A program made the position numbers and the translations under genes. DNA of 64,000 bases from Deltaproteobacteria bacterium (GTDB taxonomy: Bacteria > Desulfobacterota > Binatia > UTPRO1): contig JAJCZP010000221.1 in NCBI GenBank assembly GCA_029262315.1, positions 2,289-66,288 of the forward strand, in the 5' to 3' direction. This document shows positions 1 to 64,000 of the stretch, in pieces (within the stretch, counting starts at the first letter, position 1; each line of letters opens with the position of its first letter). The notes beneath the pieces were generated by a model. It had not been told where the DNA came from and made no database searches. It saw only the letters and a list, made by a program, of their open reading frames with translations.

Positions 1-405
1 GAGGCGGCCGTCGGCGAGATACACGAACGCGAGCGTCCGACCGTACTTGTCCTGCCGTTCGTGCCCAAAGATCAGGCGTACCCGTTGGCGCTCGGCCAAT
101 CGTTTGGTGAAGGCAGACGCCTCGGGACCGAAATGCTCGACGGGATGGTCCGGGCGAACCGTCTCGGGGGTGTCGACACCGATCAAGCGGATGCGCTCGC
201 GATTCTCGAGCAGCAACGTATCACCGTCGACGACACGACGGACGGTGTGCCACTCCCCCGAAGAGGCGTCCCCGGCACTGTCGATCGGAGCTGTCGACCC
301 TCCGAACTCGAACGCACGCACCAGCAGGTACAGCAGCGCGAGCACGAGCAGTACCGGCAAGGGAAGGCGCGACCGAGCGCGCCGCGAGCGAGAGCGGCGA
401 GACAC
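1..405 (-). CDS. Staphylococcal-nuclease (SNase/thermonuclease)-like secreted protein. 5' part only; the C-terminus lies beyond the window start. Start codon uncertain (GTG near 405).
   Basis: Reverse-strand translation of 1-405 gives a basic n-region plus hydrophobic stretch (LPLPVLLVLALLYLLV), then GEWHTVRRVVDGDTLLLENRERIRLIGVDTPE...VEHFGPEASAFTKRLAE..RVRLIFGHERQDKYGRTLAFVYLADGRL, the classic SNase-fold signature (DGDT...RL.GVD.PE). The ORF runs off the window edge, so it is absent from the ORF track. Confidence 0.55.
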   Translation of the reverse strand, partial: MSRRSRSRRARSRLPLPVLLVLALLYLLVRAFEFGGSTAPIDSAGDASSGEWHTVRRVVDGDTLLLENRERIRLIGVDTPETVRPDHPVEHFGPEASAFTKRLAERQRVRLIFGHERQDKYGRTLAFVYLADGRL

Positions 406-568
406 CGGGTATCTATAGCCGCTCCACCCGCCCCTGTCAGGGTCGACGCCCAGGAGATTCGGCGCGTCGTGTGCAACAGCCAACGCGAGCCCACGCGCAC
501 GAACGCACGCGGTAGCGCTCGACCTCCCACGCGCCTCGTAGTAGAGACCTCGCTCTCGCACGACGACG

Positions 569-1582
569 ATGCGCATTGAGCCTTACATCTCGGAGCACTA
601 TCCGCGCCTCGAGGCCGCGGTCCGCGAGTCGGGACTCGCACAGAGCCTCCTGCATCGAGACTTCGTCGAGTGGTACTACAATTCACGAGAGTGGTGCCGT
701 CTGTTCCTGGTCTTCATCGACGACGAAACTGTCGGCGGCGTGATTGGCCTCGAGCAACTCACGATGGACATCGGGGGCGAGCAACTCCAGGTCGGCGGCG
801 GCTCGAACCTCGCCAGCTTTCATCCACGGGCCGGAGCGTTCCTGTTTCTCCACTGGATGCGCTCGTGTGATCTCGGGCTCGTATTCGGCGGCAGCGACGA
901 CATGCACCGCATCCTCGAAGGGCAGCGGGGACGTTGGGTCTACTTTGACGGCGTGCGCACGTTCACGCTGAACGCGCGGTTCGCCCCGCGCGAAGGCCGC
1001 ACCGGCTGGCGGCACGTCGCCGCGACCGCGCTACGCGCCGTCGGACCCTACACCCATCCGGCTCAGGTCTTCGATCGGCTGGTCGCCGCAGGCACCATCC
1101 CCCGCGTGGCCGTCGAGGAAGTGAGCACGTTCACCACCGACATGCTCCCGGCGGGGCCCAGCCCCTTCACCCTGCGGCTAGCCCCATCGCTCGAGTACCT
1201 CCAGTGGCGCTACGACCCGACGCTACCGTTCCTTCGTTATCGCGTGTTCCGGCTCGGCGATGGTGGCGGTTATGTCGTACTGAACGATCGTCCGACCGAG
1301 CTCCTCGTCGCCCAGGCCGACGCCGCCGATCCGCAGCAACTCGCCGCCGGCATCCTCGCCTCCATCGCCGCGGTGAGCGCGGAGGCCGACCCTCGTCGGA
1401 AGGTCGTCCTCACGACGGCGCACCAGGACATGCAGGCCGTCTTCGCCAGCGCCGGGTTCACCCCCGCGCCGACCGGCCGCCGGTTCGCGCTCGGACAGGG
1501 AAAGCGGCGGGTGGCGGTCGATCCCGATACCGCGCAGTGGCTCGTCAACTATGACTGGATCGACAACGGCCTCCGCTTCTAA
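569..1582 (+). CDS. FemAB-like / GNAT-fold acyltransferase-family protein, of the type associated with exosortase-type EPS loci
   Basis: 337-aa ORF with protein-like composition, immediately upstream of GT4 and AsnB-like genes on the same strand. Size and neighbourhood fit the FemAB-related EPS-associated family. No sharp motif, so the family call is tentative. Confidence 0.5.
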   Translation: MRIEPYISEHYPRLEAAVRESGLAQSLLHRDFVEWYYNSREWCRLFLVFIDDETVGGVIGLEQLTMDIGGEQLQVGGGSNLASFHPRAGAFLFLHWMRSCDLGLVFGGSDDMHRILEGQRGRWVYFDGVRTFTLNARFAPREGRTGWRHVAATALRAVGPYTHPAQVFDRLVAAGTIPRVAVEEVSTFTTDMLPAGPSPFTLRLAPSLEYLQWRYDPTLPFLRYRVFRLGDGGGYVVLNDRPTELLVAQADAADPQQLAAGILASIAAVSAEADPRRKVVLTTAHQDMQAVFASAGFTPAPTGRRFALGQGKRRVAVDPDTAQWLVNYDWIDNGLRF

Positions 1583-1682
1583 TACCCGAGGCCTGGAACG
1601 CGGTGCCGGACGGGCGTTTCGGCCGAATCGGTCTTGACAGTTCTCGCAGCGGCCGCGTATCGTCTTTGGTCAAGGCGCGCAT

Positions 1683-2906
1683 ATGGGTCCGCATCGCATC
1701 CTCTTCATAGAGTGTAGCGTCGGCGGTGTGCTGGGCGGCTCGCTGACGGGCATCCTGCACCTGATCGACCGCCTCGACCGACGCCGTTTCGAGCCCGTGC
1801 TGGTGCTGTTCGAGCACAAACGCGTCGTCGAGGACCTGCGGGCGAAGGGCGTGCGTGTCCACGTCGTCCCCGACCAGCCCGATCCACTGACCAACGGGCG
1901 GAACCACGCACGGCTCACCCGCGGCGTGCTCCGCATCTACGAGTTTCTGGGTATCGTGCTGCCACGCGCCCGCGCGATCAGCCGCGTCATCAGCGAGGAG
2001 AAGCCGAGCCTCGTCTATCTCGCCAACGGCCTCACCTCGAATCTCGACGGCCTCGTCGCCGCGGCGCGCGCCGGGATCCCGAGCATCTCGCATCAGAAGG
2101 GCTTTCGCCGGATCGGACCGATCGAGCGCCAGTTGGCGCGCTGGGTCGACCTCTGCATCGGCATGACCGATCAGTGCACCGACTACGTGCGCGACTCCGG
2201 AGCCAAGTGCCAGCGGTTTCTCACGGTGTTCGACGGCATCGACTGCACCGAGTTCGCGCCGGGCGGCGGACAGGCCGTCCGCGCCGAATTTGGTGTCCCA
2301 GAGAATGCGCCGCTCGTCGGCATCGTCGGACACGTCCAGGAATGGAAGGGCCAGCACATCGTCGCCGACGCGGTCGCCCTCGCGCTCAAGAAGATCCCGG
2401 ATCTCCACTGCCTTCTCGTCGGCGGCGTGCACCGGGCCGGCCAAGATTTCGGCGAGAAGCTGCGGTCGCGAATCGCGGAGCAAGGACTCAGCGACCGGAT
2501 CATCATGACCGGTGAGCGCAGCGACGTTCCCGCATGCCTCGACGCCATGGACGTTCTCATTCACTCCTCGACGACGCCCGAGCCCTTCGGCCGCGTCATG
2601 ATCGAGGGCATGGCTCTCAGCAAACCAGTCATCGCCCCGAGCGAGGGTGGCCCGCTCGAAATCATCGTTGACGGCGAGACTGGCATCCTCGTCGAGCCGC
2701 GGAGCCCCGAAGCGCTGGCCGACGCGATCGTCACTCTCTGCAGCAACCCAGACCTGAGCCGGAAGATGGGCCAGGCCGGTCGCGAACGCGTCGATGCGGT
2801 GTTCGACATCCGCCACCACGTCGCGGCGATCGAAACGCTGTTCGACGAGTGCATCGGCGATGCGTCGCCGAGGCCCTCCCCCGCCGCACTAGGCGCCACC
2901 TCCTGA
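1683..2906 (+). CDS. Family 4 glycosyltransferase (GT4, retaining)
   Basis: C-terminal GT4 signature ...DVLIHSSTTPEPFGRVMIEGMALSKPVIAPSEGGPLEIIVDGETGILVEP (E-x7-E motif). The stop is 2 nt before the next gene. Confidence 0.85.
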   Translation: MGPHRILFIECSVGGVLGGSLTGILHLIDRLDRRRFEPVLVLFEHKRVVEDLRAKGVRVHVVPDQPDPLTNGRNHARLTRGVLRIYEFLGIVLPRARAISRVISEEKPSLVYLANGLTSNLDGLVAAARAGIPSISHQKGFRRIGPIERQLARWVDLCIGMTDQCTDYVRDSGAKCQRFLTVFDGIDCTEFAPGGGQAVRAEFGVPENAPLVGIVGHVQEWKGQHIVADAVALALKKIPDLHCLLVGGVHRAGQDFGEKLRSRIAEQGLSDRIIMTGERSDVPACLDAMDVLIHSSTTPEPFGRVMIEGMALSKPVIAPSEGGPLEIIVDGETGILVEPRSPEALADAIVTLCSNPDLSRKMGQAGRERVDAVFDIRHHVAAIETLFDECIGDASPRPSPAALGATS

Positions 2907-2907
2907 C

Positions 2908-4899
2908 ATGTGCGGCATCGTAGGTTTCGTCGGCCTGCAAGCCTCGGCTGACGAGTATCCCGCGCGTCTCGAGCGCATGCTCGAGGTCATTCGCCACCGC
3001 GGCCCCGACGAATTCGGCTACTACTTCGATGATCACGTCGGGCTCGGCACCGCACGACTATCGATCATCGATCTCGCCAACGGCCAGCAGCCAATGGCCG
3101 ATTCATCGGGCCGCTACTGGATCGTATTCAACGGTGAGATCTTCAACTACCTCGAGCTTCGGACCGAGCTCGAAGCCGCGGGGCATCGCTTCGAGCGCAA
3201 CTCCGATACCGAGGTGTTGCTGCACGCCCTTCTCGAATGGGGCGAGGGTGCGCTCGGACGGCTCGACGGACAGTTCGCGTTCCTGTTCTACGACCGGCTG
3301 ACCAAACATGTTCTGGCGGCCCGTGATCCGTACGGCGAGCGGCCACTGCACTACGCGCCGGCGCGCGGCGGCGTCGCCTTCGGCTCCGAGATCAAGTCAC
3401 TCTTCACGCTCCCGGACGTCCGGCGCGCGCTGAACGAAACCGGGATTCGACACGCCTTTCAGTTCTGGACGCTGCTCCCCGGGGAAACCTGCTTCGACGA
3501 CGTGCGGTCCATTCCGCCCGGCCACTTCGCCCGAGTCGTCGACGGCGCGGTCACGGCAGTGGAACCCTACTACCGACTCCCGACCGAAGCGCGCGCGCCG
3601 ACCTCGAGCATCGACGAGTCGGCCGAACGCGTCCGCGAGCTGCTGACCCAGAGTGTGCATCGCCGCCTGCGCAGCGATGTGCCGGTCGGGACCTACCTAA
3701 GCGGCGGCGTCGACTCCACGATCATCACCTACCTCGCCCAGGAGGAGAGCCGGCACCAGGTTCAGAGCTTCTCGGTCTCCTTCAAAGACAAGGGCTACGA
3801 CGAGTCGAAGTATCAGACGATGGCGGCGGAACGGCTGGGCACGGATCATCATCCGTTCATGACGTCGCTCTCCGACATCGCCGACGGATTTCCCACCGCG
3901 ATCTGGCACGCCGAGACGGTGCTATTCCGCACTGCCCCCATCCCCCTGATGCTCCTGGCGCGGGAGGTGCACGCGTCGGGGTTCAAAGTCGTGCTGACCG
4001 GTGAGGGCGCCGACGAAGCGTTTCTCGGCTACGAGATCTTCAAGGAGACGCTCTTCCGGGAGCAGTACGATCAGTACGCCAACGACGACGAGCGCATCGC
4101 CGCGCTCCGGAAGCTCTACCCGTATCTCGCGCATTTCCAGGATGATCGCGCGCGCTCGGTCCTCGGGTTCTTCGCGCGCAATACCAAGAGCGATCTCCCC
4201 GGCCTCTTCTCGCATCACATCCGCTTTCAGAACGGCCTCCTCGGCCTGCGCTTGTTGAAGGGAAGCTACGACGACAAGCAGGCCGGCGCCGACTTCAGCC
4301 AAAGCCTGGAGACGTTGTACCCGGGCTTCACGTCGATGCCGTCCGTGCTCCGGGCGCAGATCCTCGAGTACACCACCCTTCTCGGCGGGTACCTGCTGTG
4401 CTCACAGGGCGACCGCATGTCGTCGGCACACAGCGTCGAGGCACGCTGTCCATTTCTCGAGAGGGATCTGGTCGAGTTCGCCTTCGGCCTTCCGCAGGAT
4501 ACCCGCCTGCACGAGGGCCGCGAGAAGCATGTGCTGCGTCAGGCGTTTGCCGACGTGCTGCCCGAAGAGCTCGTGGGACGCGAGAAGAATCCGTATCGCG
4601 CGCCGGACGCCAAGGCGCTCCTCCGCGATCCAGAAACAGAATGGCTCGCGGCGCTAAAGGCCGAGCACCTCGACGCCTGCGGGCTGATCGAGGGGGCACA
4701 CGCCCGCCAACTCCTCGATCGTGTGCAAAAGAAGGCGCCCGAAGCGATCAGTCCACGCGAAGATCAGGCCTGCGTGCTGGTGCTATCCCTCGCGCTCCTG
4801 AACGAGCGCTTCGTCGAGCACTTCCCGACGATCACGCCGGCACTTGGCGAGCGTTTGGTCGTCCGCATCGACGGACGCACACTCGGCGCGCTGGCGTAA
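2908..4899 (+). CDS. Asparagine-synthetase-family glutamine amidotransferase (AsnB-like, EPS-locus type)
   Basis: N-terminal MCGIVGF (Ntn Cys nucleophile), the LSIIDL motif, and the PP-loop SGGVDS in the synthetase domain. 663 aa. Confidence 0.9.
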   Translation: MCGIVGFVGLQASADEYPARLERMLEVIRHRGPDEFGYYFDDHVGLGTARLSIIDLANGQQPMADSSGRYWIVFNGEIFNYLELRTELEAAGHRFERNSDTEVLLHALLEWGEGALGRLDGQFAFLFYDRLTKHVLAARDPYGERPLHYAPARGGVAFGSEIKSLFTLPDVRRALNETGIRHAFQFWTLLPGETCFDDVRSIPPGHFARVVDGAVTAVEPYYRLPTEARAPTSSIDESAERVRELLTQSVHRRLRSDVPVGTYLSGGVDSTIITYLAQEESRHQVQSFSVSFKDKGYDESKYQTMAAERLGTDHHPFMTSLSDIADGFPTAIWHAETVLFRTAPIPLMLLAREVHASGFKVVLTGEGADEAFLGYEIFKETLFREQYDQYANDDERIAALRKLYPYLAHFQDDRARSVLGFFARNTKSDLPGLFSHHIRFQNGLLGLRLLKGSYDDKQAGADFSQSLETLYPGFTSMPSVLRAQILEYTTLLGGYLLCSQGDRMSSAHSVEARCPFLERDLVEFAFGLPQDTRLHEGREKHVLRQAFADVLPEELVGREKNPYRAPDAKALLRDPETEWLAALKAEHLDACGLIEGAHARQLLDRVQKKAPEAISPREDQACVLVLSLALLNERFVEHFPTITPALGERLVVRIDGRTLGALA

Positions 4900-5012
4900 C
4901 GCGGCTAGAGCACAAACTGACTGACCTGGAGGACGAGAACGCCCGGCTAAAACGCGTGGCCGCCGATCTCACGCTCGACAAGCACATGCTGGCCGGGCGC
5001 TGCGGAAAATGG
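4899..5012 (+). mobile_element. Relic of an IS3-family (IS407-group-like) transposase OrfA C-terminus. It has no start, no OrfB and no inverted repeats.
   Basis: In-frame translation RLEHKLTDLEDENARLKRVAADLTLDKHMLAGRCGKW matches the characteristic OrfA leucine-zipper end of IS407-like elements (..LEAENARLKKLLAEAMLDMHALKDVLGKKW). It is followed by a degenerate A-run (GGAAAATGG) where the -1 frameshift site would be. It lies in the convergent gap between the AsnB-like gene and the Cys-rich gene. Confidence 0.5.
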
Positions 5013-5096
5013 ACTAACGCCTGCCCGCCGGCGGGCGCTGGTGGGGTGGTATCAGGCGACGTTTCAGATCAGCGTGCACCGCGCCGCGCGGGGCCA

Positions 5097-6089
5097 TCAG
5101 CGACACGCCTCCGCGTCCGGGACGCACGTCGGCACACCGGCGAAGCCGAGGCCACCGTGGGCGGCGCACTCGGCCTGGCAGACGGTGGCGACGTCGGCGG
5201 CGAGACAGGCCTGGCCGTCGAGCGGGACGTCGCGACAGAGCTGGACGGTGGTGCTGTCGAGGCAGCGGCAGGTGACGCCGTGCGGGCCGTCGGCGATCGG
5301 GCGGTAGGCGTCGCTGGCGAGCAGGTGGCCGGTGCGGACGCTCGCCGCAATGGCGCACTCGGGAAGCGGCGTGCAGGTGCCGATCGCGCCGGCAGCGGCG
5401 CACTTGCGGGCGATCTGCTTGGCCGCGCGGGTGCGGGCCTTGTTGCCGGTGGCGAAGCACGCCGGCGTGAGCGGGCCGTCGGCGTCGCTGCCGGCCTTGA
5501 CGGCGGCGCGGTCGGTTCGGCGCTGGCAGGCGAGGCTCTGCGCCAGGACCTGGCCGACGATGCCCTTCACGCCACTGGCGACCGCGGCACGACACGCGCG
5601 GTCGTCGGCGCTCGCGGCGAGATCGGTGCCGCCGACGACGGTGGTCAGGAGCGCCTCGAGGCGGGGGAGGAGGCAGGGCGATCTATCCCCCAGGAGCGGG
5701 AAGCCCGGGTAGTTGGCGAGGACGGGAAGAGTGGGGCAGAGGTTCTCGAGCTTGGCGACCGCGCGGTTGAACTTGCGAGCGAAAGCGCCGCCGGGATCGA
5801 AGCAGGGTTGTCTATCACCTCCGCACGTGAGCACACCGCCGGCGACGGTACATTCGCTGAAGGCGTTGCACTGCGCGGTGGGGCCAAGCCGGCCCTCGCG
5901 GCGGTGGCAGGCGGCGGCGAGGCGGAGGCCCTGGAGGGTGCTCGCCTTGAGGGCGGTGCCGACGGCGTTCCGGCAGCGGAGGCAGGGGTCTCTCACGCCG
6001 CGTGCTACCTGCGCATGGGAGGTGGCCGGGGTCGTGAGCGCGAGAAGGAGCAGGGTGGCCGCGAGCGCCAGCGGTGTCCGGATCGTCAT
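5097..6089 (-). CDS. Secreted cysteine-rich protein; repeats of a helical Cys-containing module
   Basis: Start chosen at the internal ATG (6089), preceded by GAGGTGG and followed by the signal peptide MTIRTPLALAATLLLLALTTPATSHA. About 30 Cys. The modules CRNAVGTALKASTLQGLRLAAAC / CQRRTDRAAVKAGSDADGPLTPAC resemble the C-terminal domain of the 51230-53470 beta-helix protein. Confidence 0.6.
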   Translation of the reverse strand: MTIRTPLALAATLLLLALTTPATSHAQVARGVRDPCLRCRNAVGTALKASTLQGLRLAAACHRREGRLGPTAQCNAFSECTVAGGVLTCGGDRQPCFDPGGAFARKFNRAVAKLENLCPTLPVLANYPGFPLLGDRSPCLLPRLEALLTTVVGGTDLAASADDRACRAAVASGVKGIVGQVLAQSLACQRRTDRAAVKAGSDADGPLTPACFATGNKARTRAAKQIARKCAAAGAIGTCTPLPECAIAASVRTGHLLASDAYRPIADGPHGVTCRCLDSTTVQLCRDVPLDGQACLAADVATVCQAECAAHGGLGFAGVPTCVPDAEACR

Positions 6090-6316
6090 TGAGTGCCACC
6101 TCATGGGGATGGCGTCGAGCGGTCGGGGAGTCCCCGGTGTCCGCGGTCGGCGCATACGAAGGAGTCGGGACATGCGATGGAACAGTTGTTCCGCATCGAG
6201 GCTAGGGTGACGATCGGAACAGTCACGGGAGTCCCCGAGCACGTCGTGGTGTGCGTAAAGTTCTAGTCGTCGCTCCCAGCGCGCGAGTAGCAACCTATGA
6301 CAGATCCGGATCCGGG

Positions 6317-8110
6317 TTACTCGCCCAGCAGGAACGATCGCGCCATCGATGCCGCGACCCGCACGGCGAGCGTGGCGTTGTTCCAGGTCCAGGGCGAGGT
6401 CCGAACACGCGCGCCGTCGATCCAGGTCTCGACGACCTCGATCTCGTCCAGATCGTCAGCGGGCACGTCCAGCGGATTGCGCGACAGCACGACAAAGTCC
6501 GCGACCTTCCCCACGCGCAGCGATCCACGCTCCTCGTCCTCGAACATCTGCCACGCCGCATCGATGGTGAGCGCCTCGAGCCCTTCGTAGGTCGAGACGC
6601 GCTCCTCGGGTCCCAGGACCGTGTTGCCGTCGCGTGTCGTCCGTGTGACCGCCGTCCGGAGCGCGCGGAAGGGTCCGATGGGCGTCGCGGGATTGTCGGT
6701 GTGAATCGACGCCCGGTGTCCCGCACGGCGGGCCGAACCGAGCGGCATGAAGCGCGCCGCGCGAGTCTGCCCGACAATGTCGGGCAGACTCGCACCATAG
6801 AAATAGATGTGATCGATGAAGAAGCTCGGGGTGAGGCCCAGACGCTTGGCCCGGGCAAGTTGCGCGCCGGTGATCAAAGCGTTGTGCTCGAGGCGGTGCC
6901 GATGATCGTCGCGCGGCACCTCGGCAAGCACTTCGTCGAACACGTCCAGGGTGAGATCGATGGCGACCTCCCCCTGAACGTGCACCGCGATCTGCCTCCC
7001 GGCGGCGTGATGGCGTCGCACCTCATCGCGCAGGGCATCGTGCTCGTACATCACGTGCCCGCGATGGCCCGCGACCAACCCCATGCGCTCGCGCGTAAGG
7101 GCAGTATCACGGTACGGATCGGCGAACGCCGCCCCGCCGGTATAGGGCGAACCGTCGACGTACAGCTTCACGCCCTTGAGTGCGAAGCGTCGATGCGCGG
7201 GAGCCTCCGCGATCTCGGTCTCGAGCTGCGCCGGAAGCGCATACACCATGCTGCGGACCGGCGCCGATCCGGCGTCGGCGAGGCGCGCGTAGAGAGGGAT
7301 GGGGTTGTCGTTGCGCGCGCGGGCGCCGAGGACGCCGACGGTCGTGTAACCCGCCACGGCGTACTTCGCCTGCTGCAAGCTCAGCAGCAGCTCCAACGCG
7401 CCGGTTGGGGGCTCGGGCAGTCGGCCGAGAATAGCGTCGATCGCGCCCACTTCGTAGAGGACGCCGTTCAGCTCACCGGACGCGTCTTTTTGAAACTCGC
7501 CGCCCCCGCCAGGGGGAGGCGTCGTCTTGCTGATACCCACCTCCTCGTATCCGGCGGTGTTGATGTACGCCTGATGGAGCATCTGTGTCAGGACCAGCAT
7601 CGGACGCTCGGGGGCGATCTCGTCCAGCTCGGCCAGCGTCAGCGGAGAGAGATCGGGAACCATCACCGGGTCCCAACCGTACGCCAGAATCCAGTCGCCG
7701 ACCCAGGTCTCCTCGGCCGCAGCTCGGAGCGTCCCCATCACCGCCGCGCGCGACTCGTGGGTGAAGCCACTCACGTCGGCCATCTGGCCGAGGACCGCGG
7801 TGACGAGCGGATGTGCGTGCGCTTCGATCAGACCAGGAAGGAGCGCGCCGCCCGCAAGGTCGACGACTTTCGTCCCGGACACGCGGAGCCCGCGAATCTC
7901 CGCCTCGGCACCTATCGCCGCGATGCGGCCGTCGGTGACGGCCAGAGCCTCGAAGACGTCGCCCTCCCCCTCCATCGTGACGACCGCTCCGCCGACGAAG
8001 ATCGTGTCGACCGCGTACGCCTGAGACGCGAGGCACCCGAGCAACACACCGACGCACACCACCATCACCACTGTGCACCGTCCGCCCACCGAGCCTCGTC
8101 GCGCCATCAC
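6317..8110 (-). CDS. Metal-dependent amidohydrolase (Amidohydro_3-like), secreted/periplasmic
   Basis: Signal peptide MMARRGSVGGRCTVVMVVCVGVLLGCLASQAYA, then ..VDLAGGALLPGLIEAHAHP (metal-binding HxH). 597 aa. The start overlaps the upstream TetR stop (ATGA). Confidence 0.8.
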   Translation of the reverse strand: MMARRGSVGGRCTVVMVVCVGVLLGCLASQAYAVDTIFVGGAVVTMEGEGDVFEALAVTDGRIAAIGAEAEIRGLRVSGTKVVDLAGGALLPGLIEAHAHPLVTAVLGQMADVSGFTHESRAAVMGTLRAAAEETWVGDWILAYGWDPVMVPDLSPLTLAELDEIAPERPMLVLTQMLHQAYINTAGYEEVGISKTTPPPGGGGEFQKDASGELNGVLYEVGAIDAILGRLPEPPTGALELLLSLQQAKYAVAGYTTVGVLGARARNDNPIPLYARLADAGSAPVRSMVYALPAQLETEIAEAPAHRRFALKGVKLYVDGSPYTGGAAFADPYRDTALTRERMGLVAGHRGHVMYEHDALRDEVRRHHAAGRQIAVHVQGEVAIDLTLDVFDEVLAEVPRDDHRHRLEHNALITGAQLARAKRLGLTPSFFIDHIYFYGASLPDIVGQTRAARFMPLGSARRAGHRASIHTDNPATPIGPFRALRTAVTRTTRDGNTVLGPEERVSTYEGLEALTIDAAWQMFEDEERGSLRVGKVADFVVLSRNPLDVPADDLDEIEVVETWIDGARVRTSPWTWNNATLAVRVAASMARSFLLGE

Positions 8111-8721
8111 CGCCCCCCCTTCGTAGAGTCGCGCGCGAGGTAGCGCACGAGCACATCCGTGACTTCATCCACGAAATCGTCGTCCCCGAGGCGAGAGGCA
8201 TCGCGAACCGCGGTATCGTGCACGAGAGCCTCCGCAACTTGCAGGCTCACCGCCGCGGCAAGCGACAGGTTCGGGCGCCGCACTTCGTCACGATGGGCAG
8301 CCAGATAAGAAGCGATGAGTTGCTCGAGCATCGGACGCTCGTCGTCACGCGCCTCGGAGCTGACGGCGCTGTGCAAGGCCGCGTCTTCCGCATGCAGCGT
8401 GACCAGCACGCGAACCAGCCCAGCGATCGCCGCCGGCAATGGCTGGGCTCCGACGCGGCCGATCTCGGCGAAGAGACGCTCCCGGAAGGTCGCGTCGTAG
8501 CGACGGCGGACCTCCGCAAGAAGCTCTTCCTTGTGCGCGAAGTACTGGTACAGCGTACCGATCGAGACCCCGGCGCGTTCGGCGACGTGGTTGGTTGTCA
8601 GTCCCGCCAATCCATCTCTACTCAGAATCTGAGTAGTTGCTTGGATTATGATCTCTACCGTGTGTCGCGCGCGCGGCTGTATAGGCTTTCTTTGCGGAGT
8701 TCTTGCCTGTTTCGTGCGCAT
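8107..8721 (-). CDS. TetR-family transcriptional regulator
   Basis: HTH region ..LTTNHVAERAGVSIGTLYQYFAHKEELL. The first ATG is at 8721; the ORF-track upstream start is a TTG. Its stop overlaps the amidohydrolase start, suggesting cotranscription. Confidence 0.8.
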   Translation of the reverse strand: MRTKQARTPQRKPIQPRARHTVEIIIQATTQILSRDGLAGLTTNHVAERAGVSIGTLYQYFAHKEELLAEVRRRYDATFRERLFAEIGRVGAQPLPAAIAGLVRVLVTLHAEDAALHSAVSSEARDDERPMLEQLIASYLAAHRDEVRRPNLSLAAAVSLQVAEALVHDTAVRDASRLGDDDFVDEVTDVLVRYLARDSTKGGR

Positions 8722-8740
8722 GTCGCAGGTGAGCTTAATA

Positions 8741-8778
8741 CGAGTACCATATCCGAGCAATTACTCATATTGGTACAC
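8741..8778. promoter_or_regulatory. Imperfect inverted repeats in the low-GC divergent promoter region; candidate TetR operator
   Basis: GAGTACCATAT-ccgagcaat-TACTCATATTGGTAC (GAGTA/TACTC and GTACCATAT/ATATTGGTAC arms) in the 59-bp gap between the TetR gene (-) and the methyltransferase gene (+). Local GC is about 45% versus about 69% for the window. Confidence 0.3.
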
Positions 8779-8780
8779 AC

Positions 8781-9500
8781 ATGCCAATTGCCTCAACGCA
8801 AGTCAGACCACATGACCGGGCAAGCGTCGCGATCATCTGCACCCTGGGCCTCACCATCGCATTCGTGCTCACGGGGAACGCCGGCTGGGCGATCCTCGCA
8901 GGCATTGCCACCGTGGGGTTGGGCGTCGTCGCTCGCATCTTCAGCCGGCAGGCTCCCGGCCCAATGCCCCACAGATTCCGCGGCGTACTCTTCCTGCCGC
9001 GCGGCCCGCATTCCTCCGCCCACCTGCACCGCATCCTTGAGCCCCGAGCGGGCGAGCGGATCCTCGAGATCGGCCCCGGCGTCGGCATCCATGCGGTCCC
9101 CATGGCGGCGGCCCTGGTCCCGGGTGGCGTACTCGAAGCGATGGATGCGCAGGTAGCGATGCTCGCCGACCTCGAACACCGCGCGGATCGCGCCAGCGTG
9201 ACCAACATCGTCACGACGCAGGGCAACGCCCAGCGCCTCCCGTATGTCGATCGATCGTTCGACGCGGCGTACCTCATCGGCGTTCTGGGTGAGGTTCCTG
9301 ACGGTGACGCTGCGCTGCGCGAGCTGCGCCGCGTTCTCAAGCCCGACGGACGGCTGATCATCGGCGAAATGGTGCTCGACCCGGACTACGTGACGCTCTC
9401 GGCACTCACGCGGGCCGCAGAAAACGCCGGATTCCTCTTCGACCGACGCCAAGGACCGAAGGCGGCGTACTTCGCCCGCTTCGTGCCTGGCGACCGGTGA
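8781..9500 (+). CDS. Membrane-anchored class I SAM-dependent methyltransferase
   Basis: Two N-terminal hydrophobic helices (VAIICTLGLTIAFVL.., WAILAGIATVGLGVVA) followed by the SAM motif ILEIGPGVG. Divergent from the TetR gene. Confidence 0.75.
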   Translation: MPIASTQVRPHDRASVAIICTLGLTIAFVLTGNAGWAILAGIATVGLGVVARIFSRQAPGPMPHRFRGVLFLPRGPHSSAHLHRILEPRAGERILEIGPGVGIHAVPMAAALVPGGVLEAMDAQVAMLADLEHRADRASVTNIVTTQGNAQRLPYVDRSFDAAYLIGVLGEVPDGDAALRELRRVLKPDGRLIIGEMVLDPDYVTLSALTRAAENAGFLFDRRQGPKAAYFARFVPGDR

Positions 9501-10110
9501 GGGAGCCGGGCGGATCGCACGCGACGCGGCAATCACGGCGGCAGTTCTCGTTCGAAGCCGTGATCCGGGACCGCGATTCGCCAGCGGTGCGATCAGGCGA
9601 TGGCGTCTAGCGTAAGCCCGCGCTCGACTCTCGGACGAGACGGGAAGATGCGCTCGTGGTCGGCGCTCGAGGCGCCACTCGCGCGGGGTACGATCGCTCC
9701 AGGCTCGCGAGCGCGCTCGGATACTCCGTCGCGCGTACCCGGCGCGAATCGCCGGGCTCCGAACCCCAGCCGCGGGGCACTGCCAACGGCCCTCCTCGAA
9801 GACTTGGAACATCCAACCCGCTGATTGCTTATCAGCGTCACCGCGAGAGGCCCCGCCAATTCAGCCGCTTGCAATGGGCTGCTACCATGCCGCTACGGGG
9901 ACCACGCCGACATCACGGCTGCCACGGCGACTCTCCCTCTAGCGGACGGAGGCGCATAGGCTTCCACTCAGGCTCGACGCTCACGAAGCCGACCATGCGC
10001 CCGGAAGGTCAACTGGGGGTCGAACTACATGTGGGCGCTCAACGCAACGTCCCGGCTCGACTCCGAGCGCACCGGCGTAGCGCGTCCACGCACGGGCCGA
10101 CCAGCCCGCC

Positions 10111-11037
10111 TCACTCCTGCGTCTTGAACCGCACCGGCACCCGCGGTGTGTCATCCACCGCGAACGAGAAGACGTCCGGGCGCGAGTAGTGCCCGACGAC
10201 GTCGAAATCGAACTTGCCGCGGGCAACGTCGGCTAGGTCGATGTCGGCACGAAGGATCGCCTCCTCGTCGAATACCGGGCCCGCGTGGCACTCCCCGAGT
10301 GGCCCGTACACGGCGCTGCCGCCGCGTGAGAGGGTCGACCTCGGCTGCTCGCCGCCGGTGTCGATCTCGGCGCCCTCGGGGACGTACATGTTGCAACCGA
10401 TGACGAAACAGCGGCCCTCGAGGGCGATGTGCTGGAGGGTGGCCTGCCAGCCGGGGCGCGAGTCGGCGGTTGGTGCAATGTAGATCTCGACGCCCTGGGC
10501 GTACAGCGCCATTCGCGCGAGTGGCATGTAGCTCTCCCAGCAGACCAGCGCGCCGAGTTTTCCGATCTCCGTGGGAACGACCTTGAGGGTACTGCCGTCG
10601 CCCTCGCCCCAGATGTAGCGTTCGGCCGCTGTGGGCTTGAGCTTCCGGTGCTTGTGCAGCAACTCGCCGGTCGGAGAGAAGTAGAGAACCGTCGAGTACA
10701 GGGTACCTCGTCCGAACGACGAATCGCGTTCGACGATACCGACGACGACGAACGCACCGGCCTCTTTGGCGGCTTCCGCCATGCGCGCCGTCTCTGGACC
10801 CGGGACGTCGATGGCGCCGTCGTAGTAGCGCTGAAACAAACGCCGGCCCTCGGGCGTACGATCACCCACCACCGCGCCGAACTGCAGACCACGCGGATAC
10901 CCGCCGATGAAATTCTCCGGAAAGACGACGAGCTGGGTACCTGGTGTAGCCGCGCTCCGGAGCTTCGCACAGAAATGCTCGACACCGGCGGCCGCGTCGA
11001 AGAGCACGCCGGCCGCCTGGACGACGGCGATGTTCAC
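10111..11037 (-). CDS. Carbon-nitrogen hydrolase (nitrilase superfamily)
   Basis: Catalytic triad context VVFPENF (Glu), HRKLKPT (Lys), GALVCWESY (Cys). 308 aa. Last gene of a four-gene minus-strand operon. Confidence 0.85.
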   Translation of the reverse strand: MNIAVVQAAGVLFDAAAGVEHFCAKLRSAATPGTQLVVFPENFIGGYPRGLQFGAVVGDRTPEGRRLFQRYYDGAIDVPGPETARMAEAAKEAGAFVVVGIVERDSSFGRGTLYSTVLYFSPTGELLHKHRKLKPTAAERYIWGEGDGSTLKVVPTEIGKLGALVCWESYMPLARMALYAQGVEIYIAPTADSRPGWQATLQHIALEGRCFVIGCNMYVPEGAEIDTGGEQPRSTLSRGGSAVYGPLGECHAGPVFDEEAILRADIDLADVARGKFDFDVVGHYSRPDVFSFAVDDTPRVPVRFKTQE

Positions 11038-11073
11038 GGAGCGGCCTCCACCATCAGCGTCGGCCGCTCGTGG

Positions 11074-12093
11074 TCATGCCTCCAGATCACCTTCTTTGAG
11101 ATTGAGGTTCTCCATGATGTCCTCAACCTCTGCGGCCTCGGGAACCGCGTTCGCCTTGCCGAGGGCCTTCTCGCGGTCCATGAGGCCGTTCCGGACTAGC
11201 TCGGCAAGCTCGTTCACGTACGGGTTGAACCCGAACCGCTTCGAGTGCTGGAGGATGCCGAGATCGTTCAGGCGACAGTTGCTGCTGTTCCGGCCGGTAT
11301 CGGTCGGCATCTTCCACCCGAACTGCTTGATCTTCTCAATCACCATCTCCTCGCCGTACGGGACGGCGAGCAAGGGATTGATGACCGTCACCTGACGCAC
11401 CGACGACTCCTCGGGCAGCTGGAAGAACCGCGAGCCCTCATCGCCAAAGGCTTTCAGATAGCGCTCGGTGCTCCGCTGGCGCGTACGCCCAAGCGCGTCG
11501 AGATCGAGCTTCATCATCGCCGCGTCCTTCGGCACCTGCCCACCAATGTACCCGCCGACGATCACCTGGATGCCCCAGTGCGCGGCGAGCTTCACCATGA
11601 AGGTATTGATGATGTTGATACACGAGTTGCAGACGGCGCTCGCTCGCGTCACCGCGGCTTTCACATGCACGTCGCCGGTCAGGCTCGTCCGATACATGCT
11701 CTTCATGAACGTCGACGAGGGGCGGAAGAACATGTGGTCGACGCCGAGTGTGTCGGAGATGGCCTTGCAGTTCTCGATGGCGGTCGGGGACAGGAACGAG
11801 TTGTCGATAGTCACCGCGAGCGGGCGGACCTTGTACTCGTGCGCCATCAACCAGGTGACGTACGTGGAGTCCTTGCCGCCACTGTAGGCGACGATGCAGT
11901 CGTACTCCGACTTGCCACGCACCTGGTCGAACACCGCCTCGATCTGCCCGCGCAGCTCGGCGCGGATGCGGTTGAACTCGGGAATCGGCGGGGCCTTCTG
12001 ACAGTAGCTGCACACGCCCTCGGCATCGAACGAGATGTTCGGGAAGGTCTCGGGAAGAATGCAGCGGGTACACCTGCGCATGTCCTTGCTCAT
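11074..12093 (-). CDS. PP-loop ATP pyrophosphatase resembling N-acetyl-sugar amidotransferases (WbuX/WbpG/PseA-like)
   Basis: N-terminal double CxxC zinc ribbon CTRCILPETFPNISFDAEGVCSYC followed by the PP-loop AYSGGKDST. This architecture is typical of the LPS N-acetyl sugar amidotransferase family. Confidence 0.75.
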   Translation of the reverse strand: MSKDMRRCTRCILPETFPNISFDAEGVCSYCQKAPPIPEFNRIRAELRGQIEAVFDQVRGKSEYDCIVAYSGGKDSTYVTWLMAHEYKVRPLAVTIDNSFLSPTAIENCKAISDTLGVDHMFFRPSSTFMKSMYRTSLTGDVHVKAAVTRASAVCNSCINIINTFMVKLAAHWGIQVIVGGYIGGQVPKDAAMMKLDLDALGRTRQRSTERYLKAFGDEGSRFFQLPEESSVRQVTVINPLLAVPYGEEMVIEKIKQFGWKMPTDTGRNSSNCRLNDLGILQHSKRFGFNPYVNELAELVRNGLMDREKALGKANAVPEAAEVEDIMENLNLKEGDLEA

Positions 12094-12359
12094 GACGCGC
12101 CTTTCTGCTGGACAAGCTGGGCGAGCCCGGCAACGGATGCGAGCAGGTCCGACATGAGATCGTCGGGCTCGAGCTCGACGCCAAACTGCTCCTGGATGAA
12201 CGTAACGATCTCGATCACGCCGAAAGAATCGATCACTCCATTCTCGAAGAGGTCGCTGTCGTACGCAAGCGTCCCATCGGAGAACGAAACGAGAAACTTG
12301 TCTGCGATAAACTGGGCGAGGGCATCAGCCTCCCCACCGGTCTTCTTCAAGGTCTCCAC
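12090..12359 (-). CDS. Stand-alone acyl/peptidyl carrier protein
   Basis: 89 aa, acidic, with a phosphopantetheine-attachment-like GVIDSFGVIEIV (DS-F motif). Its stop overlaps the downstream PP-loop gene start by 4 nt. Confidence 0.7.
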   Translation of the reverse strand: METLKKTGGEADALAQFIADKFLVSFSDGTLAYDSDLFENGVIDSFGVIEIVTFIQEQFGVELEPDDLMSDLLASVAGLAQLVQQKGAS

Positions 12360-12389
12360 GACGTGTGTCCTCTCGGCCCAGCTGGGCGG

Positions 12390-13895
12390 TCAAGCGTCCC
12401 GCGGGCGCGCTTCCTGCTCTCGAAGCACGTGCCGACGCGGTTTCCCCAATTCGTTTCTGGGTATCTCATCAATCCATTCGAAGGCAACGGGGATCTTGTA
12501 CGGCTCGAGCTTCGGTCGCACGAAGCTCTCCAGCTCGTCAGCGCTCGGCAGCGGCCCCTGCGCCGACACCAGAAATGCCTTTACCCGCGAGCCAACGAGG
12601 GCTTGCGGGTCTTCGATGCCGATACACGCGGCCTCCTGTACGGCCGGGTGACTGGCGAGCACGTCTTCGATCTCCACGGGTGCCACCTTGTGTCCACCAA
12701 CGTTGATGATGTCACCCGCTCGGCCAAGAAGATAGGCGTATCCTGTGTCGTCTATCCGCCCCAAGTCGCCAGTGTTGAGCCATTCTTCCTCGCGCCGCCC
12801 GATGCCGTCGGCCGTCCAGGTTGCGGTCGAGACGTGATCCCCTTGGACCACGATCGCGCCCGCCTCATTGGGCGGCAGGACACTACCGGCCTCGTCGAGG
12901 ATCGCCAGCGTCACGTTCGGTGAGGCCCGCCCGACCGAGTCCAGCCGGTCGGCTGACTCGTGAAACTCGATGAAACAGGAGCGCGAGCCCTCGGTCAGAC
13001 CGTAGTGCATGCAGATGCGCGTGGTCGGTAGGAGCTCCATCAGCAGGTGCTTGTCCTCGGTGGGCATCGGAGCGCTGCCGATCTCGATATAGCGAAGCTG
13101 TCCCGCGTACTCCGACAGGGCGTTGCCGGTCATCCGCTTCAGGAGCGCCCACGCGGCGGGGACGAAGCTGAAGCCGGTGGCATGCCAAGTCTCAAGGGCC
13201 GCGAAGATGCGCTTCGGAAACATGAAACCCTGCACCAGCACGAGAGTGCCGCCCGCGAACAGCTGGCAACGCATGCGTCCCAGTCCGAAAGAATGGTTGA
13301 GAGGGAGCGCCAGCACCTCGACATCCGAGGTGTCGTTGCCAACGAACGCGTTGATGTTCCGTGCGGCGGCGCACTGATTGCCGTGCGTGATGATCGTGCC
13401 CTTCGGCGTCCCCGTGGTGCCACTGGTGAGGAGAATGTCGGCGTGCGTGTCCGGAGTCGGAAATGCCGATGGCGCGCCGTCGTCGGGGCCTGGGGTCGTG
13501 GGGAAGTCGGCCAGGGGCACGACGCGGCATGCAGGCTCGACGCCCTTCTTGACGACCGCCGGACAAAAAACTGTTGGACGAATCAGCTCTATGGTGGCCG
13601 CCAACTGGTCCGGCGACATTTTCGGCGTGATCGGAACCGCCGTGGCGTGGACGCGATGGGTCGCCAGGTAGGCGATCACGAACTCGAGCGAGTTGGTACC
13701 GGCAAGCAGCACGCGATCCCCCGCCGATACGCCGGCTTCTCGCAGGACCTGCGCCCCAACACCGACGGCCGCTTGCAGTTCCCGGTACGAAAGGACCTGT
13801 TCGCCGCTGACCACCGCGGGGTGCTCCGGGCGTTCCTGTGCCCAGGCTGCAAGCTGTCCGATCAGGGATGTCGCACGTGTCTCTTGGTGGCCCAT
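12390..13895 (-). CDS. AMP-dependent synthetase/ligase (adenylate-forming enzyme; acyl-CoA or acyl-ACP ligase)
   Basis: LTSGTTGTPKG AMP-binding P-loop plus C-terminal ..GRAGDIINVGGHKVAPVEIE... 501 aa. First gene of the operon; a low-GC promoter region lies upstream. Confidence 0.9.
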   Translation of the reverse strand: MGHQETRATSLIGQLAAWAQERPEHPAVVSGEQVLSYRELQAAVGVGAQVLREAGVSAGDRVLLAGTNSLEFVIAYLATHRVHATAVPITPKMSPDQLAATIELIRPTVFCPAVVKKGVEPACRVVPLADFPTTPGPDDGAPSAFPTPDTHADILLTSGTTGTPKGTIITHGNQCAAARNINAFVGNDTSDVEVLALPLNHSFGLGRMRCQLFAGGTLVLVQGFMFPKRIFAALETWHATGFSFVPAAWALLKRMTGNALSEYAGQLRYIEIGSAPMPTEDKHLLMELLPTTRICMHYGLTEGSRSCFIEFHESADRLDSVGRASPNVTLAILDEAGSVLPPNEAGAIVVQGDHVSTATWTADGIGRREEEWLNTGDLGRIDDTGYAYLLGRAGDIINVGGHKVAPVEIEDVLASHPAVQEAACIGIEDPQALVGSRVKAFLVSAQGPLPSADELESFVRPKLEPYKIPVAFEWIDEIPRNELGKPRRHVLREQEARPRDA

Positions 13896-14005
13896 GAAAA
13901 ACTGCGTTGGAGACGTACCTTACGCTGTTACCTCGACGCTGATAAGGGTCCAAGTCCCGTCTTTTCGGGCTCCCTAGCGAGAATCCTTGCTATTATCTTT
14001 GCGTA

Positions 14006-14035
14006 TTGACGCATCATCTCCCGGCCGCGCATAAT
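14006..14035 (+). promoter_or_regulatory. Sigma70-like promoter candidate for the giant secreted-protein gene
   Basis: TTGACG, an 18-nt spacer, then CATAAT, in a low-GC gap, about 90 nt upstream of the AAGGAG RBS and ATG at 14123. Confidence 0.3.
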
Positions 14036-14122
14036 CTGCCCCGTGCCGATTCTCCACTAGGGGTCCCACCACTGCGCGGAGCGCGCACAGATCGAGCTGA
14101 TCAGTTAAGGAGTACACGGGAG

Positions 14123-17100
14123 ATGTCGAATCCGCTGTCGCGGCAACGCTGGGTCGTCGGCGTACTTTTCACCGCATTCTACGTTGCTGTCGCTGCCCCC
14201 GCTGGCGCCGTGACGCGCGCGTGCGGACCCGACGCGATCGCCAATACGAACGACGTGCTGTGCGCGGCCCCAAGCGGCCCCTGCAATGGAGTCTCGGTGG
14301 TCGTCAGCACGGCCATCGAGATTCCCGACGGCGTGCCCTGCAACTTCGACCTTGGTGGCCGTGATCTGACCTTCGACCGCACGATTGAAGTGACCGGGAG
14401 ATTCGGCGCTCTGAACGGCGTGATTCGTGTGTTCAACGCCCAGAACATCACCGTCAGCGACACGGGAAAATTGAAGGCACAGGGCGACTTCGTCCAGCCA
14501 GCTGGCTTCATCACCGGCGGCGGCCTGATCTCGCTGGACGCCTCCGGTGATATCTTCCACGAAGGCGTGATGGACGTCACTGGCGATAGTGCCGGAACCA
14601 TCATCCTCGACGCCGCGGGCGAAGTGCAGATCCTCAACAACTCCGAGCTGACCGGCAACGGGCTGAGTTCGTTTCTCGACGAGGGCGAGCGCTTCGCGGA
14701 CGGCGGCACCCTCGATATCACCGCGGGCGCGGGCGACATCACGATCAACGGCGATATCTCCATGCGCGGCTCCAACCAGGCCACCGGAGGCACGCTCACC
14801 TTCCAGGCCGCCAAGAGCGTCTTCCTGAACAAAGCCATCGACATGTCGGGCGGCGGCGGCGACGGCGGTGCGCTCGAGGTAGAAGCGGGTGACCACATCA
14901 CCATCAGTAAAACGATCGATGGCGTCAGCCGCGCGGGAGCCGGCTTCGGCGGATCGGTGCTCCTATTCGCCGGTGAGGACGGTCTCGGCGGCGTGGTCCC
15001 CGGCGGCAACCTCGATGTCGACAGCGCGAGCATCAAGCTGCAGGGCAGCTCCACCGACGAGTTCGGAGGTGACGGCGGCGAAGTCGACATCGCGGCAGCA
15101 GGCAACGTCCGGTTCTTCGGCTCGGGTGTCTCCATTCGCGTCGACGCCGCGACCAACTGGGATGGCTCCGGGGGAACCGTCGCGATCGATACGGGAGACT
15201 CGAAACCGAGTACGATCGGCCCGACCGATGGCAACATCGAAATCGATGGCCTGATCTCCGCCCGGGGCGGCGACCTGGACAGCAGTGGTGGGGAGATCGA
15301 TCTCAGCGCTGGGGCCGATCTGATCATCACGGCGGACATCGACCTCAGCGCAAAGGATACCGGGGGCGATCTCACCGGCGATGCTGGCGGCGCGATCCTC
15401 CTCGACGGCGTGATCTCGGCCCCCGCGACCGATAGCGCGGGCGAGGGCGGCTTCATTGACCTGATTGCCGGCGTCGCGTCCGACGCGACGCTCACGGTGT
15501 CCAAGAATATCCTCGCGCCCGGCGGCGCGACGAGTAGCAGTGGACAGAACATCTCGCTGTCGGCATGCACACTCGTCGTCGATGACAACACCAGGGTGGA
15601 TGGCCAGGGCGGCGTCAGCCTCGGTGGCGCCGAGGGCGGCGCCGACATCGATCTCATCTCGCGCCGGCCCATGCAGCTGGGGTCCGACTCGCGATTTCTC
15701 GCGGGCCCGGGAGGATCGGTCGTTGCCACGTACCCTCCAGGACAAGATCCCGTGATCGGCTCCGGTGTCACCTTCGCCCCACCGCTCTTCACCAACATCA
15801 ATCCCGTGGGGGCCTATCCGAACTGCCCCGTCTGCGCTGATGGCATCCTGCAATCAGGCGAGGTCTGCGATCCCGGGCTCGACGCCTGCTGCAATCCGAC
15901 CTGTAACGGCTTCATCTGCCCCACGCCCACGGTCACGCCCATCCCCACAACGACCCCAACCACGACTGTCGGGGGTCCGACTGCCACCCCAACCGTGACG
16001 GCGACACCGACGACGACCGTCACCCCGACGACGACCAGCACACCGATCGCTACGGCGACCACGACACCGACGGCCACGACGACGGCGACGCCACTCGCGA
16101 CGGCTACGAGCACTGCGACGGCCACGGCGACGCCAATCGCGACGCCCACCGCGACGGCCACCATCACGGTGAACCCCACCGCCACCGCGACGCCCGTTCC
16201 CACCGGCACGCCCACGGCAACGGCGACGCCCGTCCCGACGAGCACGGCCACTCCCGGTGTGAGCACTCTCGATCACTACAAATGCTACAAATCCAAAACA
16301 GCCGCGGGCACCGAAGCGCTGGCGCAACTGGAAATCCTGCTGGCCGATGCGTTCGAGACCAAGCTCACCAAGATCCGGAAGACACGCGAGATCTGCACCG
16401 CCACCGATGTCGATGGCGAGGTCATCAACGACCCGACGGCACACTTGCAGTGCTTCACCGTCAAGGACGTCGCTGGCCAGGCGAACTTCCAACGCCGCGA
16501 CATCGAGGTCGAGAATCGTTTCGGTCCGCAGACCTTCACGGCGCGCAAGCTCCGGCGCATGTGCATGCCCGCCGTGCTCGACGCCGCGCCCTCGCTCCTG
16601 AACATCGACGCCATGAAGTGCTACACGGCGAAGACCGCCTCGGGCACGCCAAACTTCACGTCGCTAGAAGCCACGCTCACCGATCGGTACGAGTCGAAGC
16701 TGACGCGTATTCTCAAGGTGGAGAGTTTCTGCCAAGCCGTCGAGGTCGGCGGCCAGCCTACGCTCAACCCCGCGGCCGAGCTGCACTGCTACAAAATTCG
16801 TGATGCCGCGGGTCAGCCCAAATTCAACCGGCTCGAGGCGGGCGCGGAGAGTGGTTTGGGCGCGGAGGTCGTGAGCGTACAGAAGCCAACCGCGTTGTGT
16901 GTGCCCTCGACACGCGTGGCTCCTCCAGCGTGCGGCGATGGCACCGTCGATCCCGGCGAGCAATGCGACGACGGCAACACCGATCCGGGCGACGGCTGCG
17001 ATGATCTCTGCAGACTCGAGCAGTGTGGCGACGGCCAGCTGCAGCCCGGCGAAGGCTGCGATGATGGCGCCGCGAACGGCACCAACGATTGCTGCACGAC

Positions 17101-17809
17101 GATCTGCCAGCTGGTCGATCCCGACGGCGACGGCGTCTGCAGCCGCGATGATGCCTGCCCGGCCGACGCCGACAACGATAGCGACAGTGACGGATTCTGC
17201 GTTGGGACCTCGTTCCAGCCCCCGGCCATCGGCGGTGACGACCCGTGCTCACGCCCCGCGACACCGTGGATCAAGCCGAAGGCCACGTTCAGCAAACTCG
17301 ATCGCGTCGCCGGCCAGCACAAGTTCACGATCAAGGGCGAGTTCGTCGTACCGACGGGGGGCCTCGCGGTCGCGCCGCAGGCGCGCGGCGTCCATCTGCG
17401 CGTCGTCGACAACGCCGGCACGCTCATCATCGACGAACGCATTCCCGGCGGGTTCTTCTCGCAGGCCACAGGTGTGGGCTGGAAACTGGGCGGCAACCCG
17501 ACGAACAAGTGGACGTACATCGACAAAACGAGACCGCCGCTGCTCGCCGGCATCAACAAACTCCAGGTTCAGGATCGGTCGAACAAGCAACCGGGCCAGT
17601 TCAAGGTCTCGATCGCCGGCCGGCAAGGCGCCTATGCACTCGCGCCTGGCCAAGAGCCCATCACGATCGCAGTCGAGTTCAACGACACGGGCATCCCGCC
17701 AGGTGGCACGGTGGGCGTCGACCAATGCGCCGAGCTGACGTTCGATCTGTTGCCGATCCGTCCCGGGTGCGGCTTCAACGGGCGAGCCAACAAACTCGGC
17801 TGCAAGTAG
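14123..17809 (+). CDS. Giant secreted multidomain adhesin-like protein. Order of parts: beta-helix-like Gly-rich repeats, Pro/Thr linker, two HYxCY modules, two Myxococcus-type Cys-rich repeats, TSP3-like Ca-binding repeats, C-terminal domain.
   Basis: RBS AAGGAG then ATG 14123, with signal peptide [31 protein letters not shown]. Repeats are [27 protein letters not shown] and [24 protein letters not shown], plus [28 protein letters not shown]. 1228 aa. Confidence 0.85.
15921..16258 (+). repeat. Low-complexity coding repeat (ACN/CCN/GCN codons) encoding the Pro/Thr/Ala linker
   Basis: Encodes [114 protein letters not shown] inside the 14123-17809 CDS. Confidence 0.7.
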
Positions 17810-17939
17810 CGCGGCGGGCGGGCTTTCGCCCCGCCGAAGATGAATACGACGACGCGTCTCCGCGGGTATCGCGAAGTCCGTCCGTTCCCGCTAGATAGCC
17901 TCTGACAATGCTATGCTGGCGCCCCGGATGGAGGACTCC

Positions 17940-19121
17940 ATGACCCGATCCCGCTCGCGCCGCCGGTCGGCCGCGCCGGCCACACCCGCCCCTCTCATCC
18001 CGAGCGCGGTCCTGCCGAGTGTATCGCTCGCGGATCTGACTCCGCGCGAGGTGCAGCACGACCTCCGCGCCGTGCTCGCACACGGGGCCGCCCTCGCACC
18101 AGCCACGCGCGCTCCTGCGGCGCTCACGCGTCTGGCCCATGGCCGCTACGCGCCGACGGCGCTGATCGAGCTCTTCGACACCAAGGTCTACCTGACCGAC
18201 TATTTCCAGACCCCTGCGCTCCGCTTCTTCGTCGCCTACGTGTTTCAGGCATCCGCGCAGCCGCGCGCGCCCAAAGTCTATCCACGGATCATCTACAAAG
18301 ACGGATCCCTGGTGTGGCGCTGCGCCTCGCACATGATCTCATCCGACGACGACTTCTGGATCGGCAAGGGCGACGTCTGCCAGCGCACGGTCGGCAACCG
18401 TGTCTTCTTCGAGTCCGTCGAATCGACGACCGACCTGCCCTTCGAAATGCAGACAGCGCTCGAGACACTCTCCCGCCGGACCGTACATGTCCGCAGTGAG
18501 AAGCTGGCCCTGCAGCTCGTGCTCCGGAACGGCGCCGCGCATCAGCTTCGGGCCTACCGCGACTTCACGGCGCCACGAGAGCGTGCCGCCAGCAATCGCC
18601 GGAATCTCATCCACGGCGGACGCCGCGTCGCGCGCTTCCGCCGCAAGCATGATCCCTCCTCGCTCGAAATCGTTCCCGGATACGAGCCAGACTTCCGACG
18701 CGGAGTAATCGAGCGATCCGTCTCCACCAGTGTGCTGTACGGAGGCACTCTCGATCGCTACCGGATTCTGTCAACGAACGGCCGGATCCAGTACTGGTTC
18801 TTCTCCGGTCCGCGTCAGGTCTGGATCATCCCCCCGCAAGCAACCACGACCGAGCTGTCGAGCTTCGGCGTCCGGACGGTCGACGTTCTGGTCGACGAAG
18901 ACATGTGCTGTCCCGGCTACGAGTACCACTACCTCGACGACTCGGAGGACCCGCCGGTCCTCTACAGCCAGATTCCAGAGGGCTTCGTAGGCCCAGCCGG
19001 ACCGCACGACCCGGACAGGGCCGACGCCGCCCCCTGGCTGGACGCCCTACCCATCATTCGTGCGTTTCGACGCCGGATTCTCGGCCAGCGAAACACGCCA
19101 GCCAGCCGCCGCACCCGATAG
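17940..19121 (+). CDS. Hypothetical cytoplasmic protein with no recognisable domain
   Basis: 394-aa ORF with balanced composition. GGAGGA lies 5 nt before ATG 17940. The overlapping reverse ORFs are Arg-rich junk. Confidence 0.55.
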   Translation: MTRSRSRRRSAAPATPAPLIPSAVLPSVSLADLTPREVQHDLRAVLAHGAALAPATRAPAALTRLAHGRYAPTALIELFDTKVYLTDYFQTPALRFFVAYVFQASAQPRAPKVYPRIIYKDGSLVWRCASHMISSDDDFWIGKGDVCQRTVGNRVFFESVESTTDLPFEMQTALETLSRRTVHVRSEKLALQLVLRNGAAHQLRAYRDFTAPRERAASNRRNLIHGGRRVARFRRKHDPSSLEIVPGYEPDFRRGVIERSVSTSVLYGGTLDRYRILSTNGRIQYWFFSGPRQVWIIPPQATTTELSSFGVRTVDVLVDEDMCCPGYEYHYLDDSEDPPVLYSQIPEGFVGPAGPHDPDRADAAPWLDALPIIRAFRRRILGQRNTPASRRTR

Positions 19122-19157
19122 CCACTTTCGCTTGACCGGATCGGTGGGCCAGCTAGG

Positions 19158-19173
19158 GTGAACGAACATTCAC
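19158..19173. promoter_or_regulatory. Perfect palindrome GTGAA-N6-TTCAC upstream of the SDR-TetR operon; candidate TetR operator
   Basis: GTGAACGAACATTCAC flanked by direct AGGGTG repeats, 24 nt upstream of the SDR start (RBS AAGGGGG, ATG 19197). Confidence 0.3.
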
Positions 19174-19196
19174 TCAGGGTGGCAAAGGGGGCTCGT

Positions 19197-20135
19197 ATGG
19201 CATGGACCGCAGCTGACATTCCCAATCTGGCTGGCCGCACCGCGGTCGTCACCGGCGCCAACGGGGGACTCGGACTCGAAACCGCCCGCGCGCTGGCCAA
19301 CGCGGGCGCACACGTCGTCATGGCGGCACGCGACCAGGCCAAGGCCACCGCCGCGGAGCGCGACATTCGCGCCGGCAACCCGACGGCCTCGCTGGCCGTG
19401 GTTGCGCTCGATCTCGGCTCGCTGGCCTCCGTACGCGCCGCCGCCGCAACGATTCTCGGCGCGCACGATAGCCTCGACATTCTCGTCAACAACGCGGGGC
19501 TCATGGCCCTCCCCGAGCGCCGAACCGAAGACGGCTTCGAAATGCAATTCGGGGTGAACCACCTCGGTCATTTCGTTCTGACAGCGCTCCTCCTTCCCGC
19601 ACTCCTACGAGCGCAGCAGGCCCGGGTGGTGACCGTCACGAGCACAGCACATCACATGGGCACGGCGGTCGACCCTGCCAACCCGCACCTCGAGGGACGC
19701 TATGGGCCGTGGAAAGCCTACGGTCAGTCGAAGCTCGCGAACTTCCATTTCGGGATTGGACTCCAACGACGCTTCGCCGCGGCAGGAGCACGCGCTTCCA
19801 GCCTGGTGGCACATCCCGGACTGTCCAATACCGAGCTACAGGCCACGAGCGTTCGTGAGACCGAGGGCGGTGCGAGTCAAAAGTTCTTTCACGTCCTTGC
19901 CGGACGGACGGGCATGACCCCCGCCGTCGGCGCGCTTCCCCAACTCCGCGCCGCGACCGATCCGAACGCCAAAGGCGGCGAGTTCTACGCGCCTCGCTTC
20001 GTCAACAACGGACCGCCGGTACGACGTCCGATCCTCCGTCCGGGCTTGTCCAAAGCCATCGAGACCCTCTGGCAGGTCTCTGAGCGCGAGACCGGCGTGC
20101 GTCTCGATGTCGCCGCGGCGCTCCCCGCGGGATGA
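19197..20135 (+). CDS. Classical short-chain dehydrogenase/reductase (SDR)
   Basis: TAVVTGANGGLGLETARALANAGAHVVMAARD (TGxxxGxG), NNAGLM, and catalytic YGQSKLAN (YxxxK). Confidence 0.9.
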   Translation: MAWTAADIPNLAGRTAVVTGANGGLGLETARALANAGAHVVMAARDQAKATAAERDIRAGNPTASLAVVALDLGSLASVRAAAATILGAHDSLDILVNNAGLMALPERRTEDGFEMQFGVNHLGHFVLTALLLPALLRAQQARVVTVTSTAHHMGTAVDPANPHLEGRYGPWKAYGQSKLANFHFGIGLQRRFAAAGARASSLVAHPGLSNTELQATSVRETEGGASQKFFHVLAGRTGMTPAVGALPQLRAATDPNAKGGEFYAPRFVNNGPPVRRPILRPGLSKAIETLWQVSERETGVRLDVAAALPAG

Positions 20136-20734
20136 GCGCGCCGGCAGCGCCGGCCACCAGTCGCGTCGACCGAGCCGCCGCAGTGCGAGCTGCGCTCCGC
20201 ACCCTGGTCGCCCGCCACGGCTTCCACGGAGCGTCCATGAGCGCGGTCGCCACCGAGGCGGGCGTGGGCACGGGAACCGCGTACGTCCACTATGCCTCGA
20301 AAGATGACTTGGTCTACGCCACCTATCTCGAGGTGAAACAGGATCTCGGCCGTGCGGCGATCACCGGCGTCGACACCGCGGCCTCCGCGCGAACTCGCTT
20401 TCTCCAATTATGGCGTGGTATCCATCGCCACCTGAGCAACGATCCCGATCGGGCGCGCTTCCTATTGCAAGTCGAGTCCTCGCCATACGCACGGACCGCG
20501 CACGCCAAGGCGCTGGCCGCGGAAGACGATCCGATCCTACGCGAGGCGACCACGACGGACCTAAGAGCGCAACTCGCCTCGCTCCCCGTCGAGATCCTCT
20601 ATGATCTCGGTATCGGGCCGGCCATCCGCCTCGCGGCTGGATCAGAGTCGCTCGACAAGCCGTCACTGACTGCGCTCGCCGAGGCATGCTGGCGCGCCAT
20701 AACGACCGATGGGATAGCGACCCGGCGCACGTAG
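20132..20734 (+). CDS. TetR-family transcriptional regulator
   Basis: HTH ..FHGASMSAVATEAGVGTGTAYVHYASKDDL. Its start overlaps the SDR stop (ATGA). Confidence 0.8.
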   Translation: MSAPAAPATSRVDRAAAVRAALRTLVARHGFHGASMSAVATEAGVGTGTAYVHYASKDDLVYATYLEVKQDLGRAAITGVDTAASARTRFLQLWRGIHRHLSNDPDRARFLLQVESSPYARTAHAKALAAEDDPILREATTTDLRAQLASLPVEILYDLGIGPAIRLAAGSESLDKPSLTALAEACWRAITTDGIATRRT

Positions 20735-21006
20735 TCAGTGCGATGCGATCTCGAATGCCACCCTGCGCGGCGGCAACAGTAGGACGTCTCGCACCACCCG
20801 CGCATCGTGCAAAGCGATGCTGCGCGATCGTGCGAACGCGCGCGAGGCCGCCCAGTGCGGTGATGAGCGTCGAAAACTTGCCACCGGAATAACGGCTCCT
20901 GAAATCAAAGTGTTAGCGCCGTGCATCATGTCAATCTGCACGAGGGCGATCTGGCATCGCCGTTGCTCTTTGGGATTCGACTCACGAACCCCAAGGAGGC
21001 TTGCCC

Positions 21007-21648
21007 ATGCGACGTTCGACTCTCATTGTGATCGCCCTGCTCTTCGGTACCCTGCTGCACTCGGCCACGGCCGAGGCCTGCTCCTCGATCAAGGCATCTG
21101 CACAGATCGAAGCTTTCGAATGCGCGGACTGTGGAGATGGCGGCAACACCGAGGCGTCGAGCATCTTCACCGTCTCGGGAAGTCTCGTACTCAGTAACCG
21201 TCGCGCGACGCCGGAGCTCGCGAGTCTCGTCCTCGAACTCGAGGCGAAGATCGGCGGATCCTATGTACCCCTCGCTCGGCGGGTCCTGAACGAGGCGGGC
21301 GATTCGGTCGTGGAGAACTGCGAGGGCCTGTACGCCGACGCGGCGCTCCCCGGACGGCTCGTCCTAGTGGATGCGAACCAGAATCCGATCTCGTTCGCCT
21401 CCGTGAAGAGCCTCCCGGAGGGCCGGACCGGACTCCGCTACATCGCGAGCTTCGGCGGCGGCATTCCGCGCATGGATCCGGGCACCAAGGTTCGGGTGCG
21501 CGTGCTGGCGACGGCCATCAACGCCCACGCCTCGGGAACATGCGACATCGATGCGAACAACGACGGCGCGACCGATTCGCAAGTCAAGACGCACACCACG
21601 GTGTCGAATCTGCGAACGCCGGCGACGGTGCTCGCGCTGATGCCCTAG
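21007..21648 (+). CDS. Secreted hypothetical protein
   Basis: AAGGAGG RBS followed by MRRSTLIVIALLFGTLLHSATAEA signal peptide. 213 aa, with Cys pairs (CSS..C.DCGDG, C..C). Confidence 0.6.
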   Translation: MRRSTLIVIALLFGTLLHSATAEACSSIKASAQIEAFECADCGDGGNTEASSIFTVSGSLVLSNRRATPELASLVLELEAKIGGSYVPLARRVLNEAGDSVVENCEGLYADAALPGRLVLVDANQNPISFASVKSLPEGRTGLRYIASFGGGIPRMDPGTKVRVRVLATAINAHASGTCDIDANNDGATDSQVKTHTTVSNLRTPATVLALMP

Positions 21649-21754
21649 CGCCCTCGAGAGCCATGGCGATGCCGAGCCGGCATCGCCATGGTCACCGCTG
21701 CCAAGCAGCCCTATACACCGCGCGTCGGACACGCGGTGCTTGATGCGGTCGTCG

Positions 21755-21943
21755 TCAGCCGACGACGACCCAGCACACAGCGCTGGTCACCATCACCACG
21801 GCCAGGTCACGCAAGAGCGTGGGCAGAAGCGGCCGCGCCGCACCGGCAGGCGCCGATGACAGCGAACGGCGACGGGACTGGCCCCGGCGGTGCATCAACT
21901 CGCCGGGGTGGACTTCGAGAGCATCTATGATGGCGATCCTCAT
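21755..21943 (-). CDS. Candidate small protein of 62 aa
   Basis: GGGAGG, a 5-nt spacer, then ATG, giving MRIAIIDALEVHPGELMHRRGQSRRRSLSSAPAGAARPLLPTLLRDLAVVMVTSAVCWVVVG with a hydrophobic C-terminus. A low-GC region with TAGGGA/TCCCTA palindromes lies upstream (21990-22140). In a 70% GC genome small ORFs are frequently spurious. Confidence 0.3.
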   Translation of the reverse strand: MRIAIIDALEVHPGELMHRRGQSRRRSLSSAPAGAARPLLPTLLRDLAVVMVTSAVCWVVVG

Positions 21944-22163
21944 GGCATCCTCCCTACACCTCGTGCCTACTCCCAACGCGTTTCCCCCGTCAAGAAGAAA
22001 TAAGCATATTCCTCACCAGCAATAGGGAAGATTCCCTAGGGACTTTTCTCTCTGCTTATGCGAACTCAGCTACTTAGCGTGCAGCGTGGATTTGGGCCCG
22101 CGGAGATTCAGGACGAATCCATAGGGACATTCCCGGATGCTCCGACGTCCACATGCTCAGGTC

Positions 22164-22943
22164 TCACACGTGCTCGAGGAGGCGCGCGCGTAGAGCGTCC
22201 CTGTCGTGCTCGGAGAGATGCAACCCCTGGGTGAGGTACTGCTCCGTCGAACCGAACCGACGCTCCCACACGGCGCGCGCCGCACCCAGATAGCGCGCGT
22301 CGACGTACAACAGTGCGCGGAGCCACGACACATCGGCACGCGCCGCACCCTGGCAAGCGAGCGCGTCCTCGATCATCTCCATCGTCGCCTCGTTGCGCTC
22401 GGCGCGACGCTCATTCGAACGGAGATAGTCAGCCTCGATATCCTCCCAACGCACACCGACCGCACCCAGAACGAGCGCAACCGCGATACCGGTTCGATCC
22501 TTACCCTGCGTACAGTGCACGATACTCGGGCGCCGGTCGCCGGCCAGGCGGTGCATGAAGTCGGCCAGGGTCTCGGTCCACCGACCCACGATGTTCTGGT
22601 AGGCGTCCACCATGAGATCCCCCGGCGGCGGTGAGAAATCTCCCGACGCCATCCGGGAAAGGATGACGTCACGGATGCCGTCCGCCTCATCGATCGGGAG
22701 GTGCACCCGGGCCCAGCCCGCCGGCAGTCGATCAGGCGTCTCGCCCGCCTCACGGTGCGACCGGAGATCGTACACGACGAACTCGCCCAGGGCCTCGAGC
22801 CTGGCCAGATCGGCGTCGCTCATGGCGAGATCCCCCGAGCGCCACAACTGCCCACGGCGGAGCGCCGCGCCCCGAGCGCCCAGCACCTGAGGATCCGCCA
22901 CGTCGCGAAAGTTCGGGTGGCCCTCGAGCCGTACGGTCGTCAT
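22164..22943 (-). CDS. Protein-tyrosine-phosphatase-like enzyme (Tyr_Pase_3 / CX5R family)
   Basis: Active-site loop VHCTQGKDRTG (C-x5-R). Start MTTVRLEGHPNFRD at 22943 overlaps the upstream gene's stop (ATGA). Confidence 0.8.
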   Translation of the reverse strand: MTTVRLEGHPNFRDVADPQVLGARGAALRRGQLWRSGDLAMSDADLARLEALGEFVVYDLRSHREAGETPDRLPAGWARVHLPIDEADGIRDVILSRMASGDFSPPPGDLMVDAYQNIVGRWTETLADFMHRLAGDRRPSIVHCTQGKDRTGIAVALVLGAVGVRWEDIEADYLRSNERRAERNEATMEMIEDALACQGAARADVSWLRALLYVDARYLGAARAVWERRFGSTEQYLTQGLHLSEHDRDALRARLLEHV

Positions 22944-24004
22944 CCCGCCACCGATCTCGCCGCGAACTCCTCGAGCAGCGCCACCGTGCCAAAGTCGGTT
23001 ACGGCGGTGGCGACGCGTTCGAGGTTCGCTACCGTGATCGCCCAACCGTAGTTCGCGGGCGGTGTAATGAGCCACCCGATCATCAGCCCCCACAGCGCGG
23101 CCGCTCGGCACAAACGCCACGCGTAGTCGAACTCGGGGACTGGCACCACGCCCAGCCCGCCGAGGCGATCGAGGTACCGCCGAACCAGACGCTCCTGCTC
23201 GACGCGCCGAACCTCCGGCGCCAAGCCGGTGACGAGAAGGTACGTGACGTCGTGGGCCCAGCACCCGCGACCCACCAATTGCCAGTCGAGCAACCCCGCA
23301 CTTCCCCCGGGCAGGAGGTAGGTATTTCCGAGGTGAGGATCGCCGTGCAACAGGGTGGACGGCTCTGCCGCCATGGTGCGTTGCGCGACCGCGAGGAGTT
23401 CCCAGAGTTGCTCGAGCGTGCGTCCGAGCGGGGCCACGAACGTCGCCTTCTCAGGATGTCGTCGAACCTGATCGACGATGAGGTCGCGCCCGATCAGGTT
23501 GAACACGTCGGCCATGCCTCCCGCGAGGGGAGTCGGCAACCACGCCAGGTCGGCCTCGAAGCGCGCGCTCTGCCAGAACGCCGCATGCAACTCGGCCATC
23601 TGATCGAGGAGCCGCTCCACCTGCGCGACGTTCAATTGCTCCGGGGCGGACGGAAACCGAGCATCGCGCAGCGCGAGATCCTCCAGCAGCAACCCGAACC
23701 GACCGCCACGCGGATCGAAGTGACTGCCGTACAGTCGGGGAGTCTCGATCGCCAGATCCCCGCGAATCTCGGCATAGAAACGCACTTCGTTCTCGTACAT
23801 CGTCGTCGGCGCGCGCGGCGAAGCCAGCATGGTCTTCAGGACGAGCTGTTCGGGAAGCTCTCGGGCGGCACCACGATACTGGACTGCGAGCGTGATACGA
23901 TCCGCAGTCGACGCGATCCCCTCCCCGCATCGTTTCGTATCCACGACCCGAAGGTGGTCGACACTCGCGTGCGGATGGATCTGACGCATCGCCGCCGTGA
24001 GCAT
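22940..24004 (-). CDS. Phosphotransferase-family kinase (APH / choline-kinase-like fold)
   Basis: LLHGDPHLGNTYLL (HGD..N catalytic loop) and the downstream LLDWQLVGRGCWAHD (D-x-Q/E, Mg-binding-like). Start uncertain: 24004 is favoured over 24184 to avoid overlapping apaG. Confidence 0.7.
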   Translation of the reverse strand: MLTAAMRQIHPHASVDHLRVVDTKRCGEGIASTADRITLAVQYRGAARELPEQLVLKTMLASPRAPTTMYENEVRFYAEIRGDLAIETPRLYGSHFDPRGGRFGLLLEDLALRDARFPSAPEQLNVAQVERLLDQMAELHAAFWQSARFEADLAWLPTPLAGGMADVFNLIGRDLIVDQVRRHPEKATFVAPLGRTLEQLWELLAVAQRTMAAEPSTLLHGDPHLGNTYLLPGGSAGLLDWQLVGRGCWAHDVTYLLVTGLAPEVRRVEQERLVRRYLDRLGGLGVVPVPEFDYAWRLCRAAALWGLMIGWLITPPANYGWAITVANLERVATAVTDFGTVALLEEFAARSVAG

Positions 24005-24060
24005 GTCCGCCGTCAGCGCGGCGGGATCTTGCGGAAACCCGGCGAACGACACCGCAGGCG

Positions 24061-24447
24061 TCAGTTGACGGCGAGCGGTTCGGCCAGGGTGAAGGCCGCG
24101 ATCTCGGCGTCGAAGGTCTCCCCGTCGCCCATGACCATCTGGTAGGAACCGTGCATCGTGCCGAACGCGGTCGGCAGTGGGCATGCCGAGGTGTACTCGA
24201 ACGACTCGCCGGGTGCGAGCACCGGTTGCTCGCCGACGACACCAGGGCCGTCGACCTCCTCGATCTCCTCGTTCGCATCGGTGATGACCCAGTGGCGGCT
24301 GACGAGCTGCGCCTTGACGGCAGCGCGATTCGTGATGGTCACCGTATAGGCGAAGAACCAGCCAAGCCCTGGCTCGGAACGCTCCGGTACGTACTGGGCG
24401 CGTACGCTTACGTGAATGCCGCGGGTCGTCGCTTCCGAGCTGAGCAT
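24061..24447 (-). CDS. apaG: ApaG-domain (DUF525) protein
   Basis: GIHVSVRAQYVPERSEPGLGWFFAYTVTITNRAAVKAQLVSRHWVITDANEEIEEVDGPGVVGEQPVLAPGESFEYTS, 128 aa, the typical ApaG length and sequence pattern. Confidence 0.75.
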   Translation of the reverse strand: MLSSEATTRGIHVSVRAQYVPERSEPGLGWFFAYTVTITNRAAVKAQLVSRHWVITDANEEIEEVDGPGVVGEQPVLAPGESFEYTSACPLPTAFGTMHGSYQMVMGDGETFDAEIAAFTLAEPLAVN

Positions 24448-24637
24448 AGAGGGCGCGGGGTAGTCCGGATGACGCTGTCGGTCAACCAGGCCGCCTATCG
24501 CGCAATCCTCGATCGCAACCCGACGCACCCGGCCGGCCTGAACGCGCTCGCCCGCCTTCGAACGCGCTCGGACGTCGACTAGACTGGCCCCCTGGAAGGT
24601 CGGGCGCGACGGGTCAGGCCCGCGCCCGACGCGCGGA

Positions 24638-26167
24638 TCAGTCTTTCAGCTCCACAGACAGCAGGGTCGTCGGCACGCACAAGATCTCGTCGCCAACCGT
24701 GTCGACCGCGGTCGGCCGGGGAAACTGATTGCCCGGGGCCACGTTGACCTGCGTCCCCGTCTTCAAGCTGCGCTTGGCGTGCTTCGCCTGCTTCAAGCGC
24801 TCGCCCACGACCACGCCACCAAGCAGCGCCGCCTCGGCGTCCTTCACCTTCGTCGTACGCTTGGTCTGATAGCAGAGGAGGCTGACGTCGCGGACCGCTG
24901 CGATCGAACCGTCAATGACCGCTGACGTCTCGCGCGGGGGCTGCACTGGCTGCTTGTCGGCAGGATTGCAGAGCTCGACGGGCTTCACCACATCGACGAG
25001 GCAGGTGCCCGCAACGCTCGTCCCCGCGAATGGTTCGGAGCTGTCGTCGAGGAAGATCGTACAATCGTCGAACTCGTCGACTGTGTAAGCCTGAAGATCA
25101 TCGCGGAACCTCCCCTTCCCTTTGCCCTTGGTGTCGGGCTCCTGATCGCTGGGGACTTTGGTGGGTTTCACGCCGTAACAGACATAGTGCGTCCTATCGC
25201 CCGGAGCATTGGGATCACCGGGCGTTTCCGCGCCCGCGGGCAGCAACATCGACGCCACCCGCTTGGACTCGACCACGATGTCGCCGAACTGGTTCTCGAC
25301 GTGCCAGATCCGCTTCGGTGCCTTCTCCGCTCGTGGAAATTTGGCCGAGGCGTCGGCGGGGCCGACGCCCTGCTTGCCAGGTCGGACCTTGTAGCGCAGG
25401 TAGTGCAGCGCGGGGTCGAGAATCGGCTCGGCATTCTTCTCCGCGGGAGTACCGAGCGCCAACTCCTTCAGCACGATGTAGTTCTCAGGATCGCCCTGCT
25501 CGTCATTGTCGAGGAGGACGTCATCGAGCGTCACGGCCCAGTTCTTCGGCAGCTTGTTCTTGTCGGGCACATCGAGCTTCGAGGCCGTGGACTTGTAGAG
25601 CACGTAGTGATCGATGACCGGCGTCGCCATCGCCGTGGGTGTCGGCGTCGCGACGGCACCCGCATTCGTGAGTGTCATCGTGCGGTTTCCTGACGCGGCG
25701 TAGGTCGCATCAGCCGTCAACTTGAATGTAACCGCGAAGCTTCCCGACGTGCCGTCCGGAACGAGAATCTGGTACTCCACCGGCGCATGCGGCCCGGACG
25801 TCGTCCCGAGCACCGCCGATTGCGCCACAGTATCGAGAATAGTCGGCCCGATCTTCACTCGCACCGCGGGGTCGATGGCAACGATCTCGAGGCTCAGCTC
25901 GACACCAGGATCGAGCGCGAACAATCCAAGACCGCCGTCGCTCCCCGGGGTCACGAGTTGCGGCACGTCAGCGGTGAAGAGGCTTTCCCCACCAGCGCTG
26001 AACGAGAAGGCAACCAGATTCGCCGTGCCAAAGTCGAAACCATCGGTCGTCAGGGTCCCGCTACCGTCGGCATCGGAGTACACGAAGATCTGGGCCCACC
26101 CGGGCACCGCAACCAGCAGGAACAGAAGCGTCGCGGCGACGCGCAACACAGGCGTGAGCTTGGACAT
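24638..26167 (-). CDS. Secreted protein with two HYxCY modules (same module family as in 14123-17809)
   Basis: RBS AAGGAGGG then ATG 26167, with signal peptide MSKLTPVLRVAATLLFLLVAVPGWA. Modules IDHYVLYKSTASK... and THYVCYGVKPTKV...LCNPADKQ. Confidence 0.7.
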   Translation of the reverse strand: MSKLTPVLRVAATLLFLLVAVPGWAQIFVYSDADGSGTLTTDGFDFGTANLVAFSFSAGGESLFTADVPQLVTPGSDGGLGLFALDPGVELSLEIVAIDPAVRVKIGPTILDTVAQSAVLGTTSGPHAPVEYQILVPDGTSGSFAVTFKLTADATYAASGNRTMTLTNAGAVATPTPTAMATPVIDHYVLYKSTASKLDVPDKNKLPKNWAVTLDDVLLDNDEQGDPENYIVLKELALGTPAEKNAEPILDPALHYLRYKVRPGKQGVGPADASAKFPRAEKAPKRIWHVENQFGDIVVESKRVASMLLPAGAETPGDPNAPGDRTHYVCYGVKPTKVPSDQEPDTKGKGKGRFRDDLQAYTVDEFDDCTIFLDDSSEPFAGTSVAGTCLVDVVKPVELCNPADKQPVQPPRETSAVIDGSIAAVRDVSLLCYQTKRTTKVKDAEAALLGGVVVGERLKQAKHAKRSLKTGTQVNVAPGNQFPRPTAVDTVGDEILCVPTTLLSVELKD

Positions 26168-26410
26168 GGAGTGACCCTCCTTAGGGCTTTGGACAGCAGT
26201 AGATCTGGGTGAAGATTGTGGGCTCTCGGCGAACCCTCGCGCCATTGGAATCAACGAATGGACCACGAACGCCCGGGCTTGGTCAATATAGTTTCTGTGA
26301 TTCGCCGACTCTTGACCAGTCGGAAGCCTCGCACCAGGATACGCGATCGTGACGCGCATCCTCTATACGTTGCCCGACGTCGGCCTCGCCCCGCTCCGCC
26401 CAAGGTAGCC

Positions 26411-27358
26411 GTGCTCGCACTACACTTCGACGGCTCACAGGCCCGCACGATCGATCTCCCACTCCCGCAGACGACGGCCGATACAGCCGTCGTCCGCGTC
26501 TCGCTTGCCGGGGTATGCAATACCGATCTCGAGCTCGTGAAGGGCTATATGGGATTCCGTGGCATCCTCGGTCATGAGTTCGTCGGCGTCGTAGAAGACG
26601 GGCCCGCGCAATGGTGCGGCCGGCGGGTGGTGAGCGAGATCAATTTCGCCTGCGGGCGTTGCGAGAGCTGCAACCGTGGTCTCGAACGCCACTGCCCGGC
26701 GCGAACCGTCATGGGCATTCTCGGGGCGGACGGCGCGTTTGCCGAGTATGTACGGGTTCCGGTGCGGAATCTCCACACGGTGCCCGACACTCTCGGCGAC
26801 GAACGCGCGGTCTTCAGTGAGCCCCTCGCCGCGGCCTTTGAGATTCTGCAGCAAGTCACGATCGATCCCGGTAGCGAGTGCGTCGTCCTGGGCGACGGCA
26901 AACTCGGACTGCTCGTGGCTCAGGTCCTCGCCGATGCCGGCGCGCGTGTTCTCGCGGTCGGCCACCATCCCGAGCGACTGGCGCTGCTCGCTCGCCGGGG
27001 CGTCGCAACCGTCCTTGCCGCGGATTGGACACCCATCCCGTTTCCATTGGTCGTCGAGGCGACGGGCAGCGCCACGGGCTTCGCCCTCGCCGTCGCGGCC
27101 ACCCGTCCGCGCGGCACCCTGGTTCTCAAGAGCACCTACGCCGACAATCCGCGGGTCGATCTCGCACCCATCGTCATCAACGAGATTCAGGTCCTCGGCT
27201 CGCGCTGCGGCCCCTTTTCTCCCGCGATCGACGCCCTCGCCGCGTCTCGCATCGATGTCGAAGGTCTGATTACCGACCGGGTCCCGCTCGCTCAGGGCCC
27301 GGCGGCCCTCGAGGCCGCCGCCAGCGGCGCCTCAAAAATTTTGATCGAAGTCGCGTAA
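26411..27358 (+). CDS. Zinc-dependent alcohol dehydrogenase (MDR superfamily, threonine/sorbitol-DH-like)
   Basis: GVCNTDLELVKGYMG..GHEFVGVVE and the structural-Zn Cys cluster CGRCESCNRGLERHC. GTG start at 26411 behind AAGG. The ORF-track start at 26216 runs through an Arg-rich leader unlikely to be coding. Confidence 0.75.
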   Translation: MLALHFDGSQARTIDLPLPQTTADTAVVRVSLAGVCNTDLELVKGYMGFRGILGHEFVGVVEDGPAQWCGRRVVSEINFACGRCESCNRGLERHCPARTVMGILGADGAFAEYVRVPVRNLHTVPDTLGDERAVFSEPLAAAFEILQQVTIDPGSECVVLGDGKLGLLVAQVLADAGARVLAVGHHPERLALLARRGVATVLAADWTPIPFPLVVEATGSATGFALAVAATRPRGTLVLKSTYADNPRVDLAPIVINEIQVLGSRCGPFSPAIDALAASRIDVEGLITDRVPLAQGPAALEAAASGASKILIEVA

Positions 27359-27465
27359 ACCCGCTTGATCCAGCCCCTCCGATCTATGGTACTTCTACCA
27401 CTGGCTGCCGGCACCAGCCGCTGTCGCACCACCAACCACAGACCAAACGTCCTTCTGGGGGGCAC

Positions 27466-28950
27466 ATGATGAACTCGATCTATCGGAGCGCCCGTTACGC
27501 AATGTTGCTCGCCATTGGGGCAAGCATGCTGCTGCCCGCACCTGCGATGGCCGCCGAATACTTCGGCCAGGCCTCAGCCCGAGTGAGCATCACAGGGGCA
27601 AGCGGCGCCCCGCTTCCGGCCGGTTCGATCGAAACGACGTTCGTCGAGGCAACCTCTTTCGCGGAGACCACAGGCTCTAGCGTCTCGTTCGCGAACGCCG
27701 ACGTCTCGACAGATGCCGGCGGCGGGTTCATCGACGGCTTCGGGACTGTGCTCGGGGTCGCGGGTGCCAGCGACGGAGCCGTGTCGCAGGCGAATGCGAG
27801 ATGGATCGGCGGTGTCCTGGTGAACAGCACGACAGAGATCAGCGTGCTCGCCGACGTGTCCTTCTTCTCGGCCGTGGCCGGAACGGTCGCCGTTCCGGAA
27901 GAACTCGCGTCCGCCGGGGTCACGCTCGACCTCGTGTTCGGCACTGTCTACGCGAGCTGCATCGCGGGCGCGGGCTCGAACGTCCGAAATGTCGATCTCG
28001 ATTGCTTCGACATCATCGTGCGGGTCCCGCTCGACGACCAGCACGGAGTCGCGGTCCCCAACTTCCTCATGCACACCACGCTCTCTGGCCATGAGAGCGC
28101 GAGCCTGGTGGCCAGCATCGTCGAAGGAAACGCCGGCAATCCCACGCCTCTGGCGTCCGGCGCTGTTCAGCAAGCGGTGATCGGCATCAGCGCCGGCGTC
28201 CCGGTCCTGGTGGGAATCGAGGCCACCGTGGCTGGTGATGCCGCCCTCACCGGCGAACCGCGATGCTTCGGGAGCGTCGCCACGATCGTCGGCACCGAAG
28301 GCGACGACGACATTCGTGGCACGTCCGGAAACGACGTCATTTTGAGCCTCGGCGGCAACGACGTCATCAGCGGCAAGGCGGGCGACGATCTCATCTGCGG
28401 CGGCGACGGCGACGATCGGATCGTCGGCCACAAGCATGATGACAAGATCGCGGGCGAGGGCGGCAACGACAAGATCGACGGCTACTACGGCGACGACTAC
28501 ATCTCAGCCGGTCCGGGCGACGACTTCGTCCAGGGATGCGACGGCGTGGATGTCATCGACGGCGGCCCCGGCAACGACACGCTTCGCGGTGAGCGCGGTC
28601 CCGACCTGATCATGGGCGGCACGGGCAACGACAACATCAAGGGCGCCGCCGGGAGAGACGTCGTGATCGGCGGGCAGGATGTGACGATCGATGTCTCCGT
28701 CACGCTGAACGGCTTCGCTCCGATTGCGTTCAAAACAGCGACCGAAGGTGACAACGACCAGGTCAACGGCGATCGCAACGACGACATCGTCGAGGGTGGC
28801 CCCGGAAATGATCTCCTCAAGGGCAACAAGGGCAACGACCTAATCGCTGGCGGCTCGGGCTCCGACGTCATTGCAGGCGGCGGTGGACCCGGAGACGAAT
28901 GCACCGATGACGATCCCGGCACATCGTTCAGCAACTGCGAGAATCCCTAG
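27466..28950 (+). CDS. Secreted RTX-type (hemolysin-type) calcium-binding repeat protein
   Basis: Signal peptide MMNSIYRSARYAMLLAIGASMLLPAPAMA. C-terminal nonapeptide repeats GTSGNDVILSLGGNDVISGKAGDDLICGGDGDDRIVG... (GGxGxD). Confidence 0.8.
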   Translation: MMNSIYRSARYAMLLAIGASMLLPAPAMAAEYFGQASARVSITGASGAPLPAGSIETTFVEATSFAETTGSSVSFANADVSTDAGGGFIDGFGTVLGVAGASDGAVSQANARWIGGVLVNSTTEISVLADVSFFSAVAGTVAVPEELASAGVTLDLVFGTVYASCIAGAGSNVRNVDLDCFDIIVRVPLDDQHGVAVPNFLMHTTLSGHESASLVASIVEGNAGNPTPLASGAVQQAVIGISAGVPVLVGIEATVAGDAALTGEPRCFGSVATIVGTEGDDDIRGTSGNDVILSLGGNDVISGKAGDDLICGGDGDDRIVGHKHDDKIAGEGGNDKIDGYYGDDYISAGPGDDFVQGCDGVDVIDGGPGNDTLRGERGPDLIMGGTGNDNIKGAAGRDVVIGGQDVTIDVSVTLNGFAPIAFKTATEGDNDQVNGDRNDDIVEGGPGNDLLKGNKGNDLIAGGSGSDVIAGGGGPGDECTDDDPGTSFSNCENP

Positions 28951-28995
28951 AGGCCTGTGGCGCGACCTTGCAACTCAGGAGGCCGCGCTCAGCTT

Positions 28996-29436
28996 TCAGC
29001 AGACCTCGAGCGGCTCGACACCAGTCGGGCCGCCGAGGCGTGGCAGCCCATCATCGACCGATACCCACGCCGCGCGATCGCTGAAGAAGACGTGCATCTC
29101 AGGGACGCGGTCGATCGGGCCGTCGAGGTTGGCGAACGGAATGTCGACCTGATCGGGCGACGCGGCCAGCTCGCAGAACAGCGAGGTGCCGCACCGCCCG
29201 CAGAACGCACGGCGGCCATGCGCCGACGACGCGTGGTGCCGGAGTTCCCCTTCTCCAGCATCGATGGCGACCTGCCCGCGCGGCAATCCGATCCATGTGA
29301 CGTACCCGGCCCCATGGAGCCGTCGACACATGGAGCAGTGGCAGTGAGCGCAAAAGGCTGTGGGCAACTCGATTGTAAAGCGGACGGCGCCACAGAAGCA
29401 GCCGCCTGAGACAGAACCGCCGTCGACATCTTCCAT
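28996..29436 (-). CDS. GFA-family (glutathione-dependent formaldehyde-activating enzyme-like) zinc protein
   Basis: GGCFCGAVRF...CAHCHCSMCRR...CGRCGTSLF Cys pattern over 146 aa. It is the in-frame 3' portion of a longer antisense-looking ORF. Start taken at MEDVDGG (29436). Confidence 0.6.
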   Translation of the reverse strand: MEDVDGGSVSGGCFCGAVRFTIELPTAFCAHCHCSMCRRLHGAGYVTWIGLPRGQVAIDAGEGELRHHASSAHGRRAFCGRCGTSLFCELAASPDQVDIPFANLDGPIDRVPEMHVFFSDRAAWVSVDDGLPRLGGPTGVEPLEVC

Positions 29437-29633
29437 CGCCCAGAACGTGCCACGCGCCCAGAGATGAGCCAACCACCGATGTTCTCGGGCGCCCCCCTCG
29501 GGACCGCCGAAGCGGACCACGTGTAAGGAGCCTGAGGCGATCGCTCTCCTCGCTTGCACCCATTCCCGGACGAAGGGCAGAATGCCGCATCGCGTTGCCG
29601 GACACGATTCGTACGGGAGGGGGACGATCGAGA

Positions 29634-31391
29634 ATGATGCGGAGTCGTCGGATACGGGTCGTGTGCGCACTGGCGGTTGCCCTGTGGGCGCTTCCGCTGC
29701 CCATGGCGCACCTGTCGGGAACAGCGAATGGCCAGACCACGGCCGATGACGCCACGGCTCCCGTCGATCCTCTCGTCGCCGACGCGGCGGAACTCGCGGC
29801 ACGTATCGCGACGTTGCGGGAGAAGATCCAGAATGCCGACACCGCGGCGAAGGACGTGCAAGGCGAGGATCGACTCGTCCTCCAAGAGCAAGCGTGGCAA
29901 CTGCGGCTCGAGGCGCAGGCCGCCATCGGCGCTCTCGCCCAGAACATCGTACGCCAGACGAAGAAGGGCCTCGATCCCGGCCAGCTCGGCGCGAGGTTCG
30001 TCGCCGACCTCGAGAAGGGCTACCCCAACTACATTCGCCACCTGGAGTGGCGACTGAACCGGGCGCGTATCCTGCGCGAAGCGCGCGACGCAGCCGTCGG
30101 CGCCGACCGGCTGGCGCTCGAGCAACACGTGGCCGAGGAAGAGAAGCGCGTGCAGCGAGTGTACCGCGCCGTGCTCGAGGCCATCGCCTATCGAGACATG
30201 CTGGGTCTCGATATCGAGGGCTCCCGTGCCGACGCCGCCACCCGGATCTCGGAGCGCGCGGAGATGGTTGCCGGACGCATGCGGCTGGCCCGCCGCGACG
30301 CCGACGCCGCGAAGGCCCAAGCCCTCGACCAACCGGACGACAGCGAAATCAAGCAGAAGGTGAAAGGCGCCGAGATCCGGCTCGACGAGACGGTCGACAG
30401 CCTGACGGCAACGATCGCCATGATGGCCGAACTCGACCTGAATACCGTGCCGTACCAACGGCTCTTGATTGAAACCACGGGTGAGATCGGGATCAGCCTG
30501 TTCAACAAGGACGTCGTCCTTGGCCTCCTCCGCGACTGGAGCGACGAGACGTTGCAGACCATCCGGCATCGGGGAACGACATGGCTGCTGCGGCTCATCC
30601 TCTTCTTCCTCGTACTGTCGGTCTTCTGGGTAGCGGCCACCGTCACGCGTCGGCTGATGATGCGCGGAGTGCGATCCGGGAGGTTTCAGATCTCGCAGTT
30701 GCTGCAGGAGACTCTCGTCACGTGGTCGTCGCGTACGGTCATGGCGGTCGGCGTGCTGGTTGCCCTCTCTCAGCTCGGCATCAAGATCGGGCCGCTGCTG
30801 GCCGGCCTCGGCATCGCCGGCTTCATCCTCGGGTTTGCGCTGCAAGAGACCCTGTCCAACTTCGCCGCCGGGGCCATGATCCTCATGTACCAGCCCTTCG
30901 ACGTGGGAGACGTCGTCGAGACGCTCGGCGTATCCGGCAAGGTGAGCAATATGAGCCTGGTGTCGACGACGATCCTGACGTTTGACAATCAAGCACTCAT
31001 CATTCCGAACCGAAGGATCTGGGGCGACGTCATCCGCAACGTCACGGCCCAGAAAACGCGCCGCGTCGACCTCACGGTGCGGGTCGACTACCGCGAGGAC
31101 GTGGACCGCGTCGAGACGGTGCTGCAGGACGTGATGGCGCAGCACGAGAAGGTGCTCGATGATCCCACACCCGCGGTACGGGTGATCAAGATAGGCGAGG
31201 CTGGCGTCGAGATCGCCTACCGCCCGTGGTGTAACACCGACGACTACTGGGACGTTTACTGGGACCTCACCCGCAGAGTCGTCGAACGCTTCGATCGCGA
31301 AGGGATCCCCATCGCGCTGCCACAGCGCGCCGTTCGGCTCGTGGGTGAAACCGCGACCGCACAGGTTGCAAGCCGCAAAGGCGAGCGATAG
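29634..31391 (+). CDS. MscS-family mechanosensitive channel with a long N-terminal periplasmic coiled-coil domain (MscK/KefA-like architecture)
   Basis: Signal peptide MMRSRRIRVVCALAVALWALPLPMA. C-terminal MscS core ..LGIKIGPLLAGLGIAGFILGFALQETLSNFAAGAMILMYQPFDVGDVVE... RBS GGGAGGGGGA. Confidence 0.85.
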   Translation: MMRSRRIRVVCALAVALWALPLPMAHLSGTANGQTTADDATAPVDPLVADAAELAARIATLREKIQNADTAAKDVQGEDRLVLQEQAWQLRLEAQAAIGALAQNIVRQTKKGLDPGQLGARFVADLEKGYPNYIRHLEWRLNRARILREARDAAVGADRLALEQHVAEEEKRVQRVYRAVLEAIAYRDMLGLDIEGSRADAATRISERAEMVAGRMRLARRDADAAKAQALDQPDDSEIKQKVKGAEIRLDETVDSLTATIAMMAELDLNTVPYQRLLIETTGEIGISLFNKDVVLGLLRDWSDETLQTIRHRGTTWLLRLILFFLVLSVFWVAATVTRRLMMRGVRSGRFQISQLLQETLVTWSSRTVMAVGVLVALSQLGIKIGPLLAGLGIAGFILGFALQETLSNFAAGAMILMYQPFDVGDVVETLGVSGKVSNMSLVSTTILTFDNQALIIPNRRIWGDVIRNVTAQKTRRVDLTVRVDYREDVDRVETVLQDVMAQHEKVLDDPTPAVRVIKIGEAGVEIAYRPWCNTDDYWDVYWDLTRRVVERFDREGIPIALPQRAVRLVGETATAQVASRKGER

Positions 31392-31448
31392 CACCGCTAC
31401 GCCGGTACGAAGATCTACGCACCCGTACCGAGCGGAAAGGGGCACCCC

Positions 31449-32141
31449 ATGGCATTGTCACGGAAGATGGCAGCGGAGTTCGTCGGTACGTTCTGGCTAG
31501 TCTTTGGAGGCTGCGGAAGCGCCGTCCTAGCGGCCGCATTTCCTGACGTGGGCATCGGGTTGCTCGGCGTCTCGCTCGCGTTCGGGCTCACAGTTCTTAC
31601 GATGGCATACGCGGTGGGACACATATCGGGCTGCCACCTCAATCCGGCGGTCTCGGTCGGCTTGCTCGTCGGCGGGCGGTTCCCGTCATCCGAACTCGCC
31701 CCCTACGTGGGCGCGCAGGTGGCCGGAGGCATTGCCGGCAGCGCCGTCCTCTACGTGATCGCGAGCGGCGCACCGGGCTTCGATCTGGCCGGTGGTTTCG
31801 CGTCCAACGGCTACGGCGCCCACTCTCCCGGGGGCTACTCTCTGCTCTCCGCCCTGGTCGCCGAGGTCGTGCTCACCTTCATGTTTCTGGTCATCATTCT
31901 CGGCGCCACCGACACACGCGCTCCCGCCGGTTTCGCACCCATCGCGATTGGGCTCGGCCTGACCCTGATTCACCTGATCGGCATTCCGGTCACCAATCTA
32001 TCGGTGAATCCAGCCCGCAGCACCGGACCAGCACTCTTCGTAGGCGGCTGGGCGCTGGCGCAATTGTGGCTCTTCTGGGTTGCTCCCATCGTCGGCGCCG
32101 GACTCGCTGGTGGTTTCTATCGCTGGCTTGGCGACGAGTGA
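31449..32141 (+). CDS. aqpZ: Aquaporin Z (MIP family water channel)
   Basis: [42 protein letters not shown] (first NPA) and near-colinearity with E. coli AqpZ. Confidence 0.9.
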
Positions 32142-33715
32142 CGGACGCGCTCGTGGCGGCGTGCAGGCGGGCGACCTACCGACCTGCACGCCTCGGGGCA
32201 TTGGCGTTCCTGCTCGCGCTCGGCCTCGTCGGCTGCGCCGCACAAACGCGCCCGGAGATCGCCCACGAGCGCGTAGCGTCGGTCCGCTACGATACGCCCG
32301 CGGACACGCGCCTCGGCCGCGCCCTTGGCTATCCCGAGACCGCGCAGCGGACCGAGTCCGGCTTCCAGATTCTCGCCACCGGTCGTGACGCCTTCGAGGC
32401 GCGCGTCCGACTGGCGGCGCTCGCTGAACACGCGATCGACGCGCAGTACTACATCTGGGCGCGCGATGAGAGTGGATTCATGCTCGGCGACGCCCTGCTC
32501 CACGCCGCCGACCGCGGCGTGCGCGTACGTATCCTCATCGATGACATGTACACGGGCGGTCGGGACGTACCGCTGGCGAGCTTCGATGCCCACCCGAACA
32601 TCGAGCTCCGCGTGTTCAACCCGTTCACCGCACGTTCGAACCGCGCATTCAATTTTCTCGGGTCCATGAAGCGACTCGATCACCGGATGCACAACAAGCT
32701 GTTCGTCGCTGATGGCGCGGCGGCGATCGTCGGCGGCCGCAACATCGGCAACGACTACTTTGGGGTCGATTCCGCCAAGAACTATCGCGACCTCGACACG
32801 CTGGCCGTCGGACCCATCGTACCGGCCCTCGCGGCGAGCTTCGACGACTACTGGAACTGCGACTGGGCCATTCCGATCTCCGCGCTCGAAGACAAACCGG
32901 CCCCGGAGGCGTTCATGGCGGACGTCGTACAAGCACGCACCAGGCTCGAGATCCAGGAGTTCCCGTATCCGATCACGTTCACGGAATCCGATCTCGACGA
33001 GTGGGCGACCACGTTACACGACGAGCTCGCCTACGGCGAAGCGGAAGTACTCGTCGACAAGCCGAACAAGCCCGCGACCGACAGCACGACCATCCACGAT
33101 CGGTTCCGCGAGCTGCAAGACGCGGCCGAGCATCACCTCACCATCGAGAACGCCTATGTCGTCCCCGACGAGCGCACATATACGGCGCTCACCAATGCGC
33201 ACGCTCAGGGGTTGCACTACCGCCTCCTCACCAACTCGGCCGCCTCCAACGACGTGGGCATCGTGCATGCGCACTACGCCCGGAGCCGCAAGCGCATGCT
33301 CGGACTCGGGGTCGAGCTCTACGAGCTCCGCGTCGATGCCGAGGACGTGCGCCGACACTGGTCACTCCTGGCAGGCCGCTCCCAGGCGAGCCTCCACACC
33401 AAGGTCTTCACCGCGGACAACGCGATTTCGTTCATCGGCAGCTACAACGCCGACCCACGGTCGCGCGACATCAACACTGAGATTGGCGTCCTGGTACGGA
33501 GCGAGGAACTCGCCAAACGACTCGACGCCTACATGGACGACGGCATGCAACTCGACAACAGCTACAGAGTCGAACTCGACGCCGACGGCAACATTGTGTG
33601 GGTCACGAAGATCGAGGGCAAGGAAATCCGCTTCACCCGGGAGCCCCACACCAGCCCCTGGACCCGCTTCACGCTGTGGTTTCTCGGCCGCCTCCCGGTC
33701 AAAGACAAGCTCTGA
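32138..33715 (+). CDS. Phospholipase D / cardiolipin-synthase-like lipoprotein (two HKD motifs)
   Basis: GTG start overlaps the aqpZ stop (GTGA). Lipobox [11 protein letters not shown] motifs [24 protein letters not shown] and [23 protein letters not shown]. Confidence 0.85.
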
Positions 33716-34209
33716 CGCGGGACGCATCGGGCCTCTGGTCGGGGCGTGTCCACTCGCGCCCTGCCCTGACGTGCCGATGCTTCAACGTCCGGTCATAGAC
33801 GCAGCCCTCGACGGACCGGGAGACGCCGCCGAACCTCTCCGCTAGGCTTCTGCGTTCGGGGGCACTAGCGGCCGCACACCGGTCGTGCTAGGATCTGCTC
33901 TTCACTGGAGTGCCGTAACGGGCCGGTAGCGGCCACGAGGCCTCCGACGCTGCGCAAACGCAGCCCTTTCTCCTCCACGCGTCCGGCGGGCAGAGAAGCA
34001 AGAAACGCCGGACGGAGAAGAGAAGACGTATGCGCAGCAAGCACCCGGGCTCGCCTCGAGCCCACCCTAGAAACCGGTCTACCCGGGACCCCGCAACGCA
34101 AGGCCGCCCGGCGGGCCAGCGCCCGCACCCGATTCCCGACGATCGTGCACCGCGCCATGAACTCGGCGCCTCCCGGCGCGAGCCCACGCCGCACGTCCCG
34201 CCGAAAGGC

Positions 34210-35466
34210 GTGTTCGCGGACCTCCTCCCGCAGCTCCAGCGCGCCGTCGCCAGCGCGGGCTACCTCGACCCCACTCCGATCCAGGCTCAGTCCATCCCGC
34301 ACCTGCTCGAGGGACGCGACCTGCTCGGAACGGCGCAGACCGGCAGCGGAAAGACCGCCGCCTTCACGCTCCCCCTGCTCCAGCATCTCCTTCACAACAA
34401 GGCCGCGCGCGGGCGCAGGAAGCCACGCGCGCTCGTCATCGCCCCAACGCGTGAACTCGCGGCCCAGATCGACGATTGCGTCGGAACCTACGGGCGCCAC
34501 ATGGACGTCCGTCATACGGCGATCTACGGCGGGGTGGGTCAGCGCCCACAGGTCGAAGCGCTGAAGCGAGGCCTCGATGTAGTCGTCGCCACGCCGGGCC
34601 GCTTGCTCGATCTGATGCAGCAAGGCTTCGTCCATCTCGATCAGGTCGAGATCTTCGTCCTCGACGAGGTGGATCGCATGCTCGACATGGGATTCATCCA
34701 TGACATCAAGAAGATCATCGCCGCCCTGCCTCCGAAACGACAGTCACTCTTCTTCTCGGCCACCATGGCACGTGAAGTCACGGCGCTCGCCAAGACGCTG
34801 GTCACCAATCCCGTCCAGGTCTCGATCACGCCCGAGCAACCAGCCGTCGAACGCATCGTCCAAAAGATTTTGTTCGTCGAGAAGAAGAACAAGGTCCCGC
34901 TCCTGACGTCACTGCTTCGCGATCCCGGGGTCGACAAGGTACTCGTGTTCACGCGCCTGAAGCACACGGCAAACCGGGTTGCGGAGAAACTCGTCGCCGC
35001 TGGGATTCCGGGGGCCGCGATTCACGGCAACAAGAGCCAGCAGGCCCGGACGCGGGCGATGACGGGCTTCAAGGCTGGGAGAGTCCGCGTGCTGGTTGCG
35101 ACCGATATCGCGGCGCGCGGGATCGACGTCGACGGCATCACCCACGTCATCAACTACGATCTCCCAAACGAATCGGAAACCTACGTGCACCGCATCGGGC
35201 GGACCGCCCGTGCGGGCGCCGAGGGCGATGCGGTCTCATTCTGCAGCGCGGACGAGCGACCCTACCTCCGCGACATCGAGCGGCTCATTAAAACGTCGAT
35301 CCCCATCGATACCGAGCATGCCTACCACAGCGAGGAAGCCTCCAAGGCGGCCCCTCGCAATGCATCGCCATCGCGACGCCCTTCGGCATGGCCGAAGCCT
35401 CCCCGTGTCGATACGACGCGCCGCCGTCGTCGCGGGCCCCGCTCAAGCACCGGCCGTCGTTCCTAA
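34210..35466 (+). CDS. DEAD-box ATP-dependent RNA helicase (RhlE-like) with a basic C-terminal tail
   Basis: Q-motif/[10 protein letters not shown] (motif I), [13 protein letters not shown] (motif II, DEVD variant), [10 protein letters not shown] (motif VI). GTG start 34210 behind GAAAGG. Confidence 0.9.
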
Positions 35467-35520
35467 GTCACCTGCAGTCGCGTCCTTTCGCGGGACGCGA
35501 CTGCAGGCTACACCTGAACG

Positions 35521-36861
35521 GTGGGCGGCGCGACGAAGTACGACGCCATCGTCATCGGCGGTGGGCCGGCGGGCGCGACACTCGCGACGAGGCTCGCACA
35601 GCAGGGTCGTCGCGCGCTCGTCGTGGAACGTGAGGACTTCCCTCGCTTTCACATCGGCGAATCGCTCCTGCCCTGCTCGATGCCTCTCCTCGACGCGCTC
35701 GGGGTGCCGCCCGACCTCCTCCGATCGAAGTTCCTACCCAAGCACGCCGCGGAGTTCGTCACGGGCGACGGCAGCCTCGTCCGCCGCTATCCGTTCAAAG
35801 ACGGCGTCGTGTCCGGGCCGAACTCGGCATTCGAAGTCGATCGGGACGAGTTCGACAGCATCCTCCTTCAGAACGCGGCCCGCGCCGGCGCGACCGTCCG
35901 CCACGCGACCAAGGTCGTAGACTTCGACGTGCGATCCGATGGTGTGCGGGTCGAGGCACGCGCCCGCGATGGGTCCACGCAAACCTTCCGCGCGGAGGTA
36001 CTGGTCGATGCCAGCGGTCACTCGAGCCTCGTCGCTCGTCGTTTTGGCCTGCGCGAGGTCGACCCGAACCTGAAGAACTTCGCGGTGTACTCGCACTATC
36101 GCGGCGCCACCCGCGCGACCGGCGATGCCGAGGGTGACATCAGCATCGTCCTTGCGCCCCGGGGCTGGTGGTGGATCATTCCGCTCAAGAACAATCGCAC
36201 GAGCCTCGGACTCGTCGCTCCCGTGGCGACGCTCGCGGGAGAGCGCGCCGACACGACCTACCTCGAGCGCCAAATTGCGCGCACGCCCTACCTGGCGGCG
36301 CGCGTTGCGAGCGCCGAACGGATCGAGCCCGTCCGTACCGTCTCGAACTTCTCCTATCGCAGCAGCAGGATGACGGGTGACCGCTGGCTCCTGGTCGGCG
36401 ATGCGGCGGCGTTCATCGATCCCGTATTCTCAACCGGAGTCTACGTCGGCATGCGCCAGGGGTTCTTGGCGGCGGAGGTCATCGATCGCGCACTCGCACG
36501 GCAGCGCTTCTCGCGGCGAGCATTTCGAGACTACGAGCGCTGGTCCAGGAGGGCTCTCGACGTCTATCGCAATTTCGCGACCGGTTTCTACACGCCAGAG
36601 TTCGCCGAGATGATGATGCACCCGAGCGATACGTTGCAACTACGCCAAGCCGTGACGTCACTTCTCGCCGGCTACGTGGTCGACCATTTCGGTGTCAACT
36701 GGCGGATCGCGCTGTTTCGGAGCCTCATCCGCGCGAACAAGTACTGGCGGCTGACCCCGCGCCTGCCCGGCCGTCGCGAGGCCGCGGAAGCCTGGCGCGC
36801 CGGTCACGGTGGCGCCTCGGCACCGACGCAACGCCGAGGCCAAGAAGGCGGGCCTACTTGA
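35521..36861 (+). CDS. FAD-dependent monooxygenase of the flavin-dependent halogenase type
   Basis: DAIVIGGGPAGA (GxGxxG), FPRFHIGESLLP, and GWWWIIPL matching the WxWxIP halogenase fingerprint. 446 aa, GTG start. Confidence 0.65.
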   Translation: MGGATKYDAIVIGGGPAGATLATRLAQQGRRALVVEREDFPRFHIGESLLPCSMPLLDALGVPPDLLRSKFLPKHAAEFVTGDGSLVRRYPFKDGVVSGPNSAFEVDRDEFDSILLQNAARAGATVRHATKVVDFDVRSDGVRVEARARDGSTQTFRAEVLVDASGHSSLVARRFGLREVDPNLKNFAVYSHYRGATRATGDAEGDISIVLAPRGWWWIIPLKNNRTSLGLVAPVATLAGERADTTYLERQIARTPYLAARVASAERIEPVRTVSNFSYRSSRMTGDRWLLVGDAAAFIDPVFSTGVYVGMRQGFLAAEVIDRALARQRFSRRAFRDYERWSRRALDVYRNFATGFYTPEFAEMMMHPSDTLQLRQAVTSLLAGYVVDHFGVNWRIALFRSLIRANKYWRLTPRLPGRREAAEAWRAGHGGASAPTQRRGQEGGPT

Positions 36862-37300
36862 CCGCCCGAATGTTGGCCGTCCCCGCCCGCGGACGTATCG
36901 GCATGGGCCCGGCCCGTTTGACGAGATAGCGATCGGCAATCATGACGGCCTGCCGTTTTCGCTCCGGCACGGCGATCAACACGTCGACCGCTCGCTCCCA
37001 GCGCTCACCGTCCGCATCGGCAAGCTCGTAGAGATCGAGCGCCAGATCGACGTCCTTGGCGACGAGCGCCCGGTCGGCACGCGCAAGCAGCTCCTCGCGT
37101 GGAATCGGAATCCGCCCGAGCGCGCAGACCTGTACCATCTCCCGAAGCCGACCGCCGGAGAACAGCTGCTCCCGCAGAGCCTCCCAATCCTCGGCCTCGA
37201 CCAGATCCGCGCTCCGCGTGAACAACTCGAGCGCCTGGTTGATGTACCCCTTGGCAAGACATCGCCGGCCGACCAGCACGTCCGCTTCTTTCGAGGCCAT
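36854..37300 (-). CDS. Hypothetical helical protein (148 aa)
   Basis: GGAGGA-N6-ATG at 37300. Protein-like composition. The competing + ORF 36809-37342 is judged less protein-like. Confidence 0.45.
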   Translation of the reverse strand: MASKEADVLVGRRCLAKGYINQALELFTRSADLVEAEDWEALREQLFSGGRLREMVQVCALGRIPIPREELLARADRALVAKDVDLALDLYELADADGERWERAVDVLIAVPERKRQAVMIADRYLVKRAGPMPIRPRAGTANIRAVK

Positions 37301-37450
37301 GGCTTTCCTCCATCGCACGCCAACTGGTGCGCGTCAGATTGAGCGGCCCGGGGGGTTCACGCAGCCAGGATCCTGCCCCGGGAGCACTTCGGATTGCAAC
37401 AACTATCGCGCGCGCGTCACGACAAGCCTCCATCGCGTTGAATTGCTTGG

Positions 37451-37490
37451 ATTTCTCCACTCATTGCTTGATTGACCAGTCTCACACACG
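37451..37490. promoter_or_regulatory. Direct repeats ATTGCTTG(G/A) spaced 21 bp, ending in TTGACC; candidate regulator site or promoter
   Basis: gaATTGCTTGGATttctccactcATTGCTTGATTGACCag in the divergent gap between 36854-37300 (-) and the methyltransferase gene (+). Confidence 0.2.
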
Positions 37491-37586
37491 TGACAACGGG
37501 ACACGGCATCACCACGCTGATGACCAGACTCGACGCAAGCGGCCTATTCTGGAAGAAGCAGCGGTAGCCGAGGACCCGCGAACGCA

Positions 37587-38420
37587 ATGACACGACTTGC
37601 CAACTTCGTCGGGAACCGCTCCATGTCGGAGCTCTACGACACGTATTGGGTGCCGGCAGCGCTCGACGTTTTCGCTCGCGGACTCGCAGAGAGCGTCGCG
37701 CCAGGCAATCGAGTACTTGATCTCGCCTGCGGGACAGGGCTGGTTGCAGGCTACGCGGCCGCGCGAGCGGGTGTCGAAGGCGAGGTCGTGGGCTATGACC
37801 CGACTCCCGGTCTCCTGGATGCCGCCCGGGCGAAGAGCTTCCCCGGCGCCGCGATCACGTGGATCGAAGGTTCCGGCGAGTCCATGCCGTTCCGAGATGG
37901 CGAGTTCGACATCGTACTCTGCCACCAAGGTATGCAGTACGTGACGAATCGGGAAAGCACGATGGCGGAAGTCAGGCGGGTCCTCAAGACTGGAGGGCTA
38001 TTTCATGTGGGGGTGTGGGCGAGCGCTCCCCGACAACCCGCCTTTGGCTTCGTCGAGGATGCGCTCGCGAAACACATCGGGCCAGAACAAAAGCCCGTCC
38101 ATGCGTTTTCCTTCGGCGGCCTGTCGGAGCTGAGACGAATCGCCGAAGCCGCGGGCCTCACGGTGCAGCGCCTGGAGACGGTCGAACGTCCGTGGCGCTT
38201 TCGCTCAGTTCAGGAGTTCGTCGACGTTCAGATCGCCTGCGCGGGACGGACGAACGAAGATGGGCAACTGGCCATGGGTCTCGTCGACTTGGAGGATGAA
38301 AACTGGCTTCCCGCGATCGAGGCGTTCACGGCGGACGCCCACGCAGCCCTTGCCCCCTACGTCGGGGAGCACGGGCTGGCAGCACCCTTCGCGTCTGACG
38401 AGATGAGCGCGCGAGCCTGA
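37587..38420 (+). CDS. Class I SAM-dependent methyltransferase (Methyltransf_11-like)
   Basis: VLDLACGTGLVAGY (motif I) and DIVLCHQGMQYV (motif II region). Confidence 0.8.
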   Translation: MTRLANFVGNRSMSELYDTYWVPAALDVFARGLAESVAPGNRVLDLACGTGLVAGYAAARAGVEGEVVGYDPTPGLLDAARAKSFPGAAITWIEGSGESMPFRDGEFDIVLCHQGMQYVTNRESTMAEVRRVLKTGGLFHVGVWASAPRQPAFGFVEDALAKHIGPEQKPVHAFSFGGLSELRRIAEAAGLTVQRLETVERPWRFRSVQEFVDVQIACAGRTNEDGQLAMGLVDLEDENWLPAIEAFTADAHAALAPYVGEHGLAAPFASDEMSARA

Positions 38421-38460
38421 GGGGCCGCGGGTTTTCGCCGCCCCCGGACTCGCCGTCGAC

Positions 38461-39543
38461 TCAATCGAAAACGATCACCTGACGTGCGACTGCGCCCTTG
38501 CGCATCTTGTCGAACGCCGCATTGACCTCCCCGAGCGGAATGCGCGACGAGATCATCTGATCGAGGTGCAAACGCCCGTCGAGATAGAAGTCGACGTAGC
38601 GGGGCATGTCGAATCGAAAGCGGTTGGAGCCCATGTAGGAACCGGTCACGTGCTTCTCCTGCAGGGTCACGTCCGTCGCTGAGATCGGCACCATCTCGGT
38701 CATCGGCACGACGCCGACGAGCACCGTGGTGCCACCACGCCCGGTCATCGCGATTGCCTGCTGGACGGTCGGCACGAGCCCGATGCACTCGAAGACGAAA
38801 TCGGCCCCACCTTCGGTCAGCTCGTGCACCGTACCGAGAGCCTCGTCGGAGGCCTCGATACAATGGGTGGCGCCAAACTCGCGCGCGAGATCGAACTTCC
38901 AGACCTGGGAGTCGATCGCGATGAGCTTGCCGGTACCGCGCAGCCGGGCCCCTTGAATCGCCGCAAGCCCGACGCCGCCGCATCCGATGACGACGACGCT
39001 CGCGCCGGCGGGAATGTTCACCGTGTTCAGCGCCGCACCGAGACCCGTCGTCACCCCGCACCCCAGCAGCGCCGCGCGATCGAGCGGCATATCATCGCGA
39101 ATCTTCACCAACGAGCGCTCAGGACACAGCATCTTCTCGGCGAACGACGACAAGTTGGTGAGCTGCTGGATCGGCTCGCCATCTTTCGAAAGCCTCGATG
39201 GCGCGCCGAACGGACGCCCCTCGAATTGGACAGGACAGAGATAGGGCCGACCGCCAGTGCAAAACTTGCAGACACCACACCACGCGGTCATGCACCCGAT
39301 CACATGATCGCCGGACGCGAATCCCGTCACGCCTTCGCCCACGACCTCGACAATCCCCGCCGGCTCGTGTCCGAGCACGCAGGGCGGCGGCATCGGCAAC
39401 CCGCCTTCGATGACGTGGAGGTCGCTGTGGCAGATCCCGGAGGCCGAGACTTTCACGAGCACCTCACCAGGCGCCGGATCGTCGATCTCGATGTCCTCGA
39501 GCTCGAGTGGTGCGTTGTTCGCGCGCATGACCGCAGCTTTCAT
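38461..39543 (-). CDS. Zinc-dependent alcohol dehydrogenase (class III / formaldehyde-DH-like MDR)
   Basis: GICHSDLHVIEG...GHEPAGIVE, the structural-Zn motif CGVCKFCTGGRPYLC, and GCGGVGLAAIQGA (NAD fold). Confidence 0.85.
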   Translation of the reverse strand: MKAAVMRANNAPLELEDIEIDDPAPGEVLVKVSASGICHSDLHVIEGGLPMPPPCVLGHEPAGIVEVVGEGVTGFASGDHVIGCMTAWCGVCKFCTGGRPYLCPVQFEGRPFGAPSRLSKDGEPIQQLTNLSSFAEKMLCPERSLVKIRDDMPLDRAALLGCGVTTGLGAALNTVNIPAGASVVVIGCGGVGLAAIQGARLRGTGKLIAIDSQVWKFDLAREFGATHCIEASDEALGTVHELTEGGADFVFECIGLVPTVQQAIAMTGRGGTTVLVGVVPMTEMVPISATDVTLQEKHVTGSYMGSNRFRFDMPRYVDFYLDGRLHLDQMISSRIPLGEVNAAFDKMRKGAVARQVIVFD

Positions 39544-39583
39544 GGTGCTTCCCCTTTCATGGGCGGATTCTCAGATCGTGTCG

Positions 39584-41080
39584 CTATCGCATATCGAAGT
39601 CGGGAAGACGCGGCGTCGCCATCGCTTCCTCGAACCGATCGAAGGTCCAAGGCCACGCGGTCGGCACGCCGTTGGCGTCCAGATACCAGCTTTTGCAACC
39701 GCTTTTCCAAATCGTCGTTTGGGCAGCCTCGACGCGATCGGCGTCAAACCGTTCGGCCGCCGCTCGCGAGACGCTGAGCTCACGGCAGGCCCCGGATCGC
39801 ACCTGCTCGACCAGCTGCATGATGTACGAGAACTGCAGCTCCGCCACATCGATCAGCGAGAAGTTCCCCACGGGCCCGTTCGGCCCGTTCAACATGAAGA
39901 AGTTCGGGAACTCCGGAATCGAGATCGCCATGTAGGCAGACGGGCCTTGGCTCCAAACCTCTTCGAGCGCCGTGTCGCCGCGGCCGATAACTTGCATCGG
40001 CCGCATGAAGCGATCGACGCGAAACCCGGTGGCGAAAATCAAGACGTCCAACTCGTGCAACGCCCCGTCACTCGTGCGCGCCCCGGAGGGCTCCATCCCA
40101 GTGATCCCCTCAGAGACGAGCATCGCATTGGGGCGCTGGACGGCCTGGTAGAAGTCGGCAGACATGATCAGACGCTTGCACGCGGCCCGGTAGTTGGGAC
40201 GGAGCTTCTCTCTGAGGGTCGGATCCTGCACGCTGGTCTCGAGATTGGCCACGCAGGCATCGTGGATCGCCTGTAGCTGCGGCGAGTTCGCATCGACGAG
40301 GGCATTCGCAAACCCGTCAGTCAACAGCTGCGACATCTCCGAGCGCAGCTGCCGCATGACCTCCGGCTCGCTCCGGAAGTCGGTTTTCTCCTGCTCGCTG
40401 TACGCCGGGTTATCGATGGGCATGACCCATTGGGGGGTACGCTGAAAGACCGTCAGCGCCGCCACCTGGTCGACGAGGGCCGAAATGATCTGGATCGCGG
40501 TCGAGCCCGTCCCCATCACACCGACGCGTTTTCCCGCGAGCGGCGTCTCGTGGTTCCAACGCGCACTATGGAAGGTCGTCCCCAAGAAGGAGTCGAGACC
40601 GTCGAGGTCGGGATAGGAGGGGTGATGGAGCACGCCCGTTGCCGCGATGACGAAATGGCCGACGTCAGTCGACCCATCGGTCATTTCGATGTTCCAGCGG
40701 CCGTCGTCGAATGCGCAACGGGAGATCTCTTTGCCGTACTGAATGCGAGCGTCCACGCCGTAGCGACGCGCGACGTCCTCGAAGTAGGCCTGGATCTCGG
40801 CGCCCGGCGCGAAGCGATGGCTCCACTCCGGATTGGGCGCGAACGAGTAGCTGTAGAGGTGCGAAGGCACATCACAGGCGATGCCCGGATAGGTGTTCTC
40901 CCGCCAGGTACCGCCGAGCCGGTCGGCCTTCTCGTAGATGGCGAAGTTATCGACGCCGGCCTCCAGGAGCTTGATGGCACTCAGGATCCCGGCCATGCCA
41001 GCACCGATGATGAGGAAACGGAGGTCGGAGCGGGGCGCGCCGGCAGGGGGCGTGTGGGCGTCGGTCGTCATGTCTTCCAC
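39584..41080 (-). CDS. Baeyer-Villiger / class B flavin-containing monooxygenase
   Basis: FLIIGAGMAGILSA (FAD GxGxxG), GGTWRENTYPG, and the BVMO fingerprint FLGTTFHSARWNHE (FxGxxxHxxxW). Confidence 0.85.
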   Translation of the reverse strand: MEDMTTDAHTPPAGAPRSDLRFLIIGAGMAGILSAIKLLEAGVDNFAIYEKADRLGGTWRENTYPGIACDVPSHLYSYSFAPNPEWSHRFAPGAEIQAYFEDVARRYGVDARIQYGKEISRCAFDDGRWNIEMTDGSTDVGHFVIAATGVLHHPSYPDLDGLDSFLGTTFHSARWNHETPLAGKRVGVMGTGSTAIQIISALVDQVAALTVFQRTPQWVMPIDNPAYSEQEKTDFRSEPEVMRQLRSEMSQLLTDGFANALVDANSPQLQAIHDACVANLETSVQDPTLREKLRPNYRAACKRLIMSADFYQAVQRPNAMLVSEGITGMEPSGARTSDGALHELDVLIFATGFRVDRFMRPMQVIGRGDTALEEVWSQGPSAYMAISIPEFPNFFMLNGPNGPVGNFSLIDVAELQFSYIMQLVEQVRSGACRELSVSRAAAERFDADRVEAAQTTIWKSGCKSWYLDANGVPTAWPWTFDRFEEAMATPRLPDFDMR

Positions 41081-41163
41081 GAGGCCGGAATCGGCAGGGC
41101 CCTCCTTTATCCCGTTGTGGCGCGATCTGGAAATACCGCTGTAACCTGTATGATGCGGATCTC

Positions 41164-42327
41164 GTGACGTCCGCCGCCCACGATCCGATCTCCGCCCTCC
41201 TGGCCCAGAGCGAGAAGAGCACGCGCGAGGATCCGCTGTGCGCCACGCAGGTTGCTCTCGCGCGCCAGGGCAAACTCCTGGCGTTCGAGACCTTCGGCCG
41301 GGCGCCCGTGGCCGGGGGTGAGAGGCACGGTGGACGCAACACCGATGCCACCAATCGAACCCTCTTCTCGATCTACTCGGTCACCAAAGCCCTCGTTTCC
41401 GCCGCGAGCTGGATCTTGCTGCAGGAGCGCTTGCTAGCGCTCGACGATCGCGTCGCGGACTACATCCCCGAGTTTGGTACCCACGGGAAAGAGGTCGTCA
41501 CGGTGGCACACCTCCTGACCCACACAGCCGGATTCCCAAGAGCGCGACTGCCCAACCACGACTGGCCCGTGCCTGATCGACGGGTGCGGCACTTCTCCAC
41601 CTGGACCCTCGAGTGGGCGCCGGGCAGTCGCTTCGTCTACCACGGCACCGCGACCATGTGGGTCCTCGCCGAGCTCATCACCCGTCTCGCCAACCTCGAC
41701 TACCGCGACTTCGTACGCACGCGCATCGCCGAGCCGCTCGGCCTCACGAACCTCTACATCGGACTCCCGCCTTCGGAACATGATCGCGTTGCCGATGTGA
41801 TCTGCATGGGACAGCCAACGCCCACCGACGGACGGGCCGTCTCTCCCGTCGATGCGCCCGTCGTCGACGAGAACATGATGGACGACGCGAACCGCTCCGA
41901 GAGTCGCATAGTCGGTGGTCCCGGAGGCGGCGCCATTGCCACGGCGGCCGACGTTGCCATGTTTTACCAGGGCCTCCTCGCCGATGCCGCGGAGCGCGGG
42001 GCACGCATCTGGCAACCCGATGGGCTGCGCGACGCGTGGACCGTACGCAACCCGTCCTTCGTAGATCCCATGACCCAGCAGCCCGCATTGCGTGGACTCG
42101 GGATCGTCATCGCCGGATCCGAGGGGAAGATGTGGCGCGGCTTCAGCGAGGACTGTTCGCCGCGCACGTTCGGGCACATGGGCGCCGGCGGACAGATCTC
42201 GTGGGCCGATCCCGCGACCGGCCTCTCCTTTGCGTTTCTCACCAACGGCGCGCACCGCGATCCCGTACGCCAGGGGGCCAACGGATATCGACTTTCGACG
42301 TTGGCCGCCGCCTGCGGAGCGCGGTAG
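41164..42327 (+). CDS. Serine hydrolase of the beta-lactamase fold (esterase / EstB-like)
   Basis: S-x-x-K motif in FSIYSVTKALVSAASWIL. 387 aa. Divergently paired with the BVMO. Confidence 0.8.
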   Translation: MTSAAHDPISALLAQSEKSTREDPLCATQVALARQGKLLAFETFGRAPVAGGERHGGRNTDATNRTLFSIYSVTKALVSAASWILLQERLLALDDRVADYIPEFGTHGKEVVTVAHLLTHTAGFPRARLPNHDWPVPDRRVRHFSTWTLEWAPGSRFVYHGTATMWVLAELITRLANLDYRDFVRTRIAEPLGLTNLYIGLPPSEHDRVADVICMGQPTPTDGRAVSPVDAPVVDENMMDDANRSESRIVGGPGGGAIATAADVAMFYQGLLADAAERGARIWQPDGLRDAWTVRNPSFVDPMTQQPALRGLGIVIAGSEGKMWRGFSEDCSPRTFGHMGAGGQISWADPATGLSFAFLTNGAHRDPVRQGANGYRLSTLAAACGAR

Positions 42328-42422
42328 CGACACCGACCACACTGTTCCTCGACGAGCGCGGCGCGCAGGCGTCGTTCGTGGGCTGCCTAGCGCACGGTCC
42401 TCGGATACTCTGGTGAGCCGCA

Positions 42423-43613
42423 ATGCCAGACACCGTTCCACAGCTAGCGCTCGTCCTCATCACCGGCCTCGGCACGGTGGTCTGGCTCGTGAACCTGCTG
42501 CTGATGGCTCAGTGCGTGCGCCATATCCCCTTGCTGAGTGATCTGCATCCTCCACCGCTCGGATCGTGGCCCAGGGTCAGCGTCGTCATTCCCGCCTGCA
42601 ACGAAGCACACACTGTCGAGGCGGCGCTCGCCTCCCATGTGGCGACGGACTATCCCAACATCGAACTACTGCCCGTGAACGATCGCTCGACCGACGGCAC
42701 GGGCGCGATCATCGATCGGCTTGCCGCGAAGGATCCCCGCATTCGGCCAGTGCACATCACCGAACTCCCCGAGGGATGGCTCGGCAAGGTCCACGCGCTG
42801 CACACTGGCGCCCGTCGGGCCTCCGGTGACTGGCTCCTCTTCGCCGACGCGGACACCCATGTCCGTCCCGATGCGCTCACCCGCATCATCGCCTGGTGCG
42901 AAGCCGAGAAGGTCGATCTCTTCAGCCCCATCTTTCGCCTGCGGGGCGGCAGCGGTGCGCTCGTCGATCTCGCGACCAGCACGTTCGCGCGACTGATGTT
43001 CATCGCCTCGCAACCGTGGCGCGTGTCGGACCCAAGAGCCAAGCAGGCCTTCGGGGCTGGCGCGTTCATTCTCGTACGACGCCGCGCGTTCGAACGCACG
43101 GAGGGATTCTCGTGGCTGCGCATGGAAGTCGCGGACGACATGGCCCTGGCCCTCTTGCTCAAAGGTTCGGGCGCCCGATTGCGCGTCGTCAACGCACGCG
43201 ACCACATCGAGTTGGCGTTGTACACGACACCCGATGAGGTCCGCCGCAGCACCGAGAAGAGCGGCTATGCCATCCTCGGCCACTATAGCCTCGCGAAGAC
43301 GCTCAGCATGGCGGCGCTGCTCCCTGCCCTGGAACTCGCTCCGTTCGCTGGCTTTGTACCGGTCGACGTCCCCTGGCTCCCGGCGCTCGGCGCGGTGGGT
43401 ATCGCCTTGATGCTGGCCTGCCTGGCCTGGTCGATGCGGTGGTTCGGCCGGCCGATGTGGACCGCGTTCGCCTATCCCATCGGGATGCTCTGGATGAGCT
43501 GGCTGAACGTGCGATCCGGCCTGATCGGCGCTCACCATCAGGGAATCCGCTGGCGAGATACCTTCTACCCCGCCGAGACACTGCGGGCCGGGATCCGCGT
43601 CCACTGGCCATGA
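42423..43613 (+). CDS. Family 2 glycosyltransferase, integral membrane (N- and C-terminal TM helices)
   Basis: VSVVIPACNEAHTV..., DRSTDGT, FADADTH (DxD). The C-terminal half is hydrophobic. Confidence 0.8.
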   Translation: MPDTVPQLALVLITGLGTVVWLVNLLLMAQCVRHIPLLSDLHPPPLGSWPRVSVVIPACNEAHTVEAALASHVATDYPNIELLPVNDRSTDGTGAIIDRLAAKDPRIRPVHITELPEGWLGKVHALHTGARRASGDWLLFADADTHVRPDALTRIIAWCEAEKVDLFSPIFRLRGGSGALVDLATSTFARLMFIASQPWRVSDPRAKQAFGAGAFILVRRRAFERTEGFSWLRMEVADDMALALLLKGSGARLRVVNARDHIELALYTTPDEVRRSTEKSGYAILGHYSLAKTLSMAALLPALELAPFAGFVPVDVPWLPALGAVGIALMLACLAWSMRWFGRPMWTAFAYPIGMLWMSWLNVRSGLIGAHHQGIRWRDTFYPAETLRAGIRVHWP

Positions 43614-43736
43614 GGCACCGCCGTGACGTCGACAGGCGGGGCTGAGGACACCCTGATCGGTCTCGCTCGTACGCCTGGCCGCCGCCATCACGCTGACCGT
43701 TGCAGCCGTGCGATTGGTTCGCTAGGCGTTCGGGGA

Positions 43737-45149
43737 GTGACGTCGCTTCGCGGATCATCGCGCTCGTGTCGCTGGCAGCGCGCGATCGTCGGCGTCGTCA
43801 TCGGCACGCTCCTGCACAGCACCACGCTTGCGGGCTGTATCCGCTACCGCGCGGCCCCGCTCGACACCGTTCCGTTCCAGGAGCGCGCCATCGTCCAAGA
43901 ACGTGACGGCCTTCGCGTGTCGGCGAGCGCGCTCGGGAGCGAAGAGGCGCACACTCTCTTCGGCGTGTCCTTGGCCAAGCTCGGGATCCAGCCCGTCTGG
44001 ATCAGGATCGCCAACGATACCGACGACGCCTACCTCTTCTTCCAGCAAACGGTCGATCCCGACTACTACGCGGCGGCGGAGGCCGCCTACAAGAGCCACT
44101 ACTCCGGCATCAAACGCGCGCTCGGACTGGGGCTGGCCGCTATCCTGCTGTGGCCCATCGTCCTCGTCGCTCCAATTCAACTTGTCAGCGCCCAGATCGC
44201 CAACCGGCGGATGGACGCTCTGTTCGCCTCACGCGCCATCGGAAACCACTACGTTTCGCCCGGGCACACGATCGAGGGTTTCGTGTTCACCCCGGTCGAT
44301 GAAGGCACCAAGAACGTTCCGGTCACCCTTCTCGGCCCCGAGGGGACACAGGCCTTCAGCCTCTTCGTGCAGGTCCCCGGCGGCCGAGCCGATCATATCA
44401 GCGTCGATTTCGAGGCGCTGCACGCGGGCGAATCCATCCGCGACCTGGACAACGGCACGGTGAGCGCGATCGCGAGCACCCTCCCCTGCTGCGCGACGAA
44501 CGCACGCGGCACACGGAACGGCGATCCGCTCAACGTCGTCATCGCCGGCACGTTCGAACAGGTGCTGAACGGGCTCACCCGCGCAGGCTGGGATGAAACG
44601 GATGCGCTGGACATCACCTCGAGCCTCCGCACGGCTGGCGCGTTCCTCTTCGCATCGCACTACCGATACGCACCGATCAGCAATCTCTTTCTGTACGAGC
44701 GCGCCCAGGACGTAGCGTTCCAGAAGGCGCGGGAAACGATTCACGAACGCAATCACATGCGCCTCTGGCTTTCACCGCTCCGACTGAACGGTCTACCCGT
44801 CTGGGTGGGACAAGTCAGTCGGGACATCGGCATCCGCTTCACGCCGCGGACCTGGACCCTGACCACGCACGCCATCGATCCCAACGTGGACGACGCACGC
44901 GAGGCCCTCGTCGGAGATCTCCTGCAAACAGGGCGGGTCGCCGCAGTGGGATACCTTGCGGGGAGCGAAGGCTCGACGCCCGAGGACCCCGCGCGCAATC
45001 TCACTGGCGACCGGTACCATACCGACGGCTACCTGGCGCTGACGATCCTCGCAGATCAGCCGACGGCACCTGAGATCCTCTACGAAGACGCGGGGAAAGA
45101 GGCCGAGATCGTGCCCCCTGTCGGCACCGCGCCTGAGACGGCGGAATAA
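43737..45149 (+). CDS. Lipoprotein with a possible LssY-like C-terminal domain
   Basis: GTG 43737 behind GGGGAG. Lipobox LHSTTLAGC. An internal TM (LGLGLAAILLWPIVLVAPIQLV). C-terminal ..NVVIAGTFEQVLNGLTRAGWDE..ERNHMRLW. The domain call is tentative. Confidence 0.55.
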   Translation: MTSLRGSSRSCRWQRAIVGVVIGTLLHSTTLAGCIRYRAAPLDTVPFQERAIVQERDGLRVSASALGSEEAHTLFGVSLAKLGIQPVWIRIANDTDDAYLFFQQTVDPDYYAAAEAAYKSHYSGIKRALGLGLAAILLWPIVLVAPIQLVSAQIANRRMDALFASRAIGNHYVSPGHTIEGFVFTPVDEGTKNVPVTLLGPEGTQAFSLFVQVPGGRADHISVDFEALHAGESIRDLDNGTVSAIASTLPCCATNARGTRNGDPLNVVIAGTFEQVLNGLTRAGWDETDALDITSSLRTAGAFLFASHYRYAPISNLFLYERAQDVAFQKARETIHERNHMRLWLSPLRLNGLPVWVGQVSRDIGIRFTPRTWTLTTHAIDPNVDDAREALVGDLLQTGRVAAVGYLAGSEGSTPEDPARNLTGDRYHTDGYLALTILADQPTAPEILYEDAGKEAEIVPPVGTAPETAE

Positions 45150-45174
45150 AGCGACCGCGTCGCGGTTCCGCGCG

Positions 45175-46965
45175 CTACCGCTCGGCGCTGGCGATGGTTT
45201 CCAGCGTCTCCCACCGAGCATAGAGGTCGGTGAGATCGGCCTCGACGGTCTCGAGACGCGCCGTGTCGGCCGCGATCTCGGGACCAGGACGCTTGTAGAA
45301 ATCCGCCCCTGCCATGGCGGCCGCTAGCGCGCTCTTTTCCCGCTCGAGCGCTTCGATCCGTGCTGGCAGCTCCTCGAGTTCGCGTCGCTCCTTGAACGTC
45401 AATCGACGCGGTCCCTGGCGCACGGGCCGCGGACGGGGCTGCTTCTTGACCGCGGCCGGTGCCAGCGCCGCCGTTGGTCGCTGCCGTACCCAGTCGTCAA
45501 AGCCGCCCACGTACTCGCGGACACGACCCTCCCCCTCGAACACGAGCGTCGACGTGACGACGTTGTTGATGAAGGCCCGATCGTGGCTGACGACGAGCAA
45601 GGTACCCGAGAACCCCGCAAGCCAGGCCTCGAGCATTTCGAGCGTCTCGACATCGAGATCGTTGGTCGGCTCGTCGAGCACCAGAAGATTGCACGGTCGG
45701 GCGAGGAGGCGCGCGAGCTGTAGCCGATTGCGCTCGCCTCCGGACAACTGCTGGGTGGAACCCCGGATCTGCTCCCGCGTGAAGAGAAAGTCCTCGAGGT
45801 AGCCCACAATATTCCGAGGGCGTCCGTCGATCGTCACCGTATCCCCGGCGTCACACACGTTCTCCCGCACGCTCTTCGTATCGTCCAGCACGGCGTGCAG
45901 CTGATCGAAACGCGCGACCTCGAGGCTAGTACCGTGATGCACGTGGCCACTGCTCGCGGGAAGCTCGCCCAACAGCAAGCGAAGCAGAGTGGTTTTTCCG
46001 CAGCCGTTCGGTCCGATGATGCCGATCCGGTCGCCCCGCACGATGGTGGTCGTCAACTGGTCCACGACCGGGCGCTCATCAAACGCGTGGCAGAGCGCCT
46101 CCGTCCGCACGACGATTCGTCCACTACGTTCCGCGTCCTGGAGACGGCCCTGGACCGTGCCGGCGACGTCGCGACGGGCACCGCGAGTCTCACGCATGGC
46201 CTCCAATGCGCGCACACGTCCTTCATTGCGCGTCCGCCGCGCGCGGATACCGCGGCGCACCCAGACCTCCTCGGCCGCGAGCTTCTTGTCGAAAAGCGCC
46301 TGCTCACGCGCCTCGGCCTCGAGCAGCGCCTCCCTCCGCGCCAAATAGGTCGTGTAGTCGCACGGGTAGCTGCGCAGAGCCCCACGATCGAGGTCGAGAA
46401 TCCGGGTCGCCAGTCGACGCAGGAATTCCCGATCGTGCGTGACGAAGACCAGTGCCCCTCTGTACTGCAGCAGCATGTCCTGCAGGTCGAAAATGGCCTC
46501 GATGTCGAGGTGGTTCGTCGGCTCGTCGAGGAGCAGCAGATCTGGCTCGACGATGAGCGCGCGTGCGAGGAGGACGCGGCGTTTGATCCCCGCCGAGAGA
46601 TCCGCAACCGATGCCTCGCGCTCCAGACCGAGCCGGGAAACCGTCTGCGCGATCCGCGTCTCGATCTCACGCGGGGTGAGGACACCTCCGTCCAACGCAT
46701 GTCCGAGCTGCGCGCCCACGGTACCGTCCAGCGCACGCGGCACCTCTTGAGGCAACTCGGCGACCGATAGCCCTTGGCGCCGGCTGACCGTCCCCGTATC
46801 CGGCTCGAGCGCCCCCGATAGAATACGCAAGAGCGTCGACTTCCCCGCGCCGTTCCTCCCAACGAGTCCGATGCGCTCCCCGCGCTCGATCTGGAGATCG
46901 ACCTTGTCGAGCAGGGGAGTTCCTTCGAGCGCGTAGCTCGCAGCGGTCAGTCCGAGTTCGGCCAT
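45175..46965 (-). CDS. ABC-F family ATPase (tandem ABC domains, Uup/EttA-like; no membrane domain)
   Basis: Two Walker A sites, GLVGRNGAGKST and IGIIGPNGCGKTT. Two signature motifs, LSAGIKRR and LSGGERNR. A C-terminal coiled-coil domain. Start taken at MAELGL (46965). Confidence 0.85.
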   Translation of the reverse strand: MAELGLTAASYALEGTPLLDKVDLQIERGERIGLVGRNGAGKSTLLRILSGALEPDTGTVSRRQGLSVAELPQEVPRALDGTVGAQLGHALDGGVLTPREIETRIAQTVSRLGLEREASVADLSAGIKRRVLLARALIVEPDLLLLDEPTNHLDIEAIFDLQDMLLQYRGALVFVTHDREFLRRLATRILDLDRGALRSYPCDYTTYLARREALLEAEAREQALFDKKLAAEEVWVRRGIRARRTRNEGRVRALEAMRETRGARRDVAGTVQGRLQDAERSGRIVVRTEALCHAFDERPVVDQLTTTIVRGDRIGIIGPNGCGKTTLLRLLLGELPASSGHVHHGTSLEVARFDQLHAVLDDTKSVRENVCDAGDTVTIDGRPRNIVGYLEDFLFTREQIRGSTQQLSGGERNRLQLARLLARPCNLLVLDEPTNDLDVETLEMLEAWLAGFSGTLLVVSHDRAFINNVVTSTLVFEGEGRVREYVGGFDDWVRQRPTAALAPAAVKKQPRPRPVRQGPRRLTFKERRELEELPARIEALEREKSALAAAMAGADFYKRPGPEIAADTARLETVEADLTDLYARWETLETIASAER

Positions 46966-46988
46966 CGAGTGTCGGGCAGCGGCGATCG

Positions 46989-48260
46989 TTACGACCCGAG
47001 CGACGCGACCTCGCCAATCTCGGAGATCCGCGGACCCTCGACCGCGGCTTCGCCAGCGCCGCTCCCGAGACTCGACTCCATGGAGGCAAGCACTCGATCG
47101 AGGTCGGCACCGAGCCGTTGCTGCTGCCGGCGGTGCCGGAGCACCTCGCCGACGGCGAGCCTCGGCGCCAGCGCGAGGAGACGAGCGAGCTTTCGCGGGG
47201 TCCGAAACGTCGCCCAACTCCGGCGCGTGTTCACGAGTACCAGGCCGAGCACCTCGATAAGCACCGATGCGAGACCGTTCCCACGCCCCTCGATCGTGAA
47301 GACCTCGTCGGCGCGCACTTCGGACAGGGGGGTATCGAGCATGTCCGACACGAGCGCTGCGAAGCCCGGCGCCCGCGCATCCGCCGGGGGCCGATAGCGC
47401 ACACACACGCGATCATAACGACCGAGATGGGCGTCGCTACCGCCCCACGTCACGATGTCGTCGGCGATGTAGGGCGCCGCGCCTCCCGCTCCGTTCATCA
47501 GCCGGCGCGCCAACCGCCCTACGACACCATCGCCCCGCTCACCTTCCGCGAGCGAACGCGCCAGCCCGGGTCGCGAACGAACACGATTGTGCACCTCGAG
47601 GTAGCGCGCGAGCCGCCGCGCGCTATCACTCCCAAAGCCACCATTCACGACCTCGATGAATCGACAGCCTGCGATCGCCGTCAGCGTCGTCTCGAGGTCG
47701 AGCGTATGCCCGTCGAGCGGATGCGAGAGCCCGTGCGCAATGCGCCGCGCTCGACAATACGCCAACACGCGGTGCAGCTCCGGACGCGGAGCGCCTACTG
47801 GACGACACGCGTCCTGCATCTCCGCCAGCCATGCCGCCGAGATACCGTAGTGCGCCCCCCCGCGCTCGCGCATCCGATCGGTGCCACCGTACAGCAGCAC
47901 CTCGGGCGCGGACGCGTACCGCCCGCTGCCGGGCGGTGTCTCGACGACGGTTTGCAGCTCTCCGCCGATGGCGATCCGGTCATTCTCGTTCGCAAGGTCG
48001 ACGAGTTCCGGATCGAAAGCGCGGGTCGTCTCGTTCAGATGATCGGTCACGAAGACGAGATCGGCGACACCGCCAGGCGCGACCAGACAGCCGATTTCCT
48101 CCGGCGTGGTCCTGGACTCGGTCCAATCGAAGTCCTCGGCGGACTCACCCGTCACGCGTGCGACCGCGGCCCGAATGAAGCCATCCATCGGACTCGCGCG
48201 ATTGTTGGATTGCCGCGTGTGACAGTGCGTAATGACGGCGAGTCGGTCGTCGCTGCGCAT
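46989..48260 (-). CDS. Hypothetical protein, possibly a PHP-like metal-dependent phosphoesterase
   Basis: N-terminal LAVITHCHTRQS (HxH). Acidic protein-like composition, versus an Arg-rich opposite-strand ORF. The ATG overlaps the upstream radical-SAM stop region (a 3-nt gap). Confidence 0.5.
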   Translation of the reverse strand: MRSDDRLAVITHCHTRQSNNRASPMDGFIRAAVARVTGESAEDFDWTESRTTPEEIGCLVAPGGVADLVFVTDHLNETTRAFDPELVDLANENDRIAIGGELQTVVETPPGSGRYASAPEVLLYGGTDRMRERGGAHYGISAAWLAEMQDACRPVGAPRPELHRVLAYCRARRIAHGLSHPLDGHTLDLETTLTAIAGCRFIEVVNGGFGSDSARRLARYLEVHNRVRSRPGLARSLAEGERGDGVVGRLARRLMNGAGGAAPYIADDIVTWGGSDAHLGRYDRVCVRYRPPADARAPGFAALVSDMLDTPLSEVRADEVFTIEGRGNGLASVLIEVLGLVLVNTRRSWATFRTPRKLARLLALAPRLAVGEVLRHRRQQQRLGADLDRVLASMESSLGSGAGEAAVEGPRISEIGEVASLGS

Positions 48261-48262
48261 CA

Positions 48263-50107
48263 CTACGACGCGGCGGCCTCGGTGCCGCACGAGCTGCATC
48301 CGCCACTACCGCACCCACCCGCGCCCGTCGCCGTCGGCAGTTCGATCGGACGATCGCCGGCGTGAATCGGATGGCGACCCATCGTCTGGTACCACTCCTT
48401 CACGGTCGCGACCTTGTGCATGTTCTCGAGAATCTGCCGCCAGCCGACTCCGGTATTGTAGGCGCAGAAGGAGATCTCACCCATCTGCGTCCCGTACGGA
48501 ATGATGCAGCGCTCGGTGCGCCGAAAGTCGTAGTTGAAGAGATCCTGAAACCACATGCCGGCGACGAACAACGCACGCCACTCGAACGTACCCTCGTCGT
48601 CTTCCCCAGCAAAGTCACGTGCCCCCGTCTGGCTGATGAGCTGTCGCAGCAGGGAGGTGAAGGAAACCGGCGAAGCCGCGGCGTTGTAGTTCCGCAGCAA
48701 CGCCAGCCCGATTTGCGCCATCGTGATAGTGTTTCCACCGGCGGCATCCGCGATCTTCCGGAAGTCGCTCAGGAGCTGCTCGAGATCCACGATCGCGGAG
48801 AGCGGGACGGCCTGCTTCGTCTTCTTGTGCACGAAGAGCACCGTGCCGATGCCACAGTTGGGATGGCAGCCGCACTTGAGACTGCCCCAGTCCGCGTTCG
48901 CGCCGAGCATCAGATCGACAACGTCCGAAAAGGGCCCCATCGCCGACAGCGGAAACCAATCTCGCTGCGGCTCGGTCATGCCGGTTTGCGTACGAATATC
49001 GTGAGCCAGGTGCGAGAGGGTGTACCGGCGCGCGTGCCGCGTCTCGTCGTCGATGTCGTCGTCGCGCCCCGTGAACGAGACGGGCTGAAACGACACGACC
49101 GTCACCTTGTCGGCGTTCTGGATGGCGAAATCGACGATGGCCCCGACCTGATCATCGTTGATGCCTTTGACGATGGTGGGCACGAGCACGACGTCGATAT
49201 CGGCGGCGGCCAAATTCTCGATCGCCTGCTGCTTTACGTCGAACAGGTTCGACACCTTCCGGTGGGCGTGGGCGGCGTTGTCGGTCCCGTCAAACTGCAA
49301 ATATGCGATTCGAAGACCGGCCTCCTTCGCCTCCATGGCAAAGCCCGGGTCTTCAGCGAACCGTACACCGTTGGTCGAGCACTGCACCGCGAAGTAGCCG
49401 ACCTCCCGCGCGTACCGCACGGCGTCGAGAAAGATCGGCGAGAGGGTCGGCTCGCCCCCGGAGAAGTTGATCGACATCTGCCGCTTCGGCTTCACTTGCA
49501 CGGCGTCGTCGAGGATCTTCTTGACCTCGGCCAACTCGAGCTCGTGCACGTAGCCCACCTGATTGGCGTCCATGAAGCAGGCGTCGCACATCATGTTGCA
49601 GCGGTTCGTGAGATCGATCACGAGCACCGCTCCACGGCCGTACTTGATGGTGGACTTGCCGTGATTGCGGAGCTTCGTGATCGGCGTGGTGAAGTCACTC
49701 CCGGGATGCAGGCTTTCGATCCGCGCCAAGAATGACGGGTCGATCGCCATGACGTCGGTGAAATCGCCGTGCATTGGGCAGGTCTTGTCCATGACGATCT
49801 TGCCATCGCGCTCGAGAATCGTGGCGCGGATCTCTCCGGGAGTTTCGTCGAGCAGGGTCTTCCAATGGCGTTTCCCCGAAAGAATGGCGGCGCGTGCCTC
49901 CTTGATGCACACCGGACACAGCGAGTCGGTCTCACGCGGCCACCCAAGCACCGGTCGATTCTGCTGCGAGCCCTTCTGGAGGGGGGCCGGCGCCCAGGGG
50001 GGCTGAAACCCCTGATGCCCGGCGGCGTCGACCACTGTCCGCGTCACGTGCCACGCGATGGACGCCGCCTGGGACAACGCGCCGTCGATCAGTCGGGTAA
50101 CTCCCAT
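48263..50107 (-). CDS. Radical SAM enzyme with an N-terminal rubredoxin-like knuckle and C-terminal Cys-rich auxiliary-cluster region (class-D rSAM / MJ0619-Tes-like?)
   Basis: LCPVC...KTCPMHG N-terminal metal site. Radical SAM CNMMCDAC (CxxxCxxC) with FSGGEPT. Later KCGCHPNCG and a ..CIIPYG..SFCAYN.. Cys cluster. Gly/Cys tail GAGGCGSGGCSSCG. 614 aa. Confidence 0.8.
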   Translation of the reverse strand: MGVTRLIDGALSQAASIAWHVTRTVVDAAGHQGFQPPWAPAPLQKGSQQNRPVLGWPRETDSLCPVCIKEARAAILSGKRHWKTLLDETPGEIRATILERDGKIVMDKTCPMHGDFTDVMAIDPSFLARIESLHPGSDFTTPITKLRNHGKSTIKYGRGAVLVIDLTNRCNMMCDACFMDANQVGYVHELELAEVKKILDDAVQVKPKRQMSINFSGGEPTLSPIFLDAVRYAREVGYFAVQCSTNGVRFAEDPGFAMEAKEAGLRIAYLQFDGTDNAAHAHRKVSNLFDVKQQAIENLAAADIDVVLVPTIVKGINDDQVGAIVDFAIQNADKVTVVSFQPVSFTGRDDDIDDETRHARRYTLSHLAHDIRTQTGMTEPQRDWFPLSAMGPFSDVVDLMLGANADWGSLKCGCHPNCGIGTVLFVHKKTKQAVPLSAIVDLEQLLSDFRKIADAAGGNTITMAQIGLALLRNYNAAASPVSFTSLLRQLISQTGARDFAGEDDEGTFEWRALFVAGMWFQDLFNYDFRRTERCIIPYGTQMGEISFCAYNTGVGWRQILENMHKVATVKEWYQTMGRHPIHAGDRPIELPTATGAGGCGSGGCSSCGTEAAAS

Positions 50108-50247
50108 ATATCCCTCACTCCCTCCGCCACGTCGCCGACGACGTGCCTCGTGTTGGGTTACCGTCGCTATGCGTTTCTGGAAACCGGGTCAACCGACCTC
50201 CCACCCGAGCGCAACGTCCCCGGAAGAAGTGGGTTAGAACGAGAATC

Positions 50248-50820
50248 ATGACGAAACGGGCGTGGATAGTCGTTCTCGCACTCCTACTGCTGCCGGGAAT
50301 CCCGGGCCTGGCCGACGCCAAAGACGGCCGTGGCCACAAGGGCGGACATGGCTACAGCGGAGGGCGTGGTCACAAAGGCGGACACGGCTACCGGGGGGCC
50401 CGCAGTCACGCAGGCAAACACGGCTACCGGGGGGGGCGCCGCGCTGGCCGGCATAACTACAATCGGGGTCACGGCTACAACGGCCGGCACGGCCACAAGA
50501 GTGGACACCGCCGCCACGGATACGGCTACGGGCATAGCTACCGGCGAGGATACCGCGGAGGTTGGTGGGGATACTGGGGCTACCCCGCGTATGGATACGG
50601 CTACCCGTACGTCTACCCCTACGTTTACCCCTACGCGTCGGAAACCAGGGTGATCATCGAAGAGCAGCCGGTCTACATAGAACGACCGCAAAGCGCGGCG
50701 CGGGCCGCCTCTCCGCCCCAGCAGGGCTACTGGCACTACTGCGCGAGCCTCGGCGGTTACTACCCCGAGATGCCGAACTGCCCCGAGGACTGGATCAAGG
50801 TCCCGCCGAGGCCCGAGTAG
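50248..50820 (+). CDS. Secreted low-complexity Gly/His/Tyr-rich repeat protein
   Basis: Signal peptide MTKRAWIVVLALLLLPGIPGLADA. Tandem GRGHKGGHGYSG/GRGHKGGHGYRG repeats, a YGYGYPYVYPYVYPY stretch, and C-terminal ..YWHYCASLGGYYPEMPNCPEDW. Confidence 0.6.
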   Translation: MTKRAWIVVLALLLLPGIPGLADAKDGRGHKGGHGYSGGRGHKGGHGYRGARSHAGKHGYRGGRRAGRHNYNRGHGYNGRHGHKSGHRRHGYGYGHSYRRGYRGGWWGYWGYPAYGYGYPYVYPYVYPYASETRVIIEEQPVYIERPQSAARAASPPQQGYWHYCASLGGYYPEMPNCPEDWIKVPPRPE

Positions 50821-50824
50821 CCCT

Positions 50825-51166
50825 ATGATGCCAACACGCTCGCTTCTCCTCGCCGTCGGGAGCGCACTCGCGCTCTCGGCTTGTGCGCACTACCCGGTCG
50901 GGCCAAGCCTGATGGTCCTCCCTGGCACCGGCAAAGACTTCTCGCGTTTTCAGGACGACGACGCGATGTGCCGCGACTACGCCAGCAGTACGCTCCAAAG
51001 CCGGTACGACAACGCGTACCTGCAATGCATGTACGCCAACGGCAACCAGATCCCGGTGCCTCCCGGATCGTTCGCGGCGTCCAGCACCTACACGTCGCAA
51101 GCCACGCCGCACCGTCCACCGCCTCCCCCACCGGCAGGCCCCGCCCCGGCTCCACCTCCGTACTAG
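50825..51166 (+). CDS. Small lipoprotein with a Pro-rich C-terminus
   Basis: MMPTRSLLLAVGSALALSAC lipobox, 4 nt after the upstream stop. Ends with a PPPPPPAGPAPAPPPY tail. Confidence 0.55.
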   Translation: MMPTRSLLLAVGSALALSACAHYPVGPSLMVLPGTGKDFSRFQDDDAMCRDYASSTLQSRYDNAYLQCMYANGNQIPVPPGSFAASSTYTSQATPHRPPPPPPAGPAPAPPPY

Positions 51167-51229
51167 TAGCCCGGAAGCTGTCGCCGTACGCATGCGCACC
51201 GCGCGGGCGGCCGTAGTCGAAGCTGCGAC

Positions 51230-53470
51230 TCAGGGCGTCGGCGTGGGAACCGACGAGATATCGGTCGAGCCACTGCACGACACTGGATACGGCGCGAACG
51301 GCTGAACGCCGCTCCGATCACTGCAATCCGCCGCAAATTCGGCGACGCAGCCCAGACAGAACGCGGCGTCGGCGAGCGTCACGACCGGCCCGAAACATCC
51401 GGTGTCCCCGTGGCTGGCGTTTGCCGGCACCATCACGTCCGGGCAGGTTGACGCGAAGCCGATCTCGCCGGGCGTGAGGTCGTCACCCCCGCCACTACCA
51501 CCGAGCACCGGAATACCAGGATCCACGGCCGCAACCACCTGATCGCACGCGGCGTCAGCTCCTCCACAAATGCGACAGATCTTCCCGATGCGCCGCAGGT
51601 CGGCGCGCCGAATGGACGCCTGCGTACTCAACGTCGGGCACGGCTCGGCATGCTTCCCCTTGAACCGATCGTGCCAGCACTTGCCGAGCGCTTTCATCCT
51701 GGCGAGCAAATATCTCACCGTCTCCTTGCCCATCGTCTTTTGACACTTCGCAAGCGATTTACTCGTCGCGGCGCCGCCGACCTCGATGAAGTCGTCGTAG
51801 AAGAGCGCGATGGCACGATCGGTTGCCGCGTCGTGGATACACTCGATACACGCCGAGGCCTCTCGGCAATCGGTCAGGTCGTTCGTGCAACCCGCGCCAT
51901 CGACATCGGGACACACACTGGGGAATCCGAGGTCGCTCTGCATATCGAGATTGTCGTCAACGTCGCCGCAGACGCCGTTCAGGCCGCCGCACTCCCGATC
52001 GATCAAACGTTCGAGCCGCGCGCGAGCCCTGTCTATCTTCGCTGCGGTCCGGCGATCGGCGAGACAATACGCCAACCGGGCACCCGGTCCGGGGTCCGGC
52101 CCAAACTTGCCCTTCAGCAGCCGCTCTTCGCACGTCTTCAATGCCGAAACTTTGGCCTTGGCGAACGCACCACCGGCCCGGGAAACCGCTCGCCGACAGC
52201 GTGTCGGGTCCGCGGGAATCGGGGTCGGGGAAGCGGTCGGAGCGGGTGGGATCGTCGTCGTCGCGAGCGGGGACGGAAGAGGCGTGCTCACCACGGTCGT
52301 CGTCGGCACGGGCGTACTACTTGCCGTCCCGACTACGGTCGGCGTCGCACTTATCGTCAACGCCGCGGTCGATGTCGGCAATGCAGAAGGCGTCGACGTG
52401 GCCGTCATCGCGACCGTCGGCGTCGGCAGTGTGGCGGTTAGCGTCGGCGTCGACAGTGCGGCAGTTGGTGTCAGCGTCGGCAGTGCGGCGGGCGGTGTCG
52501 GCGTCGACAGTGCGAAAGTTGGTGTCGGCGTCGCGACCGCCGCGCAGACAACGGAGCTGGTACTTCCCGACGAGGGTGCGACCACGACGATGTCACCCTG
52601 CGGGTTGCCACTGCCACTATTGTTGCCACCCGCAACATCCGCAACGGAGTCGAACGGTGCGCACCCGTCGACCTGGAGCCCCACGTTCAGGTTGTCGTCC
52701 GCGGTGTTCCCTCCCAACGTAAGGCCATGCGAATTCGACAGCAAGAAACCGTGCCGATAATTCCCGCTGGCAACGCAGCCATGAACGCGCGCTCCATCGC
52801 TATGATCGATTCCGATGCCGTCGGAACCGCGATTGTCGATCGCATGATTGCCGATCAGTGTCGCACAGGGCGAACCGAGCACACGAATCCCACCATGCGC
52901 CGCGTCGGTGACGAAATTCTGTGCGAGCACGATCCCGGGGCTGCTGTCGATGAAGATCCCTTGCTCGACACGGGTATGGGCGATCGTGCATTCCTCCACG
53001 CGGTTGTCCTGGCCGAGATACACCCGGATGCCCAGGGCGTTGTCCTCGATGTAGAGTCCCGTCAGGAGAGCGCTTGTCACACCGTTCAACCGAACGCCGT
53101 TGTAGGCGCCGACGATGTGGACGTTCCGGATCGTCACACCGTGGATCCCATCCACCCGAATGCCATCATTGCTGACATGAGGGGTACCGTGAATGACCGG
53201 AGGATCGGCCGGATCCATGGCCTCGATCGTCAAACCGTCCTGCGCTCCATTCACGCGCACCGCTTCGAAGTAGACTCCGGGCGCCACCTGGATCGTGTCA
53301 CCGGGCCCCGCCGCGTCGACGGCGTCCTGAATCGTGGGCTGGTCGCCTGGCACGGCGATCACCGCGCTTGACACCACGGCCACAGCGGGAGGGAGCAGGA
53401 CCAGGCACAACGCACCGAGCAGGGCCAGGCACAAGTCAGCGAGCGGACACCACACTGTAGATTCGCGCAT
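51230..53470 (-). CDS. Secreted right-handed parallel beta-helix protein (NosD/pectate-lyase-like repeats), a Pro/Thr linker, and a C-terminal Cys-rich helical domain
   Basis: Start MRESTVWCPLADLCLALLGALCLVLL at 53470. Repeats ..GIRVLGSPCATLIGNHAIDNRGSDGIGIDHSDGARVHGCVASGN.. C-terminal modules CRRAVSRAGGAFAKAKVSALKTC / CQKTMGKETVRYLLARMKALGKC. Confidence 0.8.
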   Translation of the reverse strand: MRESTVWCPLADLCLALLGALCLVLLPPAVAVVSSAVIAVPGDQPTIQDAVDAAGPGDTIQVAPGVYFEAVRVNGAQDGLTIEAMDPADPPVIHGTPHVSNDGIRVDGIHGVTIRNVHIVGAYNGVRLNGVTSALLTGLYIEDNALGIRVYLGQDNRVEECTIAHTRVEQGIFIDSSPGIVLAQNFVTDAAHGGIRVLGSPCATLIGNHAIDNRGSDGIGIDHSDGARVHGCVASGNYRHGFLLSNSHGLTLGGNTADDNLNVGLQVDGCAPFDSVADVAGGNNSGSGNPQGDIVVVAPSSGSTSSVVCAAVATPTPTFALSTPTPPAALPTLTPTAALSTPTLTATLPTPTVAMTATSTPSALPTSTAALTISATPTVVGTASSTPVPTTTVVSTPLPSPLATTTIPPAPTASPTPIPADPTRCRRAVSRAGGAFAKAKVSALKTCEERLLKGKFGPDPGPGARLAYCLADRRTAAKIDRARARLERLIDRECGGLNGVCGDVDDNLDMQSDLGFPSVCPDVDGAGCTNDLTDCREASACIECIHDAATDRAIALFYDDFIEVGGAATSKSLAKCQKTMGKETVRYLLARMKALGKCWHDRFKGKHAEPCPTLSTQASIRRADLRRIGKICRICGGADAACDQVVAAVDPGIPVLGGSGGGDDLTPGEIGFASTCPDVMVPANASHGDTGCFGPVVTLADAAFCLGCVAEFAADCSDRSGVQPFAPYPVSCSGSTDISSVPTPTP
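52210..52550 (-). repeat. Low-complexity coding repeat encoding the Pro/Thr/Ala/Ser linker of the beta-helix protein
   Basis: Runs of GTCGGCGTCG/CGGCAGTG-type units on the + strand, encoding TPTPTFALSTPTPPAALPTLTPTAALSTPTLTATLPTPT... on the minus strand. Confidence 0.65.
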
Positions 53471-53595
53471 TTCGAGGGCTCGGCCTTTGGGGGGCCAATC
53501 TGGCCCGTTTCTTAGCACAACCGTGCGACGAGGAGGCCCTGCACGGAGCGGAGCCCGCAGACCGCATAGCGTCGTCCCCGAAGGCGGCGAAGCAC

Positions 53596-55164
53596 CTACT
53601 CGCAGTTGAGATCCATCTCCGAGCCCTCGTGATCAGACGGCCAACAGATCGGATCGGGCAACGGACCGCAGGACGGCCCAAACGGATTGGGATCGTCCGC
53701 AAAGATCCTGGTCGCGCTACCGTCGCCGTCGTCGTCGCTTGCCGGATCGAGCGTAGCGGTGCACGTCGAACCGGCGCCCGGCGGGATCAGAAACGTGAAG
53801 TCGATGCGCCGATCGACATTCGCCGTGGTCGACTCCAGATCGGTCAGGTCGCTACTGCTCCGACCAGACGTACAGCCGACACCACTCCCCAGGTCGCACT
53901 CGGGATTGCCGGCCGCGAGGTAGGTGTCCGTCCAGCCGCGGCTCGTAAACTCAGCGTAGACGAAGGACCCCGGCTCGGCGTTCAAGTCTCCCGTGATCGC
54001 GCCGGGTGTATCGACATCGTGCTTCTCCTCCACGAAGAGCGCCGTTTGCACCGCCTGACAGTCGCGATTCGTCACCGCACCGGCGGTGACACACTCAGTC
54101 GGACACGTTGGCCCGCATGGGTTCGCGCCACCGTCGACGCCCGCCGCCAGGTGCGTCGAAAAGACATCCACCGGGCCGAGCGGGTGATCGAGACGCACCC
54201 AGGTCACGTGGCGAAATCCGACATGGAGCACGCGCACCTCGCTCTCAAGGACGGGATACTTCGTGAGCACGAGCTCGTCGTCGACGGAATTGGTCTCCTC
54301 GTAGAAGATCTCGTACGGCGCGGGACACACGGTCCCGCTTTCGACCTGGAGAAGCGGTACGAGTGACGGAAGGATCTCCTGCAACGTTACGACATCGGGA
54401 CACCCACTCTCGGCGATCCAATCATAGAGGAGCGACACCCGGTCGGCGGCCCGACAGGTACTCGGCGTACAGAACAATCCATGGAGCAGATTGAGGTTGG
54501 CAACCGTCAGGTCGTTGTCGGCGCAGCCCGCCGGTGCCGGGGCATCCTTGGCGCGGAACGAACCCGCTTGGTTGCGCTTCACGAGCCCGCCGAACTCCGC
54601 GCAATAGCGCGTGTCGTCGACGCGCAGCACGACCGCGACCGGCGCGGATTGAGTGGCCGCTTCGAGCCCGCAGGGCCACGCGCCTCCGCGTGCCGTGACG
54701 ACGATCCGCCCGCCGTTCTTGCGTCGCTGGAGTTGGATCCTTCTGATGCCACCTGAGCCCAGCGGATCGTCTTTGTACTTGTACCCGTGGGTCGCACCAT
54801 CGCCTTTGTTCGCCGTCCACTTGGTCGGCTCCAGGGGAATCTCGGCGCGACATTCCCCCGCAGCATTGGACGCGAACACCAGCAACGAGGCCCCCTGGGT
54901 GGGATCGGGAAACGGTGCCCCGATGGCGGGATCGACCGCCGAACGAAACGACAGCGAACGCTGAGCCGGGTTCTTCTGGCTGGCTCGGAGCCGCAGCGAC
55001 TTGCCGCCCACGGCTACGTCTGGCGCGGCATGACTCGGCGCGGGCCACACCGCGACCGCCACGGCAACGACGACGGCGAGTGCGACGCCCAGAACGCACG
55101 GACCTCGCCGCACCCGACCTACCCTATCCCAATCCCTGATGGACATGTCCGAACCTCGATTCAT
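53596..55164 (-). CDS. Secreted endonuclease/exonuclease/phosphatase (EEP) family protein, Cys-rich
   Basis: RBS AGGAGG-N8-ATG with a signal peptide. EEP blocks LTVANLNLLHG, VLHVGFRHVTWVRLD, VFSTHL, and GAITGDLNAEPGS. Confidence 0.75.
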   Translation of the reverse strand: MNRGSDMSIRDWDRVGRVRRGPCVLGVALAVVVAVAVAVWPAPSHAAPDVAVGGKSLRLRASQKNPAQRSLSFRSAVDPAIGAPFPDPTQGASLLVFASNAAGECRAEIPLEPTKWTANKGDGATHGYKYKDDPLGSGGIRRIQLQRRKNGGRIVVTARGGAWPCGLEAATQSAPVAVVLRVDDTRYCAEFGGLVKRNQAGSFRAKDAPAPAGCADNDLTVANLNLLHGLFCTPSTCRAADRVSLLYDWIAESGCPDVVTLQEILPSLVPLLQVESGTVCPAPYEIFYEETNSVDDELVLTKYPVLESEVRVLHVGFRHVTWVRLDHPLGPVDVFSTHLAAGVDGGANPCGPTCPTECVTAGAVTNRDCQAVQTALFVEEKHDVDTPGAITGDLNAEPGSFVYAEFTSRGWTDTYLAAGNPECDLGSGVGCTSGRSSSDLTDLESTTANVDRRIDFTFLIPPGAGSTCTATLDPASDDDGDGSATRIFADDPNPFGPSCGPLPDPICWPSDHEGSEMDLNCE

Positions 55165-55335
55165 GATGGAATCCTCCTGCCGCTGAAGCCTCGGGCGTTG
55201 GGAGGGGTCACATCACAATTCAGGGCATTGCTCCAGCCGCAGCCCCTCCCCGAAGGTCGACGCTACTGCGACCGCGGACCGATCGCGTAGTTAACCTGGG
55301 TTTCATTGCGCCCTCGCACCGGCAACAATGGTGGC

Positions 55336-56007
55336 ATGCATCGCGGCATCGCGCTCGGCGTAGCGCTGGCGCTCCTCGGAGGCGGCGCCCAGGTAGAGGC
55401 TCGACCGCTCGAGCACGCCAACCACCTGCAACAAATGCTGCACGCCGCCAGCGTCACGATCGACGGCGCGCAGTGCAGCGGAGTCCTCGCCGAGGGGCCA
55501 GATCTGGTCTTCACCGCCGCGCACTGCGTCCGCAACGAGACGCATGTTCGACTGCAGTTCGGTACGGGAGTTCGCCGAACCGGATGGGTCGTGGCCACCG
55601 ACCAGGCCGCGGACCAGGCACTCCTGATCCTGGAAGAGCCGGTCGACATCAAACCCCTGTCTCTGGTCCGACGACGTCAGATTCCGGGAACGATCCTCTA
55701 CTTCGAGGGGCATCTCTCCCGCACCGCGTTCCAGACACTGCGGCTCGATCGGATCGGGCGCTGCCCGTCGCTCCCCAACCTCGCGAACGCTCTCTTTACA
55801 TCCGTGCGAGGGAAACCTGGAGATTCGGGCGCGCCGCTGGTCGACCGGGCCGGCCGCGTGGTGGGCCTCGTCCATGGCGGCGCCCGCTGTCACATCGCAA
55901 CGCCGGCTACCTCTTTGGTGCGTCTCCTCGATCGAGCACTCGCCCCGGACGACCTACGCGTCACGCAGGGTCCGGGAAACGCGTGTCCGGGCCGGCACCG
56001 CTGCTGA
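55336..56007 (+). CDS. Small secreted trypsin-like (S1) serine protease
   Basis: Signal peptide MHRGIALGVALALLGGGAQVEA. TAAHC (His) and GDSGAPL (Ser) catalytic motifs. Confidence 0.75.
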   Translation: MHRGIALGVALALLGGGAQVEARPLEHANHLQQMLHAASVTIDGAQCSGVLAEGPDLVFTAAHCVRNETHVRLQFGTGVRRTGWVVATDQAADQALLILEEPVDIKPLSLVRRRQIPGTILYFEGHLSRTAFQTLRLDRIGRCPSLPNLANALFTSVRGKPGDSGAPLVDRAGRVVGLVHGGARCHIATPATSLVRLLDRALAPDDLRVTQGPGNACPGRHRC

Positions 56008-56144
56008 CGCACCGCTGGACTCGATCCGAACCGGGTGCAACCAGAAGAGTCTGGGTCTACACCGAACGGCGCAGACGCCGCTCGGTGTCGCGGTGGCCAG
56101 ACGGAGGAACCCACCATGCCCCCCAGGAAGACAGCGCGGCAACG

Positions 56145-56971
56145 ATGCGCGCATGGCGCGTGCCCGAGTACGGCCGCCCGATGGACGTGCTCCGGCTCGA
56201 CGAGGTACCGATCCCGATCCCGGGACCCGGCGAACTCTTGATCCGCGTGCAGGCGATCCCCCTGAACCTGAACGACATGGAACGCATCACCGGCGGCAAC
56301 ATGCAGGTACGGCCCGAATTGCCCGCCATCCCCGGCATGGAGGTGATGGGAACGGTCGATATCTGCGGTAATGGTGTCGCGGCGTGGCAGAGCAAGCGCG
56401 TCGTCGCCACCGCAAAGCTGGCGCACGGAGGCTTCGCGGAATTCGCGATCTGCCCAGTAGAGTCTACGTTCGAGATGCCCGAGGAGATCCCGCTGCCTGA
56501 CGCGGCGGCCCTCTACTTCCCCTTTCATCTGGCGTGGCTCGGCCTGCGGGACCGTGCAGACCTCCACGCTGGCGAGAGCGTCCTGATTCATGCGGCTGCT
56601 GGTGGCTCGGGCTCGGCCGCAATCCAAGTCGCCAAGCATATCGGTGCACGCGTCTTCGCAACCGCGAGTACGGAGACCAAACGCGCGCTCTGCCGTGATC
56701 TCGGTGCGGACGTCGTGATCGACTACACAGAAGACGACTTCGCCGAGATCGTGCTCGAGGCAACGGACGGCCGTGGCGTCGATGTCGTCTTCGACAACGT
56801 CGGCGAGGCCGTCATGGAGCAGTCCATATGGCAGAGATCAACGATCTCGTACTGCAGAAACGGCTTCGGCCAGTCGTCGGACGGATCGTCGAATTCGAAG
56901 ACATCCCGTCCGCGATCCAGGCGCTCGCGAATCGGGAAACAGTCGGCCGTACGATCGTGAAGCTCTGGTAG
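56145..56971 (+). pseudogene. NADPH:quinone oxidoreductase (Qor-like MDR) disrupted by an internal deletion of about 45 codons plus a frameshift
   Basis: Frame 0 reads MRAWRVPEYGRPMDVLRLDEVPIP...LIHAAAGGSGSAAIQ..VFDNVGEAVMEQS, then degenerates into an Arg/Ser tail ending at 56960. The conserved C-terminus EINDLVLQKRLRPVVGRIVEFEDIPSAIQALANRETVGRTIVKLW is in the +2 frame (stop at 56969-56971). The junction is at 56820-56830, adjacent to CATATG. Confidence 0.55.
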
Positions 56972-57064
56972 CGAACACCACCCTCGGGGTCAGACAGGGT
57001 GCGGCGGTCGTTCAGGCGGTCTTCACAGACGACGAACGCCGCCGCCGGTCCCGAACGAGGTCGA

Positions 57065-57802
57065 CTACTCCAAGGCGGCGTCGGGATCCCCGCCGATCGA
57101 GATGATGTACTCGTCGTACGCCGGAATACGTGGAGCGACGCGCGCCTGCTCGGCCCACGCCAGCACCGCCGGCACCTCCAAGACAGCCGCCGCGTACTCC
57201 TGCAGCCGAGCCGGCAGCGACACACCGTACGTCCTGAACCGGGTCTGCACGGGGAAATACATACAGTCGGCGATCCCGAAGTCGCCGAACAAGAACGGCC
57301 CGCCCGAACTCCGCAACGCGGACTCCCACAACTCGAAGATGCGTGCGATCTCCACCTGCGCCCCGGCACTCAGCGCGAAGTCCGGCACGCGCGCCCAGAC
57401 GTGGCAACTCATCTGCTGCCTCACATTCGGGAACCCCGAGATCATCTCCAGCGACAACGAGCGCGCCTGAGCCCGCGCAACGGGATCCTCCGGCCACAAC
57501 GGCACGTCCGCCGCCTGTTCCGCCGCCCACTCACAGATCGCAAGCGATTCGTGAATCGGCGCGCCGTCGATCCAGAGCACGGGGAAGAGCCCCGTCACAC
57601 TCCCAACGGACCGCCGGGCATCCAGACCAGCCGCGGCAAGGTCCGCCTGCACCATGCCGCCTTTGGCCTGCTGCACCTTCATGTCGTCGAGGACCACCGT
57701 ACGCGTCTCGAAAGGCACGCCCCCATGCGTGAGCGCCAACCACGGACGCATCGACCAGGAGGAATACCGCAAACTGAGAACGACCAGTTCGACATTCGAC
57801 AT
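57065..57802 (-). CDS. Glutathione S-transferase family protein
   Basis: N-terminal thioredoxin-like LVVLSLRYSSWSMRPWLAL..., a C-terminal helical domain, and RBS GGAGGA-N5-ATG. Confidence 0.8.
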   Translation of the reverse strand: MSNVELVVLSLRYSSWSMRPWLALTHGGVPFETRTVVLDDMKVQQAKGGMVQADLAAAGLDARRSVGSVTGLFPVLWIDGAPIHESLAICEWAAEQAADVPLWPEDPVARAQARSLSLEMISGFPNVRQQMSCHVWARVPDFALSAGAQVEIARIFELWESALRSSGGPFLFGDFGIADCMYFPVQTRFRTYGVSLPARLQEYAAAVLEVPAVLAWAEQARVAPRIPAYDEYIISIGGDPDAALE

Positions 57803-58059
57803 TCGATTCCTCCGTCTTTGGAAAGGGTCGGCGCTGCGTCAGGACGCCGAGAGCGTCGCGCATCTCTCGCGCGCTGTCCAGGGCGACGACGCGGGAGCTG
57901 CGCCAGCAGGGTCACGACGTACGCTGCTTCGATCTCAACACGCGGAGAAACCGCAAAACTGCCCGCAGGCTCGATCGGCGTGCCAAGGTGGAGGGCTGCG
58001 GGTTCGACCGCCCCGGCGCTTTACATCTCCCCCGCAGTCCGCCACATCGCGGGGGGACC

Positions 58060-59676
58060 ATGCGTCTTCTCGATCCGAGCGAACCGACCGAGCGCGTCCT
58101 TACGAAGATCCTCAGCCGGCAGGCCGCCGAGATCCCCGACGCTATCTACATGATGGCGGGTGACCAGCGCTTCACCTTCGCCGATGTCGAACGACGCTCG
58201 GGAGACTACGCCGCTGGCTTCGCGGCGCTCGGTGTGGGTCGGGGCGACTCGGTCGCCTTCTTGATGCACGCGTGCCCCGAGTTCGTCCTGGCGACCTACG
58301 GTGTCATGAAACTGGGCGCGATCTGGATCCCGACCAACGTCGACTACAAGGGCGAGTGGCTCCGAGAAACCCTCGAAGGCAGCCGTGCCCGCGTCCTGGT
58401 GGTGGATGCGGACCTGCTGCCACGCGTATGTGCGCTCGGCGAGGAGCTCCCATTCGAGCACGTCATCGTTCGCGGAGGGAACGAGACCGGGACCGTCGGC
58501 GGGGCCCCGAGCAGCACGCTGGCCGCACTGGAAACCTCGGACGCGCCGGTGCCCGACCCCGTCGAACTCTGTGACGGTGACGTCGCGGCCGTCCTCTGGA
58601 CCTCGGGCACGACCGGACGCTCGAAAGGCGTAATGCAGAGCCACGGCGCGTGGGTCCGCGCCGCCCTCTCGGGAGTACGCACTTCCGGCGTGCAGCCGGG
58701 CGACGTCATGTACTCGTGCCTCCCGATGTACAACTCGGCCGCCTGGGTGGCGATCGTGTACCGGGCGCTCATCTCCGGGCTACCCTTCGGCCTCGATCCG
58801 GAGTTTTCGGCCAGTCGCTTCTGGGATCGGTGTCGGCACTATGGGGCGCGGCAAGTGTTCACGCTCGGCGCAATGCACATGTTTCTGTGGAACGCCCCGC
58901 CACGCCCCGACGACACCGACAACCCCGTCCGCCAGGCAACGATGATCCCCATGCCCGACGACATCATGGCCGGCTTCATGGAGCGTTTCGGCATCGCGTC
59001 GATGGACCAAGGGTACGGGCAGAGCGAGGTCATGGGGCTGCTCCACCGCGTGGACGATGGTGAGCCGAAAAAGCCGCTTTCCCTCGGAGTGCCGCTTCCA
59101 GGGATCGAGTTCCGCCTACTCGACGAGGGCGATCGCCCGGTGCCACCGGGTACGGTTGGAGAATTCTGCGTGCGCCCAACCGAGCCCTACGCGATCTTCA
59201 GCGGCTACTGGGGCAATCCCGAGGCCACAGCCCACGCCTTCCGGAACCTCTGGTACCACACCGGTGATCTCGGACGGGAGGACGAAGACGGCGACTACTT
59301 CTTCGTCGACCGCAAGGCTGACTATATTCGCTACAAAGGCCGCAGCGTGTCGTCGTTCGCCGTGGAGGCGACCGTCAACACCCACCCGGCGGTCGCGGAG
59401 TCGGCCGCCCACGGCGTCACGTCGGCGGAACTCGACTCAGAGGCCGAGATCAAGGTCGTCGTCGTCCTGAAGGAGGGGGAGGCACTTCGCCCCGCGGATC
59501 TGGCCGCCTTCGTCAACGAGAATGCACCCTACTTCTTCGTGCCGCGCTACATCGAGTTCGCCGCGACACTCCCGCGCACGCCAACCGGCCGCGTGCAGAA
59601 GTTCAAGCTGCGTGAGCGGGGAGTGACCGAGGCAACCTGGGATCGTGTACGAGCCGGGTTCGAAGTGAAGCGATAG
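58060..59676 (+). CDS. AMP-dependent synthetase/ligase (fatty-acyl-CoA ligase-like)
   Basis: WTSGTTGRSKGVMQSH (AMP-binding P-loop), YGQSE, and ..TGDLGREDEDGDYFFVDRKAD. ATG at 58060 behind GGGGGG. Confidence 0.9.
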   Translation: MRLLDPSEPTERVLTKILSRQAAEIPDAIYMMAGDQRFTFADVERRSGDYAAGFAALGVGRGDSVAFLMHACPEFVLATYGVMKLGAIWIPTNVDYKGEWLRETLEGSRARVLVVDADLLPRVCALGEELPFEHVIVRGGNETGTVGGAPSSTLAALETSDAPVPDPVELCDGDVAAVLWTSGTTGRSKGVMQSHGAWVRAALSGVRTSGVQPGDVMYSCLPMYNSAAWVAIVYRALISGLPFGLDPEFSASRFWDRCRHYGARQVFTLGAMHMFLWNAPPRPDDTDNPVRQATMIPMPDDIMAGFMERFGIASMDQGYGQSEVMGLLHRVDDGEPKKPLSLGVPLPGIEFRLLDEGDRPVPPGTVGEFCVRPTEPYAIFSGYWGNPEATAHAFRNLWYHTGDLGREDEDGDYFFVDRKADYIRYKGRSVSSFAVEATVNTHPAVAESAAHGVTSAELDSEAEIKVVVVLKEGEALRPADLAAFVNENAPYFFVPRYIEFAATLPRTPTGRVQKFKLRERGVTEATWDRVRAGFEVKR

Positions 59677-59697
59677 GTGGGCGTGCCCGGGGGCTGC

Positions 59698-61155
59698 TCA
59701 CCCGAGCGCATCGCGGGCAGCGGCGGCTTTGCCGGCAACTCGCCCGAAGAAGGTGGCATCCGCGATCGACAATCCGCTGGCGTACGTTCTCCCCTCGCGA
59801 CAAACGCCGGCCGCGTTGCGGCCCGCGGCAAACAGGCCGGGAATGACCTGACCGGTGGCGTCCAACACTTCCGTCGACGGGAGCGTGGCAAGTCCGCCGA
59901 GCGTCAACGCGCCATAGATCGAGCCGGTCGTCGTACAGTCGAGTGCGGCGTACGGCGGGCTGTGAAGCGGGCGGAGATACGCCGATGACTTGTGATGCTC
60001 GGGATCGAGACCGCGGACAGCGTTGCGGTTGAACGTCTCGATAGTGCTGACGAGCTGACCGGCCGGCATCTCGAGCGCGGCCTCGAGATCCGCGAACGTA
60101 TCCTCCACAGCGACCAGTTTGTGGGGAACCTGCGTCTTCCCCCAAAGCTCGGTGTCGACGATCAACCATGCGCGGCCGTCCGCCTTGGTGAGCATCGCGT
60201 CGGTCGTGCGGCCGATGTAGGCATCCTCGTTGATGAAACGCCGGCCAGCGGCGTCGACCAGGAGTCCCTTCGCGTGGCTTCCCGGAGGATAGTAGGCGTT
60301 CAGCACCAGCCCTTCGCCCATGTTGATCGCGGCACCACCGCCGCCGAGGCCGATATTGATGCCGGAGCCATCGTCCCCCGGAGACCCCGCCTTGTAGTTG
60401 CACTGCAAGAGCATCGGCGCATGCTCTGCCAGCATCGCGTCGTTCATGATGAATCCCCCGGCGCAGAGGACGACGCCGCGCGCGGCACGCACCGCAGTCT
60501 CTCGACCGTCCGCCCTGGCGATCACGCCGACGACCGCCTGTCGATCATCGACCACCAGGCGACACGCGATGCAGTCGTAGCGCACGCGCGCCCCACTGTC
60601 CTCCGCAGCCGCGTTGACGAGGCGCATCAGGTAGGCGCCCGCCTCCCCTGCCTGCTTCGGCTTGTGGCCGCGCGGCACCGGCGCTGCATGCTCGACGAAG
60701 GGGTGCACGGTCTCGTTACCGCTGAAATGCAAACATTCCTCGCCGAACGGATGCGTCGTCTTCTCGGGCTCGTAGGCATCGGCGAACTCGACACCAAGCG
60801 CACAGAGCCACGCGAAATGCTCGCGGCTTCCTTCGCAGAACATGCGCACGCGTGCTTCCTCGCAGCCGCGACCGGCCGCCATGCGCACGAACGCGATCAT
60901 GTCCTCGACGCTGTCCTGGAAGCCACACGCCTCCTGCACGCGCGTCCCACCGCCCATGTAACACACACCGGTCGACAGCGCTGTCGTACCGCCGCCTCCA
61001 CTCGCCCGCTCGAGCACGAGCGTACGCGCACCGGCCCGCGCCGCCTCGATGGCAGCACACGCCCCCGCACCCCCGAATCCGACGACGAGCACATCGCACT
61101 CGTCATCCCATCGCGCGACCTCGGCCACTTGGACGCTGGCGTGCCTGTCGTTCAT
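59698..61155 (-). CDS. FAD-dependent oxidoreductase of the FAD_binding_2 type (3-ketosteroid-dehydrogenase / fumarate-reductase-flavoprotein-like)
   Basis: CDVLVVGFGGAGACAAIEAARAGARTLVLER (FAD GxGxxG) and C-terminal ..GLFAAGRNAAGV.. Start taken at MNDRHAS (61155). Confidence 0.8.
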   Translation of the reverse strand: MNDRHASVQVAEVARWDDECDVLVVGFGGAGACAAIEAARAGARTLVLERASGGGGTTALSTGVCYMGGGTRVQEACGFQDSVEDMIAFVRMAAGRGCEEARVRMFCEGSREHFAWLCALGVEFADAYEPEKTTHPFGEECLHFSGNETVHPFVEHAAPVPRGHKPKQAGEAGAYLMRLVNAAAEDSGARVRYDCIACRLVVDDRQAVVGVIARADGRETAVRAARGVVLCAGGFIMNDAMLAEHAPMLLQCNYKAGSPGDDGSGINIGLGGGGAAINMGEGLVLNAYYPPGSHAKGLLVDAAGRRFINEDAYIGRTTDAMLTKADGRAWLIVDTELWGKTQVPHKLVAVEDTFADLEAALEMPAGQLVSTIETFNRNAVRGLDPEHHKSSAYLRPLHSPPYAALDCTTTGSIYGALTLGGLATLPSTEVLDATGQVIPGLFAAGRNAAGVCREGRTYASGLSIADATFFGRVAGKAAAARDALG

Positions 61156-61207
61156 CGACGCGCCCACTTGCCCGACGTCGCGTCGCGCCGACGGATCCAC
61201 CCCCGAC

Positions 61208-63277
61208 TCATAGGGCGCACCCAGTACGCGCGCCGTCTTCCACGGCCTTCCGAAGCAACCCGAGACCGGTACAGTCACCGACCAGATGCACTTCCTCGAC
61301 ATGATTTCTGATCGCGTCGGCCGGTGTCGTATCGGCCTCGACGGTCCCTGCGAGGATCACTGAGTCCGCGGGGATGCGTGTCTCGGGGCCCGGCTCACGG
61401 CGCACGATGACGGCACCGGGTTCGATGCGTTCGACGCGGAGATCCGTGTTGAGCACGACGCCGAGACGCGCGAGCCGATCCATGTGCTCGGCTCGGCGCT
61501 TGGCACCGACCTCCGGCGCGATGCCGCTTCCGCGATCGACGACGGAGACCCGGCGACCGTGCCCTGCCAGAAACTCGGCGAGCTCCACCGCTGCGAGATC
61601 AGCGCCGATCACGACTACGCGTGCGCCGAAGGGCAACCACAGCCGGGCGAGCCGACGAATGCGGGTGGGCGTCATCAGAGTGCCCGCCGCGCCGGCAGAC
61701 AACCGCTTCGCTGCTTGCAGCCACCACGGTGCGTCGCCCTCGCGAGATTCGGAAAACCCGCCAACCATTGCACGAAGGTCGCGCCCCGTCACAACGTGGG
61801 GGAGCGCCGCACCGGGAATCTCGGGCACGACGAGACGGCCTCCAGTCGCAACGACGACAGCGTCGGGTCGGACCTCTCGCACGAGGTCGGCACCGACCTC
61901 GACCCCCATCCGCGTCTCGACACCGAGGCGTCGGATCTCCGAGGTCAGGAAATCGAGCAGCGTCTCGTTCTCCGGGTGCACCGTGGCGGCCGCGAGCAGC
62001 GCACCGCCGAGGAATCGGCTCCGTTCGTAGAGGGTCACCCGATGGCCACGCTCGGCGGCCACACGTGCCGCCTCCATGCCGCCGGGCCCCGCACCGACGA
62101 CGACGATATGGCGCGGCGAATCGACAGGCCGCAGGTCCAACGAAGACTCACGCCCGGTGAACGCGTTGACCGCGCAGCGCATCCGCATCCCTTCCATCGA
62201 GTCGATGCAGTGCTCGCAGGAGATGCAGCGCCGAATCTGTTGCAGCTGCCCGGCGCGCGCTTTCGCCGGCAACTCGGGATCGGCGAGCAGTGGCCGCCCC
62301 ATGACGATGAGATCGGCATCGCCGCGTGCCAGGATGCGCTCGGCGAGTTCCGGATCGTGGATGCGGCCGACGGTCATCACCGGGACGTCGACCACGCGTT
62401 TGATGGCCGCAGCAGCAAAGACGTTGTGGGCATCGCCGTAGCTCGATCCGGTGACCATCTGGGTAGTCAAACGGTCGATCACGCCGCCGCTCACGTGGAA
62501 CGCATCGACACCCGCGGCGACCAACCGTGGGGCGATCAGCTGCGAGTCTTCCAGAGTCCGGCCGTCGGCCGCCCCTTCGTAGCCGGAGATGCGCAGGGTC
62601 AAGGGAAACTCCGCGCCTACCTCCCGCTTGATCGCCTCGATGACCTCGACGATCAATCGGATGCGGCCGTCCACACGGTCGCCGCGGTAATCGTCCGTGC
62701 GCCGATTGCGCGAGGGTGTCAGGAAGGAGCCGAGCAGCATATAGCCGTGCGCGGCGTGCAGCTCGATCCCGTCGTACCCCGCGTCGCGTACCCGGCGGGC
62801 GGCGTGGCGATACCGGTCGACGATCGCCGGCAGCTCATCGGCTCGGAGGGCATGGCACGGCGTGCCCGTCAGGTACGAACCGACCTCCGACGGCCCGACG
62901 TTGTCCTCGCCGCCCATGAAGGGCGCCAACCCGTCGGGACCCGGATGCGCCAGCTGCGGCTGGATACACGCGCCATGCGCGTGGATGGTCTTGGTCAGCT
63001 CACGGTGCGCACCAACGACGTCGTCGGTACCAAAATGGATCGACGTCGGCACTTCGCGATGCCGTTCGTCGACAGTGCACGCGCCTAGGGTGATCAGCCC
63101 GACGCCACCACGCGCACGCGCTTCGAAATACGCCGTGTACTGCGCCGACGGAAGCCCGTCGGGTGTCGCGTAACACGTCTCCATCGGCGACATGACGAGC
63201 CGATTGCGCAGCTGCATGCCGGCAATGCGCGCCGGAGAGAAGAGATGCGAGGTCTCGGCCGTGCGCCGCACGCTCAT
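61208..63277 (-). CDS. 2,4-dienoyl-CoA-reductase-like NADH:flavin oxidoreductase (OYE TIM barrel, 4Fe-4S, and FAD/NAD(P) domain)
   Basis: N-terminal ..LRNRLVMSPMETCYATPDG..AYFEARARGGVGLITLGACTV.. (OYE). The Cys cluster CISCEHCID. A C-terminal double Rossmann fold (VVVGAGPGGMEAA.., VVVIGADLAAVELA). Confidence 0.85.
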   Translation of the reverse strand: MSVRRTAETSHLFSPARIAGMQLRNRLVMSPMETCYATPDGLPSAQYTAYFEARARGGVGLITLGACTVDERHREVPTSIHFGTDDVVGAHRELTKTIHAHGACIQPQLAHPGPDGLAPFMGGEDNVGPSEVGSYLTGTPCHALRADELPAIVDRYRHAARRVRDAGYDGIELHAAHGYMLLGSFLTPSRNRRTDDYRGDRVDGRIRLIVEVIEAIKREVGAEFPLTLRISGYEGAADGRTLEDSQLIAPRLVAAGVDAFHVSGGVIDRLTTQMVTGSSYGDAHNVFAAAAIKRVVDVPVMTVGRIHDPELAERILARGDADLIVMGRPLLADPELPAKARAGQLQQIRRCISCEHCIDSMEGMRMRCAVNAFTGRESSLDLRPVDSPRHIVVVGAGPGGMEAARVAAERGHRVTLYERSRFLGGALLAAATVHPENETLLDFLTSEIRRLGVETRMGVEVGADLVREVRPDAVVVATGGRLVVPEIPGAALPHVVTGRDLRAMVGGFSESREGDAPWWLQAAKRLSAGAAGTLMTPTRIRRLARLWLPFGARVVVIGADLAAVELAEFLAGHGRRVSVVDRGSGIAPEVGAKRRAEHMDRLARLGVVLNTDLRVERIEPGAVIVRREPGPETRIPADSVILAGTVEADTTPADAIRNHVEEVHLVGDCTGLGLLRKAVEDGARTGCAL

Positions 63278-63439
63278 CGTGCCCTTTCTCTAGAGCAGGA
63301 CGGCAGGAAACGCCACGCACGCTTGCCCTCGACGTCGCCCGCACGATACTCAGGCGCCGGGACCAGAATCGCGACCGGCTCCGGCCAATTGGGGAGTTAT
63401 CCGATCTCATATCTGAAGCAATCCGGCGAACACCATTTC

Positions 63440-64000
63440 GTGCATCGTATCGGCTGGCTACGTGCCGCGGTGCTCGGTGCCAACGATGGGATCGTCTCGA
63501 CCGCCAGCCTGATCGTCGGCGTGGCCGCGGCGTCGCCCGATCGAACGAGCGTCCTGGTCGCCGGCGTCGCCGGACTGGTCGCCGGGGCGATGTCGATGGC
63601 CACTGGCGAGTACGTGTCCGTCAGCGCGCAGGCCGACACGGAGCGAGCGGATCTCGAGACCGAGCGCCGTGCGCTCGAGGAGCACCCGGAAATCGAGCTC
63701 GAGGAGCTGACGCAGATCTACGTCGATCGTGGGGTCGAGAGGGAACTGGCCCAGGAAGTTGCGGTACAGCTCACGAAACACGATGCGCTCGCGACCCATG
63801 GCCGCGACGAGCTGGGCATCTCCGAGACCGTGGCCTCCCATCCCGTGCAGGCGGGCGCCACCTCGGCCGGAACATTCGCCCTGGGCGCCATGCTGCCGCT
63901 CGCATCGGTCGCGGTCGCGCCGGTCTCGAGCACGAGCGCGATTCTCGTAGTCGCCTGCACGTCACTGCTGAGCCTGGCGTTGCTGGGCGCGATCTCTGCC
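63440..64000 (+). CDS. VIT1/CCC1-family Fe/Mn transporter, 5' part. The gene runs past the window end; start uncertain (GTG 63440, or TTG 63389).
   Basis: ..HRIGWLRAAVLGANDGIVSTASLIVGVAAA..GEYVSVSAQAD.. hallmark VIT-family N-terminus, then TM segments to the window edge. No stop in the window, so it is absent from the ORF track. Confidence 0.55.
   Translation, partial: MHRIGWLRAAVLGANDGIVSTASLIVGVAAASPDRTSVLVAGVAGLVAGAMSMATGEYVSVSAQADTERADLETERRALEEHPEIELEELTQIYVDRGVERELAQEVAVQLTKHDALATHGRDELGISETVASHPVQAGATSAGTFALGAMLPLASVAVAPVSSTSAILVVACTSLLSLALLGAISA

Follow-up and report, generated by a model that had tools for sequence, protein, structure and literature searches.

In the window (the 64,000-nucleotide stretch of contig JAJCZP010000221.1 analyzed here), four packed open reading frames are located on the minus strand, where an earlier note on this DNA, made from the sequence alone, had placed them. 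They encode an AMP-forming ligase, a stand-alone acyl carrier protein (ACP), a PP-loop ATP pyrophosphatase and a CN-hydrolase (Table 1). The junctions agree with that note: a 30-nt gap separates the ligase and ACP genes, the ACP gene shares 4 nt (ATGA) with the PP-loop gene, and the CN-hydrolase gene follows the PP-loop gene after another 36 nt. Its four family assignments are also right at the superfamily level, as judged by Pfam and NCBIfam profile searches. A purine-rich, ribosome-binding-like sequence is found ahead of each of the four starts. The four frames have GC3 values of 0.76–0.87 in a genome of 65% GC, and they are therefore taken to be real genes. Three genes on the plus strand, for a glycosyltransferase, an AsnB-like enzyme and a tandem-GNAT-fold protein, are also considered here.

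Table 1. Genes of the proposed unit in the window (profile E-values in parentheses)
Feature	Position	Strand	Description
Tandem-GNAT-fold protein	569-1582	+	AF2 fold match; no sequence family
GT4 glycosyltransferase	1683-2906	+	Glycos_transf_1 (1.4e-36)
AsnB-like glutamine-dependent amidotransferase	2908-4899	+	Asn_synthase (1.3e-85) and GATase_7
NIT4-type nitrilase (CN-hydrolase branch 1)	10111-11037	-	308 aa; Pfam CN_hydrolase (1.3e-51)
PP-loop ATP pyrophosphatase	11074-12093	-	339 aa; SGGKDS, N-terminal CxxC...CxxC, CxxC...C triad
Stand-alone acyl carrier protein	12090-12359	-	89 aa; PP-binding (2.9e-07)
AMP-forming ligase (acyl-CoA-ligase type)	12390-13895	-	501 aa; Pfam AMP-binding (4.8e-64) and AMP-binding_C

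The ligase has the A3 motif TSGTTGTPKG and the A10 lysine, and its A4 position reads LNHSFG instead of FDxS. Among its solved relatives, FadD5 and MatB, a malonyl-CoA synthetase, rank highest (165–182 bits), with oxalyl-CoA ligase lower (135–163 bits). By these features it is of the acyl-CoA-ligase type, not an amino-acid adenylation domain, and it is the predicted loader of the carrier protein. The loader position in a sister clade of 47–54% identity is occupied not by a ligase but by the gene for a FabD-like acyltransferase (L003, L004) or by an unannotated gap of gene size (L006, L007, L009, L035). The lack of FDxS, the presence of MatB among the best solved relatives and the FabD-like alternative loader would favor a dicarboxylate substrate. 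The carrier protein, for which the earlier note had raised the possible absence of a modifiable serine, does have one, Ser45, in the sequence IDS45FG. Its gene is predicted to be translationally coupled to the PP-loop gene through their 4-nt overlap.

The PP-loop protein has the double CxxC N-terminus described in the earlier note, alongside the SGGKDS motif. The WbuX-like assignment made there stands in that TIGR03573 (WbuX) is the best NCBIfam match. However, the score of 157 bits is below the curated cutoff of 203, and the protein contains an extra invariant site of three cysteines. QueC, suggested as a family that might score better, gives 28.6 bits (Pfam). The residues C8, C11, C28, C31, S71-GGKDS76, C155, C158 and C273 do not vary among 22 homologs. 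In the alignment, the C155/C158/C273 triad is common to the stand-alone family and the AMDH-type domains embedded in NRPSs, and is missing from all four PGAP-named sugar amidotransferases (NASATs) aligned. This CxxC...C triad is probably an Fe-S site. An AF2 model of the protein (pLDDT 92) has the Legionella NASAT (8wex) as its closest structure, with a TM score of 0.69 and 18% identity, and the next matches are the [4Fe-4S] enzymes TtuA, LarE and NcsA.

At the sequence level, PP-loop domains that interrupt the adenylation domains of NRPSs are 29–31% identical to the protein over ~300 residues, and PGAP-named sugar amidotransferases only 22–25%. One of these NRPSs, from Xanthomonas albilineans (941 aa, A-PP-loop-T), has the architecture described for AlbIV, and its WbuX score (146 bits) is similar to that of the window protein. 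In a neighbor-joining tree, the stand-alone clade has a bootstrap value of 61%, and its sister grouping with AMDH has 38.5%. The clades closest to the window protein are from Binatia, Polyangiaceae, Chloroflexota and Flavobacteriaceae.

AMDH, which was characterized in CysH and has a homolog in AlbIV, converts thiolation-domain-bound asparagine to β-cyanoalanine by dehydration and also catalyzes the conversion of Asn to isoAsn; purified CysH is dark brown (PMC7966384). CtaC, a thioamide synthetase of the [4Fe-4S] type, requires its substrate to be PCP-bound (PMC6772006). As these two characterized relatives act on carrier-bound amides (PMC7966384, PMC6772006), and as ACP genes adjoin those of PP-loop homologs of 32–96% identity (see below), the carrier-bound acyl group suggested in the earlier note is the probable target of the PP-loop enzyme. 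The protein is predicted to be an amide-activating enzyme for an ACP-bound substrate, with a Zn ribbon at its N-terminus.

The E-K-C triad of the CN-hydrolase (E41, K132 and C166) is intact, as had been reported. A phmmer search of the PDB matches it to Arabidopsis NIT4 (6i00; 2.6e-95, 322 bits, 54% identity over 300 residues), with all other PDB nitrilases at or below 175 bits. The top NCBIfam match is the Nit6803 nitrilase (212 bits), and the NAD synthase model scores only 17 bits. A NadE-type glutaminase was rejected on these grounds in favor of a branch-1 nitrilase.

Neither L001, a locus of 75% identity, nor any of the more distant loci surveyed has the nitrilase gene. The gene is a lineage-specific addition to the cassette, its linkage to the PP-loop gene being confined to a narrow clade. 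Since most cassettes do not have it, the enzyme is not essential to the core chemistry. Of the four closest non-identical homologs, two were located, both in an equivalent operon (L066, L065), and the remaining two agree in protein length with the nitrilases of L063 and L064. The next relatives (62–65% identity), and those below, are found in unrelated contexts. In five related genomes, with PP-loop proteins 71–96% and nitrilases 67–94% identical to those of the window, the position of the gene (4-nt overlap or 36-nt gap) is kept even where the adjoining DNA has been replaced. For example, a 4-nt overlap joins it to the PP-loop gene in L064 and to a reading frame that holds a PP-loop remnant in L065. 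In a similarity ranking (not a tree), the in-operon nitrilases outrank all other homologs of the window enzyme.

Gene neighborhoods were compared at 20 surveyed loci that have sufficient flanking DNA and a PP-loop homolog at 31% identity or more, very short contigs being left out. An AMP-ligase, ACP or NRPS gene adjoins the PP-loop gene in all 20, and an AsnB-like gene in 17 (all but L015, L038 and the NRPS locus L042). The ACP gene is immediately upstream of the PP-loop gene (within ~50 nt or overlapping) in L001, L003, L004, L006, L007, L039, L041, L063, L064, L066 and L068, and likewise within ~50 nt in a Bacillus plasmid locus. The 4-nt overlap is found in the window, L001, L004, L063, L064 and L066. 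In other loci, the ligase gene lies between the two, or the ACP gene is kilobases away. The conserved set across homologs of 31–96% identity comprises the ACP, the PP-loop enzyme, the AsnB-like amidotransferase and, as loader, either a ligase or a FabD-like acyltransferase. The quartet of the earlier note recurs as ACP, PP-loop enzyme and loader, together with the AsnB-like enzyme, but with the nitrilase only in the narrow clade. HisH/HisF-like ammonia donors, stated there to be absent, were not found among the neighbors scanned. The nitrogen partner proposed in their place, the CN-hydrolase, is not the recurring one, which is the AsnB-like amidotransferase that the note had set aside.

The AsnB-like protein has an intact MCG nucleophile at its N-terminus and an intact SGGVDS motif. 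The GT4 gene is directly upstream of the ligase gene in L001, L064 and L065, and beside that for AsnB in L066 and the window. The third protein, described earlier as FemAB, has no match in Pfam or NCBIfam and only 8 homologs among 5.8 billion proteins. Its AF2 model (pLDDT 84) has the tandem GNAT fold, matching 2hv2, Eis and 2wpx (E ~1e-10 to 1e-8), the last being from the clavulanate pathway, and it is a candidate acyl-ACP-dependent N-acyltransferase. Its position beside AsnB was confirmed in L001 (46% identity) and L066 (89% DNA collinearity). An uncompared 352-aa ORF takes this place in L064, and in L004 the gene that follows AsnB (338 aa) matches weakly at the profile level (hhalign, 52% probability).

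The genes of the unit abut in L001 (where the nitrilase is absent), L064 and L065. Unrelated spacers (5.2 and 5.9 kb) part the unit into two halves in the window and L066, where the flanks are 85–89% identical. The trio that the earlier note had pointed to nearby, including its "FemAB" member, belongs with the quartet to one conserved unit. The quartet is proposed to be half of a seven-gene unit that would assemble, on a carrier protein, a modified acyl group and transfer it; the tie of the GT4 and GNAT proteins to the acyl-ACP is proposed from gene neighborhood alone.

The reading favored here, tentatively and at a probability of about 0.4, is that the operon encodes an uncharacterized pathway that modifies the amide on a carrier-bound acid, probably to a nitrile, with a NIT4-type nitrilase attached. 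All the steps are inferred from homology and gene context; what the analysis itself establishes is which genes are present and conserved, how they relate to known families, the cysteine triad of the PP-loop protein and what the nitrilase is. The AMP-ligase would attach a malonate-like acid, one that has a further free carboxylate, to Ser45 of the ACP, a role that the FabD-like acyltransferase would have in the sister lineages. With glutamine and ATP, the AsnB-like enzyme would convert the free carboxylate to a primary amide. The PP-loop enzyme would then adenylate the amide oxygen on the ACP, and elimination of AMP would give the nitrile, as in the homologous AMDH with carrier-bound asparagine. 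The tandem GNAT would pass the finished acyl group to an amine that probably belongs to a glycoconjugate made with the GT4 protein. The nitrilase may serve in detoxification or salvage by hydrolyzing cyano-acid that has come free of the carrier, or may trim the released product, and would not be an ammonia donor.

A nitrile product is supported by the recruitment of a NIT4-type nitrilase into the operon in this clade, and by the absence of a separate ammonia donor, which nitrile formation does not require. The route from acid to amide to nitrile is established for ATP-pyrophosphatases, in QueC and the AS-like PesC (PMC13060819). On the other hand, because PesC makes nitriles alone, the AsnB-like protein could carry out both steps, with another role for the PP-loop enzyme. 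Nitrile synthesis beside a nitrilase also looks futile unless the nitrilase is limited to free by-product, the sister relationship of the PP-loop protein to AMDH is weak, and the cysteine triad would fit CtaC-like sulfur insertion equally well.

Sulfur insertion is the basis of the main rival, which is considered unlikely. The PP-loop protein would be a CtaC-type [4Fe-4S] enzyme that adenylates the ACP-bound amide and exchanges its oxygen for sulfide, giving a thioamide (a primary one if AsnB made the amide), with the nitrilase as an unrelated or secondary passenger. The triad almost coincides with the Fe-S ligand positions of CtaC, but AMDH domains have the same triad and dehydrate. Like CtaC, the enzyme is stand-alone and would depend on a carrier protein, and TtuA and NcsA, ranked with LarE after the NASAT structure, are sulfur-inserting. 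Moreover, Paenibacillus elgii NRPS-cluster proteins are reported among the 100 closest CtaC homologs, and the P. elgii locus was found to have the same cassette, with genes for the ligase, ACP, PP-loop and AsnB proteins, next to an NRPS. The missing sulfur-mobilizing gene is missing from the CtaC cluster too. However, it is secondary (peptide) amides that CtaC thionates, and AsnB is lacking from its cluster, while adenylation of a primary amide readily leads to a nitrile, by the general chemistry of QueC, PesC and AMDH. CtaC fragments from primer sequences (CFFCGR, SSGCKLG) are unlike the family motifs (CNSCIN, SSNCRLN), and the translationally coupled NIT4-type nitrilase is left unexplained. 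The Binatia, Polyangiaceae, Chloroflexota and Flavobacteriaceae are believed to be largely aerobic, which also counts against a thioamide.

That the quartet is not one pathway is judged improbable. The nitrilase would then be a housekeeping enzyme, downstream by chance, and the ligase, ACP and PP-loop proteins would have another thiotemplated role, such as an ATP-dependent isomerization, like the aminomutase activity by which AMDH forms isoAsn, or the adenylation of a carboxylate ahead of ligation. Both carboxylates and amides are adenylated by PP-loop enzymes (NadE, AsnB, QueC), and the nitrilase family is very common outside the operon (8000 matches). Its retained position in five related genomes and the similarity ranking of the in-operon enzymes argue against this. 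Highly doubtful is a WbuX-like amidotransferase that would turn an amide into an amidine on a sugar or an ACP-bound acyl group, with ammonia from the CN-hydrolase or the glutaminase domain of the AsnB-like enzyme. The top NCBIfam and structural matches, including the tetracysteine Zn site, are consistent with it, as are the linked GT4 and acyltransferase genes, which polysaccharide loci have, and the asnB rather than hisH/hisF2 found beside some PGAP-named NASATs. Against these stand the sub-cutoff score, the triad absent from the four aligned NASATs, the tight ACP coupling, which has no equivalent in sugar amidotransferase loci, and the NIT4-type sequence and narrow-clade linkage of the CN-hydrolase. 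The split NadE-like module of the earlier note, with the CN-hydrolase as glutaminase, fails for the same reasons; the families, the probable carrier-bound substrate and the nearby trio are the parts of its interpretation that are supported.

Compared with known systems, NadE also brings together a CN-hydrolase and a PP-loop ATP pyrophosphatase, but the window CN-hydrolase is on the nitrilase rather than the glutaminase branch, its PP-loop protein is not NadE-like, and the pairing is found only in a narrow clade. The plant β-cyano-L-alanine nitrilase/hydratase NIT4 shares with the window enzyme the intact triad and the high identity noted above. In contrast, the window enzyme is bacterial and is part of a thiotemplated operon, not of cyanide detoxification. 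The NASATs (WbuX/WbpG/PseA) have a similar overall fold, PP-loop and tetracysteine Zn site, with the differences in score, identity and triad described above. Two of the four aligned have HisH/HisF2 partners (L071, L073), and none has an ACP neighbor.

The window AsnB can be likened to OxyD of oxytetracycline biosynthesis, where AsnB-like amidation gives a malonamate starter unit. In PesC, an AsnB-like enzyme amidates the carboxylate of a biosynthetic intermediate and then forms the nitrile with a second ATP (PMC13060819). Neither system is known to have a separate PP-loop enzyme of the window type, a nitrilase or a GT4/GNAT pair.

CtaC of closthioamide biosynthesis is also a free-standing Fe-S-type adenine nucleotide α-hydrolase. 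Compared through published residue positions and short divergent fragments rather than the full sequence, its D77/S78, C154, C157 and C284 correspond to D75/S76, C155, C158 and C273 of the window protein (PMC6772006). Homologs of CtaC are reported in many thiotemplated clusters; its own cluster differs in having no nitrilase, GT4 or GNAT gene. The AMDH of CysH (cystobactamid) and AlbIV (albicidin) shares the SGGKDS PP-loop, the N-terminal Zn ribbon and the triad, and acts on a carrier-bound primary amide to give a nitrile (PMC7966384). AMDH, however, sits inside an NRPS adenylation domain and uses L-Asn loaded by that domain, whereas the window protein stands alone and is accompanied by an AsnB-like enzyme, a separate ACP and a loader of the acyl-CoA-ligase type.

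The ligase, carrier protein (ACP), PP-loop and CN-hydrolase genes form a tightly packed quartet, with gaps of 30 and 36 nt at the outer junctions and a 4-nt overlap at the middle one. The four minus-strand reading frames and their junctions lie exactly where the earlier note placed them, and its four family assignments are upheld by profile searches (AMP-binding, PP-binding, PP-loop and CN_hydrolase). A ribosome-binding-like sequence is located upstream of every start, and the codon-position GC shows that all four are genuine genes. The serine for modification of the ACP is present. Scans for Rfam families and tRNAs gave no match.

Features of the window and of three other surveyed loci
Feature	Positions	Strand	Observation
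Tandem-GNAT gene	569-1582		337 aa
GT4 gene	1683-2906		
AsnB-like gene	2908-4899		MCG nucleophile and SGGVDS intact
Variable spacer	4907-10107		Between the convergent halves
Unannotatable ORF in spacer	5097-6293	minus	GC3 0.85
Amidohydro_3 hydrolase and TetR regulator	6317-8760	minus	4-nt overlap
SAM methyltransferase	8781-9500	plus	Convergent with Amidohydro_3/TetR pair
CN-hydrolase (nitrilase)	10111-11037	minus	CN_hydrolase 1.3e-51; E41, K132, C166 intact
PP-loop protein	11074-12093	minus	Top NCBIfam match WbuX/TIGR03573, 157.2 bits
ACP	12090-12359	minus	PP-binding 2.9e-07; Ser45 within IDSFG
AMP-ligase	12390-13895	minus	AMP-binding 4.8e-64
DUF4215 repeat protein	14006-17809	plus	1267 aa; cysteine-rich repeat; divergent from ligase
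RTX calcium-binding repeat protein	26878-28950	plus	HemolysinCabind 1.8e-30; no relation to cassette
PP-loop gene of locus L065	8988-10004		Apparently disrupted
Distant PP-loop relative, locus L019 (Pandoraea terrigena)	9866-13144		WbuX 98 bits; cysteine triad present
Core cassette, locus L068 (Bacillus thuringiensis HD1002 plasmid)	NZ_CP009349.1 318071-342979		Cultured strain

The PP-loop protein is a free-standing open reading frame of 339 residues, not inserted in an Asn-specific NRPS adenylation domain. It has the SGGKDS motif at residues 71–76 and, as described before, a double CxxC N-terminus (Cys8, Cys11, Cys28 and Cys31); both are invariant among 22 homologs. A Zn tetracysteine motif has been described for LpNASAT. 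The protein had been read as WbuX-like, of the N-acetyl-sugar amidotransferase (NASAT) type, which is not borne out. Its score is below the curated cutoff of the WbuX/TIGR03573 model (203.2 bits), and an NRPS-embedded domain from Xanthomonas albilineans, of the AMDH type (PP-loop domain inside an NRPS adenylation domain, as in CysH and AlbIV), scores 145.9 bits with the same model. HisH/HisF-like partners (WbuY/WbuZ, AglZ/HisF2) and a nucleotide-sugar context are missing among the window neighbours scanned, in agreement with the lack of WbuY/WbuZ-type ammonia donors pointed out previously; HisH and AglZ/HisF2 genes adjoin the NASATs of control loci L071 and L073. The identity is 22–25% to four PGAP-named sugar amidotransferases, two of which have HisH and AglZ/HisF2 beside them, and 29–31% over 290–309 columns to PP-loop domains in NRPS adenylation domains. 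Embedded forms of the AMDH type are found in loci L016, L042 and L070, and in the 941-residue X. albilineans protein the domains A, PP-loop and T are arranged as reported for AlbIV. The predicted structure of the window protein (pLDDT 92) has the Legionella NASAT 8wex as its top match (TM 0.69, 18% identity), followed by the [4Fe-4S] PP-loop enzymes TtuA, LarE and NcsA. QueC or a tRNA-modifying enzyme was rejected as an assignment, with only weak matches (QueC, 26–29 bits; LarE, 26 bits) and a thiotemplated context. The labels 'QueC', 'TilS' and 'sugar amidotransferase' that these proteins now carry are misleading.

A second set of cysteines separates the protein from the sugar amidotransferases. 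In an alignment of 45 family members, Cys155, Cys158 and Cys273 occur without exception in stand-alone proteins linked to a carrier, in the AMDH domains and in several further relatives, and the triad is found in none of the four aligned sugar amidotransferases. Moreover, SxNC motifs are common to the window protein and the AMDH domains. A neighbor-joining tree was rooted with PGAP-named NASATs from plasmids; the outgroups chosen first proved not to be true NASATs and were dropped. The window clade and the clade with an acyltransferase group together with 99% bootstrap, all stand-alone carrier-linked proteins with 61%, and the AMDH domains with 100%. The AMDH domains are the nearest outgroup of the stand-alone proteins at a bootstrap of only 38.5%, and this sister placement from sequence is a lead rather than a result. 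The PGAP-named NASATs of L069 and L072, on Agrobacterium and Azospirillum plasmids, adjoin asnB and not hisH/hisF2, which hints that AsnB-like enzymes may be partners of true sugar amidotransferases as well. In L019 the gene of the distant relative lies beside genes for a collagen-like repeat protein and a radical SAM/SPASM maturase of the cyclophane-forming kind, which points to a branch of the family linked to RiPPs.

There are about 2,700 homologs of the PP-loop protein. Their loci were surveyed mainly by exact-protein look-ups, and also by tblastn with the proteins of the window and by two scans of genome and metagenome collections that yielded few close loci among the matches listed. In 20 loci the homolog is at least 31% identical and the flanking DNA long enough for an assessment. 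An AMP-ligase, ACP or NRPS adjoins the PP-loop gene in all 20, and an AsnB-like amidotransferase is present in 17, the exceptions being L015, L038 and the NRPS locus L042. The ACP gene is immediately upstream of the PP-loop gene in about 11 loci (32–96% identity) and elsewhere in the cluster in others. Sampled loci with the cassette come from Binatia, Polyangiaceae, Bacillus, Paenibacillus, Desulfobacterium/Thermodesulfobacteriota, Gemmatimonadota and Sedimentisphaerales.

The surroundings of this core vary. Three close relatives of the window locus (L001, L064 and L065) have GT4, ligase, ACP and PP-loop in this order, with the nitrilase only in L064 and L065, convergent with AsnB; the gene after AsnB is a tandem-GNAT homolog in L001 and a 352-residue, uncompared reading frame in L064. 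The clade at 47–54% identity, which includes two Polyangiaceae MAGs and one Deltaproteobacteria MAG, has ACP, PP-loop, a gene-sized gap and AsnB. Where annotated (L003 and L004), the gap is a FabD-like acyltransferase, and a 338-residue protein follows AsnB in L004. In Paenibacillus elgii, the genes for ETF alpha and beta, ACP, ligase, PP-loop, a radical SAM enzyme and AsnB are followed by an acyl-CoA dehydrogenase and an NRPS C-A-T module. The B. thuringiensis plasmid carries the core within a type II FAS/PKS-like cluster, in a strain that is a tractable experimental system. This cluster (L068) runs from an alpha/beta hydrolase, ACP, the PP-loop gene (annotated QueC), two adenylating enzymes and two carrier proteins to KS, TE, FabZ, a CLF-like protein, FabG, AsnB, a PPTase and a radical SAM enzyme.

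The AsnB-like, GT4 and tandem-GNAT genes of the window are 5.2 kb from the quartet. In the sister genome L066 both flanks are collinear and 85–89% identical, with a wholly different 5.9-kb insert between the halves (DUF3604, rotamase, HupE/UreJ and a 320-residue reading frame), and in L001, L064 and L065 the halves abut. The seven genes are one unit, two convergent operons with a variable spacer between them that looks like an insertion or replacement hotspot. The Amidohydro_3, TetR and methyltransferase genes, absent from L066, are spacer cargo. The remaining spacer frame has no Pfam or NCBIfam match, and its product from an internal Met has a signal peptide ahead of a mature region rich in cysteine. 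On the other side of the quartet, the DUF4215 gene is kept in L066, and the 402-residue unknown, SDR and TetR genes downstream of it are conserved too.

The 337-residue protein has no family match in Pfam or NCBIfam and only eight homologs among 5.8 billion proteins. It is confidently modeled as a tandem GNAT (pLDDT 84), and the tandem GNAT of the clavulanate pathway and acetyltransferases like Eis are among its structural matches. The earlier label 'FemAB' is correct at the level of the fold. It is not linked to the 338-residue protein of L004 by tblastn, and a profile comparison is only suggestive. Membership in the PEP-CTERM/XrtA EPS system was rejected, as the scores are far under the cutoffs (GT4, 114/409; AsnB, 367/817; ligase, 218/592); the likeness is in gene content only.

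The CN-hydrolase had been read as the glutaminase of a split NadE-like amidation machine. Family scores and lack of conservation led to the rejection of this reading. Among all PDB sequences, Arabidopsis NIT4, the β-cyano-L-alanine nitrilase/hydratase, is the best match by far (2.6e-95, 322 bits), with 54% identity over 300 aligned residues spanning residues 4–307. The remaining nitrilases and cyanide dihydratases score at most 175 bits, and the NAD synthase model gives 17.4 bits. The intact catalytic triad (Glu41, Lys132 and Cys166) and the high similarity over the full length predict a NIT4-type nitrilase.

Among the surveyed loci, the CN-hydrolase and PP-loop genes are paired only in the window, L063, L064, L065 and L066/L067, and the pairing is not a general feature of the PP-loop loci. 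Two of the four nearest non-identical nitrilase homologs (94% and 72% identity) were looked up in their loci, L066/L067 and L065, and are directly downstream of the same type of PP-loop gene; the other two (91% and 67%) correspond in contig and protein length to the nitrilases of L063 and L064. In L064 the nitrilase gene overlaps the PP-loop gene by 4 nt. Homologs of 65% identity or less are found among genes for a TPR protein, an alpha/beta hydrolase and an aminotransferase, with no PP-loop gene. Ligase, ACP and PP-loop are kept in L001 (Candidatus Binatia, PP-loop protein 75% identical), but the nitrilase is absent there, and a homolog is found in none of about 60 more distant PP-loop loci. 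This distribution marks the nitrilase as a recent acquisition, restricted to one lineage, from a group of nitrilases common in bacteria, and fixed in a handful of related genomes. The called PP-loop gene of L065 has only 174 residues, with tblastn covering residues 140–338, and the nitrilase and other genes are intact; the gene may be a pseudogene, or the assembly may be in error.

The ligase has LNHSFG in place of the FDxS motif for amino acids. Its likeness is to FadD5 and malonyl-CoA synthetase, with oxalyl-CoA ligase more remote. Together with the FabD-like alternative loader, this suggests that the acid on the ACP is probably a dicarboxylate. The ligase would load it onto the free ACP, and the AsnB-like enzyme would amidate the bound acid to a primary amide. 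The predicted Fe-S PP-loop enzyme would then dehydrate the amide to a cyano-acyl group, for transfer by the tandem GNAT to the amine of a glycoconjugate, as the GNAT and GT4 genes suggest. Cyano-acid that escapes would be hydrolyzed by the nitrilase as self-protection. This complete route, with a core portable across phyla, is a tentative reading with a probability of roughly 0.3.

To our knowledge, every characterised family member adenylates a carbonyl oxygen, and AMP is then displaced or eliminated. The outcome is an amidine in NASATs. It is a thioamide in CtaC, the thioamide synthetase for closthioamide (PMC6772006), and a nitrile in AMDH, QueC and the AS-like PesC (PMC13060819). We favor the nitrile here, as the AsnB-like partner would give a primary amide that readily undergoes elimination once adenylated, there is no ammonia donor of the HisH/HisF type, this clade has recruited a NIT4-type nitrilase with translational coupling, and the example of AMDH shows that an enzyme with the triad can dehydrate. 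A thioamide is the main rival, and the cysteine pattern is equally that of CtaC; the AsnB-like partner and the nitrilase point to the nitrile. Formation of an amidine, the NadE-like reading, agrees with the NASAT top match in structure and is improbable given the nitrilase scores.

No description was found in the searchable literature of a recurrent cassette with the core ACP, PP-loop and AsnB, of its version with GT4, tandem GNAT and nitrilase, or of the cysteine triad as what sets these enzymes apart from sugar amidotransferases. We know of only a few systems that install a nitrile or thioamide on carrier-bound intermediates, namely AMDH, CtaC and PesC. The locus suggests a widespread free-standing version of such an enzyme, with an AsnB-like partner (17/20) and a dedicated ACP, in very different biosynthetic settings. 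If so, the core would be a portable module for installing nitriles (or thioamides) that serves NRPS, type II PKS/FAS and glycoconjugate clusters alike in many phyla, the tandem GNAT would be a new family, and the nitrilase a built-in self-protection. The nitrilase link in this clade is a concrete, testable clue to the product. The cassette would be a useful handle for genome mining and might serve as a biocatalyst to make nitriles without cyanide.

The PP-loop enzyme would then be the stand-alone ancestor, or a cousin, of both CtaC and the AMDH domain. CtaC, a [4Fe-4S] adenine nucleotide alpha-hydrolase, is free-standing and takes only substrate bound to a PCP; its ATP-motif residues are Asp77/Ser78 and its cluster ligands Cys154, Cys157 and Cys284 (PMC6772006). 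The corresponding residues in the window protein are Asp75/Ser76, Cys155, Cys158 and Cys273, by a comparison based on reported residue positions. For the CtaC sequence itself, the comparison covered peptide fragments rebuilt from mutagenesis primers, for which letters of homopolymer runs are missing from the source text. As in CtaC, the three-Cys CxxC...C motif is downstream of the PP-loop, predicting an Fe-S site, and there is a dedicated carrier protein, here with overlapping genes. CtaC homologs occur in many thiotemplated clusters (Dunbar et al., 2019), and NRPS-cluster proteins of P. elgii are among its top 100 homologs, in line with the cassette seen here in that species. Many homologs are also reported for AMDH (Gross et al., 2021). 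In CysH, which was dark brown when purified, the AMDH domain dehydrates thiolation-domain-bound L-Asn to β-cyano-L-alanine or isomerises it to isoasparagine (PMC7966384). The PP-loop and the cysteine triad are common to AMDH and the window protein; AMDH is embedded in an NRPS, whereas the window protein is free-standing.

Follow-up and report, generated by a model that had tools for sequence, protein, structure and literature searches.

Branched GDGTs (brGDGTs) are widely used as palaeotemperature and pH proxies; which bacteria make them, and how, is known only in part (PMC8941075, PMC11868695, PMC13023045). The closest described system to the one examined here is archaeal Tes/GDGT-MAS (MJ0619 and MA_1486; 7TOL/7TOM; NF045702, IPR034474), whose family once carried the name of a class D radical SAM methylase (HMPTM), and in which roles in catalysis have been assigned to the radical SAM cysteines, to C338, C455 and C470, and to Met439 and Tyr459 (PMC9433317). 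At the C-terminal cluster of GDGT-MAS, a first lipid-tail radical is caught on a cluster sulfide and a second tail radical then leads to the Csp3-Csp3 bond; the other auxiliary cluster of this enzyme, the N-terminal one, is surface-exposed. [quoted passage not shown]

Bacterial homologues of Tes are already known (PMC8941075, PMC9433317, PMC11868695). They have been catalogued in Acidobacteria (Ca. Koribacter, Ca. Solibacter), Planctomycetes, Chloroflexota and "various Proteobacteria", and have been proposed in the literature to account for brGDGT or iso-diabolic(-acid) lipids; we found no direct enzymatic test of them in the literature. In most bacteria known to produce membrane-spanning lipids no Tes homologue was detected; such homologues occur in only 3 of 14 acidobacteria that produce iso-diabolic acid, and Lloyd et al. 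noted them in bacteria not known to make biphytanyl chains. A second radical SAM enzyme, Mss, has been confirmed experimentally as a bacterial membrane-spanning lipid synthase (Thermotoga, Thermoanaerobacter) and is proposed to carry out cluster-assisted tail-to-tail coupling as Tes does. Its relationship to Tes is described as remote, and it has been found only in anaerobes; by this description the protein studied here falls on the Tes side.

In the window, by which we mean the whole stretch of 64,000 nucleotides that was analysed, the minus-strand ORF at 48263-50107 codes for a radical SAM protein of 614 aa. The features of this gene are as follows.

48263..50107, minus strand: Tes/GDGT-MAS-family radical SAM gene, 614 aa (Pfam, NF045702, 7tol, AlphaFold model)
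50111..50125, minus strand: purine-rich Shine-Dalgarno-like stretch GGAGGGAGTGAGGGA, 4-18 nt 5' of the ATG (direct sequence reading)
49940..50107, minus strand: N-terminal extension, residues 1-56 (alignments, model secondary structure)
49748..49939, minus strand: rubredoxin-like Cys3His knuckle, C64, C67, C110, H113 (PF23545, alignment)
49628..49678, minus strand: position where the N-terminal auxiliary [4Fe-4S] cluster has been lost, TKLRNHGKSTIKYGRGA in place of NGCPYDCGLCPNH (alignment)
49577..49600, minus strand: radical SAM CX3CX2C motif, CNMMCDAC, C170, C174, C177 (Pfam, alignment)
48854..48874, minus strand: CGCHPNC, C412, C414, C418 (alignments)
48464..48556, minus strand: rest of the catalytic C-terminal cluster site, M518/C534/Y538/C548 (alignment)
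48284..48325, minus strand: Cys-rich C-terminal tail GAGGCGSGGCSSCG, C599, C604, C607 (homologue comparison, model)

The preliminary description had suggested that this protein might be a bacterial homologue of Tes/GDGT-MAS, and the searches bore this out. Pfam assigns PF23545 (HMPTM/MJ0619 zinc ribbon) to residues 57-120 and, in addition, PF04055 (Radical_SAM, E 2e-18). The top NCBIfam model is Tes (NF045702), matched over profile positions 2-484 of 486 with 341.2 bits, a score that lies below the 450-bit equivalog cut-off of NCBI. The best PDB sequence match, and the sole full-length one, is GDGT-MAS (7tol, E 6e-71), with other radical SAM subfamilies appearing only at about 1e-4. The AlphaFold model (pLDDT 88) superimposes on 7tol (Foldseek E 1e-38, target-normalised TM 0.89, rmsd 3.1 A); the superposition extends to the C-terminal domain, which makes up the lipid pockets, and 7tol is the only fold match to the full architecture, the next being MoaA with a TM of 0.53. 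Other assignments were considered and rejected: the TrsS radical SAM (seleno)protein model (NF045646) gave 229 bits against a cut-off of 490 and covered only the core region (92-377), while SPASM/twitch peptide maturases, MoaA and NirJ/Ahb gave at most 77 bits in the radical SAM core only (PDB E about 1e-4). An unrelated radical SAM subfamily as the best match is thereby ruled out, and the results support the conclusion that this bacterial protein belongs to the Tes/GDGT-MAS family. Its identity to archaeal Tes is 30-36%, and about 33% is typical of its clade, as compared with 40-42% identity to MA_1486 for the best acidobacterial homologues.

The homologues number in the thousands, with E values from 0 to 1e-268, and the gene is therefore no chance pattern. 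The bacterial Tes-like clade concerned is large and is found in Myxococcota and Binatia; the close relatives carry only the name "radical SAM protein" at NCBI. Binatia and related Myxococcota are for the most part aerobes of soils and sediments, and neither group is known to produce membrane-spanning lipids. We found no literature report of such lipids in Binatia, and the papers searched report none from cultures of Myxococcota. Pendulispora albinea, which is cultured, has a homologue that shares 66% identity with the window protein, and for the homologues of Labilithrix MAGs the figure is 67-69%, so that the question of the lipid product is open to experiment. More remote family members occur in Mycolicibacterium and in haloarchaea, which are not known to make GDGTs.

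All of the cysteine motifs reported earlier for this protein are present where they had been placed, and we compared the ligand columns across 120 bacterial relatives and 119 archaeal Tes sequences. CPVC supplies C64 and C67, and C-P-M-H-G supplies C110 and H113. These residues align column for column with C9, C12, C33 and H36. None of them varies among the bacterial relatives, and the archaeal columns are conserved in 113 of 119 sequences (C9 and C12), in all 119 (C33) and in 118 (H36). Relative to MJ0619 the knuckle has a 22-aa insertion, the spacer being 42 residues instead of 20. The radical SAM cysteines are likewise invariant in the 120 relatives. By alignment, M518 corresponds to Met439, C534 to C455, Y538 to Tyr459 and C548 to C470, and C418 is the C-terminal cluster ligand equivalent to MJ C338; all five residues are invariant in both sets. 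The stretch CIIPYG...SFCAYN contains C534 and C548, and it had been counted, like KCGCHPNCG, as a separate further site. By homology, however, C418, C534 and C548 would jointly ligate a single auxiliary cluster. C412 and C414, adjacent to that ligand, are additional cysteines that are invariant only in the bacterial clade.

The archaeal N-terminal auxiliary cluster, in contrast, has been lost. C73, C77 and C80 are Cys in all 119 archaeal sequences, whereas in the window protein and the 120 bacterial relatives C73 and C77 fall in gaps and C80 is Leu, leaving His (H149) as the sole retained ligand of the site. The clade thus lacks the cysteines of one of the four metallocofactors of archaeal Tes. 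The expectation of multiple auxiliary [4Fe-4S] clusters must accordingly be reduced to the C-terminal one; as to their superposition on GDGT-MAS, the overall fold and the Cys3His site did align with 7tol, but the cysteines of the N-terminal cluster were missing. Should these enzymes be active, having kept the catalytic cluster, the Met and the Tyr, the N-terminal cluster would be dispensable for the coupling chemistry. Besides C412/C414 and the knuckle insertion, the window protein differs from archaeal Tes in its bacterial host, in its PHP-like partner gene, in an N-terminal extension of 56 aa (with a helix predicted at 2-29 and a conserved WAPAPLQK...LGWPRETD segment), and in about 45 more C-terminal residues with the Cys-rich tail. 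This tail, GAGGCGSGGCSSCG, is found in only the 8 closest of the 120 homologues and is modelled as disordered, the pLDDT falling below 50 from residue 592.

The start of the gene had been a point of doubt, since the CPVC..CPMHG region might have lain upstream of it. A Shine-Dalgarno-like stretch, GGAGGGAG/GAGGGA, precedes the ATG at 50107. The homologue alignments begin at residue 1, and even the shortest public gene call (locus L004, start at MNRPQLGWPRETD) includes CPxC; the knuckle therefore lies within the protein.

The features of the partner gene and of the region downstream are listed below.

48261..48262, minus strand: 2-nt spacer from the radical SAM stop TAG to the partner ATG, TAG-tg-ATG (sequence reading)
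46989..48260, minus strand: divergent, phosphoesterase-like gene of predicted PHP fold, 423 aa (fold matches, family alignments)
48219..48227, minus strand: PHP motif I, H12-C-H14, conserved as THxH
48039..48044, minus strand: PHP motif II, D73-H74 in VTDH (family alignment, hhalign)
47427..47435, minus strand: last PHP motif, D276-A-H278 in GGSDAH, invariant in the family (compare GSDFH of RNase AM)
47061..47273, minus strand: C-terminal helical basic region, residues 330-400 (model helices, composition, hydropathy)
45175..46965, minus strand: Uup-like ABC-F ATPase gene, 23 nt 3' of the partner (NF050005 Uup, 698 bits)
45151..45166, minus strand: hairpin resembling a terminator, T-rich tail, immediately past the ABC-F stop (consensus scan only)

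The public gene call of the partner (P0121) has 399 aa, and the HxH motif noted earlier falls 5' of its start. THxH is conserved in all partner homologues whose call or translation extends that far. Since this conservation shows that the N-terminal extension is coded, the 423-aa reading from 48260 is correct and the motif belongs to the protein. None of 27 family members has a Pfam or NCBIfam match with E up to 10, and the partner has no PDB sequence match, profile search included. Nevertheless, the partner model (pLDDT 84.8, pTM 0.87) has PHP-domain proteins as all five of its best PDB fold matches, with modest Foldseek scores (probability 0.63-0.97, E about 0.01, TM 0.24-0.36), the nearest folds being RNase AM, the pAp phosphatase Cv1693 and polymerase PHP domains. 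These model comparisons support a PHP fold, and the PHP-like reading first given to this neighbour thus stands at the level of fold.

Among described enzymes, the PHP phosphoesterases of PF02811 (TrpH/RNase AM, BAD_1165, Cv1693) are the best structural matches, and the motif order of the partner, HxH / TDH / GxE / HP / E / SDAH, parallels that of E. coli RNase AM. The hhalign comparison with RNase AM, which aligned VTDH with ITDH, is weak (probability 23%) and covers motifs II and III only. D73-H74 is invariant in the family alignment, members at 26-35% identity included. Two of the nine canonical metal ligands, the motif I Asp and one His, appear to be substituted when the motifs are read against E. 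coli RNase AM. The same reading gives seven putative ligand positions (H12, H14, H74, E101, H180, D276, H278), and their invariance even in members of 26% identity speaks for catalysis by the partner. The partner also departs from the PF02811 enzymes in lacking a sequence match to them, in large insertions, in a basic helical C-terminal extension of about 90 residues, and in having a lipid-type radical SAM enzyme as its genomic partner. In this C-terminal region, residues 330-400 contain 12 K/R against 5 D/E and form model helices at 330-347 and 355-400; no transmembrane segment is predicted there, and the region is possibly a membrane-surface or partner-binding module. Among 1.84 billion representatives only 40 clusters belong to this family, which makes it tiny. 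Two distant members lie in lipid contexts, one with GtrA-PgpA and one with an HpnN-like RND transporter and a PhnW-like gene; others adjoin TatD/ThiF or PhoH-PIN/XerD-like genes, and most distant members have no lipid neighbours.

To assess the pairing, we counted as informative those loci with a close partner homologue and sequence present upstream of it. In all nine, a Tes-like gene lies directly upstream of the partner on the same strand. Five of them have a gap of 2-11 nt, a spacing that was read in L002, L004, L008 and L009. In the window the gap is 2 nt, not 3 nt as first reported, and this arrangement suggests translational coupling. The tight coupling is invariable in the partner subfamily at 46% identity or more. 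The carriers bear Binatia and "delta proteobacterium" MAG names and appear to be one lineage, in which the unannotated PHP-fold protein is linked genetically with the Tes-like enzyme. Most radical SAM homologues, for example those of Myxococcota, have no partner beside them; the partner is therefore not required for the core reaction. Acidobacterial and planctomycete tes reportedly cluster with gms, and on these descriptions the window gene, with its PHP-like neighbour, is set apart. In the literature we found no connection between a PHP domain and a tetraether synthase, in agreement with the initial view that the partnership is undescribed. The PLD-like and acyl-CoA genes of the window, which had been offered as lipid context, are at least 14 kb away and not conserved near the pair, and so add nothing.

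The hypothesis that we prefer for the function of the pair, and to which we give somewhat less than an even chance, is that it forms a two-gene cassette of an uncultured Binatia-like bacterium that couples lipid tails and processes a head-group phosphate. By homology, the radical SAM protein would bind a mononuclear rubredoxin-like iron, the SAM-cleaving [4Fe-4S] cluster and a C-terminal [4Fe-4S] cluster with a labile Met and a nearby Tyr. It would join the tails of bacterial acyl or alkyl glycerophospholipids tail-to-tail, yielding a macrocyclic lipid or one that spans the membrane, of the diabolic-acid or brGDGT type. The translationally coupled partner, a putative metal-dependent hydrolase, may cleave a head-group phosphoester of the substrate or the product; candidate targets include phosphates of the PGP or PA type and either head group of the bolalipid. 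The pair is a testable lead on bacterial membrane-spanning lipids and not a wholly new kind of system; its rare PHP-fold member is a candidate accessory step that is missing from all current models of how bacteria make tetraether or tetraester lipids. A bolder version, which we consider improbable, is a dedicated module in which the enzyme without the N-terminal cluster fuses phospholipid tails and a PHP-fold lipid phosphatase, hitherto unrecognised, then strips or remodels one phosphate head group. In that case Binatia and Myxococcota would be overlooked producers of brGDGT-type or tetraester lipids, and their pathway would differ both from Mss/Ger and from acidobacterial tes-gms.

Alternatively, the fold and the radical chemistry might serve another job, such as modification of another hydrophobic metabolite, an intramolecular cross-link or a C-S bond, in which case the likeness to Tes would say little about membrane-spanning lipids. 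The low identity to Tes and the score below the equivalog cut-off would fit this, as would the loss of the N-terminal cluster, the gain of two invariant cysteines, the extension and the insertion, the remote relatives in haloarchaea and Mycolicibacterium, and the uneven match between Tes homologues and known lipid producers, including the homologues of Lloyd et al. Yet the coupling residues (the three C-cluster cysteines and the counterparts of Met439 and Tyr459) are all invariant, the entire architecture superimposes on 7tol, lipid pockets included, and no neighbouring gene at the loci examined points to another substrate. We regard this alternative as possible but rather unlikely. If the clade makes no membrane-spanning lipids, metagenomic counts of "Tes homologues" at loose thresholds would over-call brGDGT producers.

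As for the partner, one could envision a nuclease or nucleotide phosphatase (like RNase AM or Cv1693) or a non-catalytic protein that docks on or stabilises the radical SAM enzyme, rather than a lipid head-group phosphoesterase. Its closest folds, the two apparently substituted ligands, the TatD/ThiF and PhoH-PIN/XerD-like neighbours of distant members, and the translation-related ABC-F gene next in the window all lean that way. We think that this is unlikely, given the seven invariant putative ligand positions, the invariable coupling of the close subfamily to a lipid-enzyme homologue, the PgpA and HpnN-like neighbours of other distant members, and the lack of conservation of the ABC-F neighbour. 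That the adjacency was simply inherited among close relatives and has no functional meaning would suit a tiny family whose carriers appear to be one lineage. This seems very improbable, however, because the pair is adjacent in nine of nine loci, mostly at 2-11 nt, while identities among these loci have fallen to 65-76% (radical SAM protein) and 46-58% (partner) and every flanking gene differs between loci.

The ABC-F gene lies outside the conserved unit. It adjoins the pair elsewhere only in the near-identical locus L018, and is probably co-transcribed with it in the window. The hairpin at 45151..45166 is the sole intergenic terminator-like site that the consensus scan found downstream of the radical SAM start. 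Two further minus-strand consensus sites fall within the radical SAM coding sequence.

The radical SAM gene of the window (rSAM) and the gene directly 3′ of it (the partner) form a tight, conserved gene pair. The window has a G+C content of about 65% throughout, and ORF calling and direct reading of the sequence gave the following minus-strand features.

48263-50107, minus strand: rSAM ORF, 614 aa (ORF calling)
46989-48299, minus strand: second ORF, overlapping the end of the rSAM ORF (ORF calling)
46989-48260, minus strand: partner, 423 aa

The junction reads ...GCG TCG TAG tg ATG CGC AGC..., so that the rSAM stop codon (48263-48265) is followed by 2 nt and then by the partner ATG at 48260. 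The partner thus abuts rSAM, as had been claimed in the preliminary description, with a gap of 2 nt rather than 3. The sequence GGAGGGAGTGAGGGA lies ahead of the rSAM ATG at 50107. A consensus scan found no sigma-70-like promoter; it located a terminator-like hairpin 3′ of a Uup-like ABC-F gene, which begins 23 nt past the partner stop codon. This hairpin is the sole intergenic terminator-like site on the minus strand, two further consensus sites on that strand being within the rSAM coding sequence. No tRNA or Rfam feature was found in the window, and no transmembrane segments were predicted in rSAM or the partner. The ABC-F gene was ruled out as an additional component of the system, since L018, a near-identical locus, is the only other place where it accompanies the pair.

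In all nine loci that carry a close partner homologue (at least 46% identity) together with upstream sequence (the window, L001, L002/L010, L004, L007, L008, L009, L018 and L019), rSAM is located directly upstream on the same strand. Contigs of matching length in the rSAM and partner homologue lists suggest a further five pairs. The genes that flank the pair vary from locus to locus, and the spacing within the pair is as follows.

Spacing between rSAM and partner
Window, L002: 2 nt
L009: 5 nt
L008: 10 nt
L004: 11 nt
L001: 4-nt overlap with one choice of start, 26-nt gap with the other
L007, L019: about 210-230 nt

Where carriers of the pair are named, they are a "Candidatus Binatia bacterium" and MAGs labelled "delta proteobacterium", and the window probably derives from a Binatia-like bacterium too. 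Because the Myxococcota rSAM homologues (L005, from Pendulispora, and L006) have no partner-type neighbour, the partner is a lineage-specific accessory. In L018 (metagenome contig Ga0315338_1000307), the locus closest to that of the window, identity to the window is 96.6% for rSAM and 90% for ABC-F, and only 82% for the PHP-like protein; by this comparison the partner evolves far faster than the rSAM that accompanies it.

rSAM belongs to the Tes/GDGT-MAS family. Pfam recognized a Radical_SAM domain and the "HMPTM N-terminal zinc ribbon" (PF23545, residues 57-120), and the top NCBIfam model was "tetraether lipid synthase Tes" (NF045702), which aligned over profile positions 2-484 of 486 with 341 bits, a score that falls under the curated cut-off of 450 bits. 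The TrsS model reached 229 bits over the core region only, and the SPASM-type, NirJ and MoaA models gave at most 77 bits. Among all PDB sequences, the sole strong match was Methanocaldococcus jannaschii GDGT-MAS (7tol; E 6e-71, query residues 92-572), with SkfB and MoaA at only about 1e-4. An AlphaFold model (pLDDT 88, pTM 0.89), for which 63 sequences from bacteria and archaea were used, matched 7tol/7tom with a target-normalised TM of 0.87-0.89 and an rmsd of 3.1-4.0 Å; the next structural match, MoaA, was restricted to the core (TM 0.53). Since the Pfam, NCBIfam, PDB-sequence and model matches all point to Tes/GDGT-MAS, the family assignment offered in the preliminary description is correct. 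Identity to archaeal Tes is 30-36%.

Homologues of rSAM number in the thousands, and the best 120 share 64-95% identity, their named sources including Polyangia, Labilithrix, Pendulispora albinea, "Myxococcales" and "Deltaproteobacteria". NCBI annotates the homologues only as "radical SAM protein"; some JGI records give "tetraether lipid synthase". The window rSAM protein has an entry of its own in the public collection, from a 68.5-kb NCBI contig. A plasmid collection contained only remote rSAM relatives (H1-H7, 25-31% identity) and no partner homologue. These remote relatives reside on megaplasmids of haloarchaea and of Mycolicibacterium vanbaalenii; haloarchaea are not known as GDGT makers.

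GDGT-MAS contains four metallocofactors (Lloyd et al., PMC9433317): a rubredoxin-type iron (C9x2C12x20C33x2H36), an N-terminal [4Fe-4S] cluster at the surface, held by C73, C77, C80 and a His, the radical SAM cluster, and a C-terminal [4Fe-4S] cluster with a labile Met439 and Tyr459 nearby, a sulfide of which is proposed to trap the first lipid radical. We aligned the window rSAM with 120 bacterial relatives, full-length MJ0619 (the M. jannaschii enzyme, whose residue numbers are used here) and 119 archaeal Tes proteins.

Cofactor sites of GDGT-MAS and the corresponding residues of the window rSAM
Rubredoxin-type iron: C64, C67, C110, H113; fully conserved in bacteria and almost fully in archaea
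Radical SAM cluster: C170, C174, C177; invariant in the bacterial and archaeal sets
C-terminal cluster, C338, C455, C470: C418, C534, C548; invariant in both sets
Met439: M518; identical in all bacterial and archaeal sequences
Tyr459: Y538; conserved without exception in bacteria and archaea
N-terminal cluster, C73, C77, C80: gap, gap, Leu; Cys in 119/119 archaea, missing in 120/120 bacterial relatives
His of the N-terminal cluster: H149; retained

All residues that have been linked to the coupling chemistry are kept in rSAM, and the N-terminal cluster is lost throughout the bacterial clade. By homology, rSAM should bind a single mononuclear iron together with two [4Fe-4S] clusters, as compared with three [4Fe-4S] clusters in GDGT-MAS. 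Every cysteine motif listed in the preliminary description was found in the ORF; the "two further Cys clusters" proposed there turned out, on alignment to the MJ0619 ligands, to be parts of one single cluster. The possibility that the partner compensates for the missing N-terminal cluster was rejected, because all 120 relatives lack the cluster and only about a dozen have a partner.

The bacterial clade differs from archaeal Tes in other respects as well: it has a 56-aa N-terminal extension (a long helix in the model), a 22-aa insertion inside the knuckle, two extra invariant cysteines, C412 and C414, in the motif CGCHPNC, and a C-terminus that is longer by about 45 residues. The Cys-rich C-terminal tail is disordered in the model and is confined to the eight closest of the 120 homologues. 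It was ruled out as a requirement of pairing with the partner, given this distribution and a pair at L007 in which the tail is absent.

The partner gave no Pfam, NCBIfam or PDB sequence match, whether searched as a single sequence, with 27 family members or as a profile, and it is rare: a search of 5.8 billion clusters yielded only 33 homologues, the profile search gave a family of 40 cluster representatives among 1.84 billion, and only three loci were present in 185,579 species genomes. In the public collection the identical protein is P0121, a 399-aa call that begins at MDGF; its start is 24 codons late, so that the HxH of the conserved THCH (PHP motif I) is lost. Roughly half of the database homologues are called with this late start. 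Because the extension (...ITHCHS.QSNNRASP...) is included in the calls of other homologues and tblastn alignments extend to residues 1-2 in nearly all loci, the 423-aa reading from 48260 is the correct one.

The AlphaFold model of the partner (pLDDT 84.8, pTM 0.87) upheld the PHP-like reading of this neighbour at the level of fold, its five top PDB matches all being PHP-domain proteins: BAD_1165 (3e0f, 3o0f), Vibrio cholerae RNase AM (9etk), the pAp phosphatase Cv1693 (2yb1) and the DnaE1 PHP domain. The match probabilities were 0.63-0.97, with modest scores (E 0.01-0.05, TM 0.24-0.36). In a family alignment that takes in members of only 26-35% identity, THxH, TDH, E101, H180-P-x-D, E203-x-x-NGG, D276-A-H278 and R284 are invariant or near-invariant, and the order of the partner's motifs matches that of E. 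coli RNase AM (DLHSHT..SDG / ITDHD / GVEIST / LAHP / EV / GSDFH). When the family profile was compared by hhalign, E. coli RNase AM aligned in the single segment TDH...GxE only (23% probability) and a neighbouring canonical PHP protein in a single motif only (2% probability). We accept that the partner has a divergent PHP fold, in which, by motif reading, about seven of the nine metal ligands typical of PHP proteins seem to be kept, and we infer that it is catalytic. Its C-terminal 90 residues are modelled as basic helices.

The reading of the pair that we tentatively favour is that rSAM would couple the tails of bacterial phospholipids and that the partner would hydrolyse a head-group phosphoester. 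Bacterial Tes homologues as such are already known: Zeng et al. (PMC8941075) identified 456 of them and proposed a role in brGDGT synthesis, and in Acidobacteria and Planctomycetes tes is reported to be clustered with gms. According to a 2026 paper, Chen et al. 2025 connect a Tes homologue with the iso-diabolic tetraesters of Ca. Koribacter; the evidence, as summarised there, is organism-level. The main rival, which we regard as somewhat less likely, is that this divergent rSAM clade uses the same chemistry for some other job. Bacterial homologues occur in organisms not known for biphytanyl chains (PMC9433317), and Sahonero-Canavesi et al. detected no Tes homologue in most bacterial producers of membrane-spanning lipids, and one in only 3 of 14 acidobacteria that produce iso-diabolic acid; their experiments showed that the coupling in Thermotoga is carried out by a different enzyme, Mss. 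A 2025 survey describes the function of bacterial Tes homologues as unconfirmed. The loss of one metallocofactor throughout the clade, the features that it has gained and the conserved pairing with a rare protein of predicted PHP fold appear to be undescribed; a literature search returned no paper that joined "PHP domain" with "tetraether synthase".

Distant members of the partner family (about 30% identity) showed no rSAM linkage at their loci, and their contexts are mixed: GtrA-PgpA; an HpnN-like RND transporter with a canonical PHP protein and a PhnW-like gene; TatD with ThiF; PhoH-PIN with a XerD-like gene; or no informative neighbour. Those at L011 (382-2177) and L015 (649-5542), with about 30-36% identity, lie in other membrane-lipid contexts, one overlapping the stop codon of PgpA (phosphatidylglycerophosphatase A), with the GtrA-like gene upstream of PgpA, and another positioned after the HpnN-like RND lipid transporter and the canonical PHP gene and before the PhnW-like aminotransferase gene.

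The PLD/cardiolipin-synthase and acyl-CoA genes, to which the preliminary description had pointed as lipid-remodelling context, were ruled out as such, being at least 14 kb away and missing around the pair in other loci. Other genes of the window are listed below.

50248-50820, plus strand, divergent from rSAM: signal-peptide protein, mostly Gly/His/Tyr/Arg repeats (GHKGGHGY..., YGYPYVYPYVYPY); no Pfam match, and not beside the pair in other loci
50825-51166, plus strand: 113-aa ORF resembling a small lipoprotein, Pro-rich at its C-terminus; no Pfam match
51230-53518, minus strand: protein of NosD/right-handed beta-helix type; its linker is long and Thr/Pro-rich, its C-terminal region Cys-rich
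42423-43613, plus strand: HpnB-like/CruG-like family-2 glycosyltransferase (165 bits, where the cut-off is 379)
43623-45149, plus strand: LssY_C-domain protein, next after the glycosyltransferase
35521-36861, plus strand: flavoprotein, best score to a CmlS-like FADH2-dependent halogenase (223 bits); for the geranylgeranyl-reductase family it scores 152.2, just short of the cut-off of 158.8
14006-17809, plus strand: 1267-aa ORF, sole match a Cys-rich DUF4215 repeat

The glycosyltransferase and LssY_C genes are lipid- or envelope-flavoured and lie 2-5 kb from the pair on the opposite strand, an arrangement not kept elsewhere. NosD/beta-helix genes are also found within 10 kb of the pair at L001 (19207-19947) and L004 (19331-21176), a loose co-occurrence.
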